IMG/VR virus record: IMGVR_UViG_3300045988_154040
Strand: one strand, 5' to 3'
Source of the DNA: a virus
DNA length: 64,000 nt
The notes below the pieces were generated by a model. That model saw only the letters and a list, made by a program, of their open reading frames with translations. It had not been told where the DNA came from and ran no database searches. Both the position numbers and the translations under genes were made by a program. This document shows positions 1-64,000 of this stretch, one piece after another; within the stretch, counting starts at the first letter, position 1; each line of letters opens with the position of its first letter.

Positions 1-126
1 ACCAAATCCCTTATTGGGCGATTTGTTTTTCAACAATTGATTTTACATTCGACTACGCTGTCGATTAGCGGCTAAAAAATATATATTTTATTATTTATCA
101 TAAGGGCTTATCACGAATATCCTAAA

Positions 127-270
127 TTAATGAATCAATAATGCACACACTGCAAAGAATCCAATCGCTACTCCACCGCCAATCATCGCGCCAGCCCAGA
201 CCATATTGATTGCATCACACACTATTTTTTTAATGTTTCCACAAAATGAACAAGACTTCAATTCTTCCAT
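127..270 (-). CDS. small membrane protein, 47 aa (N-terminal CSFCG, C-terminal TM helix)
   Basis: Hand-translated; under 60 aa so absent from the ORF track: MEELKSCSFCGNIKKIVCDAINMVWAGAMIGGGVAIGFFAVCALLIH. Purine-rich RBS (GGAGGAAAGGGAG) lies upstream. It sits just downstream of promoter 331-359. Confidence 0.4.
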   Translation of the reverse strand: MEELKSCSFCGNIKKIVCDAINMVWAGAMIGGGVAIGFFAVCALLIH

Positions 271-330
271 TTCGGCTCCCTTTCCTCCGGCTCTCTCGGA
301 AATTTTAATTTTGTATCTCTTACAATAAAG

Positions 331-359
331 AGTATATCATATACTTTATTATCTGTCAA
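331..359 (-). promoter_or_regulatory. sigma-A-type promoter TTGACA-17 bp-TATACT (minus strand)
   Basis: Plus-strand tgtcaa at 354-359 and agtata at 331-336, with an exact 17-bp spacer. Confidence 0.55.
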
Positions 360-403
360 TCACTTTTTCAAAAATTTTTAAATTTATTTTTTAAAATCCG
401 GAA

Positions 404-991
404 TTACTTTATATCTAATTCTTTTCTCAACTTTTGTAATAAATCTTTTATAATTCTATTAACATTAGATTGAGTTTGATTAATTTCCTCTGCAATTTCT
501 CTTTGTTTGTATCCACTTATATGCATATAAAATATTTTTTTGTGATTGGGATTTTTGATATTTTCTACAAAATTTTCTATAACTGTTTTTATAACAGTTT
601 CATTTTCTATATCACAATTTTTATCTGGCAAGCAATCTAAAAAAATAATTTTTCCATCTTCGCTATTATTCTTTATATTTTGATTATAAGAAACAAGATA
701 CTTTTGCGTCTCTCTATGTTGTGCACTATTTTTTCTCCATTCATTTTTTATTTCATTCCACATAACAAAATAAGCATAACTAGAAAATTTATTACCTTTT
801 TCTTCTTGGAAAGTTTGTGCCGCTCTTACTAATCCAATAGCCGCAATATCATAATAATCTTCTATATTTAAATTATGTTGTCTTAAAAAAGAATATATAA
901 GATTATGATTTTGCGTAATAAAATAATCTAGTTCATTTTTATATATAGGGGGTACTTTCAACGTTTCATTTCCTTTCTGAGTTTTAGACAA
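404..991 (-). CDS. sigma-70 family RNA polymerase sigma factor (regions 2 and 4 only)
   Basis: Region 2-like YYDIAAIGLVRAAQTFQEEKGNKFSSYAYFVMWNEI. Region 4 HTH-like ISGYKQREIAEEINQTQSNVNRIIKDLLQKLRKEL. Confidence 0.85.
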   Translation of the reverse strand: MSKTQKGNETLKVPPIYKNELDYFITQNHNLIYSFLRQHNLNIEDYYDIAAIGLVRAAQTFQEEKGNKFSSYAYFVMWNEIKNEWRKNSAQHRETQKYLVSYNQNIKNNSEDGKIIFLDCLPDKNCDIENETVIKTVIENFVENIKNPNHKKIFYMHISGYKQREIAEEINQTQSNVNRIIKDLLQKLRKELDIK

Positions 992-1046
992 TCAAAAACG
1001 ATTTGAATTTTATATGTCTAAAAACCGATTTAAATTTTCTGATATC

Positions 1047-1340
1047 TTATATATCAACAATTATTTTAAATCCTATTATGCCATTTTCCATATAATAAGG
1101 AATAATAGAATTATATTCTGTAGTACATATTACTCTTAACATACATTCGGCATAATCTTTTCCTGTCATATCACAAATTCTTCCTTTGTATAAAGTTTCA
1201 CCTCCACACAAATTAAGAAGATGAAGTCCTTTTATGTTAGAAACTTCTAAATTAGGTGAATAACTTTTATTCTTACAAATAAATACATAAGTAGTATTAT
1301 CCAACTTATTTAATATATCTACTAAAAATATATTCTCCAT
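1047..1340 (-). CDS. hypothetical protein
   Basis: 97-aa ORF co-oriented with its neighbours; no recognisable motif. Confidence 0.5.
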   Translation of the reverse strand: MENIFLVDILNKLDNTTYVFICKNKSYSPNLEVSNIKGLHLLNLCGGETLYKGRICDMTGKDYAECMLRVICTTEYNSIIPYYMENGIIGFKIIVDI

Positions 1341-1676
1341 AAAATTTTCCTTTCTTTATTATTCTTTGTTTACTTTTCTAATTTTTATATCTTTTAAAAA
1401 AACAATAAAATTTTTATAATATTCAGATGCTTCTTTAAACCAAATAATATATCTAGCTTTAGGTATTGATTCAGCCTCTACAAAATTTTTTTTGCTGATG
1501 CTCTACTGATTTTGATTCATAATAATAAATATTCATTTGCCTCCTTTCATACTTTCATAAAATCATAAAAAATATTTTTTTGATATCATAATTAAAAATC
1601 CTGCTTATAAACTTTATTATACTATAACATAAAATAATAAAAATGTAAAGCAAAAAAATAAAAAATAGAAAAACGG

Positions 1677-1764
1677 CTGGGATTTTTTTATTATCGCCAT
1701 TACCTTTTTTCTATTTTTGTATATTTTCCCTGGAAATTTTTATTATCGCCATTCTGGGATTTTT
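1677..1764. repeat. paired direct repeats in a 730-bp non-coding gap
   Basis: TTTTTATTATCGCCATT occurs at 1685-1701 and 1737-1753, 52 bp apart. CTGGGATTTTT occurs at 1677-1687 and 1754-1764, in swapped order relative to the first repeat. Confidence 0.7.
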
Positions 1765-2071
1765 AACTTGTTCCCAATTTATACAAAGATTATATATGTA
1801 TTATTTTTTACAAAAATATTTTTTATTTTTAAATTATCAGAATTTTCTGATTTTTTTAAAATTCAAAAATGTAATTTCTTTTTAAAGCTGTAACCTCTCA
1901 TTTATATATATCCCGGTATAACAACGTATAAACGATTTGTAGCCGTTTAAACACATCCAATTAATACTTTATCCATCAAGAACTTAAAGCGGCTTATTTT
2001 GCCTTGTACGGCCTTATAATCATTGGCCATTAACAAATTTTATTTCCATTAACGTTATTGCCTCCTAATTT

Positions 2072-2812
2072 TTATATCCATGCGTAACTGGATTTATTAC
2101 GTGGTAAATCATATAACCATTGTAAAATTTCTTTTGGTACATCTTCTTTTATCCAGCCATGACCATATTTACACCCACATACAGGACAAGATTTACCTAA
2201 TAATCCTAATTCATTTTCTGAGTAATTTATCCATCCTCTGGTTTTATGGTCTGTATTAGAGTGGCCTAAACAATTTTTCTCTGTATATTCATAACATTCA
2301 CTGTCTGAAAATTCACTGCCATTATAAGATTTTTTCTCAAATGGTAAATTGTAAATTTTTGTTTCTTCCAAAGTAGGAAAAAATGGCTCATGATTTGCTA
2401 AACATTTTAAAGCACGATTTTTTGCTTCGTTTTGTTTTTCTCTGGTTTCTCTAGTAAGTTTATAAGTTTTTATTTCAACTTTTTCACTTGCCATTTTGTC
2501 CCATCCTAATTTTTTCATATGGCTACAATAGGGGCGCATATCGTTTAAATGCCATTCATCCCATATGTCACAAAACTTCTGTAACATTTCAGGAGTCCAT
2601 TCTTTTGTTGGTACTCCTTTTCTTATTTCATCTACACACTGACCGCAACTTCCCCAAGAATCTCCATTTGATTTAGGACCAATTACACCGGTAATAGACA
2701 ATCGTCCATCTTGATATTCGATTTTACAAAACGAATTTACAGGCCGTTCTTTGCCATTGTAAATATATACTTCGTTAGTACATGGGTTAATAACTCTCTT
2801 AAAATTTTTCAT
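2072..2812 (-). CDS. hypothetical Cys/Trp-rich protein (246 aa)
   Basis: Long ORF with several CxxC-like pairs (SCGQC, CPVCGC); no family recognised. Confidence 0.6.
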   Translation of the reverse strand: MKNFKRVINPCTNEVYIYNGKERPVNSFCKIEYQDGRLSITGVIGPKSNGDSWGSCGQCVDEIRKGVPTKEWTPEMLQKFCDIWDEWHLNDMRPYCSHMKKLGWDKMASEKVEIKTYKLTRETREKQNEAKNRALKCLANHEPFFPTLEETKIYNLPFEKKSYNGSEFSDSECYEYTEKNCLGHSNTDHKTRGWINYSENELGLLGKSCPVCGCKYGHGWIKEDVPKEILQWLYDLPRNKSSYAWI

Positions 2813-2958
2813 TTTGATTTTCTCCTTTTCATATATGCGTTTATACGCTTTCTTTTCTCAATGCTAGAAGATATGACTTTACTTCGATATTCAGTTTTGA
2901 ATTAGATTTTTTAGAATGTTGCTTTAGAACTTTGTGTTACTTTGTTGTTGATAAATAC

Positions 2959-2987
2959 ATGATATCATATACATTTCTATATGTCAA
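2959..2987 (-). promoter_or_regulatory. sigma-A-type promoter TTGACA-17 bp-TATCAT (minus strand)
   Basis: Plus-strand tgtcaa at 2982-2987 and atgata at 2959-2964; lies upstream of the 2812 start. Confidence 0.55.
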
Positions 2988-3030
2988 TACTTTTTTTAAA
3001 ATTTATTTTTAAAATTTTTGAGTAAAAGAA

Positions 3031-3084
3031 AAGGGCTAAATATCAGCCCCTTCCACGAAAAAAGGTGGTACACATGCACCACCT
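3031..3084 (-). terminator. tandem rho-independent terminators (minus strand)
   Basis: Stem AGGTGGT/ACCACCT (3063-3084) is followed on the minus strand by a U-run (A6 at 3058-3063). A second hairpin GGGCT/AGCCC lies at 3032-3051. Both are just downstream of the stop at 3095. Confidence 0.6.
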
Positions 3085-3094
3085 ATAAAATTGA

Positions 3095-3382
3095 TTATTG
3101 TACGTTGCTGATTACATCCATGACAATATCATCTGCCGTATTGTCGGGAGTATAATTGTCATGCATTTTTAAGGTGACAGGCTCTCCCGGCAAAAAGTAA
3201 CAGTTGTCCACTGTTACCGTGTCGCCGTCCGCCGTCTGAAACGTGCATACAAGGTCACTATTGCAATCCAAGCAAACCGCCTGTAAAGTATAGCCTTGCG
3301 CCCATGTCTCCATCAATCCTGTTATAATCATGAATCCACCAACAATTCCCAAATTTACCATAAATTTTCTGAATTTTCTCAT
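3095..3382 (-). CDS. small secreted or membrane-anchored protein
   Basis: The N-terminus MRKFRKFMVNLGIVGGFMIITGLM looks like a signal peptide or TM anchor. Confidence 0.6.
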   Translation of the reverse strand: MRKFRKFMVNLGIVGGFMIITGLMETWAQGYTLQAVCLDCNSDLVCTFQTADGDTVTVDNCYFLPGEPVTLKMHDNYTPDNTADDIVMDVISNVQ

Positions 3383-3385
3383 TAC

Positions 3386-3715
3386 TTATTCCTCACTTTC
3401 ATCTTTTACATTTATTGCATTTATATATGCAATATTGGCAGTCTCTAAACTTCGTTGTGCAATCTCATTCAACAATTTTCTGTTTTTTAGTGAAATTAAA
3501 TGTAAATCTAACAATAAGTTAGATATCACATTAAAATTTTGGATATAAGGTTTACATTTTCCATAAATAGTATGTTTATCCTCACCAATTTTCCTGCCAT
3601 TTTGAGATACAATACAAATTACTCTCAAATCTTTTCTGATTTCTGCCAAAAGGCGTTTCTGTAACCAATTGGCAGAAATATTGACATTTTTTCTTTTCAT
3701 GTTGATTTTTTTCAT
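3386..3715 (-). CDS. hypothetical protein
   Basis: 109-aa ORF tightly packed with its neighbours. Confidence 0.5.
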   Translation of the reverse strand: MKKINMKRKNVNISANWLQKRLLAEIRKDLRVICIVSQNGRKIGEDKHTIYGKCKPYIQNFNVISNLLLDLHLISLKNRKLLNEIAQRSLETANIAYINAINVKDESEE

Positions 3716-3728
3716 TATTTATCCTCCA

Positions 3729-3911
3729 TCAATACCCCAACCATGAATATATACTATCTTTTTCTCCATTTATGAATACCTCACCGCCAACAACGGTGAT
3801 AGTATCATAATTATCAGAAAACGCATAGTGATAAGCTTTAATCGTATCATTTTTACAATCAAATGATACACCATGTCGAATTAACAGAAAACTTAACTCT
3901 TTTATAGACAT
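3729..3911 (-). CDS. hypothetical protein
   Basis: 60-aa ORF in the operon context. Confidence 0.45.
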   Translation of the reverse strand: MSIKELSFLLIRHGVSFDCKNDTIKAYHYAFSDNYDTITVVGGEVFINGEKDSIYSWLGY

Positions 3912-3938
3912 TTTCTGAAACCTCCTTTGTCCTCCTTT

Positions 3939-4232
3939 TTATATACCTTTCCACACTATTAAACAGTCGTCCAATGATACCCGCTTACCATATGATATAA
4001 AATAATAATTGCCTGTTATGGTAGTTTTAAGCAACGACTTATGATAGGTTGTAACCTGTTTAAACTCTGGATATCCGTTGTTATTTGTGTCCCACAATGT
4101 AACTTCATGGGATTCTGACCAGTAGATATAATCCTCTATTCCAGATTCAATTCCGTGGATAGATATACCGCTTAAGCCTGTACTGTAAACGGCTTTTACA
4201 TCATGTGTGGTGCAATACTCTTTTTTTGTCAT
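3939..4232 (-). CDS. hypothetical protein
   Basis: 97-aa ORF with GGAGG-like RBS (aggaggtt) upstream. Confidence 0.55.
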   Translation of the reverse strand: MTKKEYCTTHDVKAVYSTGLSGISIHGIESGIEDYIYWSESHEVTLWDTNNNGYPEFKQVTTYHKSLLKTTITGNYYFISYGKRVSLDDCLIVWKGI

Positions 4233-4910
4233 TGTGCTAACCTCCTATATCCTTTTTTTATATTTAGGATACGACAGAACGTCTATACCCTTTTGTATCT
4301 GATAGCGATACTTGACTTGCATATGTACTTGTGTTTTTTGTTGTGTCGTGCTGACCACGGTTATACAATATCATTTACACAATTTCCCGTCAATATGTAA
4401 AAATAACCAAATTACAATTAATTTATTATACATAATCGCCAAAAATAAATAGTCCAAATGTTGCAAAAATCACGGTTAGTAATGACTACTATTACATTTG
4501 TATAAATTAGCACCCACACAATTTCAATTTATTATATATAATCACGTATCAAAAAATGCGCCTAAAAGTTATGCAATATGTATAATTACATATGACTAAC
4601 CATGATTATGCACAAAAAACAGCGTCAAACAAATATAACTTATGTCTATTATTTATATTAGGAACTTGAAAAAGTAATCTGAAAAATCCCTATAAAATCA
4701 GAATTGATTAAATAGTGTCTCGTCCTTATTGCATAATTTAATTCATTTCCCCAAATAGATTTAATATGGCCCAAATCTCGCTACTTTTTAAAAGAATTAT
4801 CTGATAACTTATTGGGCCACTATACAATTCATTTTAAATCGTGTATGAAATTTGAAAAAATGTATATAATTATAAACACAAAACTTAATATTTAAGGAGG
4901 AATAATATTT

Positions 4911-5207
4911 ATGAGTAACAAATATCAGACTATTAGAGAAATTTACATTGACCTTTACATCCGTAATAAAGCTATTGTAAGGGCCAATAAAAAAGAAAAA
5001 CCAGAGGACTTTCCTATTATTAAGGTAAACGGGAAACGGCTTATGCAGTTGTCCAGATTAAATTTTTTAAGGAGGAAAGAAATAGATAATGATTTTTCTA
5101 ATGGTTTGCTAACTGATAAGGGATATGTGGAAGAAATGACTATTTGCCAATATATCAGTTATCAGATAACAAATACGGAACATTCACAAAAAATTTTATT
5201 TGTTTAG
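4911..5207 (+). CDS. hypothetical protein; the only plus-strand gene in the early region
   Basis: Strong RBS AAGGAGG about 10 nt upstream of the ATG. Followed by the long hairpin at 5283-5367. Confidence 0.6.
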   Translation: MSNKYQTIREIYIDLYIRNKAIVRANKKEKPEDFPIIKVNGKRLMQLSRLNFLRRKEIDNDFSNGLLTDKGYVEEMTICQYISYQITNTEHSQKILFV

Positions 5208-5282
5208 TAATTTTTTACTAATAAAATCACGTCTTTCAGATTTTTTGTCTGTCTAGTTTTTTCTTAATGTTTTATTATCTGT

Positions 5283-5367
5283 AAATTGTGTTTAGTGCTT
5301 CCCAAAACGTGCAGTATTTAAAAACAGATTTAGTACTGTACGATTACACAAGCACTAAACACAATTT
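5283..5367. repeat. perfect 18-bp inverted repeat with 49-nt spacer (long hairpin or terminator)
   Basis: AAATTGTGTTTAGTGCTT (5283-5300) pairs with AAGCACTAAACACAATTT (5350-5367). The spacer has further partial self-complementarity (CGTGCAGTAT / AGTACTGTACG). Confidence 0.8.
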
Positions 5368-5880
5368 GCCCCTACAATTTTTATAGTAATTTGTAATGGT
5401 TCAACTGTATATGCATTTAAGATAAAAGCATAATAAAAACCGCCAATGTCTGACAATTATGTAGTATAGAATACTATGTTTAGTAGTTTCGATAGTGATA
5501 ATATAGACTAAAAGGCCGGGAAAGGGCCTTTAAATGCGTTACAAGGCATGTTGACATAACATTGGCAGAGGTTCAATGGCCTATATATAATAATAGATTA
5601 TAAATAAAAGGATGTGATAATGTGTGAGGTTATGTAAACCAATTATTAGCACTATCAATGGGTGAGTGCCAAAAGGTAAACAAATGATAACAATAAATAG
5701 ATATGGATTATGGACAGTGATTTACATTTTGAGATTGGCGATTGTAAATATAGATTCATAATTCATAATAGATGATAGTAAGCAAGTGCTGACTATATGG
5801 AGAGGGCAGAGGTACATATAATATAATATTATATAATATATAATATGAAAATGAAAATAGGAATTATTATCGTTATGTTT

Positions 5881-6252
5881 CATGTGAAATATGCATGAAT
5901 GTGTGATTGGTGGGAGAGCAAGAGAACGTGAGAATATGGATACGAGAGCGTACAACGTGGTTAGCAGAGTGTGTGTGGGTGGATGTGGGAAAACGTGTGG
6001 CAGAGGGTGTAAGGTCGGTGTATATGGATTGTACGTGATTGTAAGATGGATGGAGAGGGAAGGAAGGAGTGGGAGAGAGGATAGACGGAATGTGCAGCGA
6101 GGGTGGGAAATATGGGAAAAGGATTGAGAGGTGAGGAGAAATGGGGAAAATGGAAATGAATGGATAGGGATATTGGGGATGTGGTGAGGGAATGTGAGGG
6201 GAAAGAGTAGGGATATGGTGAGAGTGAGAGGATGAAATGGGAGGTGAGAGAA
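5881..6252. repeat. C-depleted, G-run-rich arm of the mirror-composition locus
   Basis: I count about 17 C in 372 nt, and 6099-6252 (154 nt) has no C at all. It has many GGG/GGGG runs, e.g. 6167-6212 GGGATATTGGGGATGTGGTGAGGGAATGTGAGGGGAAAGAGTAGGG. Confidence 0.9.
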
Positions 6253-6571
6253 CATATATATCGAGGGTTCGCCATTACCCTTATCAATATTTATATATAT
6301 AATGTGACGCATTTGGTTACGAGTGGAACCGGTATCATTCGTATAAAAACCATTAGTATATCTCGATTTTTGAGGTATTTTCATAGGTAAAAATGACAAA
6401 AGCGTCTATAATACATATTATGCACACTTTTTATTCTGATTTCCCGACACTGCGACATGTGGCTTTCCCCCCAGTTTTGGCAATTGTCAGATAATTCACT
6501 CAAACCCGGGGGTACTTTCAGACAATTCGGATATACGATTTTTGAAAAAGGCCATTAGCTGACCAATCACG

Positions 6572-6960
6572 AACTCTCCAACCATCACCCTCCCCATCCC
6601 TCTTACTATTTATTCATCTATCTCCATCCCTCCCTCCATCTCCCTTATATATATTATATAATATATCTCTACCCTCCACCCATCCCTCCCAATCTCCCCT
6701 ATCTCCCTCCCCTATACTTTCCCCTACATTCTCAATTTCCCTCCCCAAACCATCATTTTCTCCTATACTTTCGCACCTTCTTCACCTCAACTTTTCCCGT
6801 CTCGATTGATAACATTCCGAATTTCTCACAATCCCCATTTCATCCCTTTATTTTTAGCCATGCACCTTTCCTAATCTCAACTATTTAATTGACCTTTCAG
6901 CAACCCCAAAAATCAGAAAAAATCTCAAAAAAATTTTTCACACCATCCAAAATTTTAGCT
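6572..6960. repeat. G-depleted, C-run-rich arm of the mirror-composition locus
   Basis: I count about 12 G in 389 nt, and 6572-6772 (201 nt) has no G. C3-4 runs are dense, e.g. 6671-6724 ACCCTCCACCCATCCCTCCCAATCTCCCCTATCTCCCTCCCCTATACTTTCCCC. Confidence 0.9.
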
Positions 6961-7128
6961 CGCTACACCCCATTCTGATTTGAGCAGATTGTGCCTGAAA
7001 TACACCCTGTTACAACCTCATATACGGCATATCTGACCGTTTTCTGTCTTATCGTGACCAATCCTCCATTTCTCATATTTGAACGCTTCTACTCTCTTGT
7101 ACTCGTTCATATTTTTTAAAAATTAAAT

Positions 7129-7161
7129 TTAAAAAAGAGAACCGCTGATTTCGATTCTCTT
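7129..7161 (-). terminator. rho-independent terminator ending the 15.2->7.2 kb minus-strand operon
   Basis: Stem AAGAGAA/TTCTCTT (7135-7161) with a U-run on the minus strand (A6 at 7131-7136). Confidence 0.65.
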
Positions 7162-7224
7162 TTAAGAAGAAATAGTTATAAAAAATGGTAAGGTATACTA
7201 TCATTTTTCTTTGAATCTTTTCTA

Positions 7225-7782
7225 TTATAATTTATCAGTAGAAGTGTAACCGTTTTCTCTGTCCCACACTTTTGTGTAGTGGTTGAACACGCCGATATAT
7301 GCCGCACAATTGGTAGTATAGATTGCATCAATATCAAAACTATCATCTTCATCTTCATTATCTCGACAAGTCAAATCACTTTTGTAGGTGTTTAAATCCA
7401 TCCATCCATAACTATTTAATCTTCCGTTTATTCCAATGCGCCGTAGCACATTAGTACTGGAAATTGGGGTATTTTTCATATCTGTATTAAGCATTACTAA
7501 ATACATACTTTCGCTTTTTGTCTCCACAATCATTCCTGACTTGAGGAAATCTTTGGGGGTGATATCTTCTTCTTTTTCTTTTGGAGGGGCTGTATCTGTG
7601 AACTGAATATGCTCTACTCTGGGGATTATCATTTTTCCGCTGGGGAGTTTTACCAAGGCAACAGGATATTGGCCCAATGAATCTTCATCATAATTGGTGC
7701 TAAAGCCGCAAAACTCGCCGTCTTTGAAAAGTACGTATCCTAATTTTTCATCCCAATATTTACCACAACATTTACCTTCCAT
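7225..7782 (-). CDS. hypothetical protein; C-terminal domain paralogous to 9200-9616
   Basis: Shared blocks: DFLKSGMIVE..YLV / NDLKTGMFVK..YFV, WMDLNTYKSDLT / WLSLANYNEDLT, YTKVWDRE / YVKIWDRD. Confidence 0.6.
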   Translation of the reverse strand: MEGKCCGKYWDEKLGYVLFKDGEFCGFSTNYDEDSLGQYPVALVKLPSGKMIIPRVEHIQFTDTAPPKEKEEDITPKDFLKSGMIVETKSESMYLVMLNTDMKNTPISSTNVLRRIGINGRLNSYGWMDLNTYKSDLTCRDNEDEDDSFDIDAIYTTNCAAYIGVFNHYTKVWDRENGYTSTDKL

Positions 7783-7793
7783 ATCTTTCCTCC

Positions 7794-8138
7794 TTAAAAT
7801 GAAAATGGGTCTTTATTTTCCAAGGATTCCACTTCTTCCCATGCATCTTCATTTTCTGGTGGGATTGATGGGATTTTCTTATTAGGGTTCTTTGATTTTT
7901 GGGGAGTTGGGACTTCATAGCGGTCAGCATAAATAACCAATTCATTGATTACTTCTTTTCTGCCATCTACAGTGAAACCAACTATATTTAGCAATTCTGC
8001 CGCCAATTCATCATGGCGCACAGGATAATCTGCAAATACCACTTTCAGATTTTTTCCTTTGATTGCATCATCATTAAGTATGTTTCTTAAAACATTTGTT
8101 GTTAAAAACACTTTCTTAGGTTGGGAATTTTTCATCAT
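7794..8138 (-). CDS. hypothetical protein; paralog of 9882-10205
   Basis: MMKNSQPKKVFLTTNVLRNILNDD...ENKDPFSF aligns end to end with MMKNPQPQPNKAFLTTDVLRSILNDD...ENKDPFKDPFLF. Confidence 0.65.
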   Translation of the reverse strand: MMKNSQPKKVFLTTNVLRNILNDDAIKGKNLKVVFADYPVRHDELAAELLNIVGFTVDGRKEVINELVIYADRYEVPTPQKSKNPNKKIPSIPPENEDAWEEVESLENKDPFSF

Positions 8139-8238
8139 GAATTTTTCTCCTTCTTGCGAAATTTGTGATTGATAGTTATGGCCCTCATATACTGGCTGAA
8201 TATCTCTAATTCATCTGCTGCTTGTAATTCCTTTTAAA

Positions 8239-8523
8239 TTAATTTTTACTTGCTAACCCAATTTTTTTCATTTTTTTCATAAATAACTTCATTTCATAAT
8301 ACGTAAGTCCAACACAGGTATTGCCAATTTTCTTATTATCCATCAAATTTTTATCATATGACTGAATAATATGTTTACCTGATTTTTTATATGATAAATC
8401 AACACATTGTGTATACTTATATTTTTTATCATCTCTTTCGTAAGAAGCTCCGTATTCATTTTCTGATACTTTTGTAAATCCAATTTCTTTTAACCTATCA
8501 TCAATACTCTTAAATAATTTCAT
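8239..8523 (-). CDS. hypothetical protein
   Basis: 94-aa ORF; no motif recognised. Confidence 0.55.
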   Translation of the reverse strand: MKLFKSIDDRLKEIGFTKVSENEYGASYERDDKKYKYTQCVDLSYKKSGKHIIQSYDKNLMDNKKIGNTCVGLTYYEMKLFMKKMKKIGLASKN

Positions 8524-8744
8524 TATATATTCCTCTTTCTTTCTCTAATTATAAAATTCTTCAAAATTACTCTTTAAATACTTCTTTTGCTGTCTATAAA
8601 ATCGTTATGGGAAATATAAATTGAAACTGGAAGAACTTTGCCATTTTCACCCAAAAATCCATATCCCAAAGTCGCTCTTATCGCATCAGTTTTTTTATAA
8701 AAATCCCAAAGTTGTTAAATATAAAAAATAAATAAAGGAGAACT

Positions 8745-8891
8745 ATGAATAATTATCAGTACGTAAACATTATAATAAATATAAATTGTAAGGAAGGGTG
8801 TAAACGTACTGCTAAAGAGGGTATAAATCCTTTATCTATTTTAATAAATATGGCTGTTGGCATTATAACAATAGTTAAATTTATTAGATAA
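8745..8891 (+). CDS. small hydrophobic-tailed peptide (48 aa) on the opposite strand to all neighbours
   Basis: Hand-translated MNNYQYVNIIININCKEGCKRTAKEGINPLSILINMAVGIITIVKFIR. RBS AAAGGAG at 8735-8741. A weak hairpin plus T-run follows at about 8913-8935. Confidence 0.35.
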   Translation: MNNYQYVNIIININCKEGCKRTAKEGINPLSILINMAVGIITIVKFIR

Positions 8892-8975
8892 AGTATAACC
8901 ATTATTTTTTTCAAGTCCCCTGTGTGTCATCACCGGAGACTTTTTATATTATGTCCACATCAATTATTTATTATT

Positions 8976-9164
8976 TTATGTTAATATAAATATCCATAAA
9001 ATAATTATGGTTATTATCCAAATTATTTTCATTTCTTTTTTATAAGTATCATTTTTATTAAATATTATCCATATAGATGTAAATATACAAATAATAGTAG
9101 CAATTAATTGAAGCATAAATAAAAATATTGTCATAAATTTCCTTTCTAATATTTCTATATGCAT
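8976..9164 (-). CDS. small two-TM membrane protein
   Basis: Two hydrophobic stretches: FLFMLQLIATIICIFTSIWIIF and IIWIITIIILWIFIL. Confidence 0.5.
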   Translation of the reverse strand: MHIEILERKFMTIFLFMLQLIATIICIFTSIWIIFNKNDTYKKEMKIIWIITIIILWIFILT

Positions 9165-9199
9165 TCCCCTAAATTATATTGGGGGGGATTAAAATATTT

Positions 9200-9616
9200 T
9201 TATAAACGGCGGCGAGATATACTATAATCTCTAAAATTTCCGTGTTCATCAATAATATGTTTCTTTAATAATTGTTTTTTTACTATTTCGTTTTTGGTTT
9301 TATCTCTATCCCATATTTTTACATATGCATCAATATCACCAATTTCTACTGCAAATACAGCACGATACACTTCTTCGATGTTAAAAATATTTTCGGAGCT
9401 ATATTGAGTATGAAATGTTAAATCTTCATTATAATTAGCTAAGCTTAACCACTCATGTGTTCCTGATAAGCCATCATACTTTATATTTGTAAAATTTATT
9501 AATATATCTTTAGCAGTAGTAGTTGTTTCATTCATTCCTGTATCACGAAGTACAAAATAAATTCTACCATCTGTAATTTTTACAAACATACCTGTTTTTA
9601 AATCATTCTTCGTCAT
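9200..9616 (-). CDS. hypothetical protein (domain paralog of the 7225-7782 C-terminus)
   Basis: See the shared sequence blocks listed for 7225-7782. Confidence 0.6.
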   Translation of the reverse strand: MTKNDLKTGMFVKITDGRIYFVLRDTGMNETTTTAKDILINFTNIKYDGLSGTHEWLSLANYNEDLTFHTQYSSENIFNIEEVYRAVFAVEIGDIDAYVKIWDRDKTKNEIVKKQLLKKHIIDEHGNFRDYSISRRRL

Positions 9617-9863
9617 TGTTCTTTCTCCAATTTTCTGTGTTCCAACATATATTACATGGAATTTCTTGTTCTACACAATCATTTATTTTTTCTAAAATTA
9701 TAGAAAATTCGTCAGGGCAATATGCATTGATGATTATATTCTTTTGTTCTTCTTCTGTTAAAGAATTCCAGTTTTCTTCATTCCTAACATTTAGCATTTT
9801 ATTTTTTTCAAGTATAGTCTCTTTACAATTTTGTAACACATAATCTATAACTTTAATTTCCAT
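9603..9863 (-). CDS. hypothetical Cys-containing protein
   Basis: 86-aa ORF whose stop overlaps the start of the next gene. Confidence 0.5.
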   Translation of the reverse strand: MEIKVIDYVLQNCKETILEKNKMLNVRNEENWNSLTEEEQKNIIINAYCPDEFSIILEKINDCVEQEIPCNICWNTENWRKNNDEE

Positions 9864-9881
9864 ATTTTATTCTCCTTTAAA

Positions 9882-10205
9882 TTAAAATAAAAATGGGTCT
9901 TTAAAAGGGTCTTTATTTTCTTGTGATTCTGTTTCTTCGTCCAAAATATCATTTGTTTTCTGTAAAGTTGGAGTTTCATAACAATTAGTATAGATAACTA
10001 ATTCTTTAATTTCTTCTTTCTTACCTTCTACAGTAAAACCAGTTATATTTAATAATTCTACTGCTAATTCATCATGATATACAGGATAATTAACAAATAC
10101 TACTTTGTAATTATTTTCTTTAACTGTATCATCATTAAGTATACTCCTGAGAACATCTGTTGTTAAAAATGCTTTATTAGGCTGAGGCTGAGGATTTTTC
10201 ATCAT
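9882..10205 (-). CDS. hypothetical protein; paralog of 7794-8138
   Basis: Full-length similarity to 7794-8138. Confidence 0.65.
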   Translation of the reverse strand: MMKNPQPQPNKAFLTTDVLRSILNDDTVKENNYKVVFVNYPVYHDELAVELLNITGFTVEGKKEEIKELVIYTNCYETPTLQKTNDILDEETESQENKDPFKDPFLF

Positions 10206-10216
10206 GATTTTTCTCC

Positions 10217-10405
10217 TTAATGATTAGCAAAACATGCATTACGCTGAGCATTGTTAAGTTTAAAGTAAATACATTTAGGTTCACTTTTAAAATTCATAGC
10301 ATATGCTTTTGTAATAATAGAATTAATTTCTTTTGTAAATTTTTCAAAATCATCTCTATAAGCACAAACATTTCTATGAACACAATTTTCACAAGCGTCA
10401 CTCAT
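10217..10405 (-). CDS. small Cys-rich protein
   Basis: MSDACENCVHRNVCAYRDD...; 62 aa. Confidence 0.5.
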   Translation of the reverse strand: MSDACENCVHRNVCAYRDDFEKFTKEINSIITKAYAMNFKSEPKCIYFKLNNAQRNACFANH

Positions 10406-10419
10406 AACCGTTCCTCCTT

Positions 10420-10656
10420 TTAAGCTGTTGTATAACTGTTGTACAGCTTTATAGCATCTTTTAATTTAATGAATGGGGTTTCAACCACTTTTAAGGGGCC
10501 GTTCTCCACAAAAGATTCTTTAATGACCACATAAGAAATCTTGTCGAAATTGGGAATCTGAGGATTGATACAGCCAAACAACATTACCCTCATTTCACTA
10601 TCCTTGTACTCACTCATGATAAACCTCTTAAATAATTCTTCTCTTACTTTATTCAT
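10420..10656 (-). CDS. hypothetical protein
   Basis: 78-aa ORF in the operon. Confidence 0.5.
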   Translation of the reverse strand: MNKVREELFKRFIMSEYKDSEMRVMLFGCINPQIPNFDKISYVVIKESFVENGPLKVVETPFIKLKDAIKLYNSYTTA

Positions 10657-10670
10657 TTCTCATTCTCCTT

Positions 10671-10955
10671 TTATAATATTTTTATTATTTTTATGTTGTA
10701 ATGAGAATCTAAATAATCTTTAAGAATATTTAAATCATCATTTTCATTTTCTCCACTTATCCTAAATTCTATTGTATCTTTTAATAATTCAGTGTTGCAG
10801 TTAAATTCAGTAATGCCTAATAAACTTTTGGCGTTTACTTCTTTTCTTATAGTTTTATTAACCAATCTTACATCACTGTTTAAAGTACAGGTGCAAGAAA
10901 CAACAGATGGAAAATTATGGGGATAACTTTTAAAACAAAATGAAAATATTTTCAT
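10671..10955 (-). CDS. HPr/Crh-like phosphocarrier-fold protein (divergent)
   Basis: VNAKSLLG matches the HPr Ser46 loop VNLKSIMG. SGENENDDLNILKDYL matches SGADENDALNALEETM. His13 (YPHNFPS vs GIHARPA) lies exactly 31 residues before the Ser, as His15-Ser46 does in B. subtilis HPr. Arg17 is replaced by Phe. Confidence 0.6.
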   Translation of the reverse strand: MKIFSFCFKSYPHNFPSVVSCTCTLNSDVRLVNKTIRKEVNAKSLLGITEFNCNTELLKDTIEFRISGENENDDLNILKDYLDSHYNIKIIKIL

Positions 10956-10973
10956 AATATTTTTCTTCTTTCT

Positions 10974-11255
10974 TTACAAGAACAGCCAGGAGTACAGGGA
11001 GAAAAATGGATATAGGATAACCCTGACGATTGATAGGATACAAGTTAGTACAAACAAGAACAAGAGACTTAACACGTCAAAGGGTAACATCCACCAATTT
11101 GTATAAACATTTACCTTGTGCTTTGTTTTACTATGCCACCAGCATTTTAAATCGAATAACTGATAAATAAATAGCTGATTAAACCAATTTCCTTTCACCG
11201 CTAATTCTTTATTACAGATTTTACAAACTCCTTGTCTTTTCTTTATCATTTCCAT
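10974..11255 (-). CDS. membrane protein with N-terminal CxxC
   Basis: GVCKICNKE is followed by the hydrophobic C-terminal half WWMLPFDVLSLLFLFVLTCILSIVRVILYPFF. Confidence 0.5.
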   Translation of the reverse strand: MEMIKKRQGVCKICNKELAVKGNWFNQLFIYQLFDLKCWWHSKTKHKVNVYTNWWMLPFDVLSLLFLFVLTCILSIVRVILYPFFSLYSWLFL

Positions 11256-11482
11256 ATATTTTCTTTTTTCTCCTTTTCTTTATCTTCTTTATATCGTTTA
11301 TAGAATATTTCCATTTGTTTCTCAATTTCTGGGTCGTTTAATTCTTCTTCTGGCATTTGAGCACGACTTCCACCTACAGCACAAGGAGATATTTTATATA
11401 TTTCATGAAATAAATTGTAATCTGACATAACTGTACAATCTCCCATAGAATCTTCAAATCTACAACCAGAACCGTAGCACAT
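11246..11482 (-). CDS. small Cys-rich protein with a Lys/Glu-rich tail
   Basis: MCYGSGCRFEDSMGDC...; 78 aa. Confidence 0.5.
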   Translation of the reverse strand: MCYGSGCRFEDSMGDCTVMSDYNLFHEIYKISPCAVGGSRAQMPEEELNDPEIEKQMEIFYKRYKEDKEKEKKENIWK

Positions 11483-11561
11483 AATTTCTCCTTTGCTTTA
11501 TATGTACTTTGCCGATATATCAAATCAATTATAAATATATCGGTAAGTTGATGTTACATAG

Positions 11562-11590
11562 ACTATATCATATAAAATAATATATGTCAA
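11562..11590 (-). promoter_or_regulatory. sigma-A-type promoter TTGACA-17 bp-TATAGT (minus strand)
   Basis: Plus-strand tgtcaa at 11585-11590 and actata at 11562-11567. Confidence 0.55.
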
Positions 11591-11715
11591 TAGTTTTTGC
11601 AATTATTTTTTTATATATATTTTTGTATCACAAACTGGACAAATAATACATTCTGTAGATTCGTACATACTACATTGAACAGTTTTTAATCTTCCAAATT
11701 TTAATATTGCTTATG

Positions 11716-12234
11716 TCAGTTTTGATTATCTGGTAATGGCATCCAGGCAATTGGGTTATAAGTATCCCATCCATCAAAAAATATTTTCTGTCCTGATGAT
11801 GTACTGATATAAAACGATACCGTCCTCATACCATCAGGCAATAAAATCAAGAGTTTTTCATCCTCCCGCATAGCCCCACTGGTTTTTGGTGTCCGCTCAT
11901 CTACCGGAATCCATCTATAGTTATCCATTGCCTCAAGCGCTTCTATTGCCATGATATTACGCTCTACAGTTCCATCTTCTTTTCCTGTCAAAAGCGCATT
12001 ATCTATCTCAAATCCTTCAATTGCATCTCTGACCGTCATAATCTTTCCTTCCTCCGGTTCTCCCGGAAATGCTAATTTCCTGTTTCTGAATAACTGTTCG
12101 CATTCTACTGGTGTTAATTTGCACTGACAACATTGGCAACTCTTACCTGTTGCCCCACACCTATAATCCTCGTCATACTCGTTCCCGCTACGAAATGGGA
12201 TAACTACAACATAAGGACAGTTATAAAAATCCAT
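11716..12234 (-). CDS. Cys-rich N-terminal domain fused to a DUF551-like C-terminal domain
   Basis: The C-terminus WIPVDERTPK...LLILLPDG...NPIAWMPLPD has the DUF551 pattern (W.pv...P....vl......v.hWmPlP), recalled from memory. Confidence 0.55.
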   Translation of the reverse strand: MDFYNCPYVVVIPFRSGNEYDEDYRCGATGKSCQCCQCKLTPVECEQLFRNRKLAFPGEPEEGKIMTVRDAIEGFEIDNALLTGKEDGTVERNIMAIEALEAMDNYRWIPVDERTPKTSGAMREDEKLLILLPDGMRTVSFYISTSSGQKIFFDGWDTYNPIAWMPLPDNQN

Positions 12235-12264
12235 GCATTACCTTCTTTCTTAATTGTCAGTTCG

Positions 12265-12513
12265 TTACTTTCTTTTCCAATATTTACAAACTGATTTTCC
12301 AGTGATACTTTTTATTTGCTCTCTGAAATCTCCTCCAAAAGGCAAATCATAATCATCTTCTAATTCTGAAGAGTGTTTACATACAGGATAAACATATGAT
12401 GGTAGTTCACATCTTCCATATTCACCATATTGTCCATTAAAACAATCCCATTCTTTAAACAATTTACATGATTCACAATTTTTATTGCATTTCTTTTTCT
12501 GTCTACTATTCAT
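12265..12513 (-). CDS. small Cys-rich protein
   Basis: KKCNKNCESCKLFKEWDC...; 82 aa. Confidence 0.55.
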   Translation of the reverse strand: MNSRQKKKCNKNCESCKLFKEWDCFNGQYGEYGRCELPSYVYPVCKHSSELEDDYDLPFGGDFREQIKSITGKSVCKYWKRK

Positions 12514-12532
12514 TCTCCATCTTCTCCAAACC

Positions 12533-12691
12533 TTAATTTACTGGTTCCCAATACCAGTCAACCCGTTGCATGACAATTTCTTTAATATCCTCTTCTATTT
12601 CTTCGTCTGTCGCCCCGTCCGGATATTCCAGCTCATCCTCTACATCAGTACCAGCATATCCATAATTAGCTTTATATTTTACTTTTCTCAT
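12533..12691 (-). CDS. small acidic protein (52 aa)
   Basis: Hand-translated MRKVKYKANYGYAGTDVEDELEYPDGATDEEIEEDIKEIVMQRVDWYWEPVN. It replaces the implausible plus-strand ORF 12485-12715. Confidence 0.45.
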   Translation of the reverse strand: MRKVKYKANYGYAGTDVEDELEYPDGATDEEIEEDIKEIVMQRVDWYWEPVN

Positions 12692-12711
12692 TTTTCATCT
12701 CCATTAAAATA

Positions 12712-12876
12712 CTAATTTTCCTCATTATGCGATGTGCAGTATTCGCACCATTTGCAAGCCTCTATTGGCTCATCATCACCGGCACGACTAAATCCCATAC
12801 ATTTACCATTACTGTCCCGTCCCGGCTCCCCGCATCGCCTAATATACTTACAGTTGTCTGGTGTCCTCTTTGGCAT
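12712..12876 (-). CDS. small Cys-rich protein (54 aa)
   Basis: Hand-translated MPKRTPDNCKYIRRCGEPGRDSNGKCMGFSRAGDDEPIEACKWCEYCTSHNEEN with RBS GGAGGTG upstream. It replaces plus-strand ORF 12727-12933. Confidence 0.45.
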   Translation of the reverse strand: MPKRTPDNCKYIRRCGEPGRDSNGKCMGFSRAGDDEPIEACKWCEYCTSHNEEN

Positions 12877-12995
12877 TTTACACCTCCAAAATTCCTAAAT
12901 AATATTGAAAATAAAATTATCTATCAATGTTGAAATATTATTGCAAAAATTGTAAAAACAAATTATAATAATGCAATTTTTAATTACATATTTTA

Positions 12996-13712
12996 TTATT
13001 TACTTTCAATTGTTATAAAATCACTTATTTCCTGTGCGTTTGGTAAATGTGCAAAAAAATTAGCTAAATCTCTTAATTCTTTTTGTTTATGATTACGTCT
13101 GGCAAAATAGTAAGCTCTGGCAGTTTGAGCAGAACAAGTATAAGTGGCAGTAAAATTAAAACTTTGAGGTAAATCTTGTATAATTTGTCTAAATATATTT
13201 TCTTTTTCTTCTGAATCAGCAGGTAAAGAATTATATTTTAGAATAAGATTGTTTAAATGTAAAATAGTTGCATCACGAAACGGATTATTAATTATTTTTC
13301 CATTTTTATCATCATAACTAAAATCATTTATAGTTAAAGGTCTACTTGTAATTTTGTGCATACGACTGGAAGAATTTTTTACAGTAGCTACTTTATAGGT
13401 ATCAATATCCCACCATGCCGTCATAGGAGCTGTAAGTAAAAAAGAAAGTTGTATTTGTCTAAACCATTTTCCATGGTCAGTTCCAGCTAATATTAAATTC
13501 TCTGCTAATTTTTTATCTTTAGGGCCTATGATGATTCTTAATATTTTATTATGACTATTAAAATCATTAAGCGGAATTGTAAATATTTCTCCATTATCAT
13601 AATTGTAAGTTAAACAATAAGAATCTGATAAAAGATTACTATTTTTAGGTAATCTCATACCATATAAAGCATTTGCTAATCCTGAAATTTCCATTTTTTC
13701 AATTTTTATCAT
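12996..13712 (-). CDS. ThyX-like (flavin-dependent thymidylate synthase fold) protein lacking the RHR signature
   Basis: FRQIQLSFLLTAPMTAWWDIDTYKVATVKNSSSRMH aligns without gaps to T. maritima ThyX [36 protein letters not shown] (recalled). The AP, S and R positions are kept, but RHR is replaced by TYK. Confidence 0.45.
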   Translation of the reverse strand: MIKIEKMEISGLANALYGMRLPKNSNLLSDSYCLTYNYDNGEIFTIPLNDFNSHNKILRIIIGPKDKKLAENLILAGTDHGKWFRQIQLSFLLTAPMTAWWDIDTYKVATVKNSSSRMHKITSRPLTINDFSYDDKNGKIINNPFRDATILHLNNLILKYNSLPADSEEKENIFRQIIQDLPQSFNFTATYTCSAQTARAYYFARRNHKQKELRDLANFFAHLPNAQEISDFITIESK

Positions 13713-13714
13713 TA

Positions 13715-14629
13715 TTATTCCTCCAATTTTCCCATTAATTTTAAATTTTCTTTAATACGAAATGGACATGAAAGATTAATTGTAGCGTCAATAATCTTTT
13801 TAAGTTCTGTTACTTGGGATAACATTTCACTTCGTAATAATTTAGATTGTATCCTATAGTTTAATTCTTTATATATATTTTCTTTATTGGTGGATAGCCC
13901 ACTTTTATTTAAAGTTAGATGATAAACTTTATAATAACCTTCCCACCCAGGGAAATTTTCTCTTAATTTTTGTGAAGCAATTTTTTTAAATAAATAAATA
14001 CGATTTTCATTTCTGTAAATTTCACTCATTTTAGTGAATCCTAATTCTTTTAAAGTTTCTTCTTCAAGTCTAATAATTTTGGATTCTTCTAGTGATTCCA
14101 TAGGAATTGTATAGGTATCTGTATAAGTATTATAGCTTTTATAAATTCTATACCCTTGACGGCATTTAATCAAAGATTTAGATTCTAAACTCTTTAGTAT
14201 ATCTTTTACAAGTCTGCTTAAAAGATTATAAGATTTAATCATATAGTCTTTTAATTCCATGGGGTCACTATTCAAAATACTAGAAGAATCATCAATGTTA
14301 TAACGACAATAGCCATAGTCACTATTTACAATTCCACATGACGTAAGAATTTCCATCATGGAAAGACATTGATTATGTCCTTCTTGTTGAGATAATAGAT
14401 TGCTTAATATGGCTTCTAGGAGTTTTTGATACATTCCTCTTAATTCTTTTTCGTTTTTTTCATCTTCTGTATATTGTTTTTTAAAATTATAGAATCCATT
14501 TTTGACAGTAAATTCATAATCTTTTTTTAATATATTTATTTGGCTTCGCTGTTTTGAACCACTACAAGGAACCCAATTAAAGATAGCACAAATATCACGA
14601 TAACGATAATTTTTGCCATACTCAATCAT
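13715..14629 (-). CDS. hypothetical protein (304 aa)
   Basis: Long ORF between the ThyX-like and kinase-like genes; no motif recognised. Confidence 0.6.
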   Translation of the reverse strand: MIEYGKNYRYRDICAIFNWVPCSGSKQRSQINILKKDYEFTVKNGFYNFKKQYTEDEKNEKELRGMYQKLLEAILSNLLSQQEGHNQCLSMMEILTSCGIVNSDYGYCRYNIDDSSSILNSDPMELKDYMIKSYNLLSRLVKDILKSLESKSLIKCRQGYRIYKSYNTYTDTYTIPMESLEESKIIRLEEETLKELGFTKMSEIYRNENRIYLFKKIASQKLRENFPGWEGYYKVYHLTLNKSGLSTNKENIYKELNYRIQSKLLRSEMLSQVTELKKIIDATINLSCPFRIKENLKLMGKLEE

Positions 14630-15218
14630 AAATATATTTACCTATCTGCTGTTCAAACAAATGATGATAAAATAATTTTGCTTTATCCTCTAAAGATTCA
14701 AGGTCTTTGTTATTGTATACTACAAAATCATAGCGATAATTCTCTACGTCTTTATCGGCATGATTAGAGGTAACAGTGGGAACATTGGGATTTTTTACAA
14801 GTAAAGTATGACAAGTATTAGAACCAAAATAATTTACATATCTTTGAATTTCTTTTGGTTCGCGTGAATGAACAAAAATAAGTCCATCACCATTATTAAA
14901 ATCATTAATATTTTTTATTGCCGTATTAATGTTTTTTATAGTTTCTTTGTAAGGTACATCATCCCAGCTAGAAAGTAAATCTTTTAAATCACTTAAAAAT
15001 TTACGATTACTTTCAATTTTTGAACCATCCCATCCAGCTATAATAGCTAGACTTTTAACTAAATTAACAGAATCAATATTACACATAATTCGTAGGGAAA
15101 TAAGGGTATTTTCATCTATTGCTGAATTATTTGAATCATATGCTAATTTTAAACATAATTTAGCAAAAGTATCTTTACCTTTTCCTCCACTACCATTGAT
15201 GATGATAACATGATACAT
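14622..15218 (-). CDS. P-loop NTPase, phage dNMP-kinase-like
   Basis: The N-terminal Walker A IIINGSGGKGKDTF resembles the GxSGxGKDT loop of phage deoxynucleotide monophosphate kinases. Confidence 0.5.
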   Translation of the reverse strand: MYHVIIINGSGGKGKDTFAKLCLKLAYDSNNSAIDENTLISLRIMCNIDSVNLVKSLAIIAGWDGSKIESNRKFLSDLKDLLSSWDDVPYKETIKNINTAIKNINDFNNGDGLIFVHSREPKEIQRYVNYFGSNTCHTLLVKNPNVPTVTSNHADKDVENYRYDFVVYNNKDLESLEDKAKLFYHHLFEQQIGKYIYD

Positions 15219-15249
15219 ATTTAACCTCCTTTTAGTCTATTTTATTTTA

Positions 15250-15278
15250 ATAATAACAGAATATAATATAAATGTCAA
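15250..15278 (-). promoter_or_regulatory. sigma-A-type promoter TTGACA-17 bp-TATTAT (minus strand)
   Basis: Plus-strand tgtcaa at 15273-15278 and ataata at 15250-15255; lies upstream of the 15218 start. Confidence 0.5.
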
Positions 15279-15436
15279 TATGTAATTTTTTATTATATAT
15301 TTTATATTATATGTATATTAATTAAATATATGTATAATAATTATATAATATTATAAAATATATAAATATAATATAATTAATAATAATTTATATTTAATTA
15401 ATATTGTTATTACTAATTCCCCAAAATATTTGTATT

Positions 15437-15475
15437 GTTATTTTAGTTTTTTTGCAAGCAAAAAAACCAAATAAC
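15437..15475. repeat. imperfect 18-19 bp hairpin
   Basis: GTTATTTTAGTTTTTTTGC-AA-GCAAAAAAACCAAATAAC. Confidence 0.75.
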
Positions 15476-15492
15476 GAAAACAAATATTTTTT

Positions 15493-15720
15493 CAATTGAT
15501 ATAATTAATATTTTTTATAAACATAAATTCACAAATTTCTTGGTTTTATATATAATAATAGTTATCTATAAACAATTACTAATATAAATTTATATAACTC
15601 TTTCCACTTCGTTACAAGAGTTATATAAATTTCTAAAGTAATTGTAATTATATCTAATTATTATTATATATAAAACAGAAATTTATAAATTTATATAAAA
15701 AATATTAATTATATCAATTG
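15493..15720. repeat. about 228-bp imperfect palindrome in the A/T-only divergent intergenic region
   Basis: Outer arms CAATTGATATAATTAATATTTTTT (15493-15516) and its exact reverse complement (15697-15720). Inner arms AAATTTATATAACTCTT (15586-15602) / AAGAGTTATATAAATTT (15616-15632). The sequence between the arms is largely mirrored. Confidence 0.85.
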
Positions 15721-15968
15721 GATAGGGGTATTTTTTATATAATAATTATATAATTAATAATATATAATATATATTATTTATATTATTAAATATATTATAT
15801 ATTATTATATTTTATAATAATATTTATATATTATATTTTATATATAGTATATAGTATTACCTCCGAATTTTTTCTTATACCGTTATTTTTTAAAAAATTT
15901 TTTATGTAATAAAAACAATTAATAAAATTAGTATAAAATGTCTTTATTTTTTAATATTAAAATATATC

Positions 15969-15997
15969 TTGACAAAATTGTATATATAATATATAAT
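15969..15997 (+). promoter_or_regulatory. consensus sigma-A promoter TTGACA-17 bp-TATAAT for the RNAP gene
   Basis: TTGACA at 15969-15974 and TATAAT at 15992-15997, 36 nt upstream of the ATG at 16034. Confidence 0.7.
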
Positions 15998-16033
15998 ACA
16001 ATCATCACAAAAAAATATTAAGAAAGGGACAAT

Positions 16034-19000
16034 ATGCAAAATAGTAGAAGAAAAATATTTAAGATTTCTACAGAGAGATTAGCTTCTAACAATTGGGATA
16101 TTAAGTTAGACCAAAAATTAGCTGTAAGGTTAGATGAATTAGTAGATTTATTTGATAATCAGTCTTTTAGGTTGTTGGATATTATTTCCAAAGCTTACAA
16201 ATCCAATCTTACAGATAAAGTGCTGGCAGTAGAAATATCTAAGAAAAAAGATTATGCCAGGGCTACTTCTCCAAAAGGCATTTATGTAAATGGTTTTAAT
16301 TTCCAATGGTTTGTAGGAACTACAGGAGGATTGAAAAATGAAACTATTTTATTTGTTCGTTCTGACCTTTTAGAAGAATTAGATAAAAGATGTGAATGCG
16401 GCAGAAAAAAAGATTATAAACTGGTTCCTGCAAAGTACGAAGCTTATAAATCTCTTACTTGTTCTGCATCTTTAGAAATTGTGGAACCTAGAGATGTACT
16501 TGTGGTTTCTGATTGTTTTGTTGATTTTTATGACAATGTAATCAATATAGATGATACAAACAATGACGAACCAGAAGTAACAATATTGGAAAATATTTTA
16601 CTTGAAAACAATGGTAGTGATGGTTTAAATTTATGTACACCAGAATATATGCAGAGAGTAGCAGAAAAACTTAATTTAGATTATATTCCTGCTGGTGGCT
16701 GTTTAAGAAATGCTTGGCTTAAGGGAATGTTGTATGTGTTTGATATTCTTGATTTTGCCGAGAAAATAGCTCAAACTTACGAAGTGAAAGATATTTGGGG
16801 ACATATTCATGATATTCGCAATGTGGATATGATTATTACAGAATCCAGTTTAAAGATTTGGGATAATTATGATAGTTGGGAAGATTATCATAGCAATTAT
16901 ATAAAAAATGGCTATCGTTTCGCCATGACTAAAGTTACACCTAAAGTTTTGGATGATGTAAGAGAAATAAATTATCAGTACTTACAATCTTACGAATTGA
17001 CAGATGAAGATATTAAAGAGTTGGCTAAACCTACTGTTGATTGGCTTAAGCAATCTTTGACTGGCGATTATGAACAAACTTTAAAATTTCTGGGAATAAG
17101 TGAAAAAACAAAGAGTAATGATTATGCACAAGCATTATATCTTAATCCAGAAATGATGAAAGACCCTTATGTAATTGACAGAATTAATAAAATGATAAAG
17201 AAAAAAATCAATAATGCTAAGATTGGTAAATTATTGGTTAATGGAAATTATCAGCTTGTAAGTGGCGACCCTTATGCTTTAATGCAACATGTTTTTGGGT
17301 TAGAAGTTACAGGTCTTTTAGAAGCAAAAGAAGTTTATTCCAAATATTGGAATGATAAAGAAGATGCAGAAGAATTAGTATGTTTTCGTAGTCCTATGAC
17401 AAGTCATAACAATATTCGTAAAATGAAAAGAATTAATAATGATACTGTGAATTATTGGTATCGTCATATGGATACTATATTTATTATTAACAACAAAGAT
17501 ACGTTTTGTATGGCTATGAACGGATGCGATTTTGATTAGTAATATAGTCCTTTGTTTTTTAACAAAGCAAGTGGTGAACCATCAGAGTATGGGTGTATAG
17601 ACTACTTTTTATTTATAAAAAAGGAATTGTAGGAAATGACAATTTGAGTCTGTGCTAACAGGGAAAGCCTAAACTTAATTGTAGATAAGCATGGTAATCC
17701 TGTGGGAAATAAAATAAAAATGTTTGCTTGTTGTAAAACAGAAAACAAACAAAAATATTTTTATTGGAAACCTTAAACGACTATCCCTTGGTCTGGTCGC
17801 AATATAAATACAGACAATAGGAGTAGGGCCATAGCGATATGGTGAGTGAAAACCTCTTAAATCGAAGTGCCACTGAACAAATATTGCAATTTAATATTTG
17901 TGAAAGATATAGTCTATTCCCTCCAAGCAATATTGGAGTTAAAGTACTGGGAAACCAGGGGTATTAAAGGGAGATGCAATTTATTCTACAAATAATTCAG
18001 TATTGTTAAGAAAATATAAGGAACTATTGGCTATTCAGTGTGTACAAAGAAAAGCAGAAAAACAAATTGTTACTAGGTCTATGATAAAAAAGAGCAATTA
18101 CAAAGGATTGGGAAATGGGGTTGGTAAAATTACCAACGATGTATCCAGTATGATTGATATTCTCTTTGGGTTACAAAAGGGTACAATTGAGTACGAGACA
18201 CTTTACAAACGTATTCTATGTGGTCAGCTATTTCAGCAAAATGAATTGGATTAACCTAAAAAATTGAGTCCAATTAAAAATCGGTGAACCTAGAAATCTA
18301 GGGTGTTTATTCTACGTGCAGGAGCGGAATTGTAGTAAATGACAATTTGAGAATAAGCTAACAGGGAAAATCTTAATAATAAAAATATTAATATAAAATA
18401 ATAAAAAAAGAGGTGAAAAATAAATGAAAAGAAAAGATTTAACAAATAATATTTATGGATGTTTAAAAGTATTATCTATAAATGAAGAAGAAACAAAACA
18501 GCAATTTAAAAAAATTATTATTAAGACAATCCTGTGCCAAGCTTAAAGAGAAATCTTTTTGAAGGTTAAACGACTAAGACATACGACCTAAGTTTTATAA
18601 AAAATATGGTTATGAAGTCTGTAGCTTTAAGGTGAAATTCCTTATTGCGAAGCGCCGATTGCCATTAGAATATTAATGGTAATGATATAGTCTATTCTCT
18701 ATGGTGACATAGAGTAGTAAAGAAATTAAAGGGTATTATTGCTAAAGATATGCCAAAGAATTGGTATATGAGGAATCATTGTAAAACAGAAATTGATAAA
18801 AAAATAGTTGCTGATAAAAAACCATATTATTTCATGTATAATTATCCTACTATAAAAAAAGATTATGATAATTATATTAAACATAGTAATAATAAATGTT
18901 TGATGTTATATGGATGTACCGTAGAAGAATTAGAAGCAAAATATTTGGAGAATCCAGAAATTTTTTCTGAGAACTGTAAAGAGTTTTTATATTGGTATCA

Positions 19001-19448
19001 TGCACAAATGCCAGTTAATTGTTCTCCATCTACAATGAATCGTTTATGTTGGTATATTGAATCTGAGTTTAATGGATATGTCACTCAATTAAAGAATCAA
19101 AATTTTGACTATACTTTTTTAAAGAATAATAAAGTTGTTCGATATCCAAAAGCAAAAAAAGAAGAAATTGAAAAATTAGAAAAAGAATATGTACGCAGAA
19201 TTAAAAACTTTAAAATAATTGCCAAAGAAAATAATTTATCTGCTGAAGAAGCTAATAAAAAGACAGAAGCATTACAACAAGAATTTAGAGATGAAGCAAT
19301 AAAAATTTGTTCTAATAAATGGCAATTGATGAATATAGTATTAGATTTATGCTATGGAAAGAATAAGAACAAATATTTTTGTTGGGCTGTTATTGGAGAT
19401 TTAATAATTGAAAAATTAAAAGAAGATGGAGAGAAAGAAAATGAATAA
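16034..19448 (+). CDS. YonO-like single-subunit (two-barrel) RNA polymerase in three exons: join(16034..17536,17970..18251,18732..19448), 833 aa
   Basis: Exon 1 ends ...AMNGCDFD and exon 2 begins GDAIYS.... The restored NGCDFDGD resembles the NADFDGD/DxDGD metal loop. The size is close to SPbeta YonO (recalled). HU-like genes lie downstream, as yonN lies next to yonO. Confidence 0.6.
17537..17969 (+). mobile_element. group I intron (no ORF) in the RNAP gene
   Basis: R-like TTAAACGACTATCCC at 17773-17787 and S-like AAGATATAGTC at 17904-17914 give P7 GACTAT/ATAGTC. P1 is GAT|TA (17534-17538) with TAGTC (17545-17549), including U.G at the splice site. The intron ends in G17969, and the junction restores the reading frame. 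Confidence 0.75.
18252..18731 (+). mobile_element. group I intron with a degenerate homing-endonuclease remnant in the RNAP gene
   Basis: P1 is AATTGGAT (18244-18251) with GTCCAATT (18268-18275). R-like TTAAACGACTA at 18566-18576 and S-like TGATATAGTC at 18683-18692. It shares the block GGAATTGTAG(G/T)AAATGACAATTTGAG...GCTAACAGGGAAA with intron 1. A 40-aa ORF at 18424-18546 (MKRKDLTNNIYGCLKVLSI...) looks like the N-terminus of a homing endonuclease. Confidence 0.7.
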
Positions 19449-20178
19449 AATAGTAGTAAATGAAAAAAAATATGTATTAGATGCTTTGAATGGCACTGAA
19501 AAACCTGATATTGGGTTTTATTCTTTTCTTAATTTGATATCTAAATATTATGCGGCTCAATGTGATACAGCAGAAGAAACAATTTACAATGTAGACGAAC
19601 AGATGAAGAAACTTTATAAAGAAGAATATTTAAAAGAAAAATGGTATGTGTATATTTCTGGAATATTCAAAAAGGTAAAAGAAGGAATTACCGGAATTAA
19701 TGATAGAGAAGATGTAGTGGTTTACACATGGGATATGTGTCAAGTGTTTAAAGGAGAAACCGACCAGGAGCGTAAGCTATTGTTTTCAGCCTATGTTATA
19801 GCGCATTACATGGGGTGTAACGGCTGGTTAAATACTAAGACTAGTAAAAGTATCGCTAACTGGTTTGAAATAGCTAATGTGGCTTGTACTGGTTCAGATA
19901 GATTTCTTCTTTTAGGAGAAATGAAAAAGAAAGGATTAATAGAAACTACAAAAAAGTGTGATAACTTAAATATAAGAGTAAATATGCTTTCTGAGTATTT
20001 TGGAGAAACCCCGGTATTTAGAATTACTGAGTTAGAAAATCTAGGTAACTTATTAATAGCCACATATAAGGATGGATATAAGCAGTGTAAGTGTGGCAGA
20101 TTAATAAAAATTAATTCAAATAGACAGACGATGTGTAGATTTTGTGCTTCAAAAATTGACCAAAAAAGAGAGGGGTAG
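19426..20178 (+). CDS. hypothetical protein with C-terminal zinc ribbon
   Basis: C-terminus CKCGRLIKINSNRQTMCRFC; the start overlaps the end of the RNAP gene. Confidence 0.6.
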   Translation: MERKKMNKIVVNEKKYVLDALNGTEKPDIGFYSFLNLISKYYAAQCDTAEETIYNVDEQMKKLYKEEYLKEKWYVYISGIFKKVKEGITGINDREDVVVYTWDMCQVFKGETDQERKLLFSAYVIAHYMGCNGWLNTKTSKSIANWFEIANVACTGSDRFLLLGEMKKKGLIETTKKCDNLNIRVNMLSEYFGETPVFRITELENLGNLLIATYKDGYKQCKCGRLIKINSNRQTMCRFCASKIDQKREG

Positions 20179-20381
20179 AAGAAATAAGTACGAAAAAATA
20201 GGAATTAGAGGGTGTTAAAAAAGATAATAAAAACTATTGAAAAAATAGTCATAAAAATTCAAATGACTTTGATTTGTTATAAGGGAGTAACAAAGAAACC
20301 AAAAGTAAATTGAGGATGTAAACTCGATAAAGAGTTGCAATCCTTAACAGAATAAAAAGAATTTAAAGGAGAATTAAAATT

Positions 20382-20735
20382 ATGGCAAAGAAAGTAATCA
20401 AGGTAACTGACATGACTTCCGCAGAACTGGTAAAGGCTATTGCGGCAAAATCTGGTGCATCTCAGGTGCAGACAAAGGCGGTTCTGAGCGCTATGGGCGA
20501 AGTTTGTAGAGAGTGTGCCGCCGCAGGTAAGAAGTTCAATCTGTTTGGCCTGGGAAAGATGGGATTTGCTCAGATTAATGGTAAGCCAGAGAGAAATGGT
20601 GTTATCAATCCTAGAACCGGAGAGAAGGGCCTGCTTCCTGAAACTCCTTCTTATACCAAGCCTGTATTTAAGGTTTCTAAGAGTTTAGTGGATGAAATTA
20701 AGGAATCTACCAAGGGCCGCCCATTTGTAAAGTAA
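20382..20735 (+). CDS. HU/IHF-family DNA-binding protein
   Basis: ELVKAIAAKSGASQVQTKAVLSAMGEV...FNLFGLGKMGF...RNGVINPRTGEKGLLPETPSYTKPVFKVSKSL follows the HU pattern, including the RNPxTGE arm. Local GC is visibly higher than in the surrounding sequence. Confidence 0.85.
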   Translation: MAKKVIKVTDMTSAELVKAIAAKSGASQVQTKAVLSAMGEVCRECAAAGKKFNLFGLGKMGFAQINGKPERNGVINPRTGEKGLLPETPSYTKPVFKVSKSLVDEIKESTKGRPFVK

Positions 20736-20794
20736 GTTTCAACATTTTTTTAAAAATAAATTTTAATTAATGTTGTGAGATTGGAGATTACCTT

Positions 20795-21295
20795 ATGGCA
20801 AGGACAGGAGCATCCAAAGCGAATGCGTTGACTTTGAGAGAAATCTCTGACCTTATAGCCGTTTCAGTAAAAAAACAGGGAAAAACTGTTACTGCTGAAA
20901 CGGCTAAACTTTGCTATTTGGCTTTAATTGAAATTATAGCTGACGAACTTAAACGTAATGGAAAGTTCGTTATCACTAACATAGGTAGTTTGGAAACATA
21001 TATGTTTGGTGGATTTATGCGAAACAGTTATAATGTTCAGACTAAAGAACATAAATTAGAAAAAGTGCCAGAAACAGTTGTAGTAAAGTTTAATCCGTCT
21101 GATTATATAAAGGCATATCTCAATAATAGAGAAATACCTTTAGGAATGAGGCGGAGAAGCAAAGAAGTTGAAAAAAAGGCCAGAGTAAGCAAAACAAAAA
21201 AAGAATTACTTAAAAAAGAAATGGCTGTAAAAAAGAAGAAAAAATACGAAAAAATTGTTCAACCTATAGAAATTGATGTGGAAGAGGAAGATTAA
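20795..21295 (+). CDS. second HU/IHF-like protein with a Lys-rich C-terminal tail
   Basis: LREISDLIAVS...AKLCYLALIEIIADELKRNGKFVITNIGSLE... is followed by a KKKKKYEK-type basic tail. Confidence 0.65.
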   Translation: MARTGASKANALTLREISDLIAVSVKKQGKTVTAETAKLCYLALIEIIADELKRNGKFVITNIGSLETYMFGGFMRNSYNVQTKEHKLEKVPETVVVKFNPSDYIKAYLNNREIPLGMRRRSKEVEKKARVSKTKKELLKKEMAVKKKKKYEKIVQPIEIDVEEED

Positions 21296-21317
21296 TTTAG
21301 TAGTATAAACATAAAAG

Positions 21318-21420
21318 TGAAGGTAAAATTAAGTTTGATAATCGAGTGTGGGTATAATGAAGATTCCGTTAGGAAAAGAGCCACTTTAAGATTACAAACT
21401 TAATTTTACCTTCATTTTTT
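21318..21420 (+). terminator. 20-bp perfect stem, 57-nt loop, T6 tract (terminator or structured RNA)
   Basis: TGAAGGTAAAATTAAGTTTG (21318-21337) pairs with CAAACTTAATTTTACCTTCA (21395-21414), followed by TTTTTT. Confidence 0.5.
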
Positions 21421-21453
21421 GACATTTTAATTTTAATACATAAATAAAAAAGA

Positions 21454-22362
21454 ATGGAAGTGATTGCGATGGCCACAGTTGTTAAAAAAATTCGTCCCAT
21501 AACTGATTCTTATTGTATTAGGTGCAATAGACAGTATCCAATAGAAAATTTTTACAAAAGTGATAATATTCATCACACTACAGGAGTAATGCCTTATTGT
21601 AAAAATTGTACTAAGGAAATGTATCAGGACAATTTAAAAAGATTTAAAGATATAAGAAGTGCTTTATGGGTGACATGCAGTGAAGTTGGAATACCCTTTA
21701 TGGAAAAAGTCTATGATAATCTTATGGAAAAAGTTAAAAAAGCTCGTGATGAAAAAGTTTTAACCAGTACATATAACTATTGGGGAAATTTTATTTCTAG
21801 TTATATGGGATTAAAGAAAAAAACAGATAAATGGGATAGTTTTGGAGTAACAGATGTAGATAAATCCGAAGCTATTTTAGATATTAGTCAAGAAAAATTA
21901 AGAAAAGAAAAACTCAAACAGTTTATTTTAGACTGGGGAGAACAAGATGAAGATGATTATGCGTATCTTGAATATCGGTGGGATTTTTATACAGAAGATA
22001 TAAACCTTACTCCTGCTCAGGAGAGTTTGTATAGAAAATTATGTATTTCAGAGTTAGATTATCGTAAAGCAAAAGAAAATGAAGAAAGCGGAAAAGAACA
22101 GCAAGAATCTATTCTTAAGCTTATGAAAACATTAAAAATTGATAATTTTACTCAAAAGAAAGAAAAAACTCTTACAGAACAAATGCTGGAAAAACAGATT
22201 TGGGAGATTGAGAACACCACTCCGGCTGAATGTGAAGATTTGAATAAATACAAAGATTTTTGTAATATTGAATCTGATTGGTTTAAGTATATTGTTTCTG
22301 CTGTTAAGAATTTGATTGCAGGAACGAAAGAATATCCTCTAATTCCCAGAAAACGTGATTAG
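21454..22362 (+). CDS. zinc-finger protein; candidate small terminase by position only
   Basis: CIRCNRQ...CKNCTKE at the N-terminus; lies immediately upstream of TerL. Confidence 0.4.
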   Translation: MEVIAMATVVKKIRPITDSYCIRCNRQYPIENFYKSDNIHHTTGVMPYCKNCTKEMYQDNLKRFKDIRSALWVTCSEVGIPFMEKVYDNLMEKVKKARDEKVLTSTYNYWGNFISSYMGLKKKTDKWDSFGVTDVDKSEAILDISQEKLRKEKLKQFILDWGEQDEDDYAYLEYRWDFYTEDINLTPAQESLYRKLCISELDYRKAKENEESGKEQQESILKLMKTLKIDNFTQKKEKTLTEQMLEKQIWEIENTTPAECEDLNKYKDFCNIESDWFKYIVSAVKNLIAGTKEYPLIPRKRD

Positions 22363-22376
22363 TAGGAGGATAAATT

Positions 22377-25300
22377 ATGAATGAAAATGAAGAAATAGAA
22401 TTTAAACAACCTACTATAACAGAATTAATTGAAGAACGTAAAAGAAAAAATGAAGCAAAGAAAAAGAAAAATAAAAAAATACCTTATGAACAAAGAAGAA
22501 AAAATATTATAGAATGGACTACTTTTTATAGACGTAATTGGAATCTTTATGCAGTGCATAGATTAATGTTGTCTCTATACCCTTTTCAGCATATTATGCT
22601 TTATTTAATGGGTATAAGTAGTACATTTTTTGCTATATGTAGTCGAGGTTTATCAAAAACCTTTATTGTGGCATTAGGTGCGTTAATTCATGGATTGCTT
22701 TATCCTTATGCAGAAGTGGTTATTACTTCTTCTACTATTCCACAGGCCAAGAAAATGGTAGATAAGAAAATGGAGAATGAATTGTGTAAAAAACTTTCTC
22801 CATTGTTACAATATTATTATGAACATGAAGATATTAAATTTTCATATAGTGATAATGAGATAAAAGTTGAAATTAAACCAACAAATTCAACTATTTTAGT
22901 ACTTCCTTGTTTGGACAGTGCTAGAGGTGGAAACATTAAGTTGCACAACTCGCCTCTCTGGTTGGTGACAATCAGTAAAAATAAATTGGGAAAGAAACCT
23001 GGAAACCTGAAATGGTAATCAGAATGGAAGGATACGTGTAATAGCGTATTCACATGCAGAGCGTAGACATTGAACCTGTTTGAATCAGAATATAATATGT
23101 CCAAGAGTTCCCAACCCTTTAAATATAAAGGTGAAAAGGTACGCCGACCTTGCTAGAAATACAATAGCAAGAACTATGGGATAAAAAGCCCATAGGATAA
23201 CATTTGGAACGTGCAACTTTTCTTATATATGAAGAATGTAGACTTTTGAAAAAGACTATTATAGATAGTGTTTTTCAGAAAATGGCCCATCCACGTCAAG
23301 CTAAATTTTTAACTTTATCAGAATATCAAGATGAAGATGGAAAACCTTTATCTCGATGGTTAGAGGAATGTAAATCTGTTTATATTACTTCTGCTAGATT
23401 CAAGATAGAATGGTTTTGGACGGAATTTAAAAAAGTAGTTCAACAATGTATGATATCTAATAAGCATAAATATAATTTCTTTGCAGGAAATATATTTTTA
23501 GCAATATTATATGGTTTAAAAACATGGCAAGATTATTTTCATGCCAAAGAATTTGATAGTGATATAGACCATAGAACAGAGGATTTAAATGAAATGATAG
23601 GGGAAGCAGATGGAGCTTTCTTTTCTATGGAATCTTTTAAAAAGAACCAAATTATACGTAATGCTTTTAAACCTCCTACTATATTGGATTTATATTCTAA
23701 TGTAGATTTAGGAAACAGACCCAAGAAAGATGGAGAAAAACGATTAATATTCATTGACTATGCTTTTGCGAATACTACATCAAATTCTAAAAATGATAAC
23801 AGTGTTATTGGCTGTATGTCTGTTATTTTTAGAGATGATGGGAAAACCTTAAGGGAAGTAGATTATATAGGTACTCACCCCGCAGGAGACAGTATAGGAT
23901 TTAACTTGAAAATTAGAGAATTTTTCTTTGATTATCAAGCTGACTATATTGTATTGGATTAATTCTGAGGTCCACTTTTATGGTGACATAAAATGAATAA
24001 ATGTGTTGAATTGCTGGAAACCCCTAAAGCCACATGAACCACAACGTAAGTATGAAATAAGACTAAGCGTGATGGTGACGAAAGTAGAAAAAATCATGTG
24101 GATGGCATAAGGTTAAATCCTAAGTGCTTTAAAATGGGCAATCAGCCGCCAAGCTCTGAATAGGAGAAGGTTCAACGACTATCCCGCAAGGGAGTACACT
24201 GCAAGCGATTGGCAGTGGAAGTGGCACACATCTTATGAAATTAAGATGAAGATATAGTCTGCTCTATATGGAAACATATAGTATCTAACGTGTAGCGGCG
24301 TTTTCTTAACTTATAAAAAGTAAATAAGACAGAGGGTAGCTCCCTTTTCTTGTACTGCAATACAGGATTATTATTTACTTTTTATCATATCTTTTTGCAG
24401 AAAGGTTTAAGGTAGAAATTATGAAAATTTGGGAAGTAAATTCTAGTAAGCGTTTTAATTTTGGTTGTATTTATTTATGGACTAATCTTATTAATGGTAA
24501 ACATTATGTTGGACAGACAGTTAATTTTTATCAACGTATTCAACGATATAAGAAAGGTTTAATTAATTCTTATATGAAAGAAGATATTGATAAATATGGT
24601 ATGGAAAATTTTAAAGTTGAAATATTGGAAAGGATAGAAGATATTTCAAATGAAGATTTCCTTACTGAAAGAGAGCAATATTGGATGGATTATTATCAGT
24701 CTTATGATTTAGAAAAAGGCTATAATATATTTGATGTTGCTGGCAATGTCTGTTATTTAAAACGTAGTGATACTATTAAAGAAAGATTTTGTGGAGAAGG
24801 AAATGGAATGTATGGTAAACATCATTCTGATGAATGGAAACAAAATCATTCTGATTGCGTAAAAGGTTTGTGGAAAAAAGAAGAATATAGAAAAGTTCAG
24901 ACAGAAAGGATGCAAGGAGAAAATAATCCTATGTATGGGGTATCTTTAGATGGTGAGAAAAATGGAATGTATGGTAAACATCATTCTGATGAAACCAAAA
25001 GAAAGATAGCTGAAAGTAAAATAGGGAAAACTCATGCACCTACTCATTTTAAAAGAGTGAGATGTGTTGAAACTGGAAAAATCTATAATAGTCAGAGTGA
25101 AGCCGCACAAGAGTATGGCATAACTCCGGCCGCAATCAGTTTAGTTTGTAAAGGTAAAAATAAGACAGCCAAGAAAATGCATTGGGAATTTGTAGACTAA
25201 TCTCAAAAATAGTAATAGAAACAATACAAGACTCAGAAATGGCGGTGAAGTAAATTTTAATGACCTTACTACAATTCTTGAACATCCTCAAAGAGATGAA

Positions 25301-25819
25301 AAACATTGGAATAGTCATGGATTTACTGTTTGTCATGAAAACAAATTGCATGTACTTCCAAAAGCTAAGATTGAAGATTTGAAAAGTAGGGCTGTTGACC
25401 AACAAGCAATTCCTGCTATTATTCCTATTCAGGGTACAGAGGAATTAAACAGTAATATGTGGTTAGACTTACAAAAAGCTCTTAAAGGTGAATATATTCA
25501 TTTCTTAATTGATGAACTTAATTTGGAAACTTTGATGGAAGAAGATTTAAGTTATTTTGATTTAAGTAGCGAAGAAAAAGCAATTATTAAATTGCCTTAT
25601 GTTCATACTCTGGAAATGATAGGTGAAGCTATAAGTCTTAATCAAACCTGGAACGGAGGTAAGGTTAAACTTCATGAACCTACCACAACAGATGCTACAA
25701 AGGATAAAATAGTAGCAGTTAGTTATTGTAACTATATAGCTACTTTACTGGAAAATAAATATGCTATACAAAATCAAAATGATACTAGTATGATTGATAT
25801 AGAACAATTGGTATTTTAA
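22377..25819 (+). CDS. terL: terminase large subunit in three exons: join(22377..22928,23207..23959,25232..25819)
   Basis: Walker A-like AICSRGLSKTF. Junction 1 restores SARG|ERATFLIYEE (Walker B-like). The nuclease domain has IFIDYAF and ADYIVLD|LRNGGEVNFNDL. Confidence 0.85.
22929..23206 (+). mobile_element. short ORF-less group I-like intron in terL
   Basis: P1 is AGAGGT (22923-22928) with GCCTCT (22952-22957), with U.G at the splice site. Candidate P7 is GACAT/ATGTC (about 23066/23095). Terminal hairpins are CTTGCTA..TAGCAAG and CTATGGG..CCCATAG. The intron ends in G23206, and the frame is restored only by this junction. Confidence 0.55.
23960..25231 (+). mobile_element. group I intron carrying a GIY-YIG homing endonuclease gene in terL
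   Basis: The 5' end resembles the T4 td intron as I recall it: TTGGAT|TAATTCTGAGGTCCAC. P1 is TGGAT/GTCCA (23970-23974). P10 is CTGAG (23965-23969) with exon 3 CTCAG (25232-25236). R is TTCAACGACTATCCC at 24171-24185 and S is AAGATATAGTC at 24248-24258. The ORF lies 3' of the core. Confidence 0.8.
24421..25200 (+). CDS. GIY-YIG homing endonuclease (I-TevI-like, NUMOD3 repeats, C-terminal HTH)
   Basis: GCIYLWTNLINGKHYVGQT...R...YKKG. Repeated NGMYGKHHSDE(W/T)K motifs. C-terminus IYNSQSEAAQEYGITPAAISLVCKGK. Confidence 0.9.
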   Translation: MKIWEVNSSKRFNFGCIYLWTNLINGKHYVGQTVNFYQRIQRYKKGLINSYMKEDIDKYGMENFKVEILERIEDISNEDFLTEREQYWMDYYQSYDLEKGYNIFDVAGNVCYLKRSDTIKERFCGEGNGMYGKHHSDEWKQNHSDCVKGLWKKEEYRKVQTERMQGENNPMYGVSLDGEKNGMYGKHHSDETKRKIAESKIGKTHAPTHFKRVRCVETGKIYNSQSEAAQEYGITPAAISLVCKGKNKTAKKMHWEFVD

Positions 25820-25826
25820 CAAATTT

Positions 25827-25848
25827 GGGCTATTTTTTATAGCCCTTT
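25827..25848 (+). terminator. weak hairpin terminator after terL
   Basis: GGGCTA-TTTTTTA-TAGCCC followed by TTT. Confidence 0.4.
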
Positions 25849-25889
25849 ACATATATAAATTTATAAAGAAAGGAGAAAGCTAAATATAA

Positions 25890-27515
25890 ATGAAAAATAG
25901 TCCAAGGATAATTCCTAACCAACAGCAGAATAATATTTCTGTTTCTGATTCTGTTATGTTATCAGAACAAGAAGCATACGATGTAATAAAATTTGCAAAT
26001 AATTTATACGGCTATGAAAGTTTTGGTGTATATACCCCATGGCTTTCTAATGAAAATTTAATCAATCTTAATAATAATTCACGCATTCCTACTAATGTGG
26101 AATCTATTATTAAAGCATTAAAGGATTATAAAAGAGAAGCTAATAATTTGCAAGCTTACAGTGAGTTTATGGAAGTATTTGATATGCTTTATAATCGAAC
26201 TGTTGAATATTATACAAATCTTCTTTCTTTTGATTTACAAATTACATGTAAAAATGTAAAAAATCCCAAAGAGGATTATACTTCGTCCAGATATTTAGAA
26301 GATAAAGCAAGAGTATATAAGTTTCTTGATAATTTTGACTATAAAGCAGAATTTAGAAGAGTTGTAAAACAGTTGTTGCGCCATGAAACTCATTATGTGA
26401 GTTTTAGAAATAACATGAATAAAAATGACCCTAAATATACATTGCAAACATTACCACAGGACAGATGTTTATTAACAGGATATTTTGAAAGTGGTTTATT
26501 GTTTGATTTTGATATGATGTATTTTATTGGTACACCGGGGGTAGACATAAATTGTTATGACCCTATTTTCAAAAAATACTTAAGTGAAGTATGGGCTACT
26601 CAAGGATTAATGGATTATATTCCTTCTAGTCCTTTAAGTAACAGAGATGGAACATTTACACTTTTTCATCAGACCAGCCCTATGGATAATTTCTGGGCTT
26701 TTAAATTTGATATGTCCAATTTTTCTTCTGTACCTTTCTTATCTCCATTTTTGAAGAATGTTTTTAACAATACAGAAATAGCAAAGTTGCAGAAAAATAA
26801 AGATATTGCTTCGGCTTTTGGTTTGCTGTACGGAGAAATGAGAATGCAGGAAAGTGCTAAATCTGGGGAAGTTCCTGATAGATTTGCATTAAATCCAGGA
26901 ACATTAGGTAAATTTATGAGACTGGTATCCGCAGGATTAAAAAGTTCTATGACTTCTGATTCTGTAATTAAATCTGTGGCACTACCTTTGGAAGAAGCAG
27001 AATTTAAACAGTTTGAAGATAAAAATACAGGAATGGCTATAGATGCCGCTAAAGATACTGTAGCTAACGGGGCCTCTGCCAGTAGACTTTTATATACTAC
27101 GGATAGAATGTCTAATGAAGAATTTATAGCGGCAGTAACAGCAGATTATGAAATTGTAGCAAAACTTTATTCACAGTTTAATAATTTCTTAGAATTTTAT
27201 GTTAATCAGAAAACTAAACAGTATAAATTTAAATTTACTTTTGATGGATGTACTCAACCATTTTGGAGAAAACGTAAACAAGATTCTGTAATGAAACTTG
27301 CTGATGTTGGATTAGTTCTTAATTCAAGTGCATACGCGGCGGCATTTGGATATAAGCCCACAGATTTTGATAGACTGTTAGAAGAAGGACATAATGGAGG
27401 AATGTTAGATAACCTTTCTCAGTTACTTTCTATTCATAATATGTCTAATCCAGGGGGGCGACCTCCTTCTGATGAACCTTTGTCAGATAGTGGAGAGAGA
27501 AGCCGTAACCAATAG
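25890..27515 (+). CDS. portal protein (by size and position)
   Basis: 541-aa ORF directly after terL; no motif independently verified. Confidence 0.65.
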   Translation: MKNSPRIIPNQQQNNISVSDSVMLSEQEAYDVIKFANNLYGYESFGVYTPWLSNENLINLNNNSRIPTNVESIIKALKDYKREANNLQAYSEFMEVFDMLYNRTVEYYTNLLSFDLQITCKNVKNPKEDYTSSRYLEDKARVYKFLDNFDYKAEFRRVVKQLLRHETHYVSFRNNMNKNDPKYTLQTLPQDRCLLTGYFESGLLFDFDMMYFIGTPGVDINCYDPIFKKYLSEVWATQGLMDYIPSSPLSNRDGTFTLFHQTSPMDNFWAFKFDMSNFSSVPFLSPFLKNVFNNTEIAKLQKNKDIASAFGLLYGEMRMQESAKSGEVPDRFALNPGTLGKFMRLVSAGLKSSMTSDSVIKSVALPLEEAEFKQFEDKNTGMAIDAAKDTVANGASASRLLYTTDRMSNEEFIAAVTADYEIVAKLYSQFNNFLEFYVNQKTKQYKFKFTFDGCTQPFWRKRKQDSVMKLADVGLVLNSSAYAAAFGYKPTDFDRLLEEGHNGGMLDNLSQLLSIHNMSNPGGRPPSDEPLSDSGERSRNQ

Positions 27516-27647
27516 GTGGTTACAAGGTGGTACAAGTGATTAGAGCCGTTTTTTAGTCTGAACATGATAAAGTGTTCCAGATAGCGGTTTTTTGAATCTG
27601 TACTATCTTGTACCAATTTATAAAAAAAGAGGGGTGAAATGTAATAT

Positions 27648-28154
27648 ATGTTAATTTCTCAAGAAACAAGTGAAGCTTTGGATATTTTAGTAGGTAAAAT
27701 GTTTGACCTTAATCGAAGTTTTGATAGAGCAGTATCTTGGATGCAGAATGTGTTTAGTATGCCACAAGCCTCAGATATTGTTCATCATAATTTAGCACAT
27801 TTATTTCCTTTATTGGCAGATTCATTAACGGAAATAAAAGACAGATACAATATTCCTTCTGTATATCCAGAAACACATAAAGATGACAGAGAATATGAGA
27901 ATCTTTTTGTTATGTTCACAACACTTTTAAAAGAATGTTCAGACGGTTATGAAATGATTGTAAAAGTGGAGGATATAGCTATTTCTCATAAAGATAAGAA
28001 TGTATTAGCTGATATGGTTGATTTTATGCAGAAATATAATGAACTTATGGGGCAGGTAATTACGTTAAGAGATAAGGCTCAACAGCTTCCTACTGCTTAT
28101 GATGAATTTGATAGGCATATTAAATCTTGGAAGATTGATGGGGTGAAATTGTAA
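27648..28154 (+). CDS. hypothetical head-module protein
   Basis: 168-aa ORF with RBS GAGGGG upstream. Confidence 0.55.
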   Translation: MLISQETSEALDILVGKMFDLNRSFDRAVSWMQNVFSMPQASDIVHHNLAHLFPLLADSLTEIKDRYNIPSVYPETHKDDREYENLFVMFTTLLKECSDGYEMIVKVEDIAISHKDKNVLADMVDFMQKYNELMGQVITLRDKAQQLPTAYDEFDRHIKSWKIDGVKL

Positions 28155-28393
28155 TGGTAGAAAGATGTACCCCAAGTGATATTACTTCGTATTGGGTTGT
28201 AGAAGATACGCAAGAAAATATCATATTACAGAAAAATGAATTATATCCTCGTTATATGGATGAAAAATACTGTTATTATGAATTAAATAAACATTTTGTC
28301 GATGTTTATTTAAAATTAATAAATGAAGATATTTTGTTAAAAAGAATTAATGAATTTAATACCGTAGTAAGAAAGGGGAAGAATAGTGAGTGA
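28154..28393 (+). CDS. hypothetical protein
   Basis: 79-aa ORF translationally coupled on both sides (ATGA/GTGA overlaps). Confidence 0.5.
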   Translation: MVERCTPSDITSYWVVEDTQENIILQKNELYPRYMDEKYCYYELNKHFVDVYLKLINEDILLKRINEFNTVVRKGKNSE

Positions 28394-30186
28394 AAAAGAT
28401 AGAGGATAATAAAACATTAACAGGCACAATTCATAATTTCTCTATTGATTTAATTGAGAATTTCATTGAAGATTCTGACCCAGAATTTGCATACGGCACA
28501 ATGGTATTTTTATCTACAAAGCCAAATTCTCATAAATTGGATATAAGTGAAGATGTTTTACGTGAATGCGCTTCAAGTATATTGGGTAAATGGGTAGTAT
28601 GTAGGGTGAATCCTTATACAAAAGAAGCAGAAGGTCATTCTCCCTTAGAAGTTATTGTAGGGCAAGTTCCTAAAGACCAGGAAATAAAGTTCAGTTATGA
28701 TAAAGACGGTTATTTATTGGCAAGCGCCGATTTTATTTTATCTAAAATTTACGCTGTAGATACTTATAATTTGTTTAAAAATGGTAACTTTAGAAATGTT
28801 TCTGTTGAAATGTTGACTAGCGGAACCATAATGGCAGATGGTAGAGAAGATGAAAAAGATGTTTCTCATTTAAGTATTTGTGGAGTTACTATTTTAGGAA
28901 AAAGAATTAATGGAAGTTGCCCCAGTGCAAACGCTCAGTTAGTTCAGTTTGAAGAAAAAGTAACAGAATTTTATGAAAATCATCATATTAACGAACTAGA
29001 AGCGCTGAAAAAGTTTGCCGAAGAAGGGAGAAAAGCAATGGCAGATAAGATGTATAAAGTAGATAAATCAAAAGATGCAATGTCAGATACTCCATGGGGA
29101 GATATAAACAAAGAAGAATTAAGGAAAAAGATTATGGAAGCTAGTAATAAAGCTTCTTTAGTTAAGGATGTTTATATGGTAGTAGAAGATGGTTGGGAAG
29201 AAGCTCCATCTGAAAAGCTTAAATATCCTGTTATGCAGTTTAAAGGCGATACTTTAGTGTATAACAAAGGTGGTTTGAGTTCTGCTTTAGGTTATGCAAA
29301 AGCAGAAAATGATTCATCAGTAGTTGATAAAGTAGAAAAAATCCGTAAGGATTTAGACATTGAAGATGAAGAAAATAAAGATAATAAGAGTAAAGAAGGG
29401 AAGGAGCGTAAAATGGCGGCAGAAAAATTTGAAATTGAAGGTCGTGAAGCTTGGGGTGAAATAATTAAAAAGGTTCAGTCCCATGAAGGTCAGGGTGTTT
29501 ACGTTGACAGCGTAGAGAAAGACCACATCATTTTTACCAAAGATGATATTCGTTACAAAGTAGAAGCGGATGTAAAAGTGGGAAAAGACGATAAAACCGT
29601 TGATGCGGAAATTCATTGGGATACAAAGAAAAAGGATAAGGTTCAGAAAATGTCTAAAAAGTCCAAGTTAGATGATGACGATGACGACAATGACGATGAA
29701 GGAGATAATAATGAAGATAAAGAGCACAGAGCTAATCTTCGTAAATGTGCTAAATTTATTGAAAAGTTATCTTCTGATGCAAATGTAGATGCTTCTGCAT
29801 ATATGGAAATGTTAGAGAAAGAAGCTGAAAGAAATAAAATTTTAGCTGAAAAACTGGCAGAAAAAGACCATATCATTATGGAACATACTACAGAGCTTGA
29901 AAAGTTAAGAAAATTCAAGGAAGATAAAGACAAGGAAAGAGTTGAAATGGAAGTTTCCAAAACCTTGGAAGAAGTAAAAGAGTTTGTGGATAAGGAATGT
30001 TTTGAAACTCTTAAGACAGAAGGAATGGCTTGTAAGATGGAATCCATTGATGGTTGGAAGAATAAAGCAAAAAGTATGGCTTTTGAAAAGAGCCATGGCA
30101 AGTCACAGAAATTTAGTTCTAATGGTTTGTGGAGAATGGGTGCGCCTGTAGAAATAAAGAAAAATGGCGGCCTGTGGGAAGATTAA
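28390..30186 (+). CDS. prohead protease/scaffold-like fusion protein
   Basis: Lies between portal and capsid genes. It has an acidic tract DDDDDDNDDEGDNNEDKE, a coiled-coil C-terminal third, and the block DTPWGDINK...KLKYPVMQFKGDTLVYNKGGLSSALGYA, which is typical of scaffold/protease proteins (recalled). Confidence 0.45.
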   Translation: MKKIEDNKTLTGTIHNFSIDLIENFIEDSDPEFAYGTMVFLSTKPNSHKLDISEDVLRECASSILGKWVVCRVNPYTKEAEGHSPLEVIVGQVPKDQEIKFSYDKDGYLLASADFILSKIYAVDTYNLFKNGNFRNVSVEMLTSGTIMADGREDEKDVSHLSICGVTILGKRINGSCPSANAQLVQFEEKVTEFYENHHINELEALKKFAEEGRKAMADKMYKVDKSKDAMSDTPWGDINKEELRKKIMEASNKASLVKDVYMVVEDGWEEAPSEKLKYPVMQFKGDTLVYNKGGLSSALGYAKAENDSSVVDKVEKIRKDLDIEDEENKDNKSKEGKERKMAAEKFEIEGREAWGEIIKKVQSHEGQGVYVDSVEKDHIIFTKDDIRYKVEADVKVGKDDKTVDAEIHWDTKKKDKVQKMSKKSKLDDDDDDNDDEGDNNEDKEHRANLRKCAKFIEKLSSDANVDASAYMEMLEKEAERNKILAEKLAEKDHIIMEHTTELEKLRKFKEDKDKERVEMEVSKTLEEVKEFVDKECFETLKTEGMACKMESIDGWKNKAKSMAFEKSHGKSQKFSSNGLWRMGAPVEIKKNGGLWED

Positions 30187-30207
30187 TAAAAAAGGAGAGA
30201 AATTAAT

Positions 30208-30756
30208 ATGGCTAACACGATTTTAGTTTTAACAAGGATTGCGGCTGATAATGTAGATGCTTATAACAGAAGTGCTATTGCAACTACTAATACAATGAAT
30301 GGAACACTGCTTACTTTGGAAACTGGGTTAAGTACGACACCTGGAAAGTCTTTCGTATTTAATGCTACACCTTTAACAGACGCAGATGCGCATAAGCAGT
30401 ACTGGATGGCTTGCTCACCAGAAGTAAATGTTTTAGGGGATGGTACTCTGCTTTATAAGGGTATTAACAATGACCCCAGAAGTTTCTTTAATCCTGCCAA
30501 TGTGGAATTTGATGTATTTGCTGTTCAGATTGGTGATATTGTTCAGGTAAGTGCACCTTTCTTTGCAGAGAATTTTGACCCAGGAACTGTTACTGGTGCA
30601 AAAGTAGTGGAGTATGATGCCGCCAATAAGGGAATGACTGCTAAGACCACTCCTACGGTTGATTATACTGGTATTCAGTTTGAAATCATCAAGAATTTTA
30701 ACTTTGTTGTAGGCAGTGATAGCGTTCCAGGCTGGCTGTTGATGCGTGTAAACTAA
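30208..30756 (+). CDS. head protein (decoration or auxiliary), function unknown
   Basis: 182-aa ORF immediately upstream of the capsid gene; elevated GC like the capsid gene. Confidence 0.5.
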   Translation: MANTILVLTRIAADNVDAYNRSAIATTNTMNGTLLTLETGLSTTPGKSFVFNATPLTDADAHKQYWMACSPEVNVLGDGTLLYKGINNDPRSFFNPANVEFDVFAVQIGDIVQVSAPFFAENFDPGTVTGAKVVEYDAANKGMTAKTTPTVDYTGIQFEIIKNFNFVVGSDSVPGWLLMRVN

Positions 30757-30786
30757 TTAAAAAATAAATAAGGAGAGTATAATTTT

Positions 30787-31890
30787 ATGAGAGACTTAAG
30801 TATTGTAAAGTTTGCCAATGGTAACGATACTACTCTGAAATTCGCTGAAAGATTCAGAGACTATTATTTCCATTTTATGTCAGAAGTTGCTAAGAAGAAT
30901 TTAGGAACTTTTGATTCTTCTGTGTCTTTACAGGCTAAAGAAGATAGAATCAACAAAGATTTTATGACGGAAGTGCAGAGGTTTGCAAATTTCCAGATTC
31001 CTGAGAATCTTGAACCCGCTCATATCGTTACCCATCCTACTATTGGTTGGGCCGCTTTTGCTATTGTGGATATGCTTATCCAGGCAGTTTTACCAGAGAC
31101 AATTATAAACTCTATCGGAACTTATACCGATATTCGTAATATTGGCTGGGGCGATTCCGCACAGTTTGAGATTAAGCCAAGAGCGCTTATGACTATTTCT
31201 ACGGCTGGCCATGGTCAGAGGACTACTTTCAGGCAGAAAGAATTCAGTTCCAATAAAACTCTTTTGCCTGTAAATCACGATATTACTGTATACGCATCTT
31301 TATATAAGGTGCTGGCAGGAAAAGAAACTCTTGCCGATTATGTCCGTAAAGCAATTCTGTCTATGGATACAGAAATGACCCGTGATGCTTATAACGCTTT
31401 CCATGCTGGCTTTAACGCCGCAGATTATCCTTCTGCCCTGGTTAAAACAGGGTACACCCAGGATACGCTTTTAAATCTGTGTCAGGTTGTTACTGCTTAT
31501 AATCAGGGCGATAAAGCGGTTATTGTAGGTACTACTGCCGCTCTGTCTAAGGTTCTTCCTGATGCCGCCGCAGGATACAGAATTGTTACTAATTCAGAAG
31601 CTATTGGAATCCAGCTTATTCGTAACTTCTTTGATTACGATATTCTGGTACTTCCACAGGTGGCTACTGCTAATTACCAGGATTACAGCTTACTTCTGGA
31701 TGATAAGAAGATTCATGTTATTTCTCCATCCACTGATAAGCTGGTTAAGGGTGTTATTGAAGGTGTTACTTTAAACAATAGTAACAACTATTATGACAAT
31801 GCTAACTTAACTTCCAACTCTACTATCAACAAGAGCTGGGCTTTTGAGTTTGTTTCTAATGCTACTGCTGGTCTTTTGAAGTTAGCATAA
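30787..31890 (+). CDS. major capsid protein (by position, size and strong terminator)
   Basis: 367 aa, strong RBS AAGGAGAG, followed by terminator 31912-31947. Confidence 0.6.
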   Translation: MRDLSIVKFANGNDTTLKFAERFRDYYFHFMSEVAKKNLGTFDSSVSLQAKEDRINKDFMTEVQRFANFQIPENLEPAHIVTHPTIGWAAFAIVDMLIQAVLPETIINSIGTYTDIRNIGWGDSAQFEIKPRALMTISTAGHGQRTTFRQKEFSSNKTLLPVNHDITVYASLYKVLAGKETLADYVRKAILSMDTEMTRDAYNAFHAGFNAADYPSALVKTGYTQDTLLNLCQVVTAYNQGDKAVIVGTTAALSKVLPDAAAGYRIVTNSEAIGIQLIRNFFDYDILVLPQVATANYQDYSLLLDDKKIHVISPSTDKLVKGVIEGVTLNNSNNYYDNANLTSNSTINKSWAFEFVSNATAGLLKLA

Positions 31891-31911
31891 GCATAAACCA
31901 TTACTATTTTA

Positions 31912-31947
31912 ACGCTGGGAGAAGTTATTTTCTTCCAGCGTTTTTTT
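31912..31947 (+). terminator. rho-independent terminator after the capsid gene
   Basis: ACGCTGG...CCAGCGT stem followed by T7. Confidence 0.7.
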
Positions 31948-31973
31948 AATTTGAAAGAAAGGAATAAAAGGAT

Positions 31974-32675
31974 ATGGCAAAAACAAGTACAAGTACATCT
32001 GCAACAAAAACTACTACTGTTAAGAAAACAGGAACTTCTATTGAGCCTACAGAAGTAGAAGTAAATGAAATGGAGGAAAATATGGAAAGTAAAACAGTTC
32101 CATCTAACGATGCAATTTTAAGAGAAGAATATGAGAAGCTTTTAGCACAGGTGCAACAGCTTACTCAGTTAGTGAATACAAACATGACCCATACTGAATC
32201 AGCTCCCTATACAAATTCAATGGAAAAAGAAGTTGTTGTAGTGAATATGTGTATGGGAGAATTAAATTTAGCTACAGAAGGAAATGGTAAGGGAACCATT
32301 TATAATTTTAAGCATTTTAATCAGGCTTTAGATATTCCTTTTGGAGATTTAAAGGATATTGTAAGAAATAATGCTCGTTTTGTAGATGAAGGATATTTCT
32401 ATATTGCGGATGCAGAAGCCGTTAAGAGATTAAGAAAGGCTTATAATTACAAGAAAATTTTGGAGCCAGCTACAATAGCTAATATTTTTGATTATGATTC
32501 TAGCACTATTGTTTCTATGTATAAGGACGCACCCAGAGGACAGCAGGAGCTTATTGTTCAGATGATTCGGGATAAGAGATTAAATGCTGAAAAAGTGGAT
32601 GCTAATGTTATGATGGAATTAGGAGAATTAACAGGAATTGATTTTCTGGGAATGGAACCTATAGCTCATAACTAA
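31974..32675 (+). CDS. hypothetical structural-module protein with a Thr/Ser-rich N-terminus
   Basis: The N-terminus is MAKTSTSTSATKTTTVKKTGTS...; 233 aa. Confidence 0.55.
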   Translation: MAKTSTSTSATKTTTVKKTGTSIEPTEVEVNEMEENMESKTVPSNDAILREEYEKLLAQVQQLTQLVNTNMTHTESAPYTNSMEKEVVVVNMCMGELNLATEGNGKGTIYNFKHFNQALDIPFGDLKDIVRNNARFVDEGYFYIADAEAVKRLRKAYNYKKILEPATIANIFDYDSSTIVSMYKDAPRGQQELIVQMIRDKRLNAEKVDANVMMELGELTGIDFLGMEPIAHN

Positions 32676-32699
32676 TTAAAAAATAGGAGGTATACTTTT

Positions 32700-33149
32700 A
32701 TGGCAACTTCCTTTGATGTGATAAAAGATTCTGCTCTTATTATTATCAGAGATTACAAATTGGATAAATTATATCAGACTAATCAAGAGAAGTTTCAAGA
32801 GTATACTGACGGTATCTTGATTAGAGCGATACCAAAATTTATTGAATGCGTCCACCCTTTGGATTATAATATAGCTAACAGAGAATTTATAGGAGATTTA
32901 ACCATACACGAACAAAGCATTTTGGCTGATTGGTTTGTGTATATATGGTTAGAAACTAAAATAAATGATGTAACACAATTTCAACTTCATCTTACTAATA
33001 CAGATTTTAAACATTACGCAGAAGCTAATAACTTACAACAAAAGTCTGAATATTTAGACAGAATAAGAGAAAAGATTAAACAGGATTCAGTTGATTATCA
33101 AGTTTTATATGTAAATCGACTTGAATACTTTAAGGAAATGGTTTATTAA
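32700..33149 (+). CDS. putative head-tail connector/adaptor (position only)
   Basis: 149-aa ORF in the head-completion position. Confidence 0.4.
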   Translation: MATSFDVIKDSALIIIRDYKLDKLYQTNQEKFQEYTDGILIRAIPKFIECVHPLDYNIANREFIGDLTIHEQSILADWFVYIWLETKINDVTQFQLHLTNTDFKHYAEANNLQQKSEYLDRIREKIKQDSVDYQVLYVNRLEYFKEMVY

Positions 33150-33391
33150 TGGACAGAAAATCTATTATAAACAAAATATTTAAAACCCTATATATTTATG
33201 AAGATTCTGTAGAGAAATATTCTAAGTATATAGGGAAGTTATTAGTGTTTTTATCTGGATTAGAAAATGATGAAATTGATAAGGAAGCAATAACCATGGT
33301 AAAGGGATTGAAAGCTTTAGGAACAGAAGTTGACCACGATATGGTTAAATCTACTGTTTTTAAAGTAATCAATATGGTTAAGCTAAAATAA
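33149..33391 (+). CDS. hypothetical protein
   Basis: 80-aa ORF with ATG overlapping the upstream stop. Confidence 0.5.
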   Translation: MDRKSIINKIFKTLYIYEDSVEKYSKYIGKLLVFLSGLENDEIDKEAITMVKGLKALGTEVDHDMVKSTVFKVINMVKLK

Positions 33392-33401
33392 AAAGGGGGA
33401 T

Positions 33402-34679
33402 ATGGTTATGGCTTTGAAATATTATGTAGATTACATTGACAATTTGGCTATGTCTCCTGATAATGAATACAGAAGTAGTATGCAAGCATTGGTAGATGCT
33501 CAATGGGGTAATACCACTACAAGATATACTATTCAAGAAGAAACAAATATAGGAACTTCTGTTTATGAAGATATTGAAGTTTATATCAATCATGTAATTA
33601 ATGAATCTTCTACAGGTCGTAAAAATGGTGATGATTTCAGAAAACTTATTTTTAAAGAAATTATTCAGAGTGGACAAAAGTCATTTAGAAATGCAAGAGG
33701 TCATATGTACAAATTTGATAATAACTATTGGATTACTACATTTACAGATAACTATAATGGGGATTCTGTTTCTGTAGTAGTACGTAGGTGTAATAATATA
33801 GCTAAATATATAGATAAAGAAACAGGAGATATTATAGAAGTTCCGTGTGTATTGGATTATACTGCTACTTCTCCCTCTCCTAAATACAGTGAAGATATAG
33901 TTACTCCTGACAATCATGTTGTTCTTATTGTACAAGGAAATAATAATACAAAATGGTGGAAACAGAATCAAAGGTTTATTTTTAATGGTAGACCTTTTAA
34001 GATTACGGGTTTTAACAATTATTTACAAAATAATTATGTAACCCAAAATACTACAATACTATATTTTGATTTATACCTTGATGAAATTCAGCCGGGGGAT
34101 GATATTGAAAATAGTGTAGCTAATCGTTATGATTATGTTTATTCTGTAAATATTTTACAGGGTAATTTTAGTGCTATGAAAGGTGATTCAGGCACATTAA
34201 CAGCCGAAGTAAGATTGAATAATGAGGTAGTTAATCGACCTATCATATGGAATTGTATACCTCCTACGGGAGCCAATATTGATTCCGAGGGTAATTACAC
34301 TATACTGGGTAATCCTGGAACAGAAATGCAATTTACAGCCAGTATAAGTCAGTACGAACAAGTACTAGGTAGTGTAACATGTCAAGTGGTGGAATCCTTG
34401 CCTAAGATTAAGAAGCTTGTAATCGACCCTGTACTTGCTTCTATACCACAGGGGCAGAGCAAAACTTTCAGTGTAAATCTTTATATTGATGGTATTAAAC
34501 AAACAGATATTGTAGATTATTCAATTAAGGGATTGGCTTCAAGTTATTATGACTTGAAAAGAAACGGCAATAATTTTACTGTTTCCGCTTTAAGAGCGTC
34601 TACAATTCCATTGATTTTCACTTTTTCTATTGGCGACATAAGTGAAACATTGGAAATTAAGTTAAAATCGGCATTCTAA
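33402..34679 (+). CDS. structural protein with C-terminal Ig-like (Big_2-type) repeats
   Basis: The C-terminal half has beta-rich repeats (GDSGTLTAEVRLNNE..., IPQGQSKTFSVNLYIDG...). Confidence 0.5.
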   Translation: MVMALKYYVDYIDNLAMSPDNEYRSSMQALVDAQWGNTTTRYTIQEETNIGTSVYEDIEVYINHVINESSTGRKNGDDFRKLIFKEIIQSGQKSFRNARGHMYKFDNNYWITTFTDNYNGDSVSVVVRRCNNIAKYIDKETGDIIEVPCVLDYTATSPSPKYSEDIVTPDNHVVLIVQGNNNTKWWKQNQRFIFNGRPFKITGFNNYLQNNYVTQNTTILYFDLYLDEIQPGDDIENSVANRYDYVYSVNILQGNFSAMKGDSGTLTAEVRLNNEVVNRPIIWNCIPPTGANIDSEGNYTILGNPGTEMQFTASISQYEQVLGSVTCQVVESLPKIKKLVIDPVLASIPQGQSKTFSVNLYIDGIKQTDIVDYSIKGLASSYYDLKRNGNNFTVSALRASTIPLIFTFSIGDISETLEIKLKSAF

Positions 34680-34690
34680 GGAGGGACGTT

Positions 34691-35260
34691 ATGTTTAACA
34701 ATTTTGCAATGTTGCCATCCGTCCCTTATAACATTATAATGACGTTGGCACAAAATAATGAAAATATCTTTAAAATGCTAAAGTATAATACTTATGATTG
34801 TTTATCCCAGCCTAATTTAACATTTGAAGAAAAAATGGAAATGATTTATAAAAATCAAGACCAGCAACAAGACTATAGGATTTTTCTTAATCCTTTAGTT
34901 GAGAATATGCAATATGATGCTACTACAATTTTAAAATGTTTTCGCTATGATAATTGGCCTAAAAATCATTTGATTGCTGTAGTGGTATATGAGTTTGACA
35001 TTCTTTTTGGTGATAAGATAGCCATGGTAGAATACAATGGAATCCCTTGTAATAGAGCAGACGTTATGGAAATGGAAATAATGAAAACTCTTAATGGGGC
35101 TGATATTGGTGGTATTGGACAATTTCAGTTTAATGCTGATTTATCTCAGTATTGTCGTTCAAGAATGGCTTTAAATAACACAAGAAATTATAACGGATGT
35201 ACTATTTTTATGGCAGTACAAATTGGTTCTATAGGTGAAAGTGGGTGTTTTAATGTTTGA
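34691..35260 (+). CDS. hypothetical neck/tail-completion protein
   Basis: 189-aa ORF in the morphogenesis block. Confidence 0.5.
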   Translation: MFNNFAMLPSVPYNIIMTLAQNNENIFKMLKYNTYDCLSQPNLTFEEKMEMIYKNQDQQQDYRIFLNPLVENMQYDATTILKCFRYDNWPKNHLIAVVVYEFDILFGDKIAMVEYNGIPCNRADVMEMEIMKTLNGADIGGIGQFQFNADLSQYCRSRMALNNTRNYNGCTIFMAVQIGSIGESGCFNV

Positions 35261-36053
35261 TATAAGTCCTTATCAGAATTATATTGAAATTGATTCACCC
35301 ATTCCTTATGCAACTAGAAAAAAAGAAACTATAATGTTATATCCTGTTTTCACAAAAGATGCTAATAAATTTGTTCCTTCTTATGATATTTTAAGAATTG
35401 ATAAGAATAAAATTGGAGATATTAATATTATCCAAAGTTCTTATTTGCAATTTTTATTACAGGTTGTTTTGTACGATGATTTATTTGGGGGAGCAGATGG
35501 GGTTAAAGCACCTCATACAATTTTTTATTGGAAATTTATACGAATTTTGGAACTATGTTTTCAATTAGATAATATAAGTGAACAATTCTTAATAAAAATA
35601 AATGACAAAGGAAAATTTGTTTTGTTCATTAAAGATATCTTGATAGATTATAAAGATTTTAATAATATAATTCAGTTAATTATGTATCAAAATGTTTATG
35701 GCTATGAAGATGATACTGACATGAATCCAGATATTAAAGAAGCCATAGATGAATATTATGCTTTGGTAAATAAGGGTAAAGAAACGGTTACTCTTGAGCG
35801 TAAAATTTCTATTGTTACGGCTCATACTGGTATATTAAAAAAAGAATTGTTACTTATGACTTATTATAGTTTTATGTCCTTATTTGAAGCAGTAGTCGAT
35901 GAAATAGATTATGTGGTAAATAAGAATATTGAAGCTAATGGAGGTAAATTTAAACAACCTATAGAACATTTTGTATATAGAGATAAAAAGAGTAAATATT
36001 CTAATGCTTTTGGAAAGAAAGAGAGTTTAGAAAAAGGATTCAAAAAAATATAA
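35235..36053 (+). CDS. hypothetical neck/tail-completion protein
   Basis: 272-aa ORF overlapping the upstream gene. Confidence 0.5.
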   Translation: MKVGVLMFDISPYQNYIEIDSPIPYATRKKETIMLYPVFTKDANKFVPSYDILRIDKNKIGDINIIQSSYLQFLLQVVLYDDLFGGADGVKAPHTIFYWKFIRILELCFQLDNISEQFLIKINDKGKFVLFIKDILIDYKDFNNIIQLIMYQNVYGYEDDTDMNPDIKEAIDEYYALVNKGKETVTLERKISIVTAHTGILKKELLLMTYYSFMSLFEAVVDEIDYVVNKNIEANGGKFKQPIEHFVYRDKKSKYSNAFGKKESLEKGFKKI

Positions 36054-36081
36054 TTTTTTAAATAAGAAAGGGGCAAAATAA

Positions 36082-37128
36082 ATGGCTGATATTTATTTGG
36101 CTGGTGTAGCCACAGTTGATTTGTACGATGGACGGGAATTATTTTCCACAGCAAAAACTCTGGTAGATTCTTCGATTTCTTTAAACGTATCTTTGGAGGA
36201 AATTCGTGCAGGACAGGGCGCAAAGCTGTACGGTAAGTATGCACATTCCTCTGTAATGGACCTTAACCTTACAGACGCTATGTTCCGTTTGGAATATATT
36301 GCTAAGAATGTAGGTAGTGAAATTTCTATTGGAGGTACGGCAATTTTTAATGAGCAGGTTACAGTTTCTACTGCTGGAAGTATTGATGTAACCAATACTC
36401 CTGTCTCATTTGGAAGCTATGGAGCGGTAGTTTGGTATAAGAAACCTTCGGAATCTTCTTGGACTTCTGCTATACCAAATGGTAAAACTGTTAGTATCAC
36501 TGGTGCAACAGTAGGAGAAATTTATTGTGTTAAGTATGCAAATACTTTTGATTCTATGCGAGTATTAACAGTAAATGCTAACTTTATTCCTGCGACTGTT
36601 CATGCGGTTATGACTGCTTCACTTTTCCAGGGTAACAGTAATAATCCTAATGATGCCAATACGACAAAGATTGGTGAGGTTCAGATTGATATTCCACGTC
36701 TTATGCTTTCTGGTGCGCAGGATATCACTATGAATATGACAGGTGCGGCTCAAACACCTCTTACTGGTTCAGCATTGGCTACCAGTGAAACAGAAGGGTG
36801 TGAAGAGGATGCTATTTACGGTACTATTAAAGAAATTATTAATGGTGCCAATTGGGTTAATGACGCATATGCTTTAGCTATTACTCAGCCTGATATAGAA
36901 CTTACTGTTGGAGAAAAGGAAACTATTAGTGCTTATGCATTAATTAGAAATGCTTCTCCTAAAAAAGTAAATCCAACTCAGTTGACATTTACAAGCTCTG
37001 CTATTGCTACTGCCACTGTAGAGAACACAGGCGAAGTAAAAGGTGTAGCGGCTGGTACTACTACGATAAACGTAGCTTTAACCGCTAATCCTACAATAGA
37101 AGGTTTTGCTAATGTAACTGTGGCATAA
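36082..37128 (+). CDS. major tail (tube) protein with C-terminal Big_2 Ig-like domain
   Basis: C-terminus TFTSSAIATATVENTGEVKGVAAGTTTINVALTANPTIEGFANVTV is a typical Big_2 domain. Elevated GC. No sheath gene was seen, so the phage is probably a siphovirus. Confidence 0.6.
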   Translation: MADIYLAGVATVDLYDGRELFSTAKTLVDSSISLNVSLEEIRAGQGAKLYGKYAHSSVMDLNLTDAMFRLEYIAKNVGSEISIGGTAIFNEQVTVSTAGSIDVTNTPVSFGSYGAVVWYKKPSESSWTSAIPNGKTVSITGATVGEIYCVKYANTFDSMRVLTVNANFIPATVHAVMTASLFQGNSNNPNDANTTKIGEVQIDIPRLMLSGAQDITMNMTGAAQTPLTGSALATSETEGCEEDAIYGTIKEIINGANWVNDAYALAITQPDIELTVGEKETISAYALIRNASPKKVNPTQLTFTSSAIATATVENTGEVKGVAAGTTTINVALTANPTIEGFANVTVA

Positions 37129-37154
37129 TGTCTTTTACGAGTTTGTAACCATAG

Positions 37155-37188
37155 AAATGGGAATGAGAGATACCTCTTGTTCCCATTT
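37155..37188 (+). terminator. hairpin after the tail tube gene
   Basis: AAATGGGAA...TTCCCATTT 9-bp stem with no clear T-run. Confidence 0.4.
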
Positions 37189-37217
37189 GTACATAATTTA
37201 GAAAGAGGTGTAAAAGT

Positions 37218-37556
37218 ATGTGTCCAGATTCATATAAAGATAAAGTAGGAAACAGAGAAATGATTAAATGTCGTAAACAAGGAGGAAATATATGTCCTTT
37301 TGTTTATTGGTGTGAGAAAATTCAGGATTGGAAACCTTTAAGAGATACTCAGGAAACTTGTATGATTAGAACTAGGGTGGAAAAACCAGATAATGCCAGC
37401 ATAGTTAGATTTGAAAAGAAAGGCCAGCTATATATAGAATATGATAACGGAGTAATTGTATTAGATAATCCTTTTAATTTTGTGCCTAAATATGTTACTT
37501 TAATTAAAGGCAAAAATGGAACTTTTTACATTAATAAGAAAAAAGGATATCAGTAA
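37218..37556 (+). CDS. Cys-rich hypothetical protein
   Basis: MCPDSYKD...CRKQGGNICPFVYWCEK...; 112 aa. Confidence 0.5.
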   Translation: MCPDSYKDKVGNREMIKCRKQGGNICPFVYWCEKIQDWKPLRDTQETCMIRTRVEKPDNASIVRFEKKGQLYIEYDNGVIVLDNPFNFVPKYVTLIKGKNGTFYINKKKGYQ

Positions 37557-37599
37557 TAATTATTATATTAAAGGTCCGAAAGTCTTTATAAAATAAAAA

Positions 37600-37635
37600 A
37601 AGAGTTATATAACATAAAAAATATAACTCTTTTTA
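37600..37635 (+). terminator. rho-independent terminator
   Basis: AAGAGTTATAT (37600-37610) pairs with ATATAACTCTT (37621-37631), followed by a T-run. Confidence 0.65.
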
Positions 37636-37664
37636 TTGACATTATAACAAATAGATGATATAAT
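37636..37664 (+). promoter_or_regulatory. consensus sigma-A promoter TTGACA-17 bp-TATAAT for the MazF cassette
   Basis: TTGACA at 37636-37641 and TATAAT at 37659-37664. Confidence 0.7.
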
Positions 37665-37693
37665 AACCTTATAAAAATATAAGGAGGTTTATT

Positions 37694-38140
37694 ATGAAAC
37701 TTGGATTTAATGATTTGATTGAAGCGTATAATGAATTCAAATTTATTCAAAGTACTTATAAAGGAGAAAAAACAGACTGGTACGAAGTTCATTTAAAACT
37801 TTACAATCTTATGAAAAGTTTAAACGAAGATGTACGTCAGAGCGGTAATTATAGCTTTAATCTTTTTGTTAAGAGAAATTTATTATCCGCAATAGAAGAA
37901 GAGTATACCAGAGTAGGTAAAATTATTGATGAAAAAGAAAGAAAAGAAATGGAAAAATCTAATAAAAATACAAGATATTGCCCTAAATGCGGAAAACCTT
38001 TATTTTTTCGTCAAATAATGTTTGAAGGAAGCATACATTATCATTCTGAATGTAAAGGATGCCATTACAGACCTAAAAGCCTTCCAGGAAAAACGATACA
38101 GGAATCTTTAGAATTGTTAGATAATTGGCTTAATAAATAA
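37694..38140 (+). CDS. zinc-ribbon protein; candidate non-canonical antitoxin partner of MazF
   Basis: YCPKCGKP...HSECKGCHY. Lies 30 nt upstream of mazF in the same promoter-terminator unit. It has no RHH/AbrB-like MazE features. Confidence 0.5.
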   Translation: MKLGFNDLIEAYNEFKFIQSTYKGEKTDWYEVHLKLYNLMKSLNEDVRQSGNYSFNLFVKRNLLSAIEEEYTRVGKIIDEKERKEMEKSNKNTRYCPKCGKPLFFRQIMFEGSIHYHSECKGCHYRPKSLPGKTIQESLELLDNWLNK

Positions 38141-38170
38141 ATTAAGCTACATAAATAAGGAGATATTTTT

Positions 38171-38527
38171 ATGAGATATAAACAAAATGTTTGTCGTGGA
38201 GATGTTTTTTATGCAGATTTAAACCCAGTGATAGGAAGTGAACAAGGAGGGATTCGTCCTGTATTGATATTACAAAATAATATAGGAAATAGATTCAGTC
38301 CTACAATTATAGTTGTTCCTTTGACAACTAAGCCCAAAAAGTGTTTACCCATGCATCATGTTATAACTAAAGGCAATTACGAGTTTCTTTTGGCTGATAG
38401 TATAGCATTAGTAGAACAGATAAGAAGTATTGATAGAAGCCGTTTAAAAGAATGGATTGGTTCATTATTAGATAAAGATGTTGAACGAATTTATACTAAG
38501 GCTATTATCAACTTAGCTAGGGATTAA
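38171..38527 (+). CDS. mazF: MazF/PemK-family endoribonuclease toxin
   Basis: [43 protein letters not shown]...[17 protein letters not shown] is close to B. subtilis EndoA ([43 protein letters not shown]...DSVILLEQIRTIDKQRL). Confidence 0.92.
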   Translation: [118 protein letters not shown]

Positions 38528-38553
38528 TTATAAAAAAGAGGGGAGGTAACTTT

Positions 38554-38931
38554 TTGGTGGACGAAGCGGCAGTGCAGGAAATTAAATCGGACTTAAAGGC
38601 CGCGAATGATAAAATAAATGACCATGAAGTTAAGTTGGTTCGTTTGGAAGAATCTCATAAATACATTACACAAATGGCAGAAGATGTTATAGGAGTTACA
38701 AAAGAATTAAATACCACCATGCAGAATGTACAATTAGCTATGATAGGAATACAGGGGAATATGGAAAATTTAACTACTGATATGGGAGATATTAAAGAAC
38801 GAATGAACAAATTTGAAGATGATAATAATATTAATGTTCTTTCTGCCATTAAGAAAAATTGGAAAACTATTGTACTTGCATTAGCTTTTATTAGTTATGT
38901 TATGTTGAGTAAATATGGAATCCATATTTAA
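38554..38931 (+). CDS. XhlA-like coiled-coil protein with C-terminal TM anchor
   Basis: Heptad-rich N-terminus plus C-terminal WKTIVLALAFISYVMLSKYG; directly upstream of the holin, as in the PBSX xhlA-xhlB arrangement. Confidence 0.5.
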   Translation: MVDEAAVQEIKSDLKAANDKINDHEVKLVRLEESHKYITQMAEDVIGVTKELNTTMQNVQLAMIGIQGNMENLTTDMGDIKERMNKFEDDNNINVLSAIKKNWKTIVLALAFISYVMLSKYGIHI

Positions 38932-38961
38932 TCATAGAAACTTAAAATTTATTTTTAAAGA

Positions 38962-39246
38962 ATGAAAGGAAGGTTTAATATGCCAGATTTTGGAATTGTT
39001 TCTATCCCAGCTATTGTTGTAATTGCTTATCTTGCAGGAAGTATTGTAAAGAATTATACTCCGCTTGAAAACAATAAGATTTTGCCTATTGTTGGTATAG
39101 TGGGGGGTATATGTGGAGTGGTAGGTTTCCATATTATGCCTGATTTTCCTGCTCAGGATGTTATGACAGCGGCGGCAGTGGGTATTGTATCGGGAATGGC
39201 CTCTACGTGGGTAGACCAGACCGTAAAGAAGGTTACAAACAAGTAA
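38962..39246 (+). CDS. holin
   Basis: 94 aa with hydrophobic segments IPAIVVIAYLAGSIV, ILPIVGIVGGICGVVGF and AAAVGIVSGMAS and a basic C-terminus. Resembles Clostridium/Bacillus phage holins, from memory. Confidence 0.7.
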   Translation: MKGRFNMPDFGIVSIPAIVVIAYLAGSIVKNYTPLENNKILPIVGIVGGICGVVGFHIMPDFPAQDVMTAAAVGIVSGMASTWVDQTVKKVTNK

Positions 39247-39360
39247 TGGCAAGTACAAATCATTAAAGATAGGTTGATGATAACTTGTTACACTTAAGGG
39301 AGAGTGAGAGTTATACTCTTTTGTACTCTCCCATACATATAAACATAGCAAAGAAAGGAA

Positions 39361-39801
39361 ATGAATACTATGAAAAAAATTGGAATTACTTCAACTTATA
39401 TTGAGGAATTTGATGTATATGTTAATACTTATATGACGTTAAGCGAGGTAGAATTAATCGCTAAGAAGATGATGTTAGGTAAAACTTATACAGAAGAAAT
39501 TTTAATCCGTGATAATCTTATTGTTAAATTACTTACAAATATAACAGATGAAGAAGGAGATGATTACGATTATTTGGTAAATAGTGGCTTAATGGATAAG
39601 ATACTGAATTCTATTAAGAACTTACATTTAATTGATGAATATATTAATCATGCGCGTAATACTTCTTTCGCAGTTATTACTTTTCTTAATACCTTATCTA
39701 AAAATTTAGATAAGTATGGTAAAAAATTACCTTCAACTATAGAGTTAAAGGAAATGTTAAAAGAGATTAAAGATATTGAATTACCTTTAAAAAATAATTA
39801 A
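39361..39801 (+). CDS. acidic protein; possible tail assembly chaperone (position only)
   Basis: 146-aa acidic ORF upstream of the tape measure gene; no slippery-site extension found. Confidence 0.35.
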   Translation: MNTMKKIGITSTYIEEFDVYVNTYMTLSEVELIAKKMMLGKTYTEEILIRDNLIVKLLTNITDEEGDDYDYLVNSGLMDKILNSIKNLHLIDEYINHARNTSFAVITFLNTLSKNLDKYGKKLPSTIELKEMLKEIKDIELPLKNN

Positions 39802-39813
39802 GGAGGTAATATT

Positions 39814-40326
39814 ATGCCAATAGCTAAGAACGCGGCTGAATTTTATGGTATTTTTAATGAGCCTGTTCATAAAGCGGTTGAATATGTTATGGATAATATA
39901 TTAACCAATTATAAACATCTTATTAATCAGATTGTTTACGGAAGAAGCCCAGAAGAATATGAAAGAACATATGAATTTCTTGAATCTTGGGAAGCTAAAT
40001 CCAATAAAACAAGACAGGGTGCAGTAGGAGAAATGAGTCAAAATGTATCTTTTATGAGTTATAATCCAGAAGCTTTTCAGCATGGAAGTTTATACACTTC
40101 TTATGGAGATGTAAGAGATGAATTGGCAGGAATTATTTATCAGGGATTAGGAGGGAATTTGTTTGGAGATGGTTGGTGGACTAATCCTCGTGACCCTTGG
40201 ACACCATTAATTCAGCAATTAAATGAAGGGAAGAAGCTAAGAGAGTGGTTTATTGAAGGAATGGAAAGACAAGGAATACAATGTCGTTCTGTAGGTGTAG
40301 GCCATAATATTAGTTCGTTTTGGTAA
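39814..40326 (+). CDS. hypothetical protein
   Basis: 170-aa ORF with RBS AAGGAGG. Confidence 0.5.
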   Translation: MPIAKNAAEFYGIFNEPVHKAVEYVMDNILTNYKHLINQIVYGRSPEEYERTYEFLESWEAKSNKTRQGAVGEMSQNVSFMSYNPEAFQHGSLYTSYGDVRDELAGIIYQGLGGNLFGDGWWTNPRDPWTPLIQQLNEGKKLREWFIEGMERQGIQCRSVGVGHNISSFW

Positions 40327-40333
40327 AAGAATT

Positions 40334-40909
40334 ATGAAAAATGTAATATTAGGTTTAGATATGAGTACCCTTTCTTCTGGGTACTCTGTTTTTGATTCCA
40401 AGAAAAAGTTAGTGGATTATGGAGTTTGGAAACAAGACAAGAAAGTTTTATGGAGAGACAGATGTATAAATATGGGGAATGAACTATCTAAATTAATAGA
40501 TGTTTGTTCCCCTTCTTTGATTTATTGTGAAGATACTATTCTTAATGGTGAGTGTGGTGGCAATGTTCAAACAGTTAAAATGCTTTCTGTATTACAAGGA
40601 ATTGTTTTAGGTGTTTCTAATGTTCATGGAGTAGAAATAAAATTCCTTATGCCGTCTACATGGCGCAAAGATTTAGGAGTGTATGATGGAACAAGAGAAG
40701 GAACTAAACGTCCTATGATGAAATATAAAACAATTCAAGTAGTAAATCAAATTTATGGACTTAATTTATTTTATAATTTAAATATACCTAAGTCTGTAAA
40801 GAATCAAGATGATATAGGAGATGCTATTGGCATAGTACATTCTCAGCTTTTCCCAGTTGAAAATGTAAATGTAAAGAAAGGAATGGGGAGAAAAGCCAAA
40901 ACAAAATAA
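40334..40909 (+). CDS. RuvC-like Holliday junction resolvase
   Basis: ILGLDMS (Asp), IYCEDT (Glu) and NQDDIGDAIGIVH (Asp) are in RuvC order. Confidence 0.75.
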   Translation: MKNVILGLDMSTLSSGYSVFDSKKKLVDYGVWKQDKKVLWRDRCINMGNELSKLIDVCSPSLIYCEDTILNGECGGNVQTVKMLSVLQGIVLGVSNVHGVEIKFLMPSTWRKDLGVYDGTREGTKRPMMKYKTIQVVNQIYGLNLFYNLNIPKSVKNQDDIGDAIGIVHSQLFPVENVNVKKGMGRKAKTK

Positions 40910-40925
40910 AAAGGAGTGAGTTATT

Positions 40926-43900
40926 GTGGCTTTAAATAGTAGTAATTTTCAAATTTTGGTTGCGGCTACATTAGATGCCGCTAATATACAAAAACAGTTA
41001 GATACAATCTCTAAAAGGTATAAAACAATAAAGATTAATTTAGATGTGGATACAACATCTTTAAATAATGCCACTAACTCATTAAATAATTGTAAACAAT
41101 CTATTACAGAAACAGGAACAGCGGCACAAAATACTTCTCAAAGTATTGGAGATATTATAAATAAAGTAACTAAATTTGGTGCGGCTACTTTAGTTATAAA
41201 TAAATTTAGGCAAGCAATTGTTGATGGATATGAAGCAGTAAAAGAACTGGATGCTTCTGTAACTGAATATAGAAAAGTATCAGAACTTACAGATTCCCAA
41301 ATGGGAGGATTCATTGATACTGCCAGAGAATTAGGATTGACTGTAGCAAGAACAGCAGATGAAATGGTAGAAGCGGCTACTGAATTTAAAAAGATGGGAA
41401 ATGATGATTCTACATCTTTACAATTAGGTAGATTAGCAACTATGTTTCAAAATATTGCTGATGAAGCGATAAGTGCTGGTGATAGTGCTAGTTTTATTAA
41501 TTCTCAGATGAAAGCATTTAATTTTACAGCAAATGAAGCTATTCATGTTTTGGATGCTGTTAATGAAGTTGCTAATAATTTTGCTGTATCTTCGGGAGAT
41601 ATATCTATAGCTTTGCCTAAAGTTGCTAGTACAATGGCATTGGCTGGTAACTCTTTTGAAGAAACTATAGGATTACTTACTGCTGGTGCCGAATTAATTC
41701 CTAATCAGGCTTCCAGAATTGCTAGAGGCTTACGTTCTATTACTTTAAATCTTCAAGGACTTAATGAAGATGGAGAACAAGTTGCTGGTATGGCGGCTTC
41801 TATGCAGGAAGAATTTGATAAGTTAGGTATTTCTTTATTAGACGAACAAGGTCAAATTAAAAGTACTTATGAAATTTTTAGCGAATTAGCAGAAATTTTT
41901 CCAAAGTTGGATAAGAATACACAAACATATTATGCTAGTTTAATTGGTGGTAAAACTCAGGTAGATGTAGTAACAGCTATTCTTAAAAACTTTGAAACCG
42001 CTCTTAACGCTACTGATACAGCATTGAATTCTGTTGGTTCTGCAATGGAAGAAAATGAAAAATATATGGATTCTATTCAAGGTAAGTTATCAGCTTTAAA
42101 TTCTGAGTTTGAGAAATTTTGGACAGAAGGAATTAATTCAGAATTAGTAAAGCAGATAATTGAATTTGGTACAGGTGTACTTAAATTAGTAAATGATTTA
42201 GGTGGCTTGCCCACAATTCTTACTGCTGTAGTAGGTATTATAGCAACTTTAAAAGGTTATTCTCTTGTTAATTATATAACAAAAATAACAAAGTCTATTA
42301 CAAGTACTATTGGAGTAATAAAAGGTTTACAAGCGGAAGGTTTTACTCTTATTAATGTTTTTAATGGAATGACCTCTGCCGCTACAAAGTTTCAGATTGC
42401 GGCTGGTGCATTAACTCTTATTATTACTGCTACTGTAGGAATAATGGCTTCTTTAAAACAAAAACAAGAAGAAGCTAGAAATGCGGCTTTACAAGCAGGA
42501 GAAGCTTTTAATTCACAAGCACAAGATTTAAATAACTTATTAGAAAAATATAATGATATTTGGGATTCAGAAGATTCAGAAGGTGAAAAAGCCAAACAGT
42601 TAGCAGAGTTAAGGGAAACTTTAGCTACTCAATACGGTTTAGAAAAAGAAGCTTTAGATAATTTAAATGGTTCCAGAGAAGCAGGAAACAAATTATTAAA
42701 TGATGAAATTCAGAAAAGGGCAGAATCTACTTATGCTCAATATCTTTCTGAAATACAAAAAGCACAAGAATATTTAACACGTACAGATTTTAGCGTTACT
42801 TTGCCTATAACAATTGATGAAAATACTTTTAAAGATGAAACCAGAAATAAAATTAATCAAATTTTTGGTGAAATGGCTGTTGAATTTGATAATGGAGTAA
42901 TTGCTTTCCAGGGCGGTTCAGAAAAATTGAAAAATGCTATGGAACAAGCTATTATTTATTTGTCTAAATTAAAAGAGCCTACAGAAAATGAAAGTTTATT
43001 ATTAGCTTCATTGCAACATGATTTGACAAAAGTTGCAGAAGGATATAATGACAATACAGAAGTTATTCAAAAATATGCGGAAGTAATTGCAAGAAATACA
43101 CCAGAAGTTACAAAATTTATTAATGGCCAATACGAAACTAAAGAAGCAATGGAAGAAGCAAAAAAAGCTGCTTTAAATTCCGTTGGTCCTTTTAAAGAAA
43201 TAAAAACAGCAATAGAAAATTTAACTAATACTGCATTTCCAGAATTTATAGTTAATCAAGAAGAAACTACTACTGGTATGCACAATCAAAAAGATGAAGC
43301 AGACGAATTAGCAAAAACTCTTAAGGAATTATCGGGTGAATTATCAGGAGTACAAGGTGCTTATGATACTTTAAGTGAGGTTGCAAAAGAATATAATGAG
43401 ACAGGTAGTTTAACAGCTACTACTTTAGCTAATTTATTAAAACTTAATCCAGAATATTTACAAGCATTGTCTATGGAAAATGGACAGTTGATAGTAAATA
43501 CAGATATGCTTAATCAGATGGCTCAAGGACATGCTACAAGCGCGTACGAAGCGTTAACAGGAGTTACGGGAATAAGTGCTTTTGGTAATGCGTTAGAAGG
43601 TACTGCAACAGCAGGAGAAGCCGCCGCTCAACGAATTGCAGAAGCCGGGAATGCCGCTATTACAGCAGGTCAAAAAGCTTTTGAAGGAGCAAAAGGTTTT
43701 GAATCACTTATAGGAAGTATAGCGGCTTTTGCTGGTACTTTAAAAGCTGGTATAAGTGGTGATAAGGGAGATGGAACAAGAGATTATGGTCATGGATTTG
43801 ATTCGCAAGTTGCCGCTTATCAAGAAAACGAACGTAAAAAGTTTTATGAGGACCTTATTGCTAAAATGCATATAGATACAAGCGGAGGTAGTAAAAAAGG

Positions 43901-45455
43901 TGGAGGTGGAGGTGGCGGAAAAGATAGTGCTGAAAAAGCCGCTAAAGAAGCCGCCAAAGCATACAAAGAAGAATTTGAAAAACGTATCAGTGAAATTAAA
44001 TTTAAATTTGATATGGGAGATGTTACTGAACTAGGTTATTGGAAAGAAGTAGATAAAATAGTTCAGGAATTTTATGCAAATAACGAAGCATATGCGGAAG
44101 AATATAGAGACTGGACAACTAAAATACAAAAGGGAATGGTATCTGGTACTAAAGCAAATTTTGAATTAGAAAGAGATGCTTTAGACCATAAATTAGCTAT
44201 GGATTTGATTTCTCAAGAAACTTATTATAGAGAACTTGAGAAATTAAGACAAAAATATTATGCTCAAGACCCTATTTATGCGGCACAGAGTGAAGATATA
44301 GAAGAAGAAATTTACGCTTTTAAGAAAAAGAAAATGAAAGATTTGGCAGAAGAACGTAAGAGACAGCGTAAAAAAGAATGGGATGAAGAAACTGATTGGT
44401 TAAATGAACAGAAGTCTCGTTATGAGACAGCATTTAATTATATTGATTCTTTAGCTCAAAAAGAGATTGACGCTCTTGAAGAACAAAAGAAAGCTATTGA
44501 AGATAAATACAATGCAGAGATAGATAAAATTAATGAAACACAAGATGCTTTAAATGATGAAATTGAATTGCAGGAAAAGTTAGAAGCTTTAGCCAAAGCT
44601 CAGAATACAAAGATTAGAGTTTATCGTGAAGGTGTAGGTTTTGTTTATGAAAATGACCAGTCTGCCGTAGATGAAGCCAAAGCCGCTCTTACACAGTATC
44701 AGAAAGAACAGGATACTAAGAAAGAGATTAAACGATTAGAAGATATTAGAGATGCTACAATTGAAAGTGTAGAGGAACAGATTAAGTATTGGGAAAAGTA
44801 TAGGGATGAATGGAAAGACATGGTTAATTCCTATACAGAACAACAAAACAAACTTATTGCTGAACAGGTTTTAGGTATTTCACTTGAAGGTGAAAACTGG
44901 GAAAAACGTTTAGGAAATTTACAAGATTATGTTGACCGTTATAACAGTATTCTTTCTCAATTAAAACGTAGGGGAGATTATGACGATGATTACGATGACG
45001 ATGATTATGATTATGGTACAGGAGGAAGTGGTGGTTCTGCTGGCGGTGGTGGAACTATTGGCCCTGGCGACCATGCTGGTAGTGGTGGACATTGGGATTC
45101 TAGTGATTCTTCTCATGGCCCTGGTGCTGCCGCTAATGGCACTACAACTGGTCATGGACTTACAATGGTAGGAGAAAAAGGTAGAGAATTAAGAGTTTTA
45201 GGTAGTGGTGTAAATGAAGCTGATGGTATTGTTCCTAATCATTTGACTGAGAATCTTATGAAATTAGGACAATATTCTCCTAGGGAATGGATTAATGCTA
45301 TTACTCATAATCCAGGTAATCAGCAAAATTCAACACAATATTCTTATGTGTTTGATAGTCTGGTATTACCTAATGTAACTAATGCAGATAGTTTTATTAG
45401 CGAATTGAAGAATATTAAAAATCAGGCAATTCAAATGGGAGGAAAGAGGTCTTAA
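40926..45455 (+). CDS. tail tape measure protein (1509 aa)
   Basis: Very long, helix-rich ORF with central TM-like segments and Gly-rich and Asp/Tyr-rich low-complexity tracts; located after the tail tube. Confidence 0.9.
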   Translation: MALNSSNFQILVAATLDAANIQKQLDTISKRYKTIKINLDVDTTSLNNATNSLNNCKQSITETGTAAQNTSQSIGDIINKVTKFGAATLVINKFRQAIVDGYEAVKELDASVTEYRKVSELTDSQMGGFIDTARELGLTVARTADEMVEAATEFKKMGNDDSTSLQLGRLATMFQNIADEAISAGDSASFINSQMKAFNFTANEAIHVLDAVNEVANNFAVSSGDISIALPKVASTMALAGNSFEETIGLLTAGAELIPNQASRIARGLRSITLNLQGLNEDGEQVAGMAASMQEEFDKLGISLLDEQGQIKSTYEIFSELAEIFPKLDKNTQTYYASLIGGKTQVDVVTAILKNFETALNATDTALNSVGSAMEENEKYMDSIQGKLSALNSEFEKFWTEGINSELVKQIIEFGTGVLKLVNDLGGLPTILTAVVGIIATLKGYSLVNYITKITKSITSTIGVIKGLQAEGFTLINVFNGMTSAATKFQIAAGALTLIITATVGIMASLKQKQEEARNAALQAGEAFNSQAQDLNNLLEKYNDIWDSEDSEGEKAKQLAELRETLATQYGLEKEALDNLNGSREAGNKLLNDEIQKRAESTYAQYLSEIQKAQEYLTRTDFSVTLPITIDENTFKDETRNKINQIFGEMAVEFDNGVIAFQGGSEKLKNAMEQAIIYLSKLKEPTENESLLLASLQHDLTKVAEGYNDNTEVIQKYAEVIARNTPEVTKFINGQYETKEAMEEAKKAALNSVGPFKEIKTAIENLTNTAFPEFIVNQEETTTGMHNQKDEADELAKTLKELSGELSGVQGAYDTLSEVAKEYNETGSLTATTLANLLKLNPEYLQALSMENGQLIVNTDMLNQMAQGHATSAYEALTGVTGISAFGNALEGTATAGEAAAQRIAEAGNAAITAGQKAFEGAKGFESLIGSIAAFAGTLKAGISGDKGDGTRDYGHGFDSQVAAYQENERKKFYEDLIAKMHIDTSGGSKKGGGGGGGKDSAEKAAKEAAKAYKEEFEKRISEIKFKFDMGDVTELGYWKEVDKIVQEFYANNEAYAEEYRDWTTKIQKGMVSGTKANFELERDALDHKLAMDLISQETYYRELEKLRQKYYAQDPIYAAQSEDIEEEIYAFKKKKMKDLAEERKRQRKKEWDEETDWLNEQKSRYETAFNYIDSLAQKEIDALEEQKKAIEDKYNAEIDKINETQDALNDEIELQEKLEALAKAQNTKIRVYREGVGFVYENDQSAVDEAKAALTQYQKEQDTKKEIKRLEDIRDATIESVEEQIKYWEKYRDEWKDMVNSYTEQQNKLIAEQVLGISLEGENWEKRLGNLQDYVDRYNSILSQLKRRGDYDDDYDDDDYDYGTGGSGGSAGGGGTIGPGDHAGSGGHWDSSDSSHGPGAAANGTTTGHGLTMVGEKGRELRVLGSGVNEADGIVPNHLTENLMKLGQYSPREWINAITHNPGNQQNSTQYSYVFDSLVLPNVTNADSFISELKNIKNQAIQMGGKRS

Positions 45456-45491
45456 ACCTCACCTCCTTACATAAAAAAGGAGTGAGATATT

Positions 45492-45764
45492 ATGACAGGA
45501 AATTTTGATATAAATAAAGAATTGTTGGATGCAATGAGAATTATCGCAAGACAAGAAATAGAAAAATGTAATAGAGATATTACAAAAACTGCTAGAGTAA
45601 TAGCGGTAAATACTGATAAAACAGTTAAAATAGAAATGGATGGAAAACAATATGATAATATTCCTAATTATAATGGGACTACTTTAACAACTAATGATAT
45701 TGTAAAAGTAACTTATCCTCAAGGACAGACAAGTAATATGTATATATCTGGGGGGGGCGTTTAA
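45492..45764 (+). CDS. small tail protein ending in a G8 tract
   Basis: 90-aa ORF with RBS AAAGGAG; the last codons are TCT GGG GGG GGC GTT TAA. Confidence 0.6.
   Translation: MTGNFDINKELLDAMRIIARQEIEKCNRDITKTARVIAVNTDKTVKIEMDGKQYDNIPNYNGTTLTTNDIVKVTYPQGQTSNMYISGGGV
45750..45757 (+). repeat. homopolymeric G8 tract (potential slippery or contingency site)
   Basis: Read directly from the sequence. Confidence 0.95.
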
Positions 45765-46018
45765 TAATATCGGGTATAACTGATTATGGAATTTTGCAAT
45801 TAAAATCAGAATTTTCAAATCCTAGTAGTCCAGAAGGTTCGCAAATTTCATTTCATGGAATGGGTGGAGATACAGGAAAAGGTCAAGATTATTTGTGTTT
45901 AGATGCTAATAATGGAGATATAAGAATATTTGGTAATTTTGGAGGGGGAGATATTGTAAAAGTGTATGCTTTTACAAATGATGGGTTATATTTTGATGGC
46001 AGGAAAATAGGGCCTTAA
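45758..46018 (+). CDS. downstream tail-protein frame with no ATG or RBS of its own, reachable by a -1 shift in the G8 tract
   Basis: The frame is open from 45758 (CGT TTA ATA ATA TCG...) and continuous with track ORF 45794-46018. That ORF has only a TTG start and no SD sequence. Confidence 0.45.
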   Translation, partial: RLIISGITDYGILQLKSEFSNPSSPEGSQISFHGMGGDTGKGQDYLCLDANNGDIRIFGNFGGGDIVKVYAFTNDGLYFDGRKIGP

Positions 46019-46039
46019 TATAAAGGGGTGAAAAAATAA

Positions 46040-47185
46040 ATGGTAACAAAACCAATACTTAACGCTATGATAGCGTTTGATGCTACCAATCCAGCAACGT
46101 TTACATTTTATTCTGTTAGTGGTAATCAGGTAGTAAAAAATCAGCTTACTATACGAAATAATTCTACAAATCAGATAATCTATCAAAATTCTGTAGAGAC
46201 TTTTAAATTTGAGCATACTGTTCCTGGTGGGACTTTAACTAATGGAACATATTATAATGCTTCTATTATCACTTATGATGCTACAGGAGAAGCAAGTACT
46301 CCTAGTGAGCCTATACAGTTTTGGTGTTATAGCGCACCTACTTTAACTTTTACTAATATTCCTCCTACATTGATTATAAATGCTTCAAGTTTTTTATTTG
46401 AGTTTACTTATAATCAGGCACAAGGAGAATTGTTAAATTACTATTCTGTTATTTTATATAACTCAAATCATAGTGAAATAAATAACAGTGGAGAAATTTA
46501 TCCTGGGGCCGGGACACCTCCGTTATCATTATCTTATTTATTAACAGGTTTTGATGATAGAACTTCTTATTATATAGAGGTAAAGGGGTATACAGTCAAT
46601 GGAACTTTAGTTACTACAGGACAGACTTTGTTTACAGTAACTTATTCTAGTCCTTCTGTTTTTGGTATTTTAGGATTGACAAATGACTGTAAAGAAGGAT
46701 ATATTACAGGAGAATCTATTATTTCTATTATTGAAGGTGAAAGTAATCCTTCTCCACCTATATTTATCGACAATGCTACAGGTCAAGAAATTGACTTAAG
46801 AGGTGAGGGGCATTGGGTAAGATGGGTGAGCGGATTCCAGGCAAATGGAGATTTCACTGCACAATGGTGGATGCGTGACATGAATCCTGATACAGAAATC
46901 AGTTATTTTTACAATAATATAGGACAAAAAATAACCTTTACTTATAGACATGGTTATTATAGAAATGAAACTACTTTAAAAACTTATGTAGAGTTATGGT
47001 GTACTAATAATGCTATAACAGGAGATATTTACTTTAGATATAGTAATTATATTCCCCTTCCTGCTGACACTGATTATTTAACTTTATGGGTAAGAAGGAT
47101 TGGAAATATATACGATATTATGTTGGTTAATTTAGGGCCTGTAATCCCCGTAGCCAAAGTTATAGGAGGTGGAGAGAATGTTTAG
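46040..47185 (+). CDS. tail/baseplate structural protein
   Basis: 381-aa beta-rich ORF directly after the tape measure region. Confidence 0.55.
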   Translation: MVTKPILNAMIAFDATNPATFTFYSVSGNQVVKNQLTIRNNSTNQIIYQNSVETFKFEHTVPGGTLTNGTYYNASIITYDATGEASTPSEPIQFWCYSAPTLTFTNIPPTLIINASSFLFEFTYNQAQGELLNYYSVILYNSNHSEINNSGEIYPGAGTPPLSLSYLLTGFDDRTSYYIEVKGYTVNGTLVTTGQTLFTVTYSSPSVFGILGLTNDCKEGYITGESIISIIEGESNPSPPIFIDNATGQEIDLRGEGHWVRWVSGFQANGDFTAQWWMRDMNPDTEISYFYNNIGQKITFTYRHGYYRNETTLKTYVELWCTNNAITGDIYFRYSNYIPLPADTDYLTLWVRRIGNIYDIMLVNLGPVIPVAKVIGGGENV

Positions 47186-48107
47186 TTTCGTAGGTTACAA
47201 CTTCGTACAAGATAGTAACGCCCTCGACCCATCACCTAGTAGTGTAAATAACATAACTAGCATTAAGTTACAGAATGGTATTTACGATTATTTTCATTTG
47301 ACCAATAATGTAACAGCCGAATATTCTCCTATTGAGCCTTTAGAATGGGCTTATTTGGATATTATCAATGCTAATTTTAATGGTAATATCAATGGTGGTA
47401 ACGTTGAGTTCTTATTGGATTATTTGACAGCTATCAAAGTAAAGAGAAGAATAAAAGGAACTTTCAACTGGGTAACTTTGAAAACAGTTCCAGTTAAAAC
47501 ATTTGATGATTTAAACTTCGTGTTTAGGGATTATCTTAACGGAAATTTTGTGGATTATGAGTATGCTTTGGTTCCAATTCTAAATGGGGCCGAAGGAGAT
47601 TATATAACCAATAGTATTACCAGCCAATTTGCAGGAGTGTTCTTATGTGATAAGGATACTATATACAAATATTATGCTGGTGTTTCTTATGGTAGTGCAA
47701 AACGTGTGAAAAAAGTAGGAGTATTTGAAGCTTTTGGTAGTCAATACCCTATTGTAGTATCAAATGCTTTAACGAATTATCACTCTGGTAGTGTAAGTGG
47801 AACGATTCTTCCTAAAGATTATGATGAAACTAGAGCCTTAAATAGAATGGCGATTGTACAGCAAGGTAAAGAATTAATTGACTTTATTACAAATAATAAA
47901 GCGAAAATTCTAAAGGATTGGAACGGAAATATCTTTTTAATTATGCCAGTTGGTGAACCTACAACCACTTATAATAATAATTGGGGCATGGGTAAGATTG
48001 ATGTAAACTTTGAATATGTGGAAGTAGGAGACGCTAATTCAGAAAGTGATTTAATGTCATTAGGACTGATTGAACCCTCAGTAGATACTTCTACACTTGG
48101 TGAATAA
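47169..48107 (+). CDS. tail/baseplate structural protein
   Basis: 312-aa ORF overlapping the upstream gene. Confidence 0.55.
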   Translation: MERMFSFVGYNFVQDSNALDPSPSSVNNITSIKLQNGIYDYFHLTNNVTAEYSPIEPLEWAYLDIINANFNGNINGGNVEFLLDYLTAIKVKRRIKGTFNWVTLKTVPVKTFDDLNFVFRDYLNGNFVDYEYALVPILNGAEGDYITNSITSQFAGVFLCDKDTIYKYYAGVSYGSAKRVKKVGVFEAFGSQYPIVVSNALTNYHSGSVSGTILPKDYDETRALNRMAIVQQGKELIDFITNNKAKILKDWNGNIFLIMPVGEPTTTYNNNWGMGKIDVNFEYVEVGDANSESDLMSLGLIEPSVDTSTLGE

Positions 48108-48127
48108 AGAAAGGAGTAGATTAATAA

Positions 48128-49543
48128 ATGGCTTTAGTTATTAATCAGGATTTATATACTGTTACAAAGCAAAGAGTTAAAAATCGTCAGATAAAAATTA
48201 ATCTACTCAATTATTCTTATCAGATAGTAGATGAAATTACAGGTAATGTTGTAAGTGGAACCATTAATGTTGATGCTAATAATGACCAGCGAAGGTCTTG
48301 CAACATTACCTTAGTTGTAGATGATAGGAATGAATTTGAGATTAAGAGTGGTGGAAAAATTTGGTTAGATAAGTACATTCAGATTTTTGTTTCTGAGTTT
48401 AATTTCTTAACACAGGAATGGCAGTGGGTTAATTTGGGTATTTATATTATTAATACTCCCACATGGGCTTATGATGCTTCTACAAATGCTTTATCTTTTG
48501 AAGGTTTAGACTTAATGGCTAAATTAACAGGTGTAAGAAATGGATATATTAGTGATATGCCTACACTTATTCCCCAGGGAAGTAATGTACGTAATGCTAT
48601 TATTGAAATTTTGAAATTGGCAGGAGTAGAAAAGTATATTGTAGAAGAATTACCTTATACTTTACCTTATGATATACAGGTAGATATAGGAGATACAGTC
48701 TATAATTTATTGGCTCAATTAAGAGATGTTGATGCTACAAAGGAAATCTTCTTTGATGTAAATGGAGTATTTAAATATCAAAGCATTCCTAGTGGTCATG
48801 ATGAAGCGTCCCTTATAGATGATGATGTATGGAACATAGTTACATTGACAGAATCTATTGTTACAGATTTTGAATCAGTAAAAAATGTAATAAGAGTATT
48901 TGGAAAATCTCTTGACCCAACATATTTTCCTTCGGCAACAACAGTTACAAACAATATAATTAATCTGACAATTGCAGATTATCCTACTAATATTACTGCT
49001 GATACAAGTTTCACTGTAGGTTGGGTAAATCCTATAACTATGGGTGGAAATCCTTTTATAAAAGTAAATTCTAATACTGCTTTACCTCTTGTTAATGAAG
49101 ATGGAACGCCAGCGGCATTAGATAGAGCCAATCAATACTATGTTGCCAGATATCAAAATCAGAAATTTATATTTTTGGGATATCAGCAAATATATGGAGA
49201 AGCTAAAGATGAAAACCCAGAAAGTCCTTTCTATATAGGAAGTACAATAGGAGAAATTGCTATTCCTTTACAGGGTGGAGAATATGACAATATTCATACT
49301 AACGAATTAGCTCGTCAAAGAGCAAAATATGAATTATTCTTGCGTACAAGAATGAATGATGGAGTTAATTTAACATGTGTTCCTATTTGGTGGCTGGATG
49401 TAAATATAGTTGTTTCGTATACAGTAAAGGATACTAATACGCCAAAACAATATATTATTAAAAGCTTTTCAGCGGATTTGCAAGAAACTGGTGTTCAGAA
49501 TATCAGTATGATATCTTATTATCCGCAATATGAATCTTTTTAA
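48128..49543 (+). CDS. tail-associated (Tal/hub-like) structural protein
   Basis: The N-terminal pattern ...GNVVSGTINVDANNDQRRSCNITLVVDD resembles siphovirus tail hub/minor tail proteins (recalled). Confidence 0.5.
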   Translation: MALVINQDLYTVTKQRVKNRQIKINLLNYSYQIVDEITGNVVSGTINVDANNDQRRSCNITLVVDDRNEFEIKSGGKIWLDKYIQIFVSEFNFLTQEWQWVNLGIYIINTPTWAYDASTNALSFEGLDLMAKLTGVRNGYISDMPTLIPQGSNVRNAIIEILKLAGVEKYIVEELPYTLPYDIQVDIGDTVYNLLAQLRDVDATKEIFFDVNGVFKYQSIPSGHDEASLIDDDVWNIVTLTESIVTDFESVKNVIRVFGKSLDPTYFPSATTVTNNIINLTIADYPTNITADTSFTVGWVNPITMGGNPFIKVNSNTALPLVNEDGTPAALDRANQYYVARYQNQKFIFLGYQQIYGEAKDENPESPFYIGSTIGEIAIPLQGGEYDNIHTNELARQRAKYELFLRTRMNDGVNLTCVPIWWLDVNIVVSYTVKDTNTPKQYIIKSFSADLQETGVQNISMISYYPQYESF

Positions 49544-49554
49544 GGAGGTAAGAA

Positions 49555-50301
49555 ATGAGTGTATTATATCCATCACTTTCTAATACAACGTTTCCAAATA
49601 CTATTCAAAATTTTGTAACTTTTTTAAATATTACTCCTACTGATGCTTCTTTGATTCAGAAATATCAACTTGCAGTACAGTCGGGTAATATGGAAGAAGC
49701 AGAAAATATATTTGGGCAGATACAGAATGGTAATCAGAAAATTATTGATGCTACTAAATTAAATACTTTAGTAGACACTACAGTTGCATTAGAAAACTTT
49801 TTTAAAACTGATGTACTTCCTTATATAGAAGTTAAACAGAGTGAATGGCAAAATATCATTAATTTATTTAATTATAAGGGAGTTTTTAGTCCTGTTACAA
49901 CGTATGTTAAGAATAATTTTGTAACTTATACTTATAATGGTGTAGAATATGTATATATTGCTACCAGTAATCCTCCTGTTGGAGCCGACCCAACAAATAC
50001 GGCTTATTGGAGAAATATTTCTATTCGTGGAGAAAAAGGTGATTCTGGTGTAGGAATGTCTTTTCTTTATGCATGGGATTCTACAGTTCATTATTCAGAA
50101 CAGAATATAGTAACTTATGGAAATTATGTATGGGGAGCGACTAAGGAAAACCAAAATCAAGCCCCTTTTGAGGGTTCGGAGTATTGGTCTAACATAGGTA
50201 CGATTAGACCCCGTGTAATCCCTGTTACCAGTTCTTACCCGGCTTTGCAGGAGACAGGAGATTTATGGTTTAGAGTTTTATCAGATGGGGGGGGTATATA
50301 A
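49555..50301 (+). CDS. tail fibre/receptor-binding protein with carbohydrate-binding-like repeats; ends in a G8 tract
   Basis: Repeats of type Y..NNFVTY..GVEYVY.A...P.....P.N..YW. Tandem paralog of 50305-51015. Confidence 0.55.
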   Translation: MSVLYPSLSNTTFPNTIQNFVTFLNITPTDASLIQKYQLAVQSGNMEEAENIFGQIQNGNQKIIDATKLNTLVDTTVALENFFKTDVLPYIEVKQSEWQNIINLFNYKGVFSPVTTYVKNNFVTYTYNGVEYVYIATSNPPVGADPTNTAYWRNISIRGEKGDSGVGMSFLYAWDSTVHYSEQNIVTYGNYVWGATKENQNQAPFEGSEYWSNIGTIRPRVIPVTSSYPALQETGDLWFRVLSDGGGI

Positions 50302-50304
50302 AAG

Positions 50305-51015
50305 ATGGAAAATCTATCTGATTTTAGTGGTACAGGTTTTGACATTATTAAATGGCAGGACTTAGCTTTAAAAAATGAAAATTTAAGACAACAGTTTATG
50401 CAGTATTTTAAAGAAGGGTACTATTCTCAGGCATTGGCTCTTATTACAAATAATGCTGATATTGATTCAGAAACAGTAAGACCAGAAGTGTTTAATATGA
50501 TAAATACTTCTTTAACTTATTTACAGAATCTTTATTATAATTCTGTAGAAGTAGTATTATCAGAAGATGAACAGCAATTTCAGTATATGATAAACAATTT
50601 TATAAATAAAAAAGAATTTAGTGCAACAGAAGTGTATGTTCCTTATAATTTTGTAGTTTATAATGAACAGATATATATGTGTATAAAAGAAACTACGGCA
50701 GGTATTCTTCCTACAAATACAGATTATTGGCTTCTAATTGGATTAAAAGGAGAGATAGGAGCTACAGCTATTGATATTACTTTAAGATATAAATGGGATT
50801 ATAAGATTACTTATTCTCCTAAAGATGTAGTAACTTATAATAATGTGTTATACGTAGCAAAAAATAGAAATAATAATTCTCAACCTGACATTAATCCAGA
50901 AGATTGGGAAGTATTTATGACTATTCCCAGAGCCAAGATTATTGTATCTGCAACAGAACCTAATCCAGATGCATTAGTTGAGGGAGGACAATGGTGGAAA
51001 ATTATTGTAGGGTAA
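50305..51015 (+). CDS. tail fibre/receptor-binding paralog
   Basis: YVPYNFVVYNEQIYMCIKETTAGILPTNTDYW and YSPKDVVTYNNVLYVAKNRNNNSQPDINPEDW parallel the repeats in the upstream gene. Confidence 0.55.
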   Translation: MENLSDFSGTGFDIIKWQDLALKNENLRQQFMQYFKEGYYSQALALITNNADIDSETVRPEVFNMINTSLTYLQNLYYNSVEVVLSEDEQQFQYMINNFINKKEFSATEVYVPYNFVVYNEQIYMCIKETTAGILPTNTDYWLLIGLKGEIGATAIDITLRYKWDYKITYSPKDVVTYNNVLYVAKNRNNNSQPDINPEDWEVFMTIPRAKIIVSATEPNPDALVEGGQWWKIIVG

Positions 51016-51345
51016 TTCCTGCCAAAATACAAGGCGCTTATAGTGACCGATTTAAAAAGGTTGAAACTACATGGGAAAAAGATACAATAGGATTTTTTTA
51101 ATTCAGCAGGAGTAGAGGTAGATTATAAATATTTATCTTTTAGGGTTCCTGCTGATATTAACCCAAATGAGTATATGGATGCACACCCCACTACAGTATT
51201 ATTTATTCCATATAAAAGTGGAAATGATTATTCTGTAAGTGAAACCATAGAAGATTCTAATGAAGGAAATGAATCAGCTATTGAATTATCTCAATTGAAT
51301 AGCTTTTTTACCCTTCACACGAATGAGTGTTTCTTTTTATATTGA
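50991..51345 (+). CDS. two-frame ORF: 50991-51101, then the +1 frame 51100-51345, joined at T7-TAA
   Basis: ATG at 50991 with GGGAGG 3 nt upstream. Frame 0 ends GGA TTT TTT TAA. The +1 frame is open for 81 further codons with no start of its own (NSAGVEVDYKYLSFRVPADINPNEY...). Confidence 0.35.
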
Positions 51346-51451
51346 GCCTACTCAAATAGGCTTAACATATTCTGCTGATGTAGACACGTATATGAAGAAT
51401 AATTATACGTGATTGATATAAATATAAAAATAATTGAAAGGAGTGGTAAAA

Positions 51452-51817
51452 ATGGCTCAAATAAACATTGAAATGAACGTAAAAAATGATACTGGGTATG
51501 ACCAGCTTCATCCTAAAACCAATGTTAATGTAGTAGAAGGAGCGGCCCCTAAATCCATAGGGGCTACTGCTACTGCCACTGTAGCAGGATGGACAGGGAC
51601 AGTCGCACCATTTACGCAAGTAATTGATATAGCAGGAGTTACAGCTACAAATAATATTGAAGTTGGTTTGGCTTCTACTATCACTTTAGACCAGATTAAA
51701 ATGGCTATGAAATGTATTATTCAATGTACGGCTCAGGCTAATAATCAAATAACTTTGACAGCGTTTAAAAATAAACCTACAATTGATTTACCTATTCAAG
51801 TAATAATTTTAGGTTAA
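51452..51817 (+). CDS. tail-fibre-associated small structural protein
   Basis: MAQINIEMNVKNDTGYDQLHPKTNVNVV... has an N-terminus typical of Firmicutes phage fibre proteins (recalled). RBS AAAGGAG lies 8 nt upstream. Confidence 0.55.
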   Translation: MAQINIEMNVKNDTGYDQLHPKTNVNVVEGAAPKSIGATATATVAGWTGTVAPFTQVIDIAGVTATNNIEVGLASTITLDQIKMAMKCIIQCTAQANNQITLTAFKNKPTIDLPIQVIILG

Positions 51818-51875
51818 GAATAAAATAATTTTTAATTTGACTGTATAAAAATTTAAAGAAAGGAAACAATTAAGT

Positions 51876-52160
51876 ATGGCTATAATGAATAACTTTACTT
51901 CTGGTGGTGCGCCTACAGATGAATTAACAGCAACCCCAGCAGAAGTAATGAAAGGCTATAAATTTTTAGGCAGTGGTTCTGATGATGAACAAGTAGGTAC
52001 ATTAGAATTAACAGGAAATGCTTTAGTTAATCATGTGTTACAAGGAGAAACATTTTATAGTACAAATCCTAAACAGAAACTTACAGGTACTATGACTGTA
52101 AATAGTATATTTTCTTTTAAGGCGCAAGTAGTCAGTGGGCGGCAGATTTTGTTTACGTAG
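51876..52160 (+). CDS. tail-fibre-like protein, probably truncated
   Basis: TATPAEVMKGYKFLGSG...LTGTM motif. After the TAG stop, the sequence continues in broken frames as QNPTTATRKPF / SSDGRNRVIYRS. Confidence 0.45.
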   Translation: MAIMNNFTSGGAPTDELTATPAEVMKGYKFLGSGSDDEQVGTLELTGNALVNHVLQGETFYSTNPKQKLTGTMTVNSIFSFKAQVVSGRQILFT

Positions 52161-52297
52161 CAAAATCCGACTACTGCGACAAGGAAGCCGTTCTAGTGAT
52201 GGCAGAAATCGTGTTATTTATAGAAGTTTTGGTATCATTTTAGCCATTCTTCATTAATTTTAAAAATAAATTTTAAGAATGAAAGGAAAAGAAAGAA

Positions 52298-53017
52298 ATG
52301 ATTGTACATCAAGTTTATGCATATATTTGGAAAGAAACTGTAATGAATGTAGTAGTGTGTGATAATTACGAATTAGCTAACAATAATGCTAAAGGTAGCT
52401 ATGGAAATGATGCTTTTGCTGTAGATTGTTTGCAGTATCCATGTCAAATTGGAGATAAATATATTGATGGAAAATTCTATAAAGTTCCCGAAGCTCATGT
52501 AGATGGGGTTATGGTTGCTACAGCTATAGAAAATATTCCTGTAGATATTAGCAAATTGGTAGAAATTGAATATGTTCCAACACAGGAACAGGAGGTTGCT
52601 ACTTTAAAAGCGCAGAATGCTATATTAGCTACTGCTACTTCGTTTATTGCTAATACTTTTACAGATGAACAGGCCGTTAAAGTAGTAGACCTTTATCCTT
52701 TTTGGTCAGGCAATGGTGTAAAATACGAAGTAGGAGAAAGAGTAAAGGATGAAAATTATATTCTTTACAAAGTCATTACTGCTCATACCTCACAAGAAGA
52801 TTGGAAGCCTTCTGTATCTCCTTCTTTATTTGCAGAGGTTTTGGTGGAAAATCCTAATGAAATTACAGATTGGAAACAGCCTGATAGTACAAATGGGTAT
52901 GAAAAGGATATAGTAGTACGTCATAATGGAAAGGAGTGGAAGTCCCTTGTAAATAATAATGTATGGGAACCAGGAGTAGTAGGAACAGAATCTTTATGGG
53001 AAGAAGTAATAAAATAA
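52298..53017 (+). CDS. protein with CBM5/12-like carbohydrate-binding repeats (fibre or assembly factor)
   Basis: YEVGERVKDENYILYKVITAHTSQEDWKPSVSPSLF and VVRHNGKEWKSLVNNNVWEPGVVGTESLWEEV. Confidence 0.5.
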   Translation: MIVHQVYAYIWKETVMNVVVCDNYELANNNAKGSYGNDAFAVDCLQYPCQIGDKYIDGKFYKVPEAHVDGVMVATAIENIPVDISKLVEIEYVPTQEQEVATLKAQNAILATATSFIANTFTDEQAVKVVDLYPFWSGNGVKYEVGERVKDENYILYKVITAHTSQEDWKPSVSPSLFAEVLVENPNEITDWKQPDSTNGYEKDIVVRHNGKEWKSLVNNNVWEPGVVGTESLWEEVIK

Positions 53018-53099
53018 ATATTAAGGGAGAAAATAAAACATAGAGAATAATTTAGTAATATTTTTGCCGATTTTTATTCAGTAGATTTATTTTTATATA

Positions 53100-53128
53100 T
53101 TGAATAAAATAGTAATAAATAATATATA
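53100..53128 (+). promoter_or_regulatory. sigma-A-type promoter TTGAAT-17 bp-TATATA
   Basis: TTGAAT at 53100-53105 and TATATA at 53123-53128. Confidence 0.45.
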
Positions 53129-53200
53129 AAATACTCTAAATAGAGTATAATATAAATGTAACTAAAAAAATAAAGGTTTTAAGAAAGAGAGGAATTTAAA

Positions 53201-53362
53201 ATGGCAAATTTTAAAGGTCATAGTGACAAGAGGACACCGGAGCAGAGAAAGAATGATGCTATCAATCGTAGGGAAGATTTAACTCCTACAGCTTTAAACA
53301 CAGAAAAGAATTATGTAACCACAGGGCCGGCTACTGGTAAATCAGACGAACGTAAAGATTGA
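53201..53362 (+). CDS. small highly charged hydrophilic protein (53 aa)
   Basis: Hand-translated MANFKGHSDKRTPEQRKNDAINREDLTPTALNTEKNYVTTGPATGKSDERKD. It has its own promoter and terminator. Confidence 0.5.
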   Translation: MANFKGHSDKRTPEQRKNDAINRREDLTPTALNTEKNYVTTGPATGKSDERKD

Positions 53363-53369
53363 TGTTATT

Positions 53370-53393
53370 AAGGGAGGGATAATATCCTCCCTT
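53370..53393 (+). terminator. rho-independent terminator
   Basis: AAGGGAGG(G)AT-AAT-ATCCTCCCTT. Confidence 0.6.
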
Positions 53394-53438
53394 TACATAT
53401 TTTTAGAATATGAATAAAAGGAAAAGAGGGAATAAAAA

Positions 53439-53884
53439 ATGAATATACTAAATCGTTTTCCAACGGGGGGGTTATCTTCTGAGGTCACAGCAACTAACAA
53501 CCAACTTTTAACAGGGTATACAGCTATAACGGCTAACTCAATCTGTTACTCTTATGAAGGGTTCTAATATAACACCTAATACATCTGTAGTAACAATTCC
53601 TACCAAGAAGTTATAATTTAATTCCTTATAATTTAATTAATGTTGAAGTAAATCCTCCAACTTCATCTATTTCTTTATCTACAGTTTATAGGAGTATAGT
53701 ATTTCATTATGGGAGCGATTTAAATACAAGAGATGCATTTATAAATTCAACGAAACCATCAACTTATGTATTTAGTTTTGATATATCAGGAATAAATGCA
53801 ACTAAATGGTTTACGTTTATGTTCTTTTATAAAGAAAATACCAGTGCTTATAAAGGAATTATAAATCGTATTTGGTTTAGCTAA
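53439..53884 (+). pseudogene. frameshifted tail-fibre-like gene (paralog of the 51876-52160 N-terminus) containing a G7 tract
   Basis: MNILNRFPTGGLSSEVTATNNQLLTGYTAITANS parallels MNNFTSGGAPTDELTATPAEVMKGYKFLGSG. The reading frame breaks twice into three open segments ending at 53884. Confidence 0.5.
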
Positions 53885-53902
53885 AAAGAAAGGAAGATTA
53901 TT

Positions 53903-54823
53903 ATGGCAGATTTAAAAACGGCAAAAGGACTAGTGGAATTTGCACAGTCTAAAATTGGTACACATTATGCATATGGAGCAAAAGGAGAGATACTTACTAA
54001 AACAAAAATATATTCCTGGGCTAGAATGTATCCTAACATTTATACTCAGTCTTATATAAACCAGCTTTTAAAATGGGTTGGTGAGTATGCAGTTGATTGT
54101 TCTGGTCTTATTTCATGGTATACTGGTATCATTCGTGGTTCCAGTAATTTTGAACAGACTGGTACAAACAAGATACAGCCTTCAAAACTTGATGATGGTA
54201 AGTTTGGTTGGGCGGTATGGAAAAATGGTCATATCGGCATTGTAGAGAGTTCTACCAAGGTCATAGAGGCAAAAGGTATCAATTATGGCACCATCCGAAG
54301 CAACAGGACTTCTACCCCATGGGTAAACGCTTTCCAGATAAAGGATATTAATTATCAGGCAGAAGAAGGTTTACAGGGATGGAAAAAGGTTAAGGATGGA
54401 TATGTATATTTTCAGAATGGAGTTATGCTGAAAAATGCATGGGTAAGGGATAAAGACAGATGGTATATTTTAGCTGGTGATGGCCTAATGATTCATGACG
54501 ATTGGTTTTATGAGAATGGAAGATGGTATTATTTGGCTGGGGATGGCGGTATGATTTCTAACCAGTGGCTTTTATATAAGGATAATTGGTATTATTTTGA
54601 TGGGGCTGGGGTTTGTTTAACAGACACATGGTATAAATATAATGGAGACTGGTATTACTTAGATGGTACAGGAGCTATGCATAAAGGAATGCTTTATGAT
54701 AATGGTGAATGGTATTATTTGGATAACGAAGGTAAATTAGTTACAAATAAAAGTATTGTGTTTGATGCTAAAGATGATGGAGCATTAAAATTTGCTGGAC
54801 TTGTAAATAAATTTGATGAATAA
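53903..54823 (+). CDS. endolysin: NlpC/P60-type peptidase plus choline-binding-type cell-wall repeats
   Basis: AVDCSGLISW...GHIGIV (Cys/His). The C-terminus has five to six G(W/D)xxxxGxWYYLxxxG repeats. Confidence 0.85.
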   Translation: MADLKTAKGLVEFAQSKIGTHYAYGAKGEILTKTKIYSWARMYPNIYTQSYINQLLKWVGEYAVDCSGLISWYTGIIRGSSNFEQTGTNKIQPSKLDDGKFGWAVWKNGHIGIVESSTKVIEAKGINYGTIRSNRTSTPWVNAFQIKDINYQAEEGLQGWKKVKDGYVYFQNGVMLKNAWVRDKDRWYILAGDGLMIHDDWFYENGRWYYLAGDGGMISNQWLLYKDNWYYFDGAGVCLTDTWYKYNGDWYYLDGTGAMHKGMLYDNGEWYYLDNEGKLVTNKSIVFDAKDDGALKFAGLVNKFDE

Positions 54824-54836
54824 TGGAGGTAAAAAT

Positions 54837-55025
54837 ATGGTAACTATGAGTAAGTGGGGGGGGGCAAACGGTACTGCCGAAGCAGAATTTTGTGGCTTAA
54901 GTACTGATAATAAACCCGTAGATGAAGGAATTCCTAATGGTTCATCATTTTTTGAGATGGATACATTTAAAGTATATTTCTTTAATAAAGCGACAAAAAC
55001 ATGGATAACTGAGGGAGGTGTTTAA
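54837..55025 (+). CDS. small protein with a G9 tract at codons 7-10
   Basis: ATG at 54837 with GGAGG 7 nt upstream: MVTMSKWGGANGTAEAEFCGLSTDNKPVDEGIPNGSSFFEMDTFKVYFFNKATKTWITEGGV. Confidence 0.55.
   Translation: MVTMSKWGGANGTAEAEFCGLSTDNKPVDEGIPNGSSFFEMDTFKVYFFNKATKTWITEGGV
54856..54864 (+). repeat. homopolymeric G9 tract
   Basis: Read directly from the sequence. Confidence 0.95.
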
Positions 55026-55607
55026 ATGTCTCCCATGCAAGTTTTAGCTATTTGCTTAAATAAAATTGCAAAGATAAATGGTGAAATAGAAGCTATTCCT
55101 GCCGCATTAGTTTTTAAAGCATCAATAGATAACGTGGATTTACTTCCTATCAATCCAAGAGTAGGAGATATGTATAATATAACAGTTAAATCCATTTATG
55201 GTGAACCAGGAATGAATGTAGCCTGGAATGGAACAGAATGGGATGCATTAGGAAGTACCATAGATTTAAGTCAGTATTATACCAAAACAGAAACAGATAA
55301 TAAATTTTCGTATAAAACCAGTGTTAAGGCCGTAGAAGGAAATACTATTTCTATGGCTTTAACAAATAATATTTTATATGTTTTTTCAGAATTAGTTTCT
55401 CTTAATATTACAGGTTTAAATAATTCATCTGAATCGGGTGAAATAATTAGGGAATGGATGTTTCAGTTTACTTCTGGGGTAACTCCTACAGTAGTAACTT
55501 TTCCTGCTGGTGTAAAATCTGAAATGATTGTTGCGCCTAATACAGTATATCAATGTAGCATAGTCAATAATCTTCTTACTTTTCAGGGATGGAAGGTGAG
55601 TAATTAA
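55026..55607 (+). CDS. hypothetical tail-fibre-module protein
   Basis: 193-aa ORF coupled to its neighbours. Confidence 0.5.
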   Translation: MSPMQVLAICLNKIAKINGEIEAIPAALVFKASIDNVDLLPINPRVGDMYNITVKSIYGEPGMNVAWNGTEWDALGSTIDLSQYYTKTETDNKFSYKTSVKAVEGNTISMALTNNILYVFSELVSLNITGLNNSSESGEIIREWMFQFTSGVTPTVVTFPAGVKSEMIVAPNTVYQCSIVNNLLTFQGWKVSN

Positions 55608-57181
55608 TGAGTTTAATGCGTAGAGAGCAGATGGATTGCTGTAATTATTTTGAAGCTACAGGTAATGAAATTACTATAGATTCTAAAAGTAATTGGATGC
55701 AATTAGAAAGTATTGAAGGAAATACTACTCAGTTGCAAACTACAGGAGCGCAATTGTTTGATGCCAATAAGATACCATCAAAGTCCCAGGGAGGTGCAAC
55801 GGTAGTCAATAATGGTGATGGTAGTTTTACTATAACTGGAACAGGTGTTTTAACGGAAACATTTTATAGTGAGCATATCTATTCCAAAGACAAAACATTG
55901 CAGGTGCTTAAACCTGGAAAATATAACATATCAAAGTCTGATGTTTACCCTCGGTGCGCCTTTTTGTTGCTAGGAACAGGATTAAATAAGGAAATCACGA
56001 GTCAAACTGCAATACCAATAGAAATAACGGCTGAGGACCTTATGGTAAATGATGTGCATGTTATAATTTCTATATACGGTAATAAAAACAGCACTATAAA
56101 ACCCGGTACAATAAAGCCTATGGTATGGATGAAAGAAGCAATTCCAACAGATTCAGATTGGGAACCTTATACGGGAGGTAAACCATCACCAAGCCCAGAT
56201 TATCCACAAGAAATTGTAAATGCTGATATTAAATCTGTTATTGTTAAGTCAGCACAAATGTTTAATATAGATAATCCTTCTTCTTCATTAGGTCAATGGA
56301 TTATTACAGGAAATAAAATTTCTATAACTAATCCTACGAGCGGTTATTTAAGTCTTAATTATAATATTAATGTTATACCAAATACATTGTATACTTTTTA
56401 TAGTATTATATTTAATGATACACCTAATGTAGAAAGTATGCATGTTTCAATTTCTTTGTTAAGAGAAGATGGAACTGTAATAAAAGATAATGTAATAATT
56501 TTAAATAATACTTCATCAGGTAAATTTACAACTACAGAAGATACTAAATCTATTAATATTTATTTTAGAAATAGGACTACAGGTAATGGTGGCTATTTTA
56601 AAGATATAGTTCTTAATAAAGGAAGTTCTGTTATTCCATGGCAACCTTATTATAACCCTCAAACAATTTCTCTTACTTTTACTGAACCTTTCAGAAAAGT
56701 TGGAGATTATGCAGATGAAATAACTCCCACAAAAACAGTTAGTCGTTGTATAGAGATAACATTAGATGGTAGTGAAAATTGGTCTGTTAGTACATCTGAT
56801 AAAAGATTTCAATTGTCAGGAAGTTTACCTGTTCCTATGAATAGAAGGGCAGGATTTTGCAATCAGTATTTTGTAAGAACCAAAAGAATAAAAAATGAAC
56901 CACAATTATTCTTAGGAATTAATAATAATGATTTTATTTATATTCCTTATAATCAATTCTATGATGAATCTTTAGAAGATAAAGGTTTGTCATTATGGAA
57001 AGCTCATTTAGCTACCAATCCTCTTAAGATTATTACTTATACAAATCCAGAAGATTATGTAGAAACTCCCTTAGACCAAAGTAATGTTGACGCAATTAAA
57101 AGTCTTTATGCTTATAATGGAGTTACTTTATTAAACAATAATGAAAATACTGTTATGAAAGTTATGTATAAAAGTAAGTAA
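55607..57181 (+). CDS. putative receptor-binding/tail fibre protein (524 aa)
   Basis: Last large beta-rich ORF of the plus-strand block, followed by a bidirectional terminator. Confidence 0.5.
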   Translation: MSLMRREQMDCCNYFEATGNEITIDSKSNWMQLESIEGNTTQLQTTGAQLFDANKIPSKSQGGATVVNNGDGSFTITGTGVLTETFYSEHIYSKDKTLQVLKPGKYNISKSDVYPRCAFLLLGTGLNKEITSQTAIPIEITAEDLMVNDVHVIISIYGNKNSTIKPGTIKPMVWMKEAIPTDSDWEPYTGGKPSPSPDYPQEIVNADIKSVIVKSAQMFNIDNPSSSLGQWIITGNKISITNPTSGYLSLNYNINVIPNTLYTFYSIIFNDTPNVESMHVSISLLREDGTVIKDNVIILNNTSSGKFTTTEDTKSINIYFRNRTTGNGGYFKDIVLNKGSSVIPWQPYYNPQTISLTFTEPFRKVGDYADEITPTKTVSRCIEITLDGSENWSVSTSDKRFQLSGSLPVPMNRRAGFCNQYFVRTKRIKNEPQLFLGINNNDFIYIPYNQFYDESLEDKGLSLWKAHLATNPLKIITYTNPEDYVETPLDQSNVDAIKSLYAYNGVTLLNNNENTVMKVMYKSK

Positions 57182-57186
57182 TAAAA

Positions 57187-57223
57187 ATACCCTCTCCAAT
57201 TTTGTTAGGAGAGGGTATTTTTT
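57187..57223. terminator. bidirectional rho-independent terminator between convergent blocks
   Basis: ATACCCTCTCC (57187-57197) pairs with GGAGAGGGTAT (57208-57218), flanked by A-run and T-run. Confidence 0.8.
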
Positions 57224-57226
57224 GTT

Positions 57227-57472
57227 TTATTTTGATTTTAAATATTTATGCAAATATTCTAAATCTTCTTTTGTAAAATTTACTTTACATTCATTGAGTG
57301 CTTGTTTCCACAATGTTCTATCAAATTTGTCAATGATTAAGTTAGGATTTTTAATAAAAGTGATATCGCTAATGCCGTAAATTTCTTGCATTCTCAAACA
57401 AATTTTTGCACCTTTTTCTGTATTATTGTAATTTTCGTTATTGATTATTTCTTCTAATATTTCATCAAACAT
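57227..57472 (-). CDS. hypothetical protein
   Basis: 81-aa ORF. Confidence 0.5.
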   Translation of the reverse strand: MFDEILEEIINNENYNNTEKGAKICLRMQEIYGISDITFIKNPNLIIDKFDRTLWKQALNECKVNFTKEDLEYLHKYLKSK

Positions 57473-57492
57473 TTTATATTCTCCTTATTTCT

Positions 57493-58179
57493 TTATTTTG
57501 TTCCTGTTGAACCGAAGCCACCTCTGTCTGGATTTCCCAAGTTACAAACTGGTACAAAAGAGATATCGGGCTGTTTCTGGTATATTCTGAACTGAGCTAT
57601 ACGGTCGTTTACATAGATAGTTGTATCTCTTATAGCTAATGCTAAAAATGACCATATATCGTTATCACCACAATAACTGTTGTCAATAATACCTTGTGAA
57701 TGTGCCATGATAATGCCAAATTTTTCAGGTGTACTACTTCTGGGAAGAACATGGGCTTCATAGTTTTCTGGTAACTGCATAGATATACCTAAAGAAATTC
57801 TACGAATCTCTCCTTTTTTAAGAGATACTTCTTCGGCGGCTCTTAAATCAATCCAATCAGATTTGTCGCCGCCAATCTTTTGTAAATAAATTAATTCTGG
57901 ATTATGATATTTGATATAAATTTCCTGCTTGGATGATTCTTTACTTGTAATTTTTTTGAAAGTTTCTATTTCATCAATACATTTTTTACTAATCCAAAAA
58001 AATGTATTAGTATTTTCAATTCTAATTAAATAGAAAAGACCATCTTTATCATTATAATCCATTTCTGTAATTTTTGCTTTTGCGCCCCTGTATTTTTTCA
58101 TTACTATTCCTACATTTTCTAAGATTTTAGAATTTTTTGTTAAAATTATTATATCTCCTACATTGTAATTATTTTTCAT
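57493..58179 (-). CDS. dut: trimeric dUTPase with an N-terminal extension of about 90 aa
   Basis: Motifs PRSS, GIIDNSYCGD and RGGFGSTG in the C-terminal 140 aa. The N-terminal part (MKNNYNVGDIIILTKNSK...) is unassigned. Confidence 0.88.
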   Translation of the reverse strand: MKNNYNVGDIIILTKNSKILENVGIVMKKYRGAKAKITEMDYNDKDGLFYLIRIENTNTFFWISKKCIDEIETFKKITSKESSKQEIYIKYHNPELIYLQKIGGDKSDWIDLRAAEEVSLKKGEIRRISLGISMQLPENYEAHVLPRSSTPEKFGIIMAHSQGIIDNSYCGDNDIWSFLALAIRDTTIYVNDRIAQFRIYQKQPDISFVPVCNLGNPDRGGFGSTGTK

Positions 58180-58212
58180 TTTTATATCTCCTTTTTAAAA
58201 TTTATTTTTAAT

Positions 58213-58590
58213 TTACAATTTTCTAATTATAATTCCACCCATAGCCCATAAATCATACCTACCATATTCACTTTCTTTTTTATCATAATTGATGCTTACA
58301 GGGAAAGAAGGTATATTTTCATTTCTTTTATCTCTTACCAATGTAGCTACAAATTTTTTTGATTTGTAAAAATTAAATTCAGTTTTATCGCCAATACCCA
58401 TTTCTATCCAATCTTCAAAATTATTAGAAAGTAATACTTTTGTCCCGGCTGGCAAAAAGTTAATGGTGTTATATATTTTAACATCATTAGAATTAAGAAC
58501 AAAACTTTTTTTGTTAAAAAAGAAAAGTCCTTCTTTTATAGCCCATTCTTTTAACTGAGTTTCTTTTTTCTTTTTCATTCTTTTATTCAT
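58213..58590 (-). CDS. hypothetical protein
   Basis: 125-aa ORF downstream of promoter 58692-58720. Confidence 0.5.
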   Translation of the reverse strand: MNKRMKKKKETQLKEWAIKEGLFFFNKKSFVLNSNDVKIYNTINFLPAGTKVLLSNNFEDWIEMGIGDKTEFNFYKSKKFVATLVRDKRNENIPSFPVSINYDKKESEYGRYDLWAMGGIIIRKL

Positions 58591-58691
58591 GGCTTATTTC
58601 TCCTTTTAATATAGAATATAAATTGGTACATACGAGTACAAGAGTTTAAAATAATATAGATGAAGAAGTATTCGTCTTTTTATTTATCTTT

Positions 58692-58720
58692 ATTATACTT
58701 GATAATACTAAGTCTGTCAA
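58692..58720 (-). promoter_or_regulatory. consensus sigma-A promoter TTGACA-17 bp-TATAAT (minus strand)
   Basis: Plus-strand tgtcaa at 58715-58720 and attata at 58692-58697. Confidence 0.65.
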
Positions 58721-58760
58721 GGAAAATGAGCACATTCCCTGACAGACTTTATAATGATTT

Positions 58761-59273
58761 TTATTGAATTGTCTGATAATTACTATTATAGAAAGACGTT
58801 AATCCAATATATAAACATGTATGTTTCTTTTCTAAAGAATATCTATAATTAGGATTTAATTCTCTTTTAAGTTCTAACTCTATTTGATAGAGTTGTTCTA
58901 AATACCAGTTTATTATTTCTTCATCATTGGGAAATGCATCTTTATAAATAGGTATTTTCAAAAGAAAATTATCTATAGTATAGGGATTATTAGGATTCTT
59001 CATTTTTATTTTCTCTCCTTTATTTTCTCTCCAATCTATTATATGGTCAGAGTTAAAGTTAAATTCATTTAAATAAACCCTATAGCCCAATGATATAAGT
59101 TTAGAAAATTCTTCATTTGTTAATTTCCCTATTTTTTTCGTACAACATTGAAAACATCCTTTCTTTTTGGCTTTGTTAATAATACGATAAATTTTATTCC
59201 AGCGAATGTCTACAGTTTCTTCACGTATAATTTCAGCATTTACTAAGGGAGTTGAATCATTAATCATAGTCAT
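58761..59273 (-). CDS. hypothetical protein
   Basis: 170-aa ORF downstream of promoter 59324-59352. Confidence 0.55.
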   Translation of the reverse strand: MTMINDSTPLVNAEIIREETVDIRWNKIYRIINKAKKKGCFQCCTKKIGKLTNEEFSKLISLGYRVYLNEFNFNSDHIIDWRENKGEKIKMKNPNNPYTIDNFLLKIPIYKDAFPNDEEIINWYLEQLYQIELELKRELNPNYRYSLEKKHTCLYIGLTSFYNSNYQTIQ

Positions 59274-59323
59274 ATTTTTAATCTCCTTTTATTTTTATTT
59301 ATTATTTATATTAATTTATATTA

Positions 59324-59352
59324 ATTATACTATATAAAATATAATAAGTCAA
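59324..59352 (-). promoter_or_regulatory. sigma-A-type promoter TTGACT-17 bp-TATAAT (minus strand)
   Basis: Plus-strand agtcaa at 59347-59352 and attata at 59324-59329. Confidence 0.6.
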
Positions 59353-59399
59353 TATAAACTTAATATAACCTTCAATTCGTAAAGTAAAATAGGCTGTCT

Positions 59400-59775
59400 C
59401 CGTTGCGGCTCGGAATCACGTAACAAAAAATATTTTTGTATATGAAACTATTACTGTGAGTTCGTATATGCGAATTTTAGGGGTTGACAAGCGGGCCGAG
59501 AGGGTGTATAAATGAGAAAAGCCAACCCCTCGTTGCCTGAGAGGTCAGCTTTACTTTTACTATCTTCGTCTAGGTGGAGTGCGATAATATGATGGTACAT
59601 GGTTCCATCTTCCATAATGGAAGCGGTCGTACCCATTCACAAAAACCGTTTTCCGTCTAAACTTTTTTTAATCATCTAAAATCTCCTTATTTTTTATTCA
59701 TAGGGATTTCTCCTCCTATGTATTAAGAACAATTTTAGATTAAAGTTTGATAGTTATTCTATTATAGCATACAAC
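59400..59775. other. GC-elevated, structure-rich non-coding island with opposing promoters (candidate sense/antisense small RNAs)
   Basis: On the minus strand, TGcTATAAT (plus-strand coordinates 59761-59770) is followed by two SD-led mini-ORFs (MNKK, MIKKSLDGKRFL). An 8-bp stem AGGGGTTG/CAACCCCT lies at 59479-59530. A CTTCCA-TAA-TGGAAG hairpin lies at about 59600-59614. No convincing protein is encoded. Confidence 0.4.
59484..59512 (+). promoter_or_regulatory. sigma-A-type promoter TTGACA-17 bp-TATAAA on the plus strand inside a minus-strand block
   Basis: TTGACA at 59484-59489 and TATAAA at 59507-59512. Confidence 0.45.
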
Positions 59776-59790
59776 TAGACAAAAATAAAC

Positions 59791-59826
59791 AAAAACCCTC
59801 AGTTCATGTCGAAACTGAGGGTTTTT
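59791..59826. terminator. bidirectional terminator after nrdG
   Basis: AACCCTCAGTT (59794-59804) pairs with AACTGAGGGTT (59813-59823), flanked by A5 and T5. Confidence 0.8.
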
Positions 59827-59900
59827 GTTTACAATCCAGAATCATTTATATCTGATTCATAATTCTTATCAAGATACTGTAATGTTAATCCTATTTCATA

Positions 59901-60488
59901 TTAATAATCAATATTTTTATATAAAATTTCTTGATTAGTACTCCCTTTTAATTTAAGAGTGATATCTCTTTTATCTTGTTCGTACCTTCCTGTTATTATT
60001 ACATCAATAAATCTAATAATATTAATTCTAAGCCAATCTTCATACCAACCTTCGTATGTGAGACTATTAAAAATTTTCTTCTTAATAGAAAAAGAGAATA
60101 TTTCTTCTTTTGTATATCCCGTCCATAAAAAGATTTTTATATTTGGAAAATATTGTTTTACAAAATATAATATTTCCCATACATAACGAATATTTTCATT
60201 GCATAAAGGTTCTCCCCCTAATACAGAAAAATTTCTTTGTACTCCATTTTTAGGAATAGCTGTTAATATTTTATCTAACACTTCTTGAAAGCTTTCTTCA
60301 ATTCCTCCATTAAAATTCCATGTTTCTGGATTATGGCATCCAGGACAATGAAAGGGGCATCCTTGTGTCCAAAAAGAAACACATATGTTTTCTCCGTTTA
60401 CTATATCATTTTCTTTAAGTGCGGCATACCTTATTGTTTTTTTGCCATTAAGATATTCTATTGCGAGGCCGTTAAAAAGACTGTTCAT
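59901..60488 (-). CDS. nrdG: anaerobic ribonucleotide reductase activating protein (radical SAM)
   Basis: CPFHCPGCHNPETW contains the CxxxCxxC cluster motif; lies directly downstream of nrdD. Confidence 0.9.
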   Translation of the reverse strand: MNSLFNGLAIEYLNGKKTIRYAALKENDIVNGENICVSFWTQGCPFHCPGCHNPETWNFNGGIEESFQEVLDKILTAIPKNGVQRNFSVLGGEPLCNENIRYVWEILYFVKQYFPNIKIFLWTGYTKEEIFSFSIKKKIFNSLTYEGWYEDWLRINIIRFIDVIITGRYEQDKRDITLKLKGSTNQEILYKNIDY

Positions 60489-60526
60489 GATTTTACCTCC
60501 TATATGGTTAAAACATCGTATAAACT

Positions 60527-60592
60527 AAATCTAGCCGTTTAATACCCTTGGATGAAGAAGTATTAGGCTACAGGGTTAAAACGGCTAGATTT
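60527..60592. repeat. 14-bp inverted repeat forming a long hairpin between nrdD exon 2 and nrdG
   Basis: AAATCTAGCCGTTT (60527-60540) pairs with AAACGGCTAGATTT (60579-60592), with inner ACCCT/AGGGT pairing. Confidence 0.75.
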
Positions 60593-60626
60593 GAGTTTTA
60601 CTAGGTTATTTTAAAGTAGATTAGAA

Positions 60627-63600
60627 TTAATTTTCATTATCTCCCAAATGAACAAATCTATCTCTAATTTCTTCTGTTCTTCCATAATTCCAATAATGAG
60701 TTCCTATATACATTTCTACCCTCGATTTCTCGATATTTATTAGGGGATTGGACTATTCCTTATGTTCTCTCCATTTAAATAGATTGGTTGAGCAACACCG
60801 ATAATTATAGTCTCTGCACCTTTTTATTGACATATTCCTTTATTTGTTCTTTTCTTGATTTTAAAATTTGTGGTTCTTCTTTAGGGTATCTATATTCTTT
60901 AAAAAGAATTTTTTCTGCATACCATCTAGCCCAATAAGCTTCTTCTTCATAAATGTAAGTTCCTAAATTAAGCATTTTTTGATTTATTTTAATATGGGCA
61001 TAATATTTATTATCTTTAGTTAGACTAACACCTTTATAATTAACATTCATTTGATTTTGTGATTTAGTAACTATTCTTAAATTTGATTTTCTATTGTCTA
61101 ATTTATTATGATTTATATGGTCTATAAAAACATCTTTTTCTTCAATTTCCATAATTACATGTGTCATATGTTTGTTGGAACCTTTATACTTAGGAGTATT
61201 CATAGCATAACCAGAACTAGATAATTTCCATTTTATATTTTTTACTTTAGATAAATCTTCTGTATCAATTATTACTTTTGCAATAACTTCGTAATTTTTA
61301 TCATAAAGATTTATAGTAGTAATTTCTCCATTTATAAAATATTCGTTTTTATCAAGTAATGTTCTAGGATTATTGTCTAAAAATTTTCCATACTTTTTTT
61401 GCTGTTTGTAATGTTTAGGACATAAAGTATATCCATAACTTTTAATTTTACGAGTTAAAGGTCTTTTACAAATATCACAATAAAACATTAATTTTTCCTC
61501 CTTTCTTTATTATTTTTATAGGAATATGTCAATAAACTTGGCTCAAGATTATCCGTTTAATTTATATCATAATAAATTAAGTGTGGACTTCCCTTGAATT
61601 TCTATCGTTTTGAGATGTGGCAATAATTTAGAACAATCTTGGTCTACCACATGTTCTTCTAGCGATATTCATTGTATCCTGATTAGTATTTCCGCAATTA
61701 GGGCAATACCAAGTCATATTGTTTGAATTGATTTTCATTTCTCCGTCATAACCGCATTCATGACAATAATCACTTTTTGTATTTAATTCTGCATACATGA
61801 TATTATCATAAATGAAACGCATAACTGTTAAAACAGCATCTATATTTCCGGTTAAATCAGCCGTTTCAATATAACTTATTGCCCCACCAGGAGAAAGTTT
61901 CTGAAACTTGGATTCAATAGCTAATTTAGTAAATGGGTCAATATGCTCAAATACAGGAACATGATAGCTGTTAGTAACATAATCTCGGTCTTTTCCATCA
62001 AGTTTTATAAATACATCTTCACCAAATCTTTTCTTAAGACTTTTAGCGAATTTATAAGTTCCACTTTCTAATGGAGTACCATATACAGAATAATCTATAT
62101 CTTCTGCCGCTTTCCACTGAGCACATTTATCATTAAGTTTCTGCATAACTTCCAGGCCAAATTTCTCACCTTCTGCTCCATCAGTGTGTGAATGCCCTGT
62201 CATATATTTTACACATTCGTATAAAGCCCCGTAACCTAATGATACCGTACAGTAACCATGATGAAGTAAGTCGTATAATCCTTCTTCTTTATTCAAACGT
62301 GCCAATGCGCCGTTCTGCCATAAGATAGGGGCCACATCAGAAGTAACCTGTTCCAATCTTTTTAATCTGGCCTTTAATCCTAAATGACAAAGCTCTGTTC
62401 TTTCTTCAAATAATTCCCAGAATTTGTTAAAATCTCCACCAGATGATAATGCAAGGTCAGCTAAATTAATAGTTGTAACCCCGGCATTAAATCTTCCATA
62501 ATACTTATTTCCCTTTTCCCAATTATTGCATTTACTATAATTTTCTGTTGTTCTATCAGGTGTAAGGAAAGACCTGCATCCCATACATGCATATACTGCA
62601 TTTTTATATTCTCTCATTTTCTTTGCTGAAATATAATCTGGAACCATACGTTTAGCCGTACATTTAGCCGCCAATACAGTTAAATTCCAATAAGGAGAAT
62701 TTTCTTCTATATTGTTTTCATCCAATACATAAATCAGTTTAGGAAAAGCAGGAGTAATATAAACTCCCTTTTCATTTTTCATTCCTTTTATTCTCTGTTT
62801 TAAAAATTCTTCGATAAGTAAAGCTGTTTCCTTTTCATATTCTTTATCTTCATTAATATACATATAAACTGTAAGGAAAGGAGCCTGACCATTAGTGGTA
62901 CTCATACTATTTATCTGATAATTGAAAGTCTGTACACTATCTTTGATTTCTTTCTTTAAATCTTCTTCGGCCCATTTAATTGTATCTTCTTCATTAAAAC
63001 CTCTTTTTTTATATTTGTCGTAATAAATTTCATAGCTTTTTCTGACAAAAGGAGCTAAATGGGTTAAAGTAATAGTGATTCCTCCATATTGGCTAGAAGA
63101 AACAGCAGTAATTATCTGAGTTGCTACTGTCACGGCTGTGCTTAATCGTTTCTGTGCATCAATAGCTACTCCATTAATAACTGTACCAAAGTTTAACATA
63201 TCTTCAAGATTACATAAACAACAGTTATGAAGTGCTTTCTGGGCCATATAATCCATATCATGTTGATGAATTATACCTTCGTCATGAGCCTTACATACTT
63301 CTGGGGGCAATAAAAATCTTCTAGCAATATCTGTAGAAGTAATACCAGCTAAATAATCACGCTGAACTGTTACTACTTTGCTATCTTTATTTGAATTTTC
63401 AGAAGTCCAGTATTCACTTTTATTACCTAATAATTCCATAACATCTTTATCTGTAATACTTCCCCTGGCAAGAGTACGATTGTTACGATAAACAATATAG
63501 GCTTTTGCTACATCTTTGTACTTAGATTTCATTAATGTGCGCTCTACTACATCTTGTATTTCTTCTACCGTATATATTTTTTTCTTTTTTAAGTTTTCTT

Positions 63601-63775
63601 CCACATAAAAAACTATGTGGTTTATATCTTTTTCGTACTGAATGCGATTTTCTATAAAATCTTTACGTGTTTCTTTAAAAGCTTTAACAATAGCTACAAT
63701 TATGCGGTTTACATCATAATTTACCTTCCTTCCATCTCTTTTAATAACCTGCTTTTCTACTTCTTTTACTTTCAT
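60627..63775 (-). CDS. nrdD: anaerobic (class III) ribonucleotide reductase in two exons: join(complement 61646..63775, 60627..60710)
   Basis: N-terminal ATP-cone (VIKRDGRKVNYDVNRI). Exon 1 ends ...NIARRTCG and exon 2 reads YIGTHYWNYGRTEEIRDRFVHLGDNEN. Together they restore the glycyl-radical motif RRTCGYIG. Confidence 0.9.
60711..61645 (-). mobile_element. group I intron carrying an HNH-AP2 homing endonuclease gene in nrdD
   Basis: P1 is ATGTGGT (exon, plus-strand coordinates 61646-61652) with GCCACAT (61615-61621), with U.G at the splice site. On the minus strand, R is CAGAGACTAT (60807-60816) and S is AATAGTCC (60750-60757). The terminal G is the complement of C60711. Confidence 0.8.
60805..61488 (-). 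CDS. HNH homing endonuclease with AP2 DNA-binding domain
   Basis: IDHINHNKLDNRKSNLRIVTKSQNQMN (HNH) and KGVSLTKDNKYYAHIKINQKMLNLGTYIYEEEAYWARWYAE (AP2-like). Confidence 0.88.
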   Translation of the reverse strand: MFYCDICKRPLTRKIKSYGYTLCPKHYKQQKKYGKFLDNNPRTLLDKNEYFINGEITTINLYDKNYEVIAKVIIDTEDLSKVKNIKWKLSSSGYAMNTPKYKGSNKHMTHVIMEIEEKDVFIDHINHNKLDNRKSNLRIVTKSQNQMNVNYKGVSLTKDNKYYAHIKINQKMLNLGTYIYEEEAYWARWYAEKILFKEYRYPKEEPQILKSRKEQIKEYVNKKVQRL

Positions 63776-63831
63776 TCTTATATCTCCTTTTTTATTTTTT
63801 ATAAAATATAAGTGCGCCTTTTTTGTTCAAT

Positions 63832-63878
63832 ACACAAGATATAGGCACACTTATATTATATACCACTAGATATAGATT
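63832..63878. promoter_or_regulatory. two candidate NrdR boxes upstream of nrdD
   Basis: ACACAAGATATAGGCA (63832-63847) and CCACTAGATATAGATT (63863-63878) match 12/16 and 11/16 of the remembered consensus acaCwAtATaTwGtgt. Their starts are 31 bp apart, and they overlap a TATAAT on the minus strand. Confidence 0.4.
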
Positions 63879-64000
63879 ATCAGTATTTATTTTTAATATT
63901 TTTAATTATTTTTCTCTTTTTCGGCTTTTACCTCATCTTCTGTTAATCTTATAAATCCCAAAGGTACTCTTGCGCCACTAGGCTTTTCTAAAGCTATCAT

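Follow-up and report, generated by a model that had tools for sequence, protein, structure and literature searches.

A non-coding locus with mirror-image strand composition in an Enterocloster siphophage: a candidate packaging-initiation region

Introduction

The classical pac sites of the phages P22, SPP1 and P1 are located in terS, the small terminase gene, or beside it; known pac sites measure about 20-270 bp and rely on defined boxes (boxes a, b and c in SPP1, hexamers in P1). To our knowledge, pac sites are known for few model phages, all of these sites being short, specific in sequence and linked to terS. The concatemer junction of T7 and T3 has short-repeat arrays (SRR and SRL) around the terminal repeat, and its end formation is transcription-dependent; we know of no mirror polarity described for T7. 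Strand-biased DNA also characterizes R-loop regions, such as immunoglobulin class-switch regions, ColE1 RNA II, mitochondrial CSBII, T4 oriF/oriG and herpesvirus oriLyt; in ColE1 RNA II, T4 oriF/oriG and CSBII, hybrid ends at the edge of a G-rich tract prime DNA synthesis.

Here we report a non-coding locus of 1.1 kb in a 64-kb stretch of viral DNA (the window), which comes from a siphophage of Enterocloster bolteae that belongs to the PMBT24 / CB473P3 group. A core of ordinary composition is flanked by two arms, each nearly devoid of one base on one strand, and in both arms the G-rich strand is oriented 5'->3' toward the core. The first-pass annotation of the sequence knew of no described phage element with such an architecture, and the literature search agrees; the accessible part of the paper on the relative PMBT24 makes no mention of the arms (PMC11035940).

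With the pacL-pacC-pacR region of SPP1 and the pac site of P1, the locus shares a one-sided fixed end in a permuted genome (as seen in PMBT24), a cut region with accessory DNA on both sides, and the nature of a non-coding cis site that is unique in its genome. It differs from them in its length, in lying about 15 kb from the terminase genes and not in or next to a small terminase gene, and in flanks that are set by one-strand base exclusion while their sequence drifts freely. The T7/T3 junction resembles it as a unique segment of a few hundred bp with a DNA end, placed between low-complexity, strand-biased arrays of a few hundred bp, and the phage studied here has an RNA polymerase of its own, encoded near the packaging genes. 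The T7 arrays, however, are 7-bp repeats, whereas the arms have no repeat unit, and T7 has direct terminal repeats and two ends, whereas PMBT24, as far as its accessible description goes, has a single end of the headful type.

R-loop regions are similar in base composition (about 44% G, few C, G-clusters) and in having a DNA end or priming site at the tract edge. The locus differs from them in that C is excluded much more strictly than R-loop formation is known to require, and two tracts converging on a core are an undescribed layout. If transcribed outward, the arms would resemble rut sites in yielding C-rich, G-poor, unstructured RNA, but each is 5 to 6 times the typical rut length, and they stand back to back around a gene-free core without a recognisable promoter. 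As at telomeres, a G-rich, C-free strand runs 5'->3' to a DNA end, here on both sides of the break; unlike telomeres, the locus has neither a repeat unit nor a telomerase, and only the first headful would bear the locus end, because the genome is circularly permuted.

Results

The features of the locus are listed in Table 1. The tracts at 6099-6252 (154 nt) and 6572-6772 (201 nt) are the longest C-free and the longest G-free run, respectively, of the whole window. GC skew, calculated in 200-nt windows, peaks at +0.88 and then at -0.95 across the locus, and the arms are the only segments with an absolute skew of at least 0.7 in both the window and the complete PMBT24 genome. A pattern describing the architecture (98 non-C bases, 400 bases of any kind, 98 non-G bases) matched at 57 overlapping positions at the locus, versus none in 100 dinucleotide shuffles.

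Table 1. Features of the locus and its flanks (positions refer to the window, base counts to the plus strand).
Feature	Position	Strand	Description
Outer edge of left arm	5795..5848	+	GGAGAGGGCAGAGG word, then 34-bp A/T-only block rich in TATAAT
Left arm	5881..6252	+	372 nt (A119 C16 G162 T75); G-rich (44%), C-poor (16 C); inner 154 nt without C; constraint relaxes outward
Core	6253..6571		319 bp (A96 C63 G55 T105); ordinary composition; blocks conserved in both clades
Predicted packaged-DNA terminus (pac cut)	6254..6255		by homology with PMBT24
Near-invariant motif GAGGGTTCGCCATTACCCT	6263..6281	+	5-bp stem AGGGT/ACCCT
33-bp palindrome AAAAGnGTnCATAATAnnTATTATGnACnCTTTTT	6400..6432		in both clades; base pairs invariant
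Invariant block TTTTGGCAATTGTCAGAnAATTCAC ... GGGGGTACTTTCAGACAATTCGGATATACGA	6475..6540		holds inverted repeat AATTGTCAGA / TCAGACAATT
Right arm	6572..6960	+	389 nt (A101 C144 G11 T133); C-rich (37%), G-poor (11 G); inner 201 nt without G
Right-arm A/T-only block	6646-6668		A/T-only sequence
Conserved non-coding flank	6961..7130		83-97% identity; contains CCCCATTCTGATTTGAGCAGATTGTG
Intrinsic terminator	7133..7163	-	12-bp stem and T-run; -13.2 kcal/mol, z = -3.9

The earlier figures for the base counts of the arms and for the 154-nt and 201-nt runs were right to within one base, and the ordinary composition of the 319-bp core between skewed arms was borne out by the base counts. An A/T-only block had been assigned to each arm; that at 6646-6668 is inside the right arm, whereas that at 5815-5848 falls outside the left arm as then delimited. 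The latter contains 4.3 tandem copies of ATATAAT, is identical in the window, PMBT24 and CB457P1 and different in CB473P3, CB473P1 and CB457P2, and the element at 5795..5848 includes a promoter-like match (TGGAGA-18-TATAAT). A phage-specific promoter of the form AGAGG...TATAAT was rejected, since the combination occurs only inside the locus and thus gives no genome-wide signal. CB457P2 lacks positions 6628-6679, including the right-arm A/T block.

Repeat and periodicity analysis confirmed the absence of a regular tandem period; a k-mer and periodicity test of the arms yielded no period of about 10.5 bp or any other length, which rules out a phased bending signal. Among the short words of the arms, only the tetramers GGGA, GAGA and ATGG show a mild excess; no 5-8-mer is enriched. 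Arrays of Chi sites protecting the ends are ruled out as well, because of this lack of enriched 5-8-mers and because Chi arrays would not need an exclusion of C.

The locus had been described as non-coding, and this holds: open frames are present in all three minus-strand frames, the 227-codon frame is reduced to 134-160 codons in relatives, and indels of 1, 2, 5, 7 and 14 nt distinguish the relatives. The nearly gene-free gap of 2.7 kb shrinks to about 2.0 kb that are truly gene-free (5208-7224); most relatives have the open reading frame at 4911-5207 annotated, and its Shine-Dalgarno sequence is strong. A 30-codon minus-strand frame in the right-hand flank is broken in the alignment with PMBT24. 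The intrinsic terminator closes the leftward operon just beyond the right arm and shields the locus from this converging operon. Rfam and tRNA scans of the locus gave no match.

Conservation among related phages, which the first-pass annotation had proposed as a check, was found in all of them (15/15 related sequences). The relatives form two clades, between which arm identity is only about 54-61%. Among six phages, the left arm has 11-20 C per approximately 370 nt despite a between-clade identity of 54%, and the right arm has 8-16 G despite 59-61% identity and a length that ranges from 337 to 476 nt. What is constrained in the arms is composition and not sequence, judging by the comparison of relatives, because all of them keep C-poor and G-poor arms while the sequence diverges. 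Within a clade, variants number 142 over 371 sites in the left arm versus 31 over 318 in the core (arms about 4-fold more variable). In the left arm, gains by T>C are, per site, 4-fold less frequent than those by A>G, and the 2-4-fold under-representation per site of gains of the forbidden base indicates selection. Core identity is 96-98% within a clade, and the conserved core blocks persist between clades.

The DNA end was placed by homology. The virion DNA of PMBT24 is circularly permuted and terminally redundant; when a TruSeq library made from virions purified on CsCl was analysed with PhageTerm, a single significant peak (tau > 0.1) emerged, on one strand only, and the resulting pac site was chosen as the genome start, according to the accessible text of the paper (PMC11035940). 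Base 1 of the PMBT24 GenBank record aligns between positions 6254 and 6255 of the window, at the inner edge of the left arm; the record ends in ...GAATGTATCT, and CATATTTTGAGGGTTCGCC follows across the record boundary. In PMBT24 itself, a stretch of 215 nt without C stops 2 nt before this boundary. The end position is, in both clades, 1 nt past the first C after the C-free run and 8 nt ahead of an invariant GAGGGTTCGCC. The alignment favours one of the roles first considered for the locus, that of genome termini or a packaging signal. For the phage of the window, the fixed one-strand virion end that marks a headful pac site is predicted by homology with PMBT24.

The large terminase gene (TerL) is located at 15032-16930 in PMBT24 and at 22377-25200 in the window, and genes for two HU/IHF-like proteins adjoin it. 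Among the genes upstream of TerL, no family match to a small terminase (TerS) was obtained. The accessible part of the PMBT24 paper reports a low TerL identity between phages sharing the locus (PMC11035940). The apparent lack of terminase co-variation is an annotation artefact caused by introns: TerL is actually 91-98.6% identical among these phages, and a 302-aa protein encoded upstream of it is 93-99% identical. Because both are highly conserved, the same packaging machinery accompanies the locus.

Within the core, the palindrome at 6400..6432 is more likely a binding site for a dimeric protein than a terminator, and we regard it as a candidate site; a bidirectional terminator was rejected because the RNA hairpin is too weak (only -5.7 to -13.1 kcal/mol). 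The 10-mer GGTACTTTCA of the block at 6475..6540 recurs beside G-poor tracts in distant relatives. Single G-poor tracts beside the motif GGGGGTACTTTCA are found in three of the distant loci (L036, L039 and L046), and a weaker skew flip in another (L064). No such locus was found in Thomasclavelia phage TR-TP1 (TerL 34% identical), and none equally extreme in 57 loci around genes for YonO-type polymerases (1.05 Mb).

Discussion

Our preferred reading, with a probability of about 0.5, takes the locus for the packaging-initiation (pac) region of an Enterocloster siphophage that packages by the headful mechanism. In such a region, the terminase and accessory DNA-binding proteins would recognise the conserved core elements; the two HU/IHF-like proteins and the 302-aa protein encoded upstream of TerL are candidates for the accessory proteins. 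The terminase would make the series-initiating cut where the strand-asymmetric tract ends. We infer a role of the arms in packaging, which they may exert via composition and not sequence, their single strands being nearly without predicted secondary structure or G/C-containing palindromes. Once the cut is made and any 5'->3' resection has taken place, G-rich, C-free 3' strands would be exposed at both new ends, because the G-rich strand runs 5'->3' toward the cut on both sides. Alternatively, R-loops formed by inward G-rich transcripts might stop at the edge of the core and designate the cut site.

In favour of a pac region, the published PMBT24 terminus aligns to the junction of arm and core, the locus is unique in its skew, non-coding and present in 15/15 relatives with its composition kept, the conserved TerL and 302-aa protein go with it, HU/IHF-like genes lie beside the terminase gene, and the intrinsic terminator shields it from the converging operon. 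Against it, the terminus was measured in PMBT24, which has the other clade of the locus, and comes from one PhageTerm statement for that phage. The distance of about 15 kb to the terminase genes and the lack of a recognisable TerS also tell against it, given where the classical pac sites lie. Small-terminase boxes would be expected beside the cut; the core has invariant palindromes, and no repeated 5-8-mer is enriched in the arms as a possible TerS box. A single cut does not account for the mirror symmetry, because it falls at one arm only and the other arm is 320 bp away. Packaging direction is ambiguous, because Table S3 of the PMBT24 paper, in its accessible form, is reverse-complementary to version 2 of the record (PMC11035940). 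Finally, distant relatives have GGGGGTACTTTCA and G-poor tracts in an origin-like neighbourhood.

Another reading, which we consider unlikely, is that of an R-loop-primed replication origin. Transcription from promoter-like A/T blocks would send G-rich, C-free RNA through the arms toward the core, lasting RNA:DNA hybrids would end where G-richness stops, RNA 3' ends would prime DNA synthesis, and the virion end would be the start of the rolling-circle tail from which the first headful is taken. Such a process would fit the TATAAT-rich blocks ahead of or within the arms and the coincidence of the terminus with the end of the C-free tract. A QmRLFS-type rule (a G-cluster initiation zone followed by at least 100 nt with at least 40% G on the non-template strand) is satisfied in 64 kb by two segments only, 6101-6276 (+) and 6724-6545 (-), both in the arms and aimed into the core. 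In distant relatives, GGGGGTACTTTCA and a G-poor tract stand beside wHTH (HTH_36-like) genes, palindromic repeats and A/T-only stretches, the typical furniture of an origin, and T4 is an established case of a phage with R-loop-dependent origins (review PMC12599619). At the locus itself, though, no initiator gene adjoins in the PMBT24 / CB473P3 group, and in place of iteron arrays there are one inverted pair (AATTGTCAGA / TCAGACAATT), one DnaA-box-like word with 1 mismatch and A/T blocks of 23-34 bp. None of the consensus-level promoter matches is conserved in both clades, and the right-arm A/T block is absent from CB457P2. A fork leaving the locus would meet 7-8 kb of minus-strand genes (7225-15218) head-on, and the sign of the skew, plus and then minus, is of the terminus and not the origin type. 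From a pure A/T region at 15.3-15.9 kb, which is the point of transcription divergence, forks would be co-directional with all genes; by gene orientation, this intergenic region 9 kb away appears the better origin candidate.

Transcription of the arms in the opposite direction would turn them into loading substrates (rut) for Rho, so that the locus would be a pair of divergent Rho-dependent terminators confining transcripts that start in or cross the core, in a layout like lambda tL1/tR1, or would encode non-coding RNAs. A rut site calls for RNA that is C-rich, G-poor and unstructured over about 80 nt or more, and the arms match in both composition and folding energy: the longest stretches of the window with at least 30% C and at most 5% G are 6552-6899 (+) and 5995-6271 (-), and the outward RNAs fold at -5.3 and -6.1 kcal/mol per approximately 380 nt, versus -72.7 +/- 12.8 in background windows. 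The G-poor, A/C-rich tracts of distant relatives lack a G-rich partner, the shared trait being the absence of G on one strand. This explanation is nonetheless improbable: the core has no conserved outward-facing promoter, transcripts entering from outside would traverse the whole core before being stopped, an odd property in an insulator, the right-hand operon is already closed by an intrinsic terminator, no Rfam family matches the locus, and the DNA end at the arm edge is left unexplained. We find it less credible again that the arms have no function of their own and arise as a side effect of mutation and repair around a double-strand break that recurs, with repeated resection leaving 3'-ended strands single-stranded and damage-prone and resynthesis near the break being error-prone. 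Polarity and outward decay of the base depletion fit resection from a central break, as does the greater variability of the arms, but cytosine deamination gives C to T, and yet the left arm has 20% T versus 34% genome-wide and 44% G versus 17%. Moreover, the core beside the break keeps an ordinary composition, and two clades that have diverged to near-randomness share the composition of the arms under the selection indicated above. Readings in which the arms pair (as a giant imperfect hairpin, a cruciform or long dsRNA), act as Shine-Dalgarno (SD) or anti-SD sponges or form G-quadruplex or i-motif arrays are largely refuted, and we give them hardly any weight. The predicted inter-arm pairing energy of about -240 kcal/mol comes from complementary composition; its z-scores against composition-matched shuffles are -1.0, -2.9, -1.3 and +0.3, and cognate arms pair no better than non-cognate ones. 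The proposal that the arms are distantly inverted copies therefore loses its footing, the local alignment score (42-45 versus 29 +/- 4 in shuffles) being marginally above chance, and complementarity beyond composition, as in a long inverted repeat or cruciform, is not found. G4Hunter windows do reach 1.6-2.1, but G-run and quadruplex-motif counts in the left arm equal the expectation from composition, with 16 runs of G3+ versus 17.3 +/- 2.6, and canonical motifs (loops of up to 7 nt) number 0-2 per arm, which does not support the suggested quadruplex design; G3+ runs of the right arm are mildly enriched (20 versus 12.2 expected). A richness in SD-like words had also been noted. It applies to CCTCC in the right arm (7 versus 2.4 expected) and not to GGAGG in the left arm, whose single occurrence (4.2 expected) speaks against the sponges.

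The weaker flip in L064 and the tracts in L036, L039 and L046 could be variants of one system in which the arms are a new, composition-coded kind of cis element defining a DNA end; this broader idea is possible but doubtful. The position of the end could then be set by strictly barring one base from one strand, in mirror image on either side of a core, and the system would occur across large gut Firmicutes phages with a gene for a YonO-type RNA polymerase. It might operate through G-rich R-loops that converge and, by their ends, mark the terminase cut or the start of replication, or in a telomere-like manner, through structure-free, G-rich 3' strands that serve end protection or strand invasion.

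The packaging end mapped in PMBT24 falls at the edge of a 1.1-kb structure whose flanks are held by selection on composition and polarity alone. If the arms help to make or protect this end, phage DNA ends would be recognised or handled by a new principle, and a local skew flip would be a simple signature for packaging starts in uncultured gut phages. For the assembly of such genomes the locus is a trap, given that five of the eight metagenome contigs break inside it.

Composition of the locus and the end mapped in a relative

The phage of the window groups with the Enterocloster bolteae siphophages PMBT24, CB473P1, CB473P2, CB473P3, CB457P1 and CB457P2 (genomes of about 100 kb). Base counts bear out the first-pass annotation, which had described a C-poor left arm, a G-poor right arm and a core of ordinary composition between them; the GC skew (200-nt windows) peaks at +0.88 and then drops to −0.95. 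At an absolute skew of at least 0.7, no segments besides the arms are extreme, whether in the window or in the complete PMBT24 genome (accession number OQ326496.2), and a pattern of 98 non-C, 400 arbitrary and 98 non-G positions, present at the locus, was found in 0 of 100 dinucleotide shuffles. The locus is non-coding, as had been proposed: all three minus-strand frames are open simultaneously, relatives do not maintain the 227-codon frame, and indels of 1, 2, 5, 7 and 14 nt distinguish the relatives. Tandem-repeat and spectral analyses agreed with the annotation that there is no period.

Coordinates of the locus and of associated features (window positions unless a phage or contig is named)
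Feature	Coordinates	Remarks
Left arm	5881-6252	16 C, 162 G per 372 nt; between-clade identity 54%
Core	6253-6571	319 bp
Right arm	6572-6960	11 G, 144 C per 389 nt; between-clade identity 59-61%
Flanks		Between-clade identity 79-84%
Longest C-free run of window	6099-6252	154 nt
Longest G-free run of window	6572-6772	201 nt
R-loop-type sequences	6101-6276 (plus); 6724-6545 (minus)	Inward reading; only ones in window
PMBT24 record boundary	Between 6254 and 6255	By alignment; terminus measured in PMBT24 (clade B), not in the window phage
PMBT24 C-free run	PMBT24 99746-99960	Record end 99962
GGCAGAGG	5564, 5805, 5999 (plus)	3 copies in 440 bp, left part of locus
GGGGGTACTTTCA	6511
Conserved hairpin	5280-5372	Just left of locus
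Intrinsic terminator of rightside operon	7133-7163	Outside right arm
PMBT24 genes right of locus	PMBT24 2180-9617 (minus)	Directed towards locus
PMBT24 replication/early block	PMBT24 98189 to 52094 (minus)	Other side; directed away from locus
Sigma-70-family gene	404-991	5 kb left of locus
A/T region	15240-15880	About 640 bp; C-free 15277-15412 and 15716-15859; zero G or C 15729-15846
YonO-type polymerase gene	16034-20178	Residues 1-501 at 16034-17539; remainder seems to restart at about 18750
HU/IHF-family genes	20382-20735; 20795-21295	Pfam Bac_DNA_binding
302-aa protein gene	21454-22362	phrog_3314
TerL ORFs	22377-23018; 23204-23962; 24421-25200
Group I intron in TerL	23951-24281	Rfam RF00028, 96 bits
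G-poor A/C-rich tracts with GGGGGTACTTTCA	L036 1470-1812; L039 676-1105; L046 ~2170-2640
Two-arm flip	L064 2250-3720	C-rich arm resembles that of window (CCCCATCCTCCATCCCCTC)

As single strands the arms are nearly without secondary structure, with folding energies of −5.3 and −6.1 kcal/mol for the C-rich and −34 and −39 kcal/mol for the G-rich strands (380-nt background windows, −72.7 ± 12.8 kcal/mol). Palindromic sites that include both G and C are impossible in the arms, since one strand there is devoid of C or G. The word GGCAGAGG occurs five times in the window (0.56 expected), and two of the three copies that lie in the left part precede an A/T block of the TATATAAT type.

A physical measurement is available for PMBT24. 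According to the retrieved passages of its description, a TruSeq library from CsCl-purified virions gave one significant PhageTerm terminus peak (tau > 0.1), confined to a single strand; the authors classed the phage as pac-type, its genome being circularly permuted, and let their genome map begin at the pac site (PMC11035940). The GenBank record ends with ...GAATGTATCT and starts with CATATTTTGAGGGTTCGCC. This published end, measured in a clade-B phage rather than in the window phage, aligns to the inner edge of the left arm, in favour of the genome termini or packaging signal listed earlier among the candidate roles. In both clades the aligned end lies 1 base past the C that first interrupts the C-free tract, and 8 nt ahead of an invariant GAGGG motif. 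Coincidence is very unlikely, since the mapped end falls on a compositional boundary of the sole structure of this kind in a 100-kb genome. Supplementary Table S3 of the PMBT24 paper lists promoters in reverse-complement orientation to OQ326496.2 (promoter 1, given at 1012-1041, corresponds to the opposite strand at ~98926 in version 2) and the protein accessions descend along version 2, which indicates that an earlier record version was flipped; the 'reverse strand' peak of the paper may thus refer to either side, and the packaging direction is ambiguous.

Conservation

Conservation in relatives was examined in 15 copies of the locus (6 phage isolates, 1 IMG/VR contig and 8 metagenome contigs), and the skew flip was present in all of them. 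The copies fall into two clades sharing about 60% identity, and the between-clade identities of the arms are close to random for a three-letter composition. Every copy counted has 11-20 C per left arm and 8-16 G per right arm, despite right-arm lengths of 337-476 nt. Among the clade-A copies, 142 variants fall on the 371 sites of the left arm and 31 on the 318 of the core; per site, the left arm shows about 4 times fewer T>C changes (6 on 72 T) than A>G changes (37 on 116 A), and the right arm has a mirror deficit of excluded-base gains (about 2-fold). The arms thus evolve fast, yet gains of the excluded base are selected against, and what stays conserved in the arms is composition and polarity. 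The core contains a near-invariant GAGGGTTCGCCATTACCCT (CB457P2 and CB457P1 each deviate by one substitution), a palindrome of 33 bp around CATAATAnnTATTATG with invariant paired positions, and TTTTGGCAATTGTCAGA ... GGGGGTACTTTCAGACAA(T/G)TCGGATATACGA, which is invariant except for the T/G position and holds an inverted repeat. Of the 8 low-coverage metagenome contigs that bear the core, 5 (L016, L018, L019, L022 and L023) break off within the 1.1-kb locus, all at different points; this could reflect an assembly or coverage problem of extreme composition, or read depletion near a physical end.

Interpretation

A packaging-initiation region, to which we assign a probability of about one half, ranks first because no other reading has a physical measurement behind it, here the PMBT24 end. 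Recognition and cutting would fall to the conserved core, with the two HU/IHF-like proteins and the 302-aa protein as plausible partners of the terminase; a role of the arms in packaging is what we infer. That the arms are a new, composition-coded way to define or handle a DNA end is an idea we hold to be rather improbable.

An R-loop-primed replication origin is unlikely, although it gains weight from distant relatives found via the polymerase gene (24-41% identical). In L036, L039 and L046, GGGGGTACTTTCA directly follows a non-coding, G-poor tract of 300-400 nt (L046 holds two copies of the word), and beyond it lie small genes for wHTH proteins (HTH_36-like, scoring under the Pfam threshold), repeats of palindromic form and stretches of A/T only. 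In L064 the flip is weaker: a G/T-rich tract gives way, across a core with hairpins, to a C-rich one. However, the locus has no initiator gene next to it, one of the forks would meet 8 kb of genes head-on, and a far better candidate is the nearly pure A/T intergenic region from which the minus- and plus-strand blocks of genes diverge. That region may be a replication origin or unwinding element, and is also an assembly breakpoint: the GenBank records of CB473P3, CB473P1, CB457P2 and CB457P1 and the IMG/VR contigs L024-L026 start or end inside it. The composition of the arms, which read outward are the longest Rho-loading-type stretches in the window, would also fit a divergent pair of Rho-dependent terminators; with no promoter and the DNA end left unexplained, we consider this quite improbable. 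A mutational by-product is very improbable and contradicted by two observations: G rather than T is enriched, and gains of the forbidden base are in deficit.

Other designs suggested earlier found little support. Runs of at least 3 G in the left arm (16) match the 17.3 ± 2.6 expected from composition, there are 0-2 canonical G-quadruplex motifs per arm, and the right arm has mild clustering; quadruplex potential is present, but as a by-product of composition. For arms that are diverged inverted copies there was no evidence of hairpin or cruciform design: the best inverted local alignment scores 42-45 (shuffled, 29 ± 4; reached by 2-4 of 300 shuffles), composition-matched shuffles pair as well as the arms (predicted, about −240 kcal/mol), and cognate arms pair no better than other-clade arms. 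Only two independent clades were available, which restricts tests of co-variation. A sponge for SD or anti-SD sequences is not borne out by GGAGG in the left arm (1 vs 4.2 expected) and CCTCC in the right arm (7 vs 2.4 expected).

The functionally closest systems are the headful pac regions of SPP1 and P1, in which accessory DNA flanks the cut on either side, and the T7/T3 concatemer junction, bordered by short-repeat arrays. A classical pac adjoins terS and carries sequence boxes, whereas this locus lies about 15 kb from the terminase genes, with no TerS recognisable among the genes upstream of TerL, a cut at one arm only and no evident repeated boxes in the arms; it also has neither the two ends nor the repeat unit of a T7-type junction. 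Literature searches yielded no account of strand-asymmetric arms at the pac site of any phage, nor, in line with the first-pass annotation, of any phage element of this architecture; the retrieved passages of the PMBT24 paper do not mention the arms (PMC11035940).

Gene layout

The PMBT24 genes right of the locus close at a good intrinsic terminator. The phage group encodes a single-subunit RNA polymerase of the YonO type (the PMBT24 annotation calls it 'RNA-dependent RNA polymerase'), the gene for which appears interrupted in the window by an insertion of about 1.2 kb; in L025 and L026 the 831-aa polymerase likewise spans 3.4-3.6 kb. TerL and its 302-aa partner are distant kin of SPbeta-like phage counterparts. 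The 302-aa protein, with weak zinc-ribbon/HNH-like matches at its N-terminus, is kept beside TerL in SPbeta-like and Thomasclavelia phages; its gene and the HU/IHF-family genes lie directly upstream of TerL. TerL is split into at least three ORFs, and the CB phages have an intron-associated endonuclease in it; the 'low identity' of CB457P1 TerL in the PMBT24 paper is an artefact of the split gene (98.6% by tblastn). The sigma factor encoded near the locus has Sigma70_r2 and r4 domains, and a second, SigK-like factor is annotated elsewhere in PMBT24. The conserved hairpin (−41 kcal/mol, z = −10.6) has a nested inner hairpin, and between-clade changes in its outer stem are of the G-C to G-U type on the plus strand, which hints at an RNA element transcribed rightward.

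Follow-up and report, generated by a model that had tools for sequence, protein, structure and literature searches.

A strongly diverged HPr-fold protein with a conserved Ser46-type loop and a degenerate phosphotransfer site in virulent phages of Enterocloster bolteae

The open reading frame at positions 10671–10955 (minus strand, stop codon included) of the window, the whole 64,000-nucleotide stretch of viral DNA that was analyzed, starts with ATG and encodes a 94-amino acid protein with the predicted fold of HPr, MKIFSFCFKSYPHNFPSVVSCTCTLNSDVRLVNKTIRKEVNAKSLLGITEFNCNTELLKDTIEFRISGENENDDLNILKDYLDSHYNIKIIKIL. The gene lies within a dense run of small minus-strand genes in which the upstream stop codon is 18 nt away, the next start codon is 14 nt away, and the Shine-Dalgarno element of the downstream gene, as read from the sequence, is located directly past the stop codon of the HPr-like gene. 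Directly downstream is a gene for a 78-amino acid protein (10420–10656, minus strand). Directly upstream is a gene for a 93-amino acid protein with an N-terminal CxxC and a hydrophobic C-terminus (10974–11255, minus strand), which overlaps by 10 nt (11246–11255) the end of a gene for a Cys-rich 78-amino acid protein (11246–11482, minus strand), the first of an apparent three-gene unit. A candidate sigma-70-type promoter (TTGACA, a 17-nt spacer and TATAGT with an extended −10 TG; 11 of 12 consensus matches) occupies positions 11562–11590 of the minus strand, upstream of this three-gene unit, which holds the HPr-like gene. A second near-consensus match at 15278–15250 stands at the head of the leftward small-gene module, and the module terminates in a phage sigma-70-family gene at 404–991. 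Both promoter calls come from a consensus pattern scan only and are candidates; together with the place of the gene in the leftward module, they make early expression plausible.

Parts of this arrangement recur in distant relatives. The 78-amino acid product of the downstream gene is 36% identical to an 82-amino acid protein of L006 and L007, whose gene comes immediately after that for the HPr-like protein, and the 93-amino acid product is 42% identical to that of L006 6187–6477, which is upstream of the HPr-like gene there; the HPr-like proteins of the window and of L006/L007 share just 30% identity. Neither of these two neighbors has a match in Pfam, NCBIfam or PADLOC, a family search with the Cys-rich 78-amino acid protein likewise gave no match, and nearly all of the more than 20 neighboring reading frames searched against Pfam and NCBIfam are without a known family. 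PADLOC returned no useful match for the HPr-like protein and five neighbors. In the 64-kb window no Enzyme I was found by tblastn with E. faecalis EI as query, a second HPr is also absent, and the large reading frames that were tested contain no PEP-utilizing domains.

Across window positions 8000–14000 the DNA shows 95% identity to Enterocloster phage CB473P3 and its relatives CB457P1, CB457P2, CB473P1, CB473P2 and PMBT24, and the window belongs to a virulent phage of Enterocloster bolteae, ~100 kb in size and a member of the PMBT24/CB473P3 group. The members of this group are ~100-kb virulent siphophages whose host is the gut anaerobe E. bolteae (Lachnospiraceae). PMBT24 has been described (PMC11035940), and neither HPr nor the PTS is mentioned in that paper. 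The HPr-like gene is found with an intact frame in all six related Enterocloster phages, where the proteins are 92–97% identical, and it is a core gene of the group. The six copies are labeled hypothetical protein in GenBank and uncharacterized in UniProt. What is already known of the similarity is its naming by one automatic annotation, that of the IMG pipeline ('phosphotransferase system HPr-like phosphotransfer protein').

Additional copies are present in IMG/VR and in human-gut metagenomes, with the metagenome scan yielding near-identical copies only; the protein cluster comprises 184 sequences, with its representative occurring on 97 contigs. Values of pN/pS among the more diverged copy pairs range from 0.07 to 0.23, and the gene is real and under purifying selection. 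Its GC content of 23% (GC3 16%) is below the phage average of 31%, which argues for a long-resident gene and no recent capture from the host. The protein contains a single Ala (A42) and two Gly residues (G47 and G68), and all three positions are conserved in HPr. Among 1.84 billion representatives, an exhaustive HMMER search gave three real relatives only, P0007, P0008 and P0010 (62%, 41% and 33% identity, respectively), and a profile search added P0012; two further HMMER matches, P0009 and P0011, appear repetitive and matched on composition, and were dismissed as relatives. The P0008 and P0012 genes reside in clearly phage-like small-gene modules with shared 304-amino acid and ThyX-like genes, and with an Acb2/Tad1-hairpin gene and an HNH gene close by. 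A pattern scan of genomes from 185,579 species with patterns of the window family found no bacterial or prophage relative.

Several comparisons establish the 94-amino acid protein as a true, highly diverged homolog of HPr with the HPr fold. Pfam PF00381 (PTS-HPr) is matched above its gathering score, by a small margin and over residues 19–82 only (E=2.2e-5, 24.9 bits versus 23), and each of the ten members of the window family matches this model individually. Searched against PDB sequences, the family profile aligns over its full length with HPr of Thermoanaerobacter tengcongensis (3LE1; E=1.8e-6), and the remaining matches are all HPr or Crh save one weak DARPin (E 0.16). Alignment of the family with a 26-sequence HPr profile by hhalign gave 96% probability and E=4.5e-9 over residues 21–86. 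The curated HPr model TIGR01003 scores 14.2 bits versus a cutoff of 47.9, the HPr equivalog models of NCBIfam score 15–17 bits versus 110–140, and PHROGs, which contains no HPr family, assigned none to the protein, to three relatives or to B. subtilis HPr. Because the defining N-terminal features of HPr and of Crh are lacking, we place the phage protein in the PTS-HPr fold superfamily only.

Structure prediction gave the same answer from two kinds of alignment. The AlphaFold model whose alignment held just the ten family sequences and no HPr has a pLDDT of 70 and a pTM of 0.66 and is weak precisely in helices A and B; its top 35 Foldseek matches in the PDB are all HPr or Crh. The high-confidence AF2 model (pLDDT 92.4, pTM 0.84) was obtained with HPr sequences added to the alignment. 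This HPr-seeded model superimposes on 2HPR with TM scores of 0.75/0.80 and an rmsd of 2.0 Å, and down to rank 39 its Foldseek matches are only HPr, Crh or NPr (TM up to 0.80), with the HPr chains of HprK/P and CcpA complexes among the best. The model has the open-faced β-sandwich with a four-stranded sheet and three helices in the order β-α-β-β-α-β-α, the elements being β1 (residues 2–8), helix A (15–22), β2 (28–33), β3 (38–41), helix B (45–52), β4 (62–67) and helix C (71–85). The AF2 models also contain a predicted extra C-terminal β-strand that is absent from HPr (residues 88–93, NIKIIK; 10677–10694, minus strand), and the mean pLDDT of the 10-residue block from residue 81 is 95. This strand is clade-specific, being shortened in P0004 and P0006 and missing in P0010 and P0012.

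A preliminary description of the locus, made from the sequence, had aligned the protein with B. subtilis HPr at VNAKSLLG/VNLKSIMG and at SGENENDDLNILKDYL/SGADENDALNALEETM, and both stretches are recovered by phmmer and MAFFT. Its identification of an HPr/Crh-like protein is borne out by the profile matches and by comparison of the predicted structure with HPr and Crh, and it holds for the HPr fold, for the regulatory Ser position, whose loop is the most conserved element, and for a degenerate PTS site; the part in which the active-site His position was regarded as functionally kept does not hold.

The region in question comprises P12-H13-N-F-P-S17 (10905–10922, minus strand; His13 codon 10917–10919), which is what is left, in degenerate form, of the active-site loop of HPr (G-I/L-H15-A-R17-P). 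The residues around His13 read S-Y-P-H-N-F-P-S, and the G-[IL]-H-[AT]-R-P motif of HPr is absent. Between K9 and R30 (positions 10–29) there is no Arg or Lys, so the equivalent of Arg17 is missing, as had been noted at the outset from the PHNFPS context. All statistically significant local alignments begin at residue 17–21 (Pfam at 19, hhalign at 21, NCBIfam at 19 or above) and omit the active-site region, and hmmalign on the HPr HMM could not place the N-terminus of the phage protein. The His was described as lying 31 residues ahead of the Ser. This is literally so for His13 and Ser44, and the spacing is the net of compensating indels, with ~4 residues lost near helix A and 2 gained in the β2–β3 hairpin.

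The further claim that the His position is kept, with His13 equated to His15, proves alignment-dependent: phmmer and MAFFT set H13 opposite His15, while the comparison of the family profile with the PDB and another alignment set F15 there. In HPr, His15 is the N-cap residue of helix A, which is 12 residues long. Helix A of the AF2 model has 8 residues and is about one turn shorter; it begins at residue 15, making N14, not H13, the N-cap. P0008 has Asn at the equivalent of His13, P0010 and P0012 have Thr, and the window clade and P0007 keep the His; the residue is thus not conserved in the family, nor is it in the other phage HPr-like proteins found. The phage protein is no PTS phosphocarrier, and its active site has decayed. 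In HPr itself, Arg17 is required for phosphotransfer. Arg17 and Lys45 form salt bridges to Enzyme I (PMC3724859).

Conservation is concentrated instead in V40-N-A-K-S44-L-L-G-I48 (10812–10838, minus strand; Ser44 codon 10824–10826), a segment that covers the regulatory loop of the Ser46 type plus the beginning of helix B. Twelve residues are invariant in the family, whose members are about 28–61% identical to the window protein: V19, C23, N33, N41, K43, S44, L45, G47, F51, D60, G68 and E71. The sole contiguous conserved block among them is V/I-N-A/G-K-S-L-x-G, the counterpart of HPr N43-x-K45-S46-I47-x-G49. The loop contains the only Ala of the protein and one of its two Gly residues, and by a chance find all nine residues of VNAKSLLGI are identical to those of one Oscillospiraceae HPr; a genome scan with this string as a pointer to the host led to HPr of Oscillospiraceae and not of Enterocloster. 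The equivalents of HPr Gly67 and Glu70 are kept (G68 and E71), those of Ile47 and Met48 are conservatively replaced (L45 and L46), and that of Met51 is T49, which is variable in the family. Judged by this pattern of conservation, selection has evidently kept the fold, together with the Ser46 loop and the beginning of helix B.

HPrK/P of Bacillota has the Ser46 loop of HPr as its substrate site, and phospho-Ser46 HPr presents that surface to CcpA; helix A contributes to the interface with HPrK/P as well as to that with CcpA. Since helix A of the phage protein is shortened and rich in Ser, Cys and Thr, docking on HPrK/P and CcpA may not survive, and the Ser loop could have been retained for structural reasons or for another partner that uses the same surface. 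In the complex with CcpA, Arg304 and Lys308 of the regulator contact Ser46-P, and CcpA also touches Ile47, Met48 and Met51 (PMC10287919).

Other phages encode proteins with a related pattern. IMG/VR was scanned first with patterns of canonical HPr and next with [VI]NAKSILG. This identified 30 distinct loci, mostly from the human gut, on large viral contigs of up to 204 kb, and these loci encode 22 distinct HPr-like proteins of 77–108 amino acids. When aligned to the HPr HMM, none of the 22 has His15 (the position is N, T, A or S, or is unalignable) and 15 keep Arg17. All 22 carry the NAKSILG loop, and because the search pattern demanded the Ser loop its conservation among them proves nothing; the lack of His15 in every one is informative, since cellular HPr with such a loop nearly always has His15. 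Two genomic contexts were inspected and both are phage-like, one with DNA ligase and a dNMP kinase and the other with PhoH, a virion protein and RusA. Three virome proteins in BFVD (A0A8S5S213, A0A8S5S9E0 and A0A8S5PSI8) also have an HPr-like fold and carry automatic names. The window-family profile scores the other phage HPr-like proteins at 9–21 bits versus 13–29 bits for cellular HPr, and we rejected a single monophyletic clade of phage HPr because the window family is no nearer to these proteins than to cellular HPr. From the sequences compared here, the pattern looks like a repeated paring-down of HPr and not like one clade. One additional protein, L021, is a mirror image, with GLHARPAA kept and Ser46 replaced by Val. 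Canonical HPr detected by tblastn in INPHARED phages was set aside as host DNA: the four records inspected are marked 'UNVERIFIED' and hold ordinary bacterial ptsH, which in one is an E. faecalis ptsH followed by ptsI and in another sits amid ordinary bacterial housekeeping genes.

Crh of B. subtilis provides the precedent for a Ser46-only paralog of HPr with a purely regulatory role via Ser46. The phage protein resembles it as a small HPr-fold protein that has no phosphorylatable active-site His and carries a VNAKS(I/L)xG loop, with N41-A-K43-S44-L45-L-G47 in the place of the Crh-type N43-x-K45-S46-[IL]47-x-G49. Crh is also the second-best reference sequence against the family profile (22 bits) and was found in the PDB search. 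The two proteins are nevertheless only about 25–27% identical. In Crh, Arg17 and Pro18 are present and helix A has its full length (GLQARPAALFVQ); the phage protein reads PHNFPSVV, and its helix A has ~8 residues versus 12. Replacement of His15 with retention of Arg17 and the full helix A (GLQARPAA), as in Crh, is not seen in the window protein and is seen in several of the other phage HPr-like proteins. Crh is moreover a chromosomal gene of Bacillales, while the phage gene belongs to a virulent phage of a Lachnospiraceae host and specifies the extra C-terminal strand, and phosphorylation and CcpA binding have been demonstrated for Crh, while the phage protein is known here from sequence and predicted structure.

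With HPr of Bacillota (B. subtilis, T. tengcongensis 3LE1, Oscillospiraceae) the phage protein shares the fold, the Ser46 loop and the equivalents of Gly67 and Glu70, but the G-[IL]-H-A-R-P phosphotransfer site is missing from it, indels occur in helix A, in the β2–β3 hairpin and in the loop after helix B, and its gene is not beside ptsI. The other phage HPr-like proteins (L022–L060 and the three BFVD entries) are alike in size (77–108 amino acids), in their location on gut-phage contigs, in the intact Ser46 loop and in the absence of His15; they differ in that most keep Arg17 in a D-I-[NTAS]-x-R type of sequence and have KSILG, not KSLLG.

The HPr fold, the conserved Ser46 loop and the degenerate PTS site together make a regulatory, Crh-like role the best reading of this protein, and since the active site for sugar transport is lost and the regulatory Ser loop is kept, its most likely role is that of a decoy interfering with how the host controls carbon-source use during infection. 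Stated in full, with a confidence that falls somewhat short of even, our proposal is that the phage protein would be a Ser46-only, Crh-like mimic that engages host HPrK/P, CcpA or both and uncouples catabolite control from sugar supply. The protein would be produced, probably early, from the leftward small-gene module. As a functional analog of Crh it would compete with host HPr for HPrK/P of the host, docking there either as a substrate or as a pseudo-substrate, and once phosphorylated it may also fill the HPr site of CcpA without triggering a productive switch, having no Arg17. The resulting decrease in P-Ser46-HPr/CcpA signaling would relieve catabolite repression and inducer exclusion, and would leave host HPr available for PEP-dependent sugar uptake during phage replication. 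Arg17 of HPr reportedly makes the contacts that drive the allosteric switch of CcpA, a role said to have been described by Schumacher and colleagues in 2004 and also by Fieulaine and colleagues in 2002, and its absence would favor an antagonist or decoy. E. bolteae presumably possesses HPrK/P, CcpA and HPr, judging from other Clostridia (PMC3507653, PMC4634974).

The same features might also be accommodated by other mechanisms that use the HPr fold. An unlikely but serious alternative is that the fold serves to bind some other partner, independently of Ser phosphorylation. Candidates include further known clients of HPr or Crh (methylglyoxal synthase, GapA, PRD-containing regulators, glycogen phosphorylase or an Rsd-type anti-sigma factor), a component of host defense, or a partner encoded by the phage, for instance the syntenic 78-amino acid protein. 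HPr is a promiscuous hub, complexes of HPr with Rsd, glycogen phosphorylase and FruR are among the Foldseek matches, and the Bacillus partners of Crh are methylglyoxal synthase and GapA. Adjacency to the homologous 78/82-amino acid gene has been maintained between HPr-like proteins of only 30% identity, the L006 neighborhood contains an Acb2/Tad1-hairpin gene typical of counter-defense clusters, and the invariant C23, N33, F51 and D60 lie outside the loop and have no known role in HPr. However, the most conserved block is exactly the loop recognized by HPrK/P and CcpA, neither PADLOC nor PHROGs offers a family that would tie the protein to defense, and the Crh-MgsA and HPr-Rsd interactions are known from other taxa. 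Distinctly less probable is that the protein acts as a co-repressor agonist, such that Ser44 is phosphorylated by HPrK/P and CcpA is activated as by P-Ser-HPr or P-Ser-Crh, locking the host in a glucose-replete program with glycolysis and overflow metabolism on and alternative catabolism off regardless of sugar supply. Conservative retention of the Ser loop and of the Ile47/Met48 equivalents is compatible with such a function, given that binding by CcpA is centered on Ser46-P, Ile47, Met48 and Met51 (PMC10287919), and many of the other phage HPr-like proteins, which keep both Arg17 and the loop, resemble complete analogs of Crh. The window family, though, is without the Arg17 that is said to drive the switch, the equivalent of Met51 is a variable Thr, and helix A is shortened.

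Two further explanations, in which the protein is either a working phosphocarrier or a relic, are much harder to reconcile with the data. As an auxiliary metabolic gene the locus would supply a PTS phosphocarrier, with Enzyme I phosphorylating His13 and the phosphate passing to EIIA to boost sugar uptake. A His does lie near the expected place in the window clade and P0007, and two aligners set it opposite His15, yet this function is very improbable in view of the missing Arg17 and the lack of any basic residue at 10–29, the loss of the His in P0008, P0010 and P0012, the failure of profiles to align the active-site region with a TIGR01003 score far below cutoff, and a helix A that is one turn shorter and capped by N14 rather than H13; in addition, the window contains no ptsI, and no other phage HPr-like protein with the Ser loop was found to have His15. 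A ptsH gene that was captured, has lost its function and is now decaying would fit the very low similarity to HPr and the loss of the catalytic motif, but we give this account next to no credence because the frame is intact in six of six phages and in scores of metagenomic contigs, the more diverged copy pairs have pN/pS values well under 1, homologs down to 28% identity retain the length, fold and loop, and the few Ala and Gly residues left under the extreme AT bias all occupy positions conserved in HPr.

In Gram-positive bacteria, carbon sensing centers on a switch formed by HPr, HPrK/P and CcpA. Among the papers searched we found none on this phage protein, on phage HPr-like proteins or on viral targeting of HPr-HPrK/P-CcpA, nor any study of the other phage-borne HPr-like proteins that are devoid of His15. 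It is conceivable, and we advance it only tentatively, that gut phages of Bacillota have repeatedly acquired HPr and trimmed it into Ser46-only effectors that seize the HPrK/P-CcpA switch; these would represent a class not recognized before, of which the Enterocloster phage protein, without His15 or Arg17, would be the most stripped-down. If the window protein and its His15-less counterparts on other gut-phage contigs do act on this switch, infecting phages would be changing which sugars abundant gut Clostridia prefer and take up. This would be a host take-over of a new kind that affects carbohydrate metabolism in the gut, and the proteins would offer minimal ligands or inhibitors, of natural origin, for HPrK/P and CcpA. 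The idea is open to direct testing, since PMBT24, the CB457 and CB473 phages and the E. bolteae strains that they infect are all cultured.

Twenty-two distinct HPr-like proteins of 77-108 aa are encoded on large gut-phage contigs from IMG/VR (L022-L060), for example at 1501-1746 of L031, at 1501-1689 of both L033 and L041, and at 1501-1569 of L051. All 22 carry the sequence (V/I)NAKSILG, a Ser loop that was itself part of the pattern used to retrieve them. His15 is found in none of the 22, its place being taken by N, T, A or S, and Arg17 is retained in 15. They may amount to a class of Crh-like phage proteins that has so far gone unrecognised, Crh being the regulatory HPr paralogue of Bacillus subtilis that lacks the active-site His. 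The mirror image of these His15-less forms is encoded on a 72-kb viral contig (L021, 5001-5282), where the HPr-like protein has a canonical active site, GLHARPAA, and Val at the position of Ser46 (VSAKVVM). On L024, a gut-phage contig of ~146 kb, ORFs of at least 70 aa in the standard code are nearly absent from the 5 kb downstream of the HPr-like gene (5240-10204). This scarcity may reflect stop-codon reassignment, which has been reported in some gut phages (PMC10607447). Ordinary bacterial ptsH genes are also present in four INPHARED phage records marked 'UNVERIFIED' (MT835546, MT835502, MT835859 and OR846597; L061-L064). In one record ptsI comes directly after the ptsH of E. faecalis, and in a second the ptsH lies between GlmM-like and cell-wall sugar genes; these sequences are most likely host DNA and not phage genes.

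In the window, the HPr-like gene lies directly between a 78-aa gene downstream (10420-10656, minus strand) and a 93-aa gene upstream (10974-11255, minus strand) whose product has a CxxC motif and a hydrophobic tail. In a distant phage (L006), homologues of both genes, 36% and 42% identical, respectively, lie around the HPr-like gene (7314-7562 and 6187-6477). Neither gene matched a family in any of the libraries searched, and both may encode functional partners of the HPr-like protein. Five further genes around the HPr-like gene (10217-10405, 11246-11482, 11716-12234, 12265-12513 and 12712-12876, all minus strand) encode small proteins that are rich in Cys, each with several CxxC pairs. None of the five gave a Pfam match, and they may be early proteins that bind zinc. 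This leftward module of small genes has at its far end a gene for a sigma-70-family protein (404-991, minus strand; Sigma70_r2, E=4e-13, plus region 4), a candidate for switching transcription from its host-driven early phase to a later one.

Beside the module in the Enterocloster bolteae phage PMBT24, an 832-aa protein (L001 1-809; PMBT24 record 9612-12107) is labelled 'RNA-dependent RNA polymerase' in GenBank, an implausible enzyme for a dsDNA siphophage and probably a mis-annotation. We take its window counterpart, matched by position alone, to be the ORF at 16034-17539, for which Pfam returned no match. Pfam likewise gave no match for a 238-aa window protein (12996-13712, minus strand), and its homologue in L009, a locus on another record (2272-2970), weakly matches Thy1 (ThyX). 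The homologous region in L006 (2157-3437) lies within a 426-aa ORF that also bears NUMOD4/HNH_3 domains, a shared reading frame that suggests a homing-endonuclease fusion or insertion. Minus-strand window genes also encode a 52-aa DUF7167 protein (12533-12691) and the anaerobic ribonucleotide reductase NrdD (61628-63775; E=2e-162, ATP-cone and glycyl-radical domains), the latter fitting a strict-anaerobe host.

What the first reader, a model, noticed from the sequence alone, without database searches (positions are those of the whole stretch)
16034..19448. YonO-like single-subunit RNA polymerase whose DFD|GD catalytic loop is split by a group I intron
ORF 16034-17539 stops at TAG right after ...FCMAMNGCDFD. 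433 nt later, after G17969, the in-phase frame reads GDAIYSTNNSVLLRKYK..., continuous with track ORF 18003-18254. Joining 17536|17970 gives NGCDFDGD. This matches the invariant metal-binding (NA)DFDGD / DxDGD loop of two-double-psi-beta-barrel RNAPs (beta-prime, QDE-1-type RdRPs, SPbeta YonO). A second interruption (18252-18731) joins ...FQQNELD|GIIAKDMPKNWY.... The spliced product is 833 aa, about the size I recall for YonO. Two HU-like genes follow, reminiscent of yonN-yonO. The gene sits behind a perfect TTGACA-17-TATAAT promoter, so host RNAP would make a phage RNAP. The same phage also encodes a sigma factor (404-991).
Basis: partly seen in the sequence, partly recalled or inferred. Interest (0 to 1): 0.8.

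Follow-up and report, generated by a model that had tools for sequence, protein, structure and literature searches.

The report
Intron-split YonO-type phage RNA polymerase gene
A phage of the gut bacterium Enterocloster bolteae carries a single-chain, YonO-type RNA polymerase gene cut into three pieces by two self-splicing group I introns, one of them inside the enzyme's metal-binding catalytic loop; this is a known kind of selfish-intron invasion, but it appears common and unreported in this polymerase family, where it makes databases list the fragments as separate unknown proteins.

Summary
The finding holds, with one correction. The window is 99.7% identical to Enterocloster phage CB473P3. 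ORF 16034-17539 stops just after ...NGCDFD. An intron-free allele in phage PMBT24 fixes the first junction at exactly 17536|17970, restoring DFDGD. The second interruption is real, but the intron ends at G18722, not G18731. Exon 3 therefore starts at 18723, the conserved KLK is kept, and the product is 836 aa. The spliced protein matches SPbeta YonO (BLASTP E 5e-30; DFDGD aligns with YonO DNDGD). It models with pLDDT 90.5, and its best solved-structure matches are the two-barrel RdRPs QDE-1 and RDR2. Both inserts have group I hallmarks: U before the 5' splice site paired with G in a guide sequence, terminal G, a P7/J8-7 core, covarying helices, and presence/absence among relatives. Relatives also carry an HNH endonuclease gene in intron 2, reduced here to a 40-codon remnant. 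All three exons are under purifying selection (dN/dS 0.13-0.17). Related introns sit at the same two sites in other lineages, including Clostridium phage c-st and yonO of SPbeta-like phage Goe14. About one in six YonO-family clusters sampled ends inside the catalytic loop. This is a new member of a known kind, of moderate interest. Splicing and polymerase activity are inferred, not shown.

The parts
15969..15997 (+). Sigma-70-type promoter-like site, TTGACA-17 nt-TATAAT, 36 nt upstream of the ATG
   Evidence: 12/12 match and the only perfect one in 15200-21500. The same hexamers and spacing occur upstream of the gene in PMBT24, CB473P1, CB457P1, L013 and the 78%-identity lineage L008/L009. Function is inferred.
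16022..16029 (+). Shine-Dalgarno-like GAAAGGGA before the start codon
   Evidence: Read directly from the sequence.
16034..17536 (+). Exon 1, codons 1-501. Covers the N-terminal region, the first (beta-like) barrel and the second barrel up to ...NGCDFD, that is, the first two catalytic Asp residues.
   Evidence: ORF listing. blastn breakpoint against intron-free PMBT24. Aligns to YonO residues 86-537. PHROG 25339, a family of N-terminal fragments, has a profile that ends exactly here.
17537..17969 (+). Intron 1: a 433-nt group I intron with no ORF. It starts TAG TAA (in-frame stops) and ends in G17969.
   Evidence: Absent from PMBT24, CB473P1 and CB457P2; present in CB473P3, CB457P1, L017 and L008-L011. 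Rfam RF00028 match at 17602-17938, 39 bits, E 4.5e-8, below the gathering score of 50. The P7-P7.2 region is 75% identical to the lysK intron of Staphylococcus phage K.
17545..17549 (+). Intron 1 internal guide UAGUC. It pairs with exon GAU plus intron UA to form P1, with a U.G wobble at the splice site.
   Evidence: Read from the sequence. Only 3 exon base pairs here, against 5 (GGGAU/GUCCC) in lineage L008, whose exon encodes DWD.
17570..17576 (+). Intron 1 P3 5' strand, AGUGGUG
   Evidence: Pairs with UGCCACU at 17868-17874. This 7-bp long-range helix is 93% paired in 36 non-redundant family members, against 68% when partners are shuffled.
17595..17655 (+). Intron 1 extra domain (helix X, GUAUAGACU/AGUCUGUGC, enclosing hairpins) between the P3 5' strand and J3/4-P4 (UAA-CAGGG)
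   Evidence: The 9-bp helix is 99% paired in 36 family members, against 65% when shuffled, with up to 5 pair types per position. RNAalifold and pair counts agree.
17779..17783 (+). Intron 1 P7 5' strand GACUA, preceded by J6/7 AAAC
   Evidence: Pairs with UAGUC at 17910-17914 within GAUAUAGUC (J8/7-P7). Matches the Rfam consensus. Coordinates.
17868..17874 (+). Intron 1 P3 3' strand, UGCCACU
17910..17914 (+). Intron 1 P7 3' strand, UAGUC
17970..18251 (+). Exon 2, codons 502-595. Begins GD, completing DFDGD, and ends ...QQNELD at the end of a predicted long helix (574-597).
   Evidence: blastn against PMBT24, 91.8% identity over exactly 282 nt. Model secondary structure. No start codon or ribosome-binding site at its 5' end.
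18252..18722 (+). Intron 2: a 471-nt group I intron of the same family. It starts TAA and ends in G18722.
   Evidence: Absent from PMBT24. Present, with or without an intact endonuclease ORF, in CB473P1, CB457P1/P2, L008-L010, L014, L016, L017 and L079/L081/L087. Rfam partial match at 18661-18712, 27 bits. 72% column identity to intron 1.
18268..18275 (+). Intron 2 internal guide GUCCAAUU. It pairs with exon AAUUGGAU (8-bp P1, U.G at the splice site).
   Evidence: Read from the sequence. Covaries with the exon in lineage L079 (exon CUUGGAU, guide GUUCAAG).
18424..18546 (+). 40-codon remnant of the intron 2 homing endonuclease gene, in the P5 loop
   Evidence: The N-terminus MKRKDLTNNIYGCLKV matches the 250-aa intron ORFs of CB473P1 and L008 (MRRKDLSNNIYGCLQV...). 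Of these, the L008 ORF carries Pfam HNH_3 and AP2, while CB473P1 gave only a sub-threshold AP2 match. About 660 nt of the ORF is missing in the window.
18723..19448 (+). Exon 3, codons 596-836 plus TAA. Begins KLKGIIAKD.
   Evidence: Homology to PMBT24. K596, K598 and G599 are conserved in the family. PHROG 35857, a family of C-terminal fragments, spans residues 522-825.
19426..20178 (+). Overlapping downstream ORF (250 aa) with a C-terminal CxxC...CxxC motif. Probable partner of the polymerase.
   Evidence: Homologous to Clostridium phage c-st CST177 (E 5e-8), which its record annotates as similar to the C-terminal part of YonO. Weak direct match to YonO 779-820 (E 0.007). No Pfam family.
20382..20735 (+). 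HU-like DNA-binding protein gene 1
   Evidence: Pfam PF00216, E 2.9e-14. An HU-like gene also lies downstream of yonO in SPbeta (yonN), Goe14 (hup) and L008-L010.
20795..21295 (+). HU-like DNA-binding protein gene 2
   Evidence: Pfam PF00216, E 1.4e-7.

Best explanation
Positions 16034-19448 hold one gene for an 836-aa, 98-kDa single-chain two-barrel RNA polymerase of the YonO family. Two related mobile group I introns (17537-17969 and 18252-18722) interrupt it.

Proposed mechanism:
1. Host RNA polymerase probably starts at the consensus promoter at 15969-15997 (inferred).
2. On unspliced RNA, ribosomes stop at the TAG directly after the 5' splice site. This yields a 501-aa fragment that has only two of the three catalytic Asp residues.
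3. Each intron folds into a group I ribozyme. P1 forms between the last exon bases and an internal guide, with a U.G wobble at the cleavage site. The introns also have a P3/P7 pseudoknot, the P4-P6 domain, P7.1/P7.2, P8, P9 and a terminal G.
4. Each intron excises itself by two guanosine-initiated transesterifications (inferred from anatomy).
5. Exon ligation recreates the codons for DFD|GD and ELD|KLK.
6. By analogy with SPbeta YonO, the protein then works as a DNA-dependent RNA polymerase. It would transcribe the late (packaging and structural) genes that start just downstream, after the HU-like genes (inferred).

The introns are selfish homing elements that target the most conserved codons of the gene. 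Intron 2 carries an HNH-AP2 endonuclease gene in relatives and only a remnant here. Intron 1 has no ORF and lies 282 nt away, close enough that it could in principle spread by co-conversion.
For: Gene identity:
- tblastn and BLASTP to YonO.
- 1,489 homologues, mostly uninterrupted proteins of about 836 aa.
- Invariant D499, D501, D503, R452-S453-P454 and K230-G231 in 30 homologues.
- AlphaFold pLDDT 90.5. Foldseek to QDE-1/RDR2, E 1e-15.
- Pfam RdRP on homologue P0026.

Introns:
- Exact breakpoints against intron-free PMBT24.
- Presence/absence polymorphism at both sites among phages with over 90% identity.
- Splice-site U and terminal G in every allele.
- P1 covaries with the exon.
- Rfam core matches.
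- 94.8% of cells paired on 54 pairs against 81.8% shuffled and 32-47% slid, with 25 pairs changed on both sides.
- P3 and helix X covary in 36 family members.
- Homing endonuclease ORFs lie in the P5 loop of relatives.
- Similarity to the phage K lysK intron, whose record joins the flanking exons.

The gene is in use despite the stops:
- dN/dS is 0.16-0.18 in each of the three exons between the window and L008, both of which carry both introns. It is 0.13 overall against PMBT24.
- Exons 2 and 3 have no start codon or ribosome-binding site of their own at their 5' ends.

Generality:
- The same site 1 is occupied in Clostridium phage c-st (DMD|GD).
- The same site 2 is occupied in yonO of SPbeta-like phage Goe14 (..FTID|FAKT..).
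- 18 to about 27 of 150 representative clusters end inside the catalytic loop. One was checked at DNA level.

Late-gene role of YonO: PMC5467207.
Against: - No RNA or protein data were available, so splicing and activity are inferred.
- Neither intron reaches the Rfam gathering score: 39 and 27 bits against 50. The whole-window gathering scan reported only the terminase intron. The short intron 2 homologue in L079 gave no Rfam match at all.
- P1 of intron 1 has only three exon base pairs in this phage, because the exon encodes DFD (UUUGAU) rather than the family-typical DWD (UGGGAU) that would pair with the guide GUCC. Splicing could be inefficient.
- The query itself has no Pfam hit and no sequence-level PDB hit.
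- Template specificity (DNA or RNA) cannot be read from sequence. PMBT24 annotates its homologue as an RNA-dependent RNA polymerase.
- Promoter-like sites are as frequent as chance in this AT-rich region (39 found, 43 expected). Only the perfect score and its conservation single this one out.
Confidence: 0.88

Rival explanations
1. The gene is a decaying pseudogene. Insertions broke it, and the fragments are no longer expressed as one polymerase.
For: Public records annotate the pieces as separate hypothetical proteins. Intron 2 has lost its endonuclease gene. P1 of intron 1 is weak.
Against: dN/dS is 0.13-0.18 in all three exons, including between two alleles that both carry both introns. All reading frames are intact and the insert boundaries are precise. 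The phage is a plaque-forming isolate whose relatives keep the gene. Intron core elements are conserved and covary.
Confidence: 0.03
2. There is no splicing. The three ORFs are translated separately and assemble into a split polymerase, as some jumbo-phage RNA polymerase subunits do.
For: Split two-barrel RNA polymerases exist in phiKZ-like phages (PMC2919709). ORFs 18003-18254 and 18750-19448 are open.
Against: The break would fall inside the five-residue metal-binding loop. The first in-frame starts of exons 2 and 3 (TTG 18003, ATG 18750) lie 11 and 9 codons inside conserved sequence and lack Shine-Dalgarno sites. The inserts have ribozyme anatomy, and they are absent from near-identical phages that encode one continuous protein.
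Confidence: 0.03
3. The spliced protein is an RNA-dependent RNA polymerase, as annotated in PMBT24 and suggested by its closest solved structures, rather than a DNA-dependent transcriptase.
For: The best structural matches are QDE-1 and RDR2. Pfam places homologues in RdRP PF05183. PMBT24 and MAG records use that name.
Against: [quoted passage not shown] Sequence similarity to YonO is direct (E 5e-30), whereas similarity to QDE-1 is seen only at fold level. The host phage has a dsDNA genome, and the gene heads the late gene cluster with the same HU-like neighbour as yonO.
Confidence: 0.06
4. One or both introns are splicing-impaired in this particular phage, so active polymerase is made at low level or only with help from a host or phage factor.
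For: P1 of intron 1 has 3 exon base pairs, whereas the guide still carries CC that would pair with a DWD (UGGGAU) exon. Intron 2 has suffered a deletion of about 660 nt in its P5 loop. Rfam scores are sub-threshold.
Against: P1 is extended by two intron base pairs (GAUUA/UAGUC). The P5 stem flanking the deletion is intact at 12 bp (read). The low Rfam scores are explained by the family-wide extra domain that displaces P3 in the model. The same allele is found on 79 contigs (P0023).
Confidence: 0.1

Closest known systems
YonO of Bacillus prophage SPbeta (single-chain DNA-dependent RNA polymerase; Forrest et al. 2017, PMC5467207)
   Same: Same family. BLASTP E 5e-30, 25% identity over 553 residues. 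The catalytic loop aligns (DFDGD against DNDGD) and the R-S-P motif is shared. Sizes are close (836 against 839 aa). An HU-like gene lies downstream, and the gene sits at the head of the late or structural gene cluster.
   Different: SPbeta yonO is uninterrupted. Only about 25% identity. The host is a virulent Enterocloster phage of about 100 kb rather than a temperate Bacillus prophage. Activity has not been tested here.
yonO of SPbeta-like phage vB_BsuS-Goe14 (annotated yonO_2 / ORF / yonO_1); probably also phi3T and SPbetaL3-L8
   Same: An intron with the same characteristic 5' domain interrupts yonO after residue 625 (...ENNFTID|FAKTLF...). This position is homologous to window site 2 (...QQNELD|KLKGII...). 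It has U before the splice site and a terminal G.
   Different: The Goe14 intron carries a GIY-YIG/NUMOD3 endonuclease ORF, not HNH-AP2. There is no intron at the catalytic loop. The record does not annotate an intron.
Clostridium phage c-st CST179/CST178 (annotated as the N-terminal part of a YonO homologue and a hypothetical protein)
   Same: The YonO homologue (38% identity) is broken at the same codon boundary, DMD|GD, by a 317-nt insert with group I features. Rfam gives 25 bits, E 1.4e-4. The 3' end GUUAAAGUAC-hairpin-GGGGUA..G is almost the same as in window intron 1.
   Different: The 5' half of the c-st intron is conventional, with P3 directly before J3/4, and lacks the extra domain. 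No second intron is present.
Group I intron with HNH endonuclease gp210 in the RNA polymerase beta-like subunit gene of jumbo phage PhiPA3 (Birkholz et al. 2024, PMC11620839)
   Same: A mobile group I intron sits in a two-barrel RNA polymerase gene of a phage, inserted right after conserved catalytic-site Asp residues. It encodes an HNH endonuclease that targets the intron-free allele of a related phage.
   Different: That intron is in a multisubunit polymerase and in the beta-like barrel. Here the polymerase is single-chain and the intron is in the beta-prime-like DxDGD loop. The endonuclease gene is degenerate in this window. No competition phenotype was tested.
IA2-type phage group I introns (Staphylococcus phage K lysK intron, Twort, T4 td/nrdB)
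   Same: P7.1/P7.2 lie between P7 and P3. The J6/7-P7 (AAACGACUA) and J8/7-P7 (GAUAUAGUC) cores are shared. The endonuclease ORF sits in a peripheral loop, stop codons follow the 5' splice site directly, and a GAAA loop is present in P9.1. Identity to the lysK intron is 75% over P7-P7.2.
   Different: The window introns and at least 36 relatives have a hairpin plus a 9-bp helix between the P3 5' strand and J3/4. The phage K intron lacks this. Rfam RF00028 therefore scores them below threshold.
QDE-1 / RDR2 cellular RNA-dependent RNA polymerases (PDB 2J7N, 5FSW, 7W82, 7ROZ)
   Same: Best structural matches of the model (E 7e-16 to 8e-12, TM 0.43-0.55). Both have a single chain with two double-psi beta-barrels and a DxDGD loop.
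   Different: 11-13% sequence identity. They are eukaryotic enzymes that copy RNA in silencing pathways. No sequence-level match was found.

Membership tests
YonO-family single-chain two-barrel RNA polymerase | Significant sequence similarity to YonO across both barrel regions | tested here: met
   BLASTP E 5e-30, query 30-562 against YonO 86-602. tblastn E 4e-17 to SPBc2 yonO.
YonO-family single-chain two-barrel RNA polymerase | Metal-binding Asp triad D-x-D-G-D in one continuous loop | tested here: met
   Met only after joining 17536|17970 (NGCDFDGD). It aligns with YonO DNDGD. D499, D501 and D503 are invariant in 30 homologues. The YonO triad is essential for catalysis (PMC5467207).
YonO-family single-chain two-barrel RNA polymerase | Two double-psi beta-barrel fold in a single chain of about 100 kDa | tested here: met
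   Predicted model with pLDDT 90.5. Foldseek probability 1.00 to QDE-1/RDR2, then weak matches to beta-prime. 97.9 kDa. This is a prediction, not an experimental structure.
YonO-family single-chain two-barrel RNA polymerase | Curated family model (Pfam RdRP PF05183) passed | tested here: inconclusive
   The query has no Pfam hit at E<=1. Homologue P0026 (52% identity) scores 38.1 bits against a cutoff of 23.8. Several other homologues carry a precomputed PF05183 hit.
YonO-family single-chain two-barrel RNA polymerase | DNA-templated RNA synthesis and transcription of phage late genes | not testable with these tools
   Inferred from YonO (PMC5467207) and from the gene's position upstream of the HU-like, terminase and portal genes.
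Group I self-splicing intron | 5' splice site after a U that forms a U.G wobble in P1 with an internal guide sequence | tested here: met
   Intron 1: GAU|UA with UAGUC. Intron 2: AAUUGGAU with GUCCAAUU. The exon-guide pairing covaries in L008, L079, c-st, Goe14 and L215.
Group I self-splicing intron | Intron ends in G (omega G) directly before the 3' exon | tested here: met
   G17969 and G18722, and every homologous allele.
Group I self-splicing intron | Conserved catalytic core (P3-P8 and P4-P6 domains, P7 guanosine-binding helix, J8/7), supported by covariation | tested here: met
   P4/J4-5/P6/J6-7/P7/J8-7 match the Rfam consensus. 54 pairs are 94.8% paired, with 25 changed on both sides; shuffles give 81.8% and slid controls 32-47%. 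P3 is 93% paired in 36 members against 68% shuffled. P7 is invariant, so it is uninformative for covariation.
Group I self-splicing intron | Reaches the curated score of Rfam RF00028 | tested here: not met
   39.0 bits (intron 1) and 27.2 bits (partial, intron 2) against a gathering score of 50. Nothing was reported for these in the whole-window gathering scan. No match for L079. The model forces P3 next to J3/4, whereas this family has an extra domain there.
Group I self-splicing intron | Mobile element: precise presence/absence among alleles and a homing endonuclease ORF in a peripheral loop | tested here: met
   Intron-free (PMBT24), intron 2 only (CB473P1, CB457P2) and both (window, CB457P1, L008). 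A 250-aa ORF in the P5 loop of relatives carries Pfam HNH_3 and AP2 in L008; the CB473P1 (L003) copy gave only a sub-threshold AP2 match.
Group I self-splicing intron | Guanosine-dependent self-splicing and exon ligation | not testable with these tools
   No RNA data. Indirect support comes from purifying selection on all exons of intron-bearing alleles.

The most novel reading that the evidence does not exclude
The two introns may belong to a large, structurally distinct and apparently undescribed subclass of phage group I introns. In this subclass a hairpin plus a 9-bp helix, itself carrying a further hairpin with a conserved AGGAAAUG loop, is inserted between the 5' strand of P3 and J3/4, where canonical group I introns have no helix. 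At least 36 distinct members were seen in IMG/VR and GenBank phages of Staphylococcus, Bacillus, Clostridium and Enterocloster. Current covariance models under-detect them. They have made the Mg-binding loop of YonO-type polymerases a major homing hot spot, with two insertion points 6 nt apart and about one in six gene clusters affected.
Probability: 0.3. Interest if true: 0.55.

Novelty: new member of a known kind. Interest (0 to 1): 0.45.

Why it matters
- **Annotation.** In CB473P3 and many metagenomic phages the polymerase is recorded as three to five hypothetical proteins. Two PHROG families (25339, 35857) and about 12-18% of the representative clusters sampled look like exon fragments. 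Recognising the introns restores a key transcription enzyme.
- **Spread of the family.** YonO-type polymerases are found in more than 1,000 clusters. They appear to be a standard late-transcription device of phages of gut Firmicutes, not a Bacillus curiosity.
- **Conserved sites.** The introns mark the two most constrained sites of the enzyme: the Asp triad and the ELD-KxKG motif at the end of a long helix. The second site is uncharacterised and worth mutating.
- **Phage competition.** Intron-encoded endonucleases aimed at a rival's polymerase gene can decide the outcome of co-infection, as shown for PhiPA3 against PhiKZ. The mix of alleles with and without introns among Enterocloster phages from sewage is a natural system in which to test this.
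- **Detection.** The intron family escapes Rfam's threshold, so phage introns of this type are probably under-counted.

Tried and rejected
- **Rfam gathering scan of the whole window.** It found only the terminase intron at 23951-24281, not the two polymerase introns. A permissive scan of 26 kb of related loci found nothing, and the short L079 intron gave no match.
- **Rfam's placement of P3** (GUCUGUG next to J3/4, pairing with CACUG). Rejected because that strand instead forms the strongly covarying local helix X. The true long-range partner of the 3' strand is NNNNGUG upstream.
Rejected in favour of 18722|18723.
- **Direct Pfam and PDB sequence searches with the query and with a 30-sequence profile.** No useful hits. 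Fold comparison was needed.
- **P10 pairing as a way to choose the intron 2 3' site.** Neither candidate pairs convincingly, so I did not use it.
- **Literature searches.** 'YonO' with 'intron', 'YonO-like', the PMBT24 genome paper, two SPbeta reviews, 'P3.1', and 'between P3 and P4'. None mentions introns in YonO-type genes or the extra intron domain. The library lacks most subscription-journal papers, so absence is weak evidence.
- **Other mechanisms considered and dismissed.** An intein does not fit, because the inserts contain stops in all frames and leave no continuous ORF. A group II intron does not fit at 433-471 nt with no domain V or reverse transcriptase. Translational bypass would not span 433 nt.

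Full report
**Source of the window**

Positions 15000-22000 are 99.7% identical to Enterocloster phage CB473P3 (OP172757). They are 90-96% identical to five other Enterocloster bolteae phages, including PMBT24. The window has 31% G+C. In CB473P3 the region is annotated as a string of hypothetical proteins.

**Checking the observation**

- ORF 16034-17539 (501 codons) ends ...FCMAMNGCDFD and then TAG. After G17969 the same frame reads GDAIYSTNNSVLLRKYK....
- PMBT24 has one uninterrupted 831-codon gene at this locus, annotated 'RNA-dependent RNA polymerase'. blastn of the window against it gives three blocks whose ends fall at exactly 17536|17970 and 18251|18723.
- At the first junction PMBT24 reads GATTTTGAT|GGCGATGCT (DFD|GD), with no base to spare on either side.
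- At the second junction PMBT24 reads ...NELD-KLK-GIIAKD. The window has AAA TTA AAG at 18723-18731, preceded by G18722.
- In an alignment of 30 homologues, K598 and G599 are invariant and K596 is at least 90% conserved.
- All other alleles carrying this intron end ...GTAGTAAAG|AAAYTAAAR-GG.
The product is 836 aa, 97.9 kDa.

**What the protein is**

- The spliced product has no Pfam hit and no sequence-level PDB hit, either alone or as a profile.
- It matches three PHROGs of unknown function. One is full length (8308). One is an N-terminal family whose profile ends exactly at residue 501 (25339). One is a C-terminal family (35857).
- tblastn against GenBank phages finds yonO of SPbeta and its relatives, Clostridium phage c-st, Bacillus phage BUCT082 and others.
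- Pairwise BLASTP with SPbeta YonO (839 aa) gives E 5e-30 over 553 residues. CDFDGD aligns with FDNDGD, FRSP with LRSP, and RNAWLKGML with RLPWVKGLL.
- The YonO Asp triad is required for catalysis. [quoted passage not shown]
- A word-indexed database search returned 1,489 homologues, mostly 830-860 aa and uninterrupted. An exhaustive search with exon 1 found 1,088 representative clusters.
- An AlphaFold model built on 30 homologues has pLDDT 90.5 and pTM 0.83.
- Its best solved-structure matches are maize and Arabidopsis RDR2 and fungal QDE-1 (E 7e-16 to 8e-12, TM 0.43-0.55). Bacterial beta-prime subunits follow at the margin of significance.
- In the viral structure library the best hits are phage proteins named 'RNA-dependent RNA polymerase'.
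- A homologue with 52% identity passes Pfam RdRP PF05183.
- Two HU-like genes follow downstream (PF00216). The same arrangement is seen with yonN after yonO and hup in Goe14.
- The sigma-70-like gene at 404-991 is real but lies on the minus strand.

The YonO-family assignment is well supported. DNA-dependent activity and a late-gene role are inferred.

**What the inserts are**

- Both start with in-frame stop codons (TAG TAA; TAA), follow a U and end in G.
- Intron 2 has an 8-bp P1 (exon AAUUGGAU with guide GUCCAAUU at 18268-18275). In the 65%-identity lineage L079 both the exon (CUUGGAU) and the guide (GUUCAAG) have changed together.
- Intron 1 has a weaker P1 (GAU|UA with UAGUC). The guide still carries CC, which would pair with the family-typical DWD exon, as it does in lineage L008 (GGGAU/GUCCC).
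- A permissive Rfam scan aligns intron 1 to RF00028 over the whole model (39 bits, E 4.5e-8). It aligns the P8-P9 part of intron 2 (27 bits, E 1.6e-4). Both are below the gathering score of 50.
- The two introns are paralogous, with 72% column identity.
- The P7-P7.1-P7.2 region of intron 1 is 75% identical to the lysK intron of Staphylococcus phage K. That record joins the flanking exons and annotates an endonuclease between them.
- On seven intron sequences from four lineages, a structure of 54 pairs is 94.8% paired, and 25 pairs are changed on both sides. Shuffles give 81.8% and slid controls 32-47%.
- In relatives, the P5 loop of intron 2 holds a 250-aa ORF. The L008 copy has Pfam HNH_3 and AP2 domains; the CB473P1 copy gave only a sub-threshold AP2 match.
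- The window keeps the ribosome-binding site and the first 25 or so codons of that ORF (18424-18546). About 660 nt is missing, while the 12-bp P5 stem is intact.
- Intron 1 has no ORF in any lineage.

**Evidence that the gene is used**

- Between the window and L008, which both carry both introns and share 78% protein identity, dN/dS is 0.17, 0.16 and 0.18 in exons 1, 2 and 3. Against PMBT24 it is 0.13 overall.
- Exons 2 and 3 have no start codon or Shine-Dalgarno site at their 5' ends.
- Selection on sequence downstream of in-frame stops is hard to explain without exon ligation.
- The promoter-like site at 15969-15997 is the only 12/12 match in the region. It is conserved in relatives, although weaker matches are no more frequent than chance.

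**Distribution**

- Among 80 IMG/VR loci encoding relatives, 74 are uninterrupted and 6 are interrupted at site 1 and/or site 2.
- Site 1 (DxD|GD) is also occupied in Clostridium phage c-st. There CST179 ends ...NGMDMD and the frame resumes GDAVISTNNEVLL after a 317-nt insert with group I features.
- Site 2 is occupied in yonO itself in SPbeta-like phage Goe14, annotated as yonO_2 / ORF / yonO_1. The intron follows residue 625 (...ENNFTID|FAKTLF...) and has the same 5' domain, but carries a GIY-YIG/NUMOD3 ORF.
- The same 5' domain lies next to yonO in phi3T, SPbetaL3-L8 and BUCT083.
- Of the 150 best representative clusters, 65 show a complete D-x-D-[GSA]-D loop. 13 end right after the first Asp. 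5 end at or a few codons after the second Asp. About 9 more end in variant motifs at the same place.
- One first-Asp case was checked at DNA level...LNGAD|TAG..., a 313-nt intron of the same family, then FDSDAVISTNNK.
- The catalytic loop is therefore a recurrent target with two insertion points 6 nt apart. The window is one instance.

**An unexpected feature of the intron family**

- RNAalifold, followed by an anchored count on 36 non-redundant members, shows a 7-bp long-range helix (NNNNGUG with YGCNNNN). By topology this is P3. It is 93% paired, against 68% when partners are shuffled.
- The same analysis shows a 9-bp local helix that ends directly before UAA-CAGGG (J3/4-P4). It is 99% paired, against 65% when shuffled.
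- A hairpin plus this helix therefore sit between the P3 5' strand and J3/4.
- The phage K lysK intron and the c-st intron lack this domain.
- The Rfam model pairs the wrong strand there, which explains the low scores.
- I found no description of this arrangement in the papers I could search. That library is incomplete, so I cannot say it is new.

**Comparison with what is known**

- Mobile group I introns in the most conserved codons of essential phage genes are classic, for example in DNA polymerase, ribonucleotide reductase, thymidylate synthase and endolysin genes.
- A close analogue is the intron carrying an HNH endonuclease in the beta-like RNA polymerase subunit gene of PhiPA3. It lies just after conserved Asp residues, and its endonuclease sabotages PhiKZ during co-infection (PMC11620839).
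- YonO-like proteins in Firmicutes phages, including c-st, have been listed before (PMC2919709, PMC7824862). I found no mention that their genes are intron-split.
- The PMBT24 genome paper does not discuss the polymerase gene or introns.

**Verdict**

The observation and interpretation are correct, with a 9-nt correction. The feature is a new member of a known kind. It has practical value for annotation and for studying phage competition, and it yields a side lead on intron structure. Splicing, polymerase activity and promoter use remain inferred.

Noticed in passing
window 22386-25816: The large terminase gene is also split into three exons relative to PMBT24 TerL: residues 6-186 at 22386-22928, 187-437 at 23207-23959, and 438-632 at 25232-25816. 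The second insert contains the only Rfam-threshold group I intron of the window (23951-24281, 96 bits) and a GIY-YIG/NUMOD3 endonuclease ORF (24421-25200). The first insert (about 22929-23206, about 278 nt) has no Rfam match and was not characterised.
   Followed up: partly
window 17570-17655 and 18280-18358; loci L093-L198, L215: Members of the intron family have a hairpin plus a 9-bp covarying helix inserted between the 5' strand of P3 and J3/4. P3 itself is the long-range helix NNNNGUG/YGCNNNN. This was seen in 36 non-redundant members. Rfam RF00028 mis-aligns this region. I could not find the arrangement described.
   Followed up: partly
L214 (Bacillus phage vB_BsuS-Goe14, OL580764) 2567-3853; also phi3T, SPbetaL3-L8, BUCT083: The yonO gene of SPbeta-like phages carries an intron of the same family, with a GIY-YIG/NUMOD3/HTH ORF, after YonO residue 625. 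The records annotate yonO_1 and yonO_2 (or nothing) and no intron.
   Followed up: partly
L215 5160-5472 (JGI 3300041561 contig) and 13-17 representative clusters (P0122, P0124, P0141 and others): There is a second insertion point in the catalytic loop, after the first Asp (..NGAD|FDSD..), 6 nt upstream of the window's site. The intron is of the same family and has a canonical 11-nt GAAA-tetraloop receptor (CCUAAG/UAUGG) in P5.
   Followed up: partly
window 19426-20178: A 250-aa ORF overlaps the polymerase stop codon. It is homologous to c-st CST177 (E 5e-8), and its C-terminal CxxC...CxxC motif weakly resembles YonO 779-820. It may be a detached equivalent of the YonO C-terminal zinc ribbon or a polymerase cofactor.
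   Followed up: partly
window 16034-19448 against L001 (PMBT24): Synonymous divergence jumps from dS 0.07 in exon 1 to 0.37 in exon 2 and 0.45 in exon 3. This mosaic boundary coincides with the intron sites and is consistent with homing-associated co-conversion or recombination.
   Followed up: no
L004 / L017 (CB457P1 and an IMG/VR relative), intron 2 P5 loop: In these alleles the endonuclease ORF is replaced by a G+C-richer insert of about 190 nt (TTGTAGATATAAATTTGACTATCATCTCAGTACCGTAGGACATACGGG...) of unknown nature. It is absent from the window.
   Followed up: no
window 15219-16033: This is an 815-nt, very AT-rich intergenic region between divergently oriented gene blocks (minus-strand genes up to 15218, plus-strand genes from 16034). 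It holds several strong promoter-like sites on both strands (11/12 matches at 15528-15556 on the plus strand and 15278-15250 on the minus strand). The deposited CB473P3 genome is numbered from within this region.
   Followed up: no
PHROG families 25339 and 35857; BFVD A0A8S5SEF1 (563 aa) and A0A8S5PL59 (382 aa): Public protein families and structure entries appear to consist of exon-1 and exon-2/3 fragments of intron-split YonO-type genes, treated as independent proteins of unknown function.
   Followed up: partly
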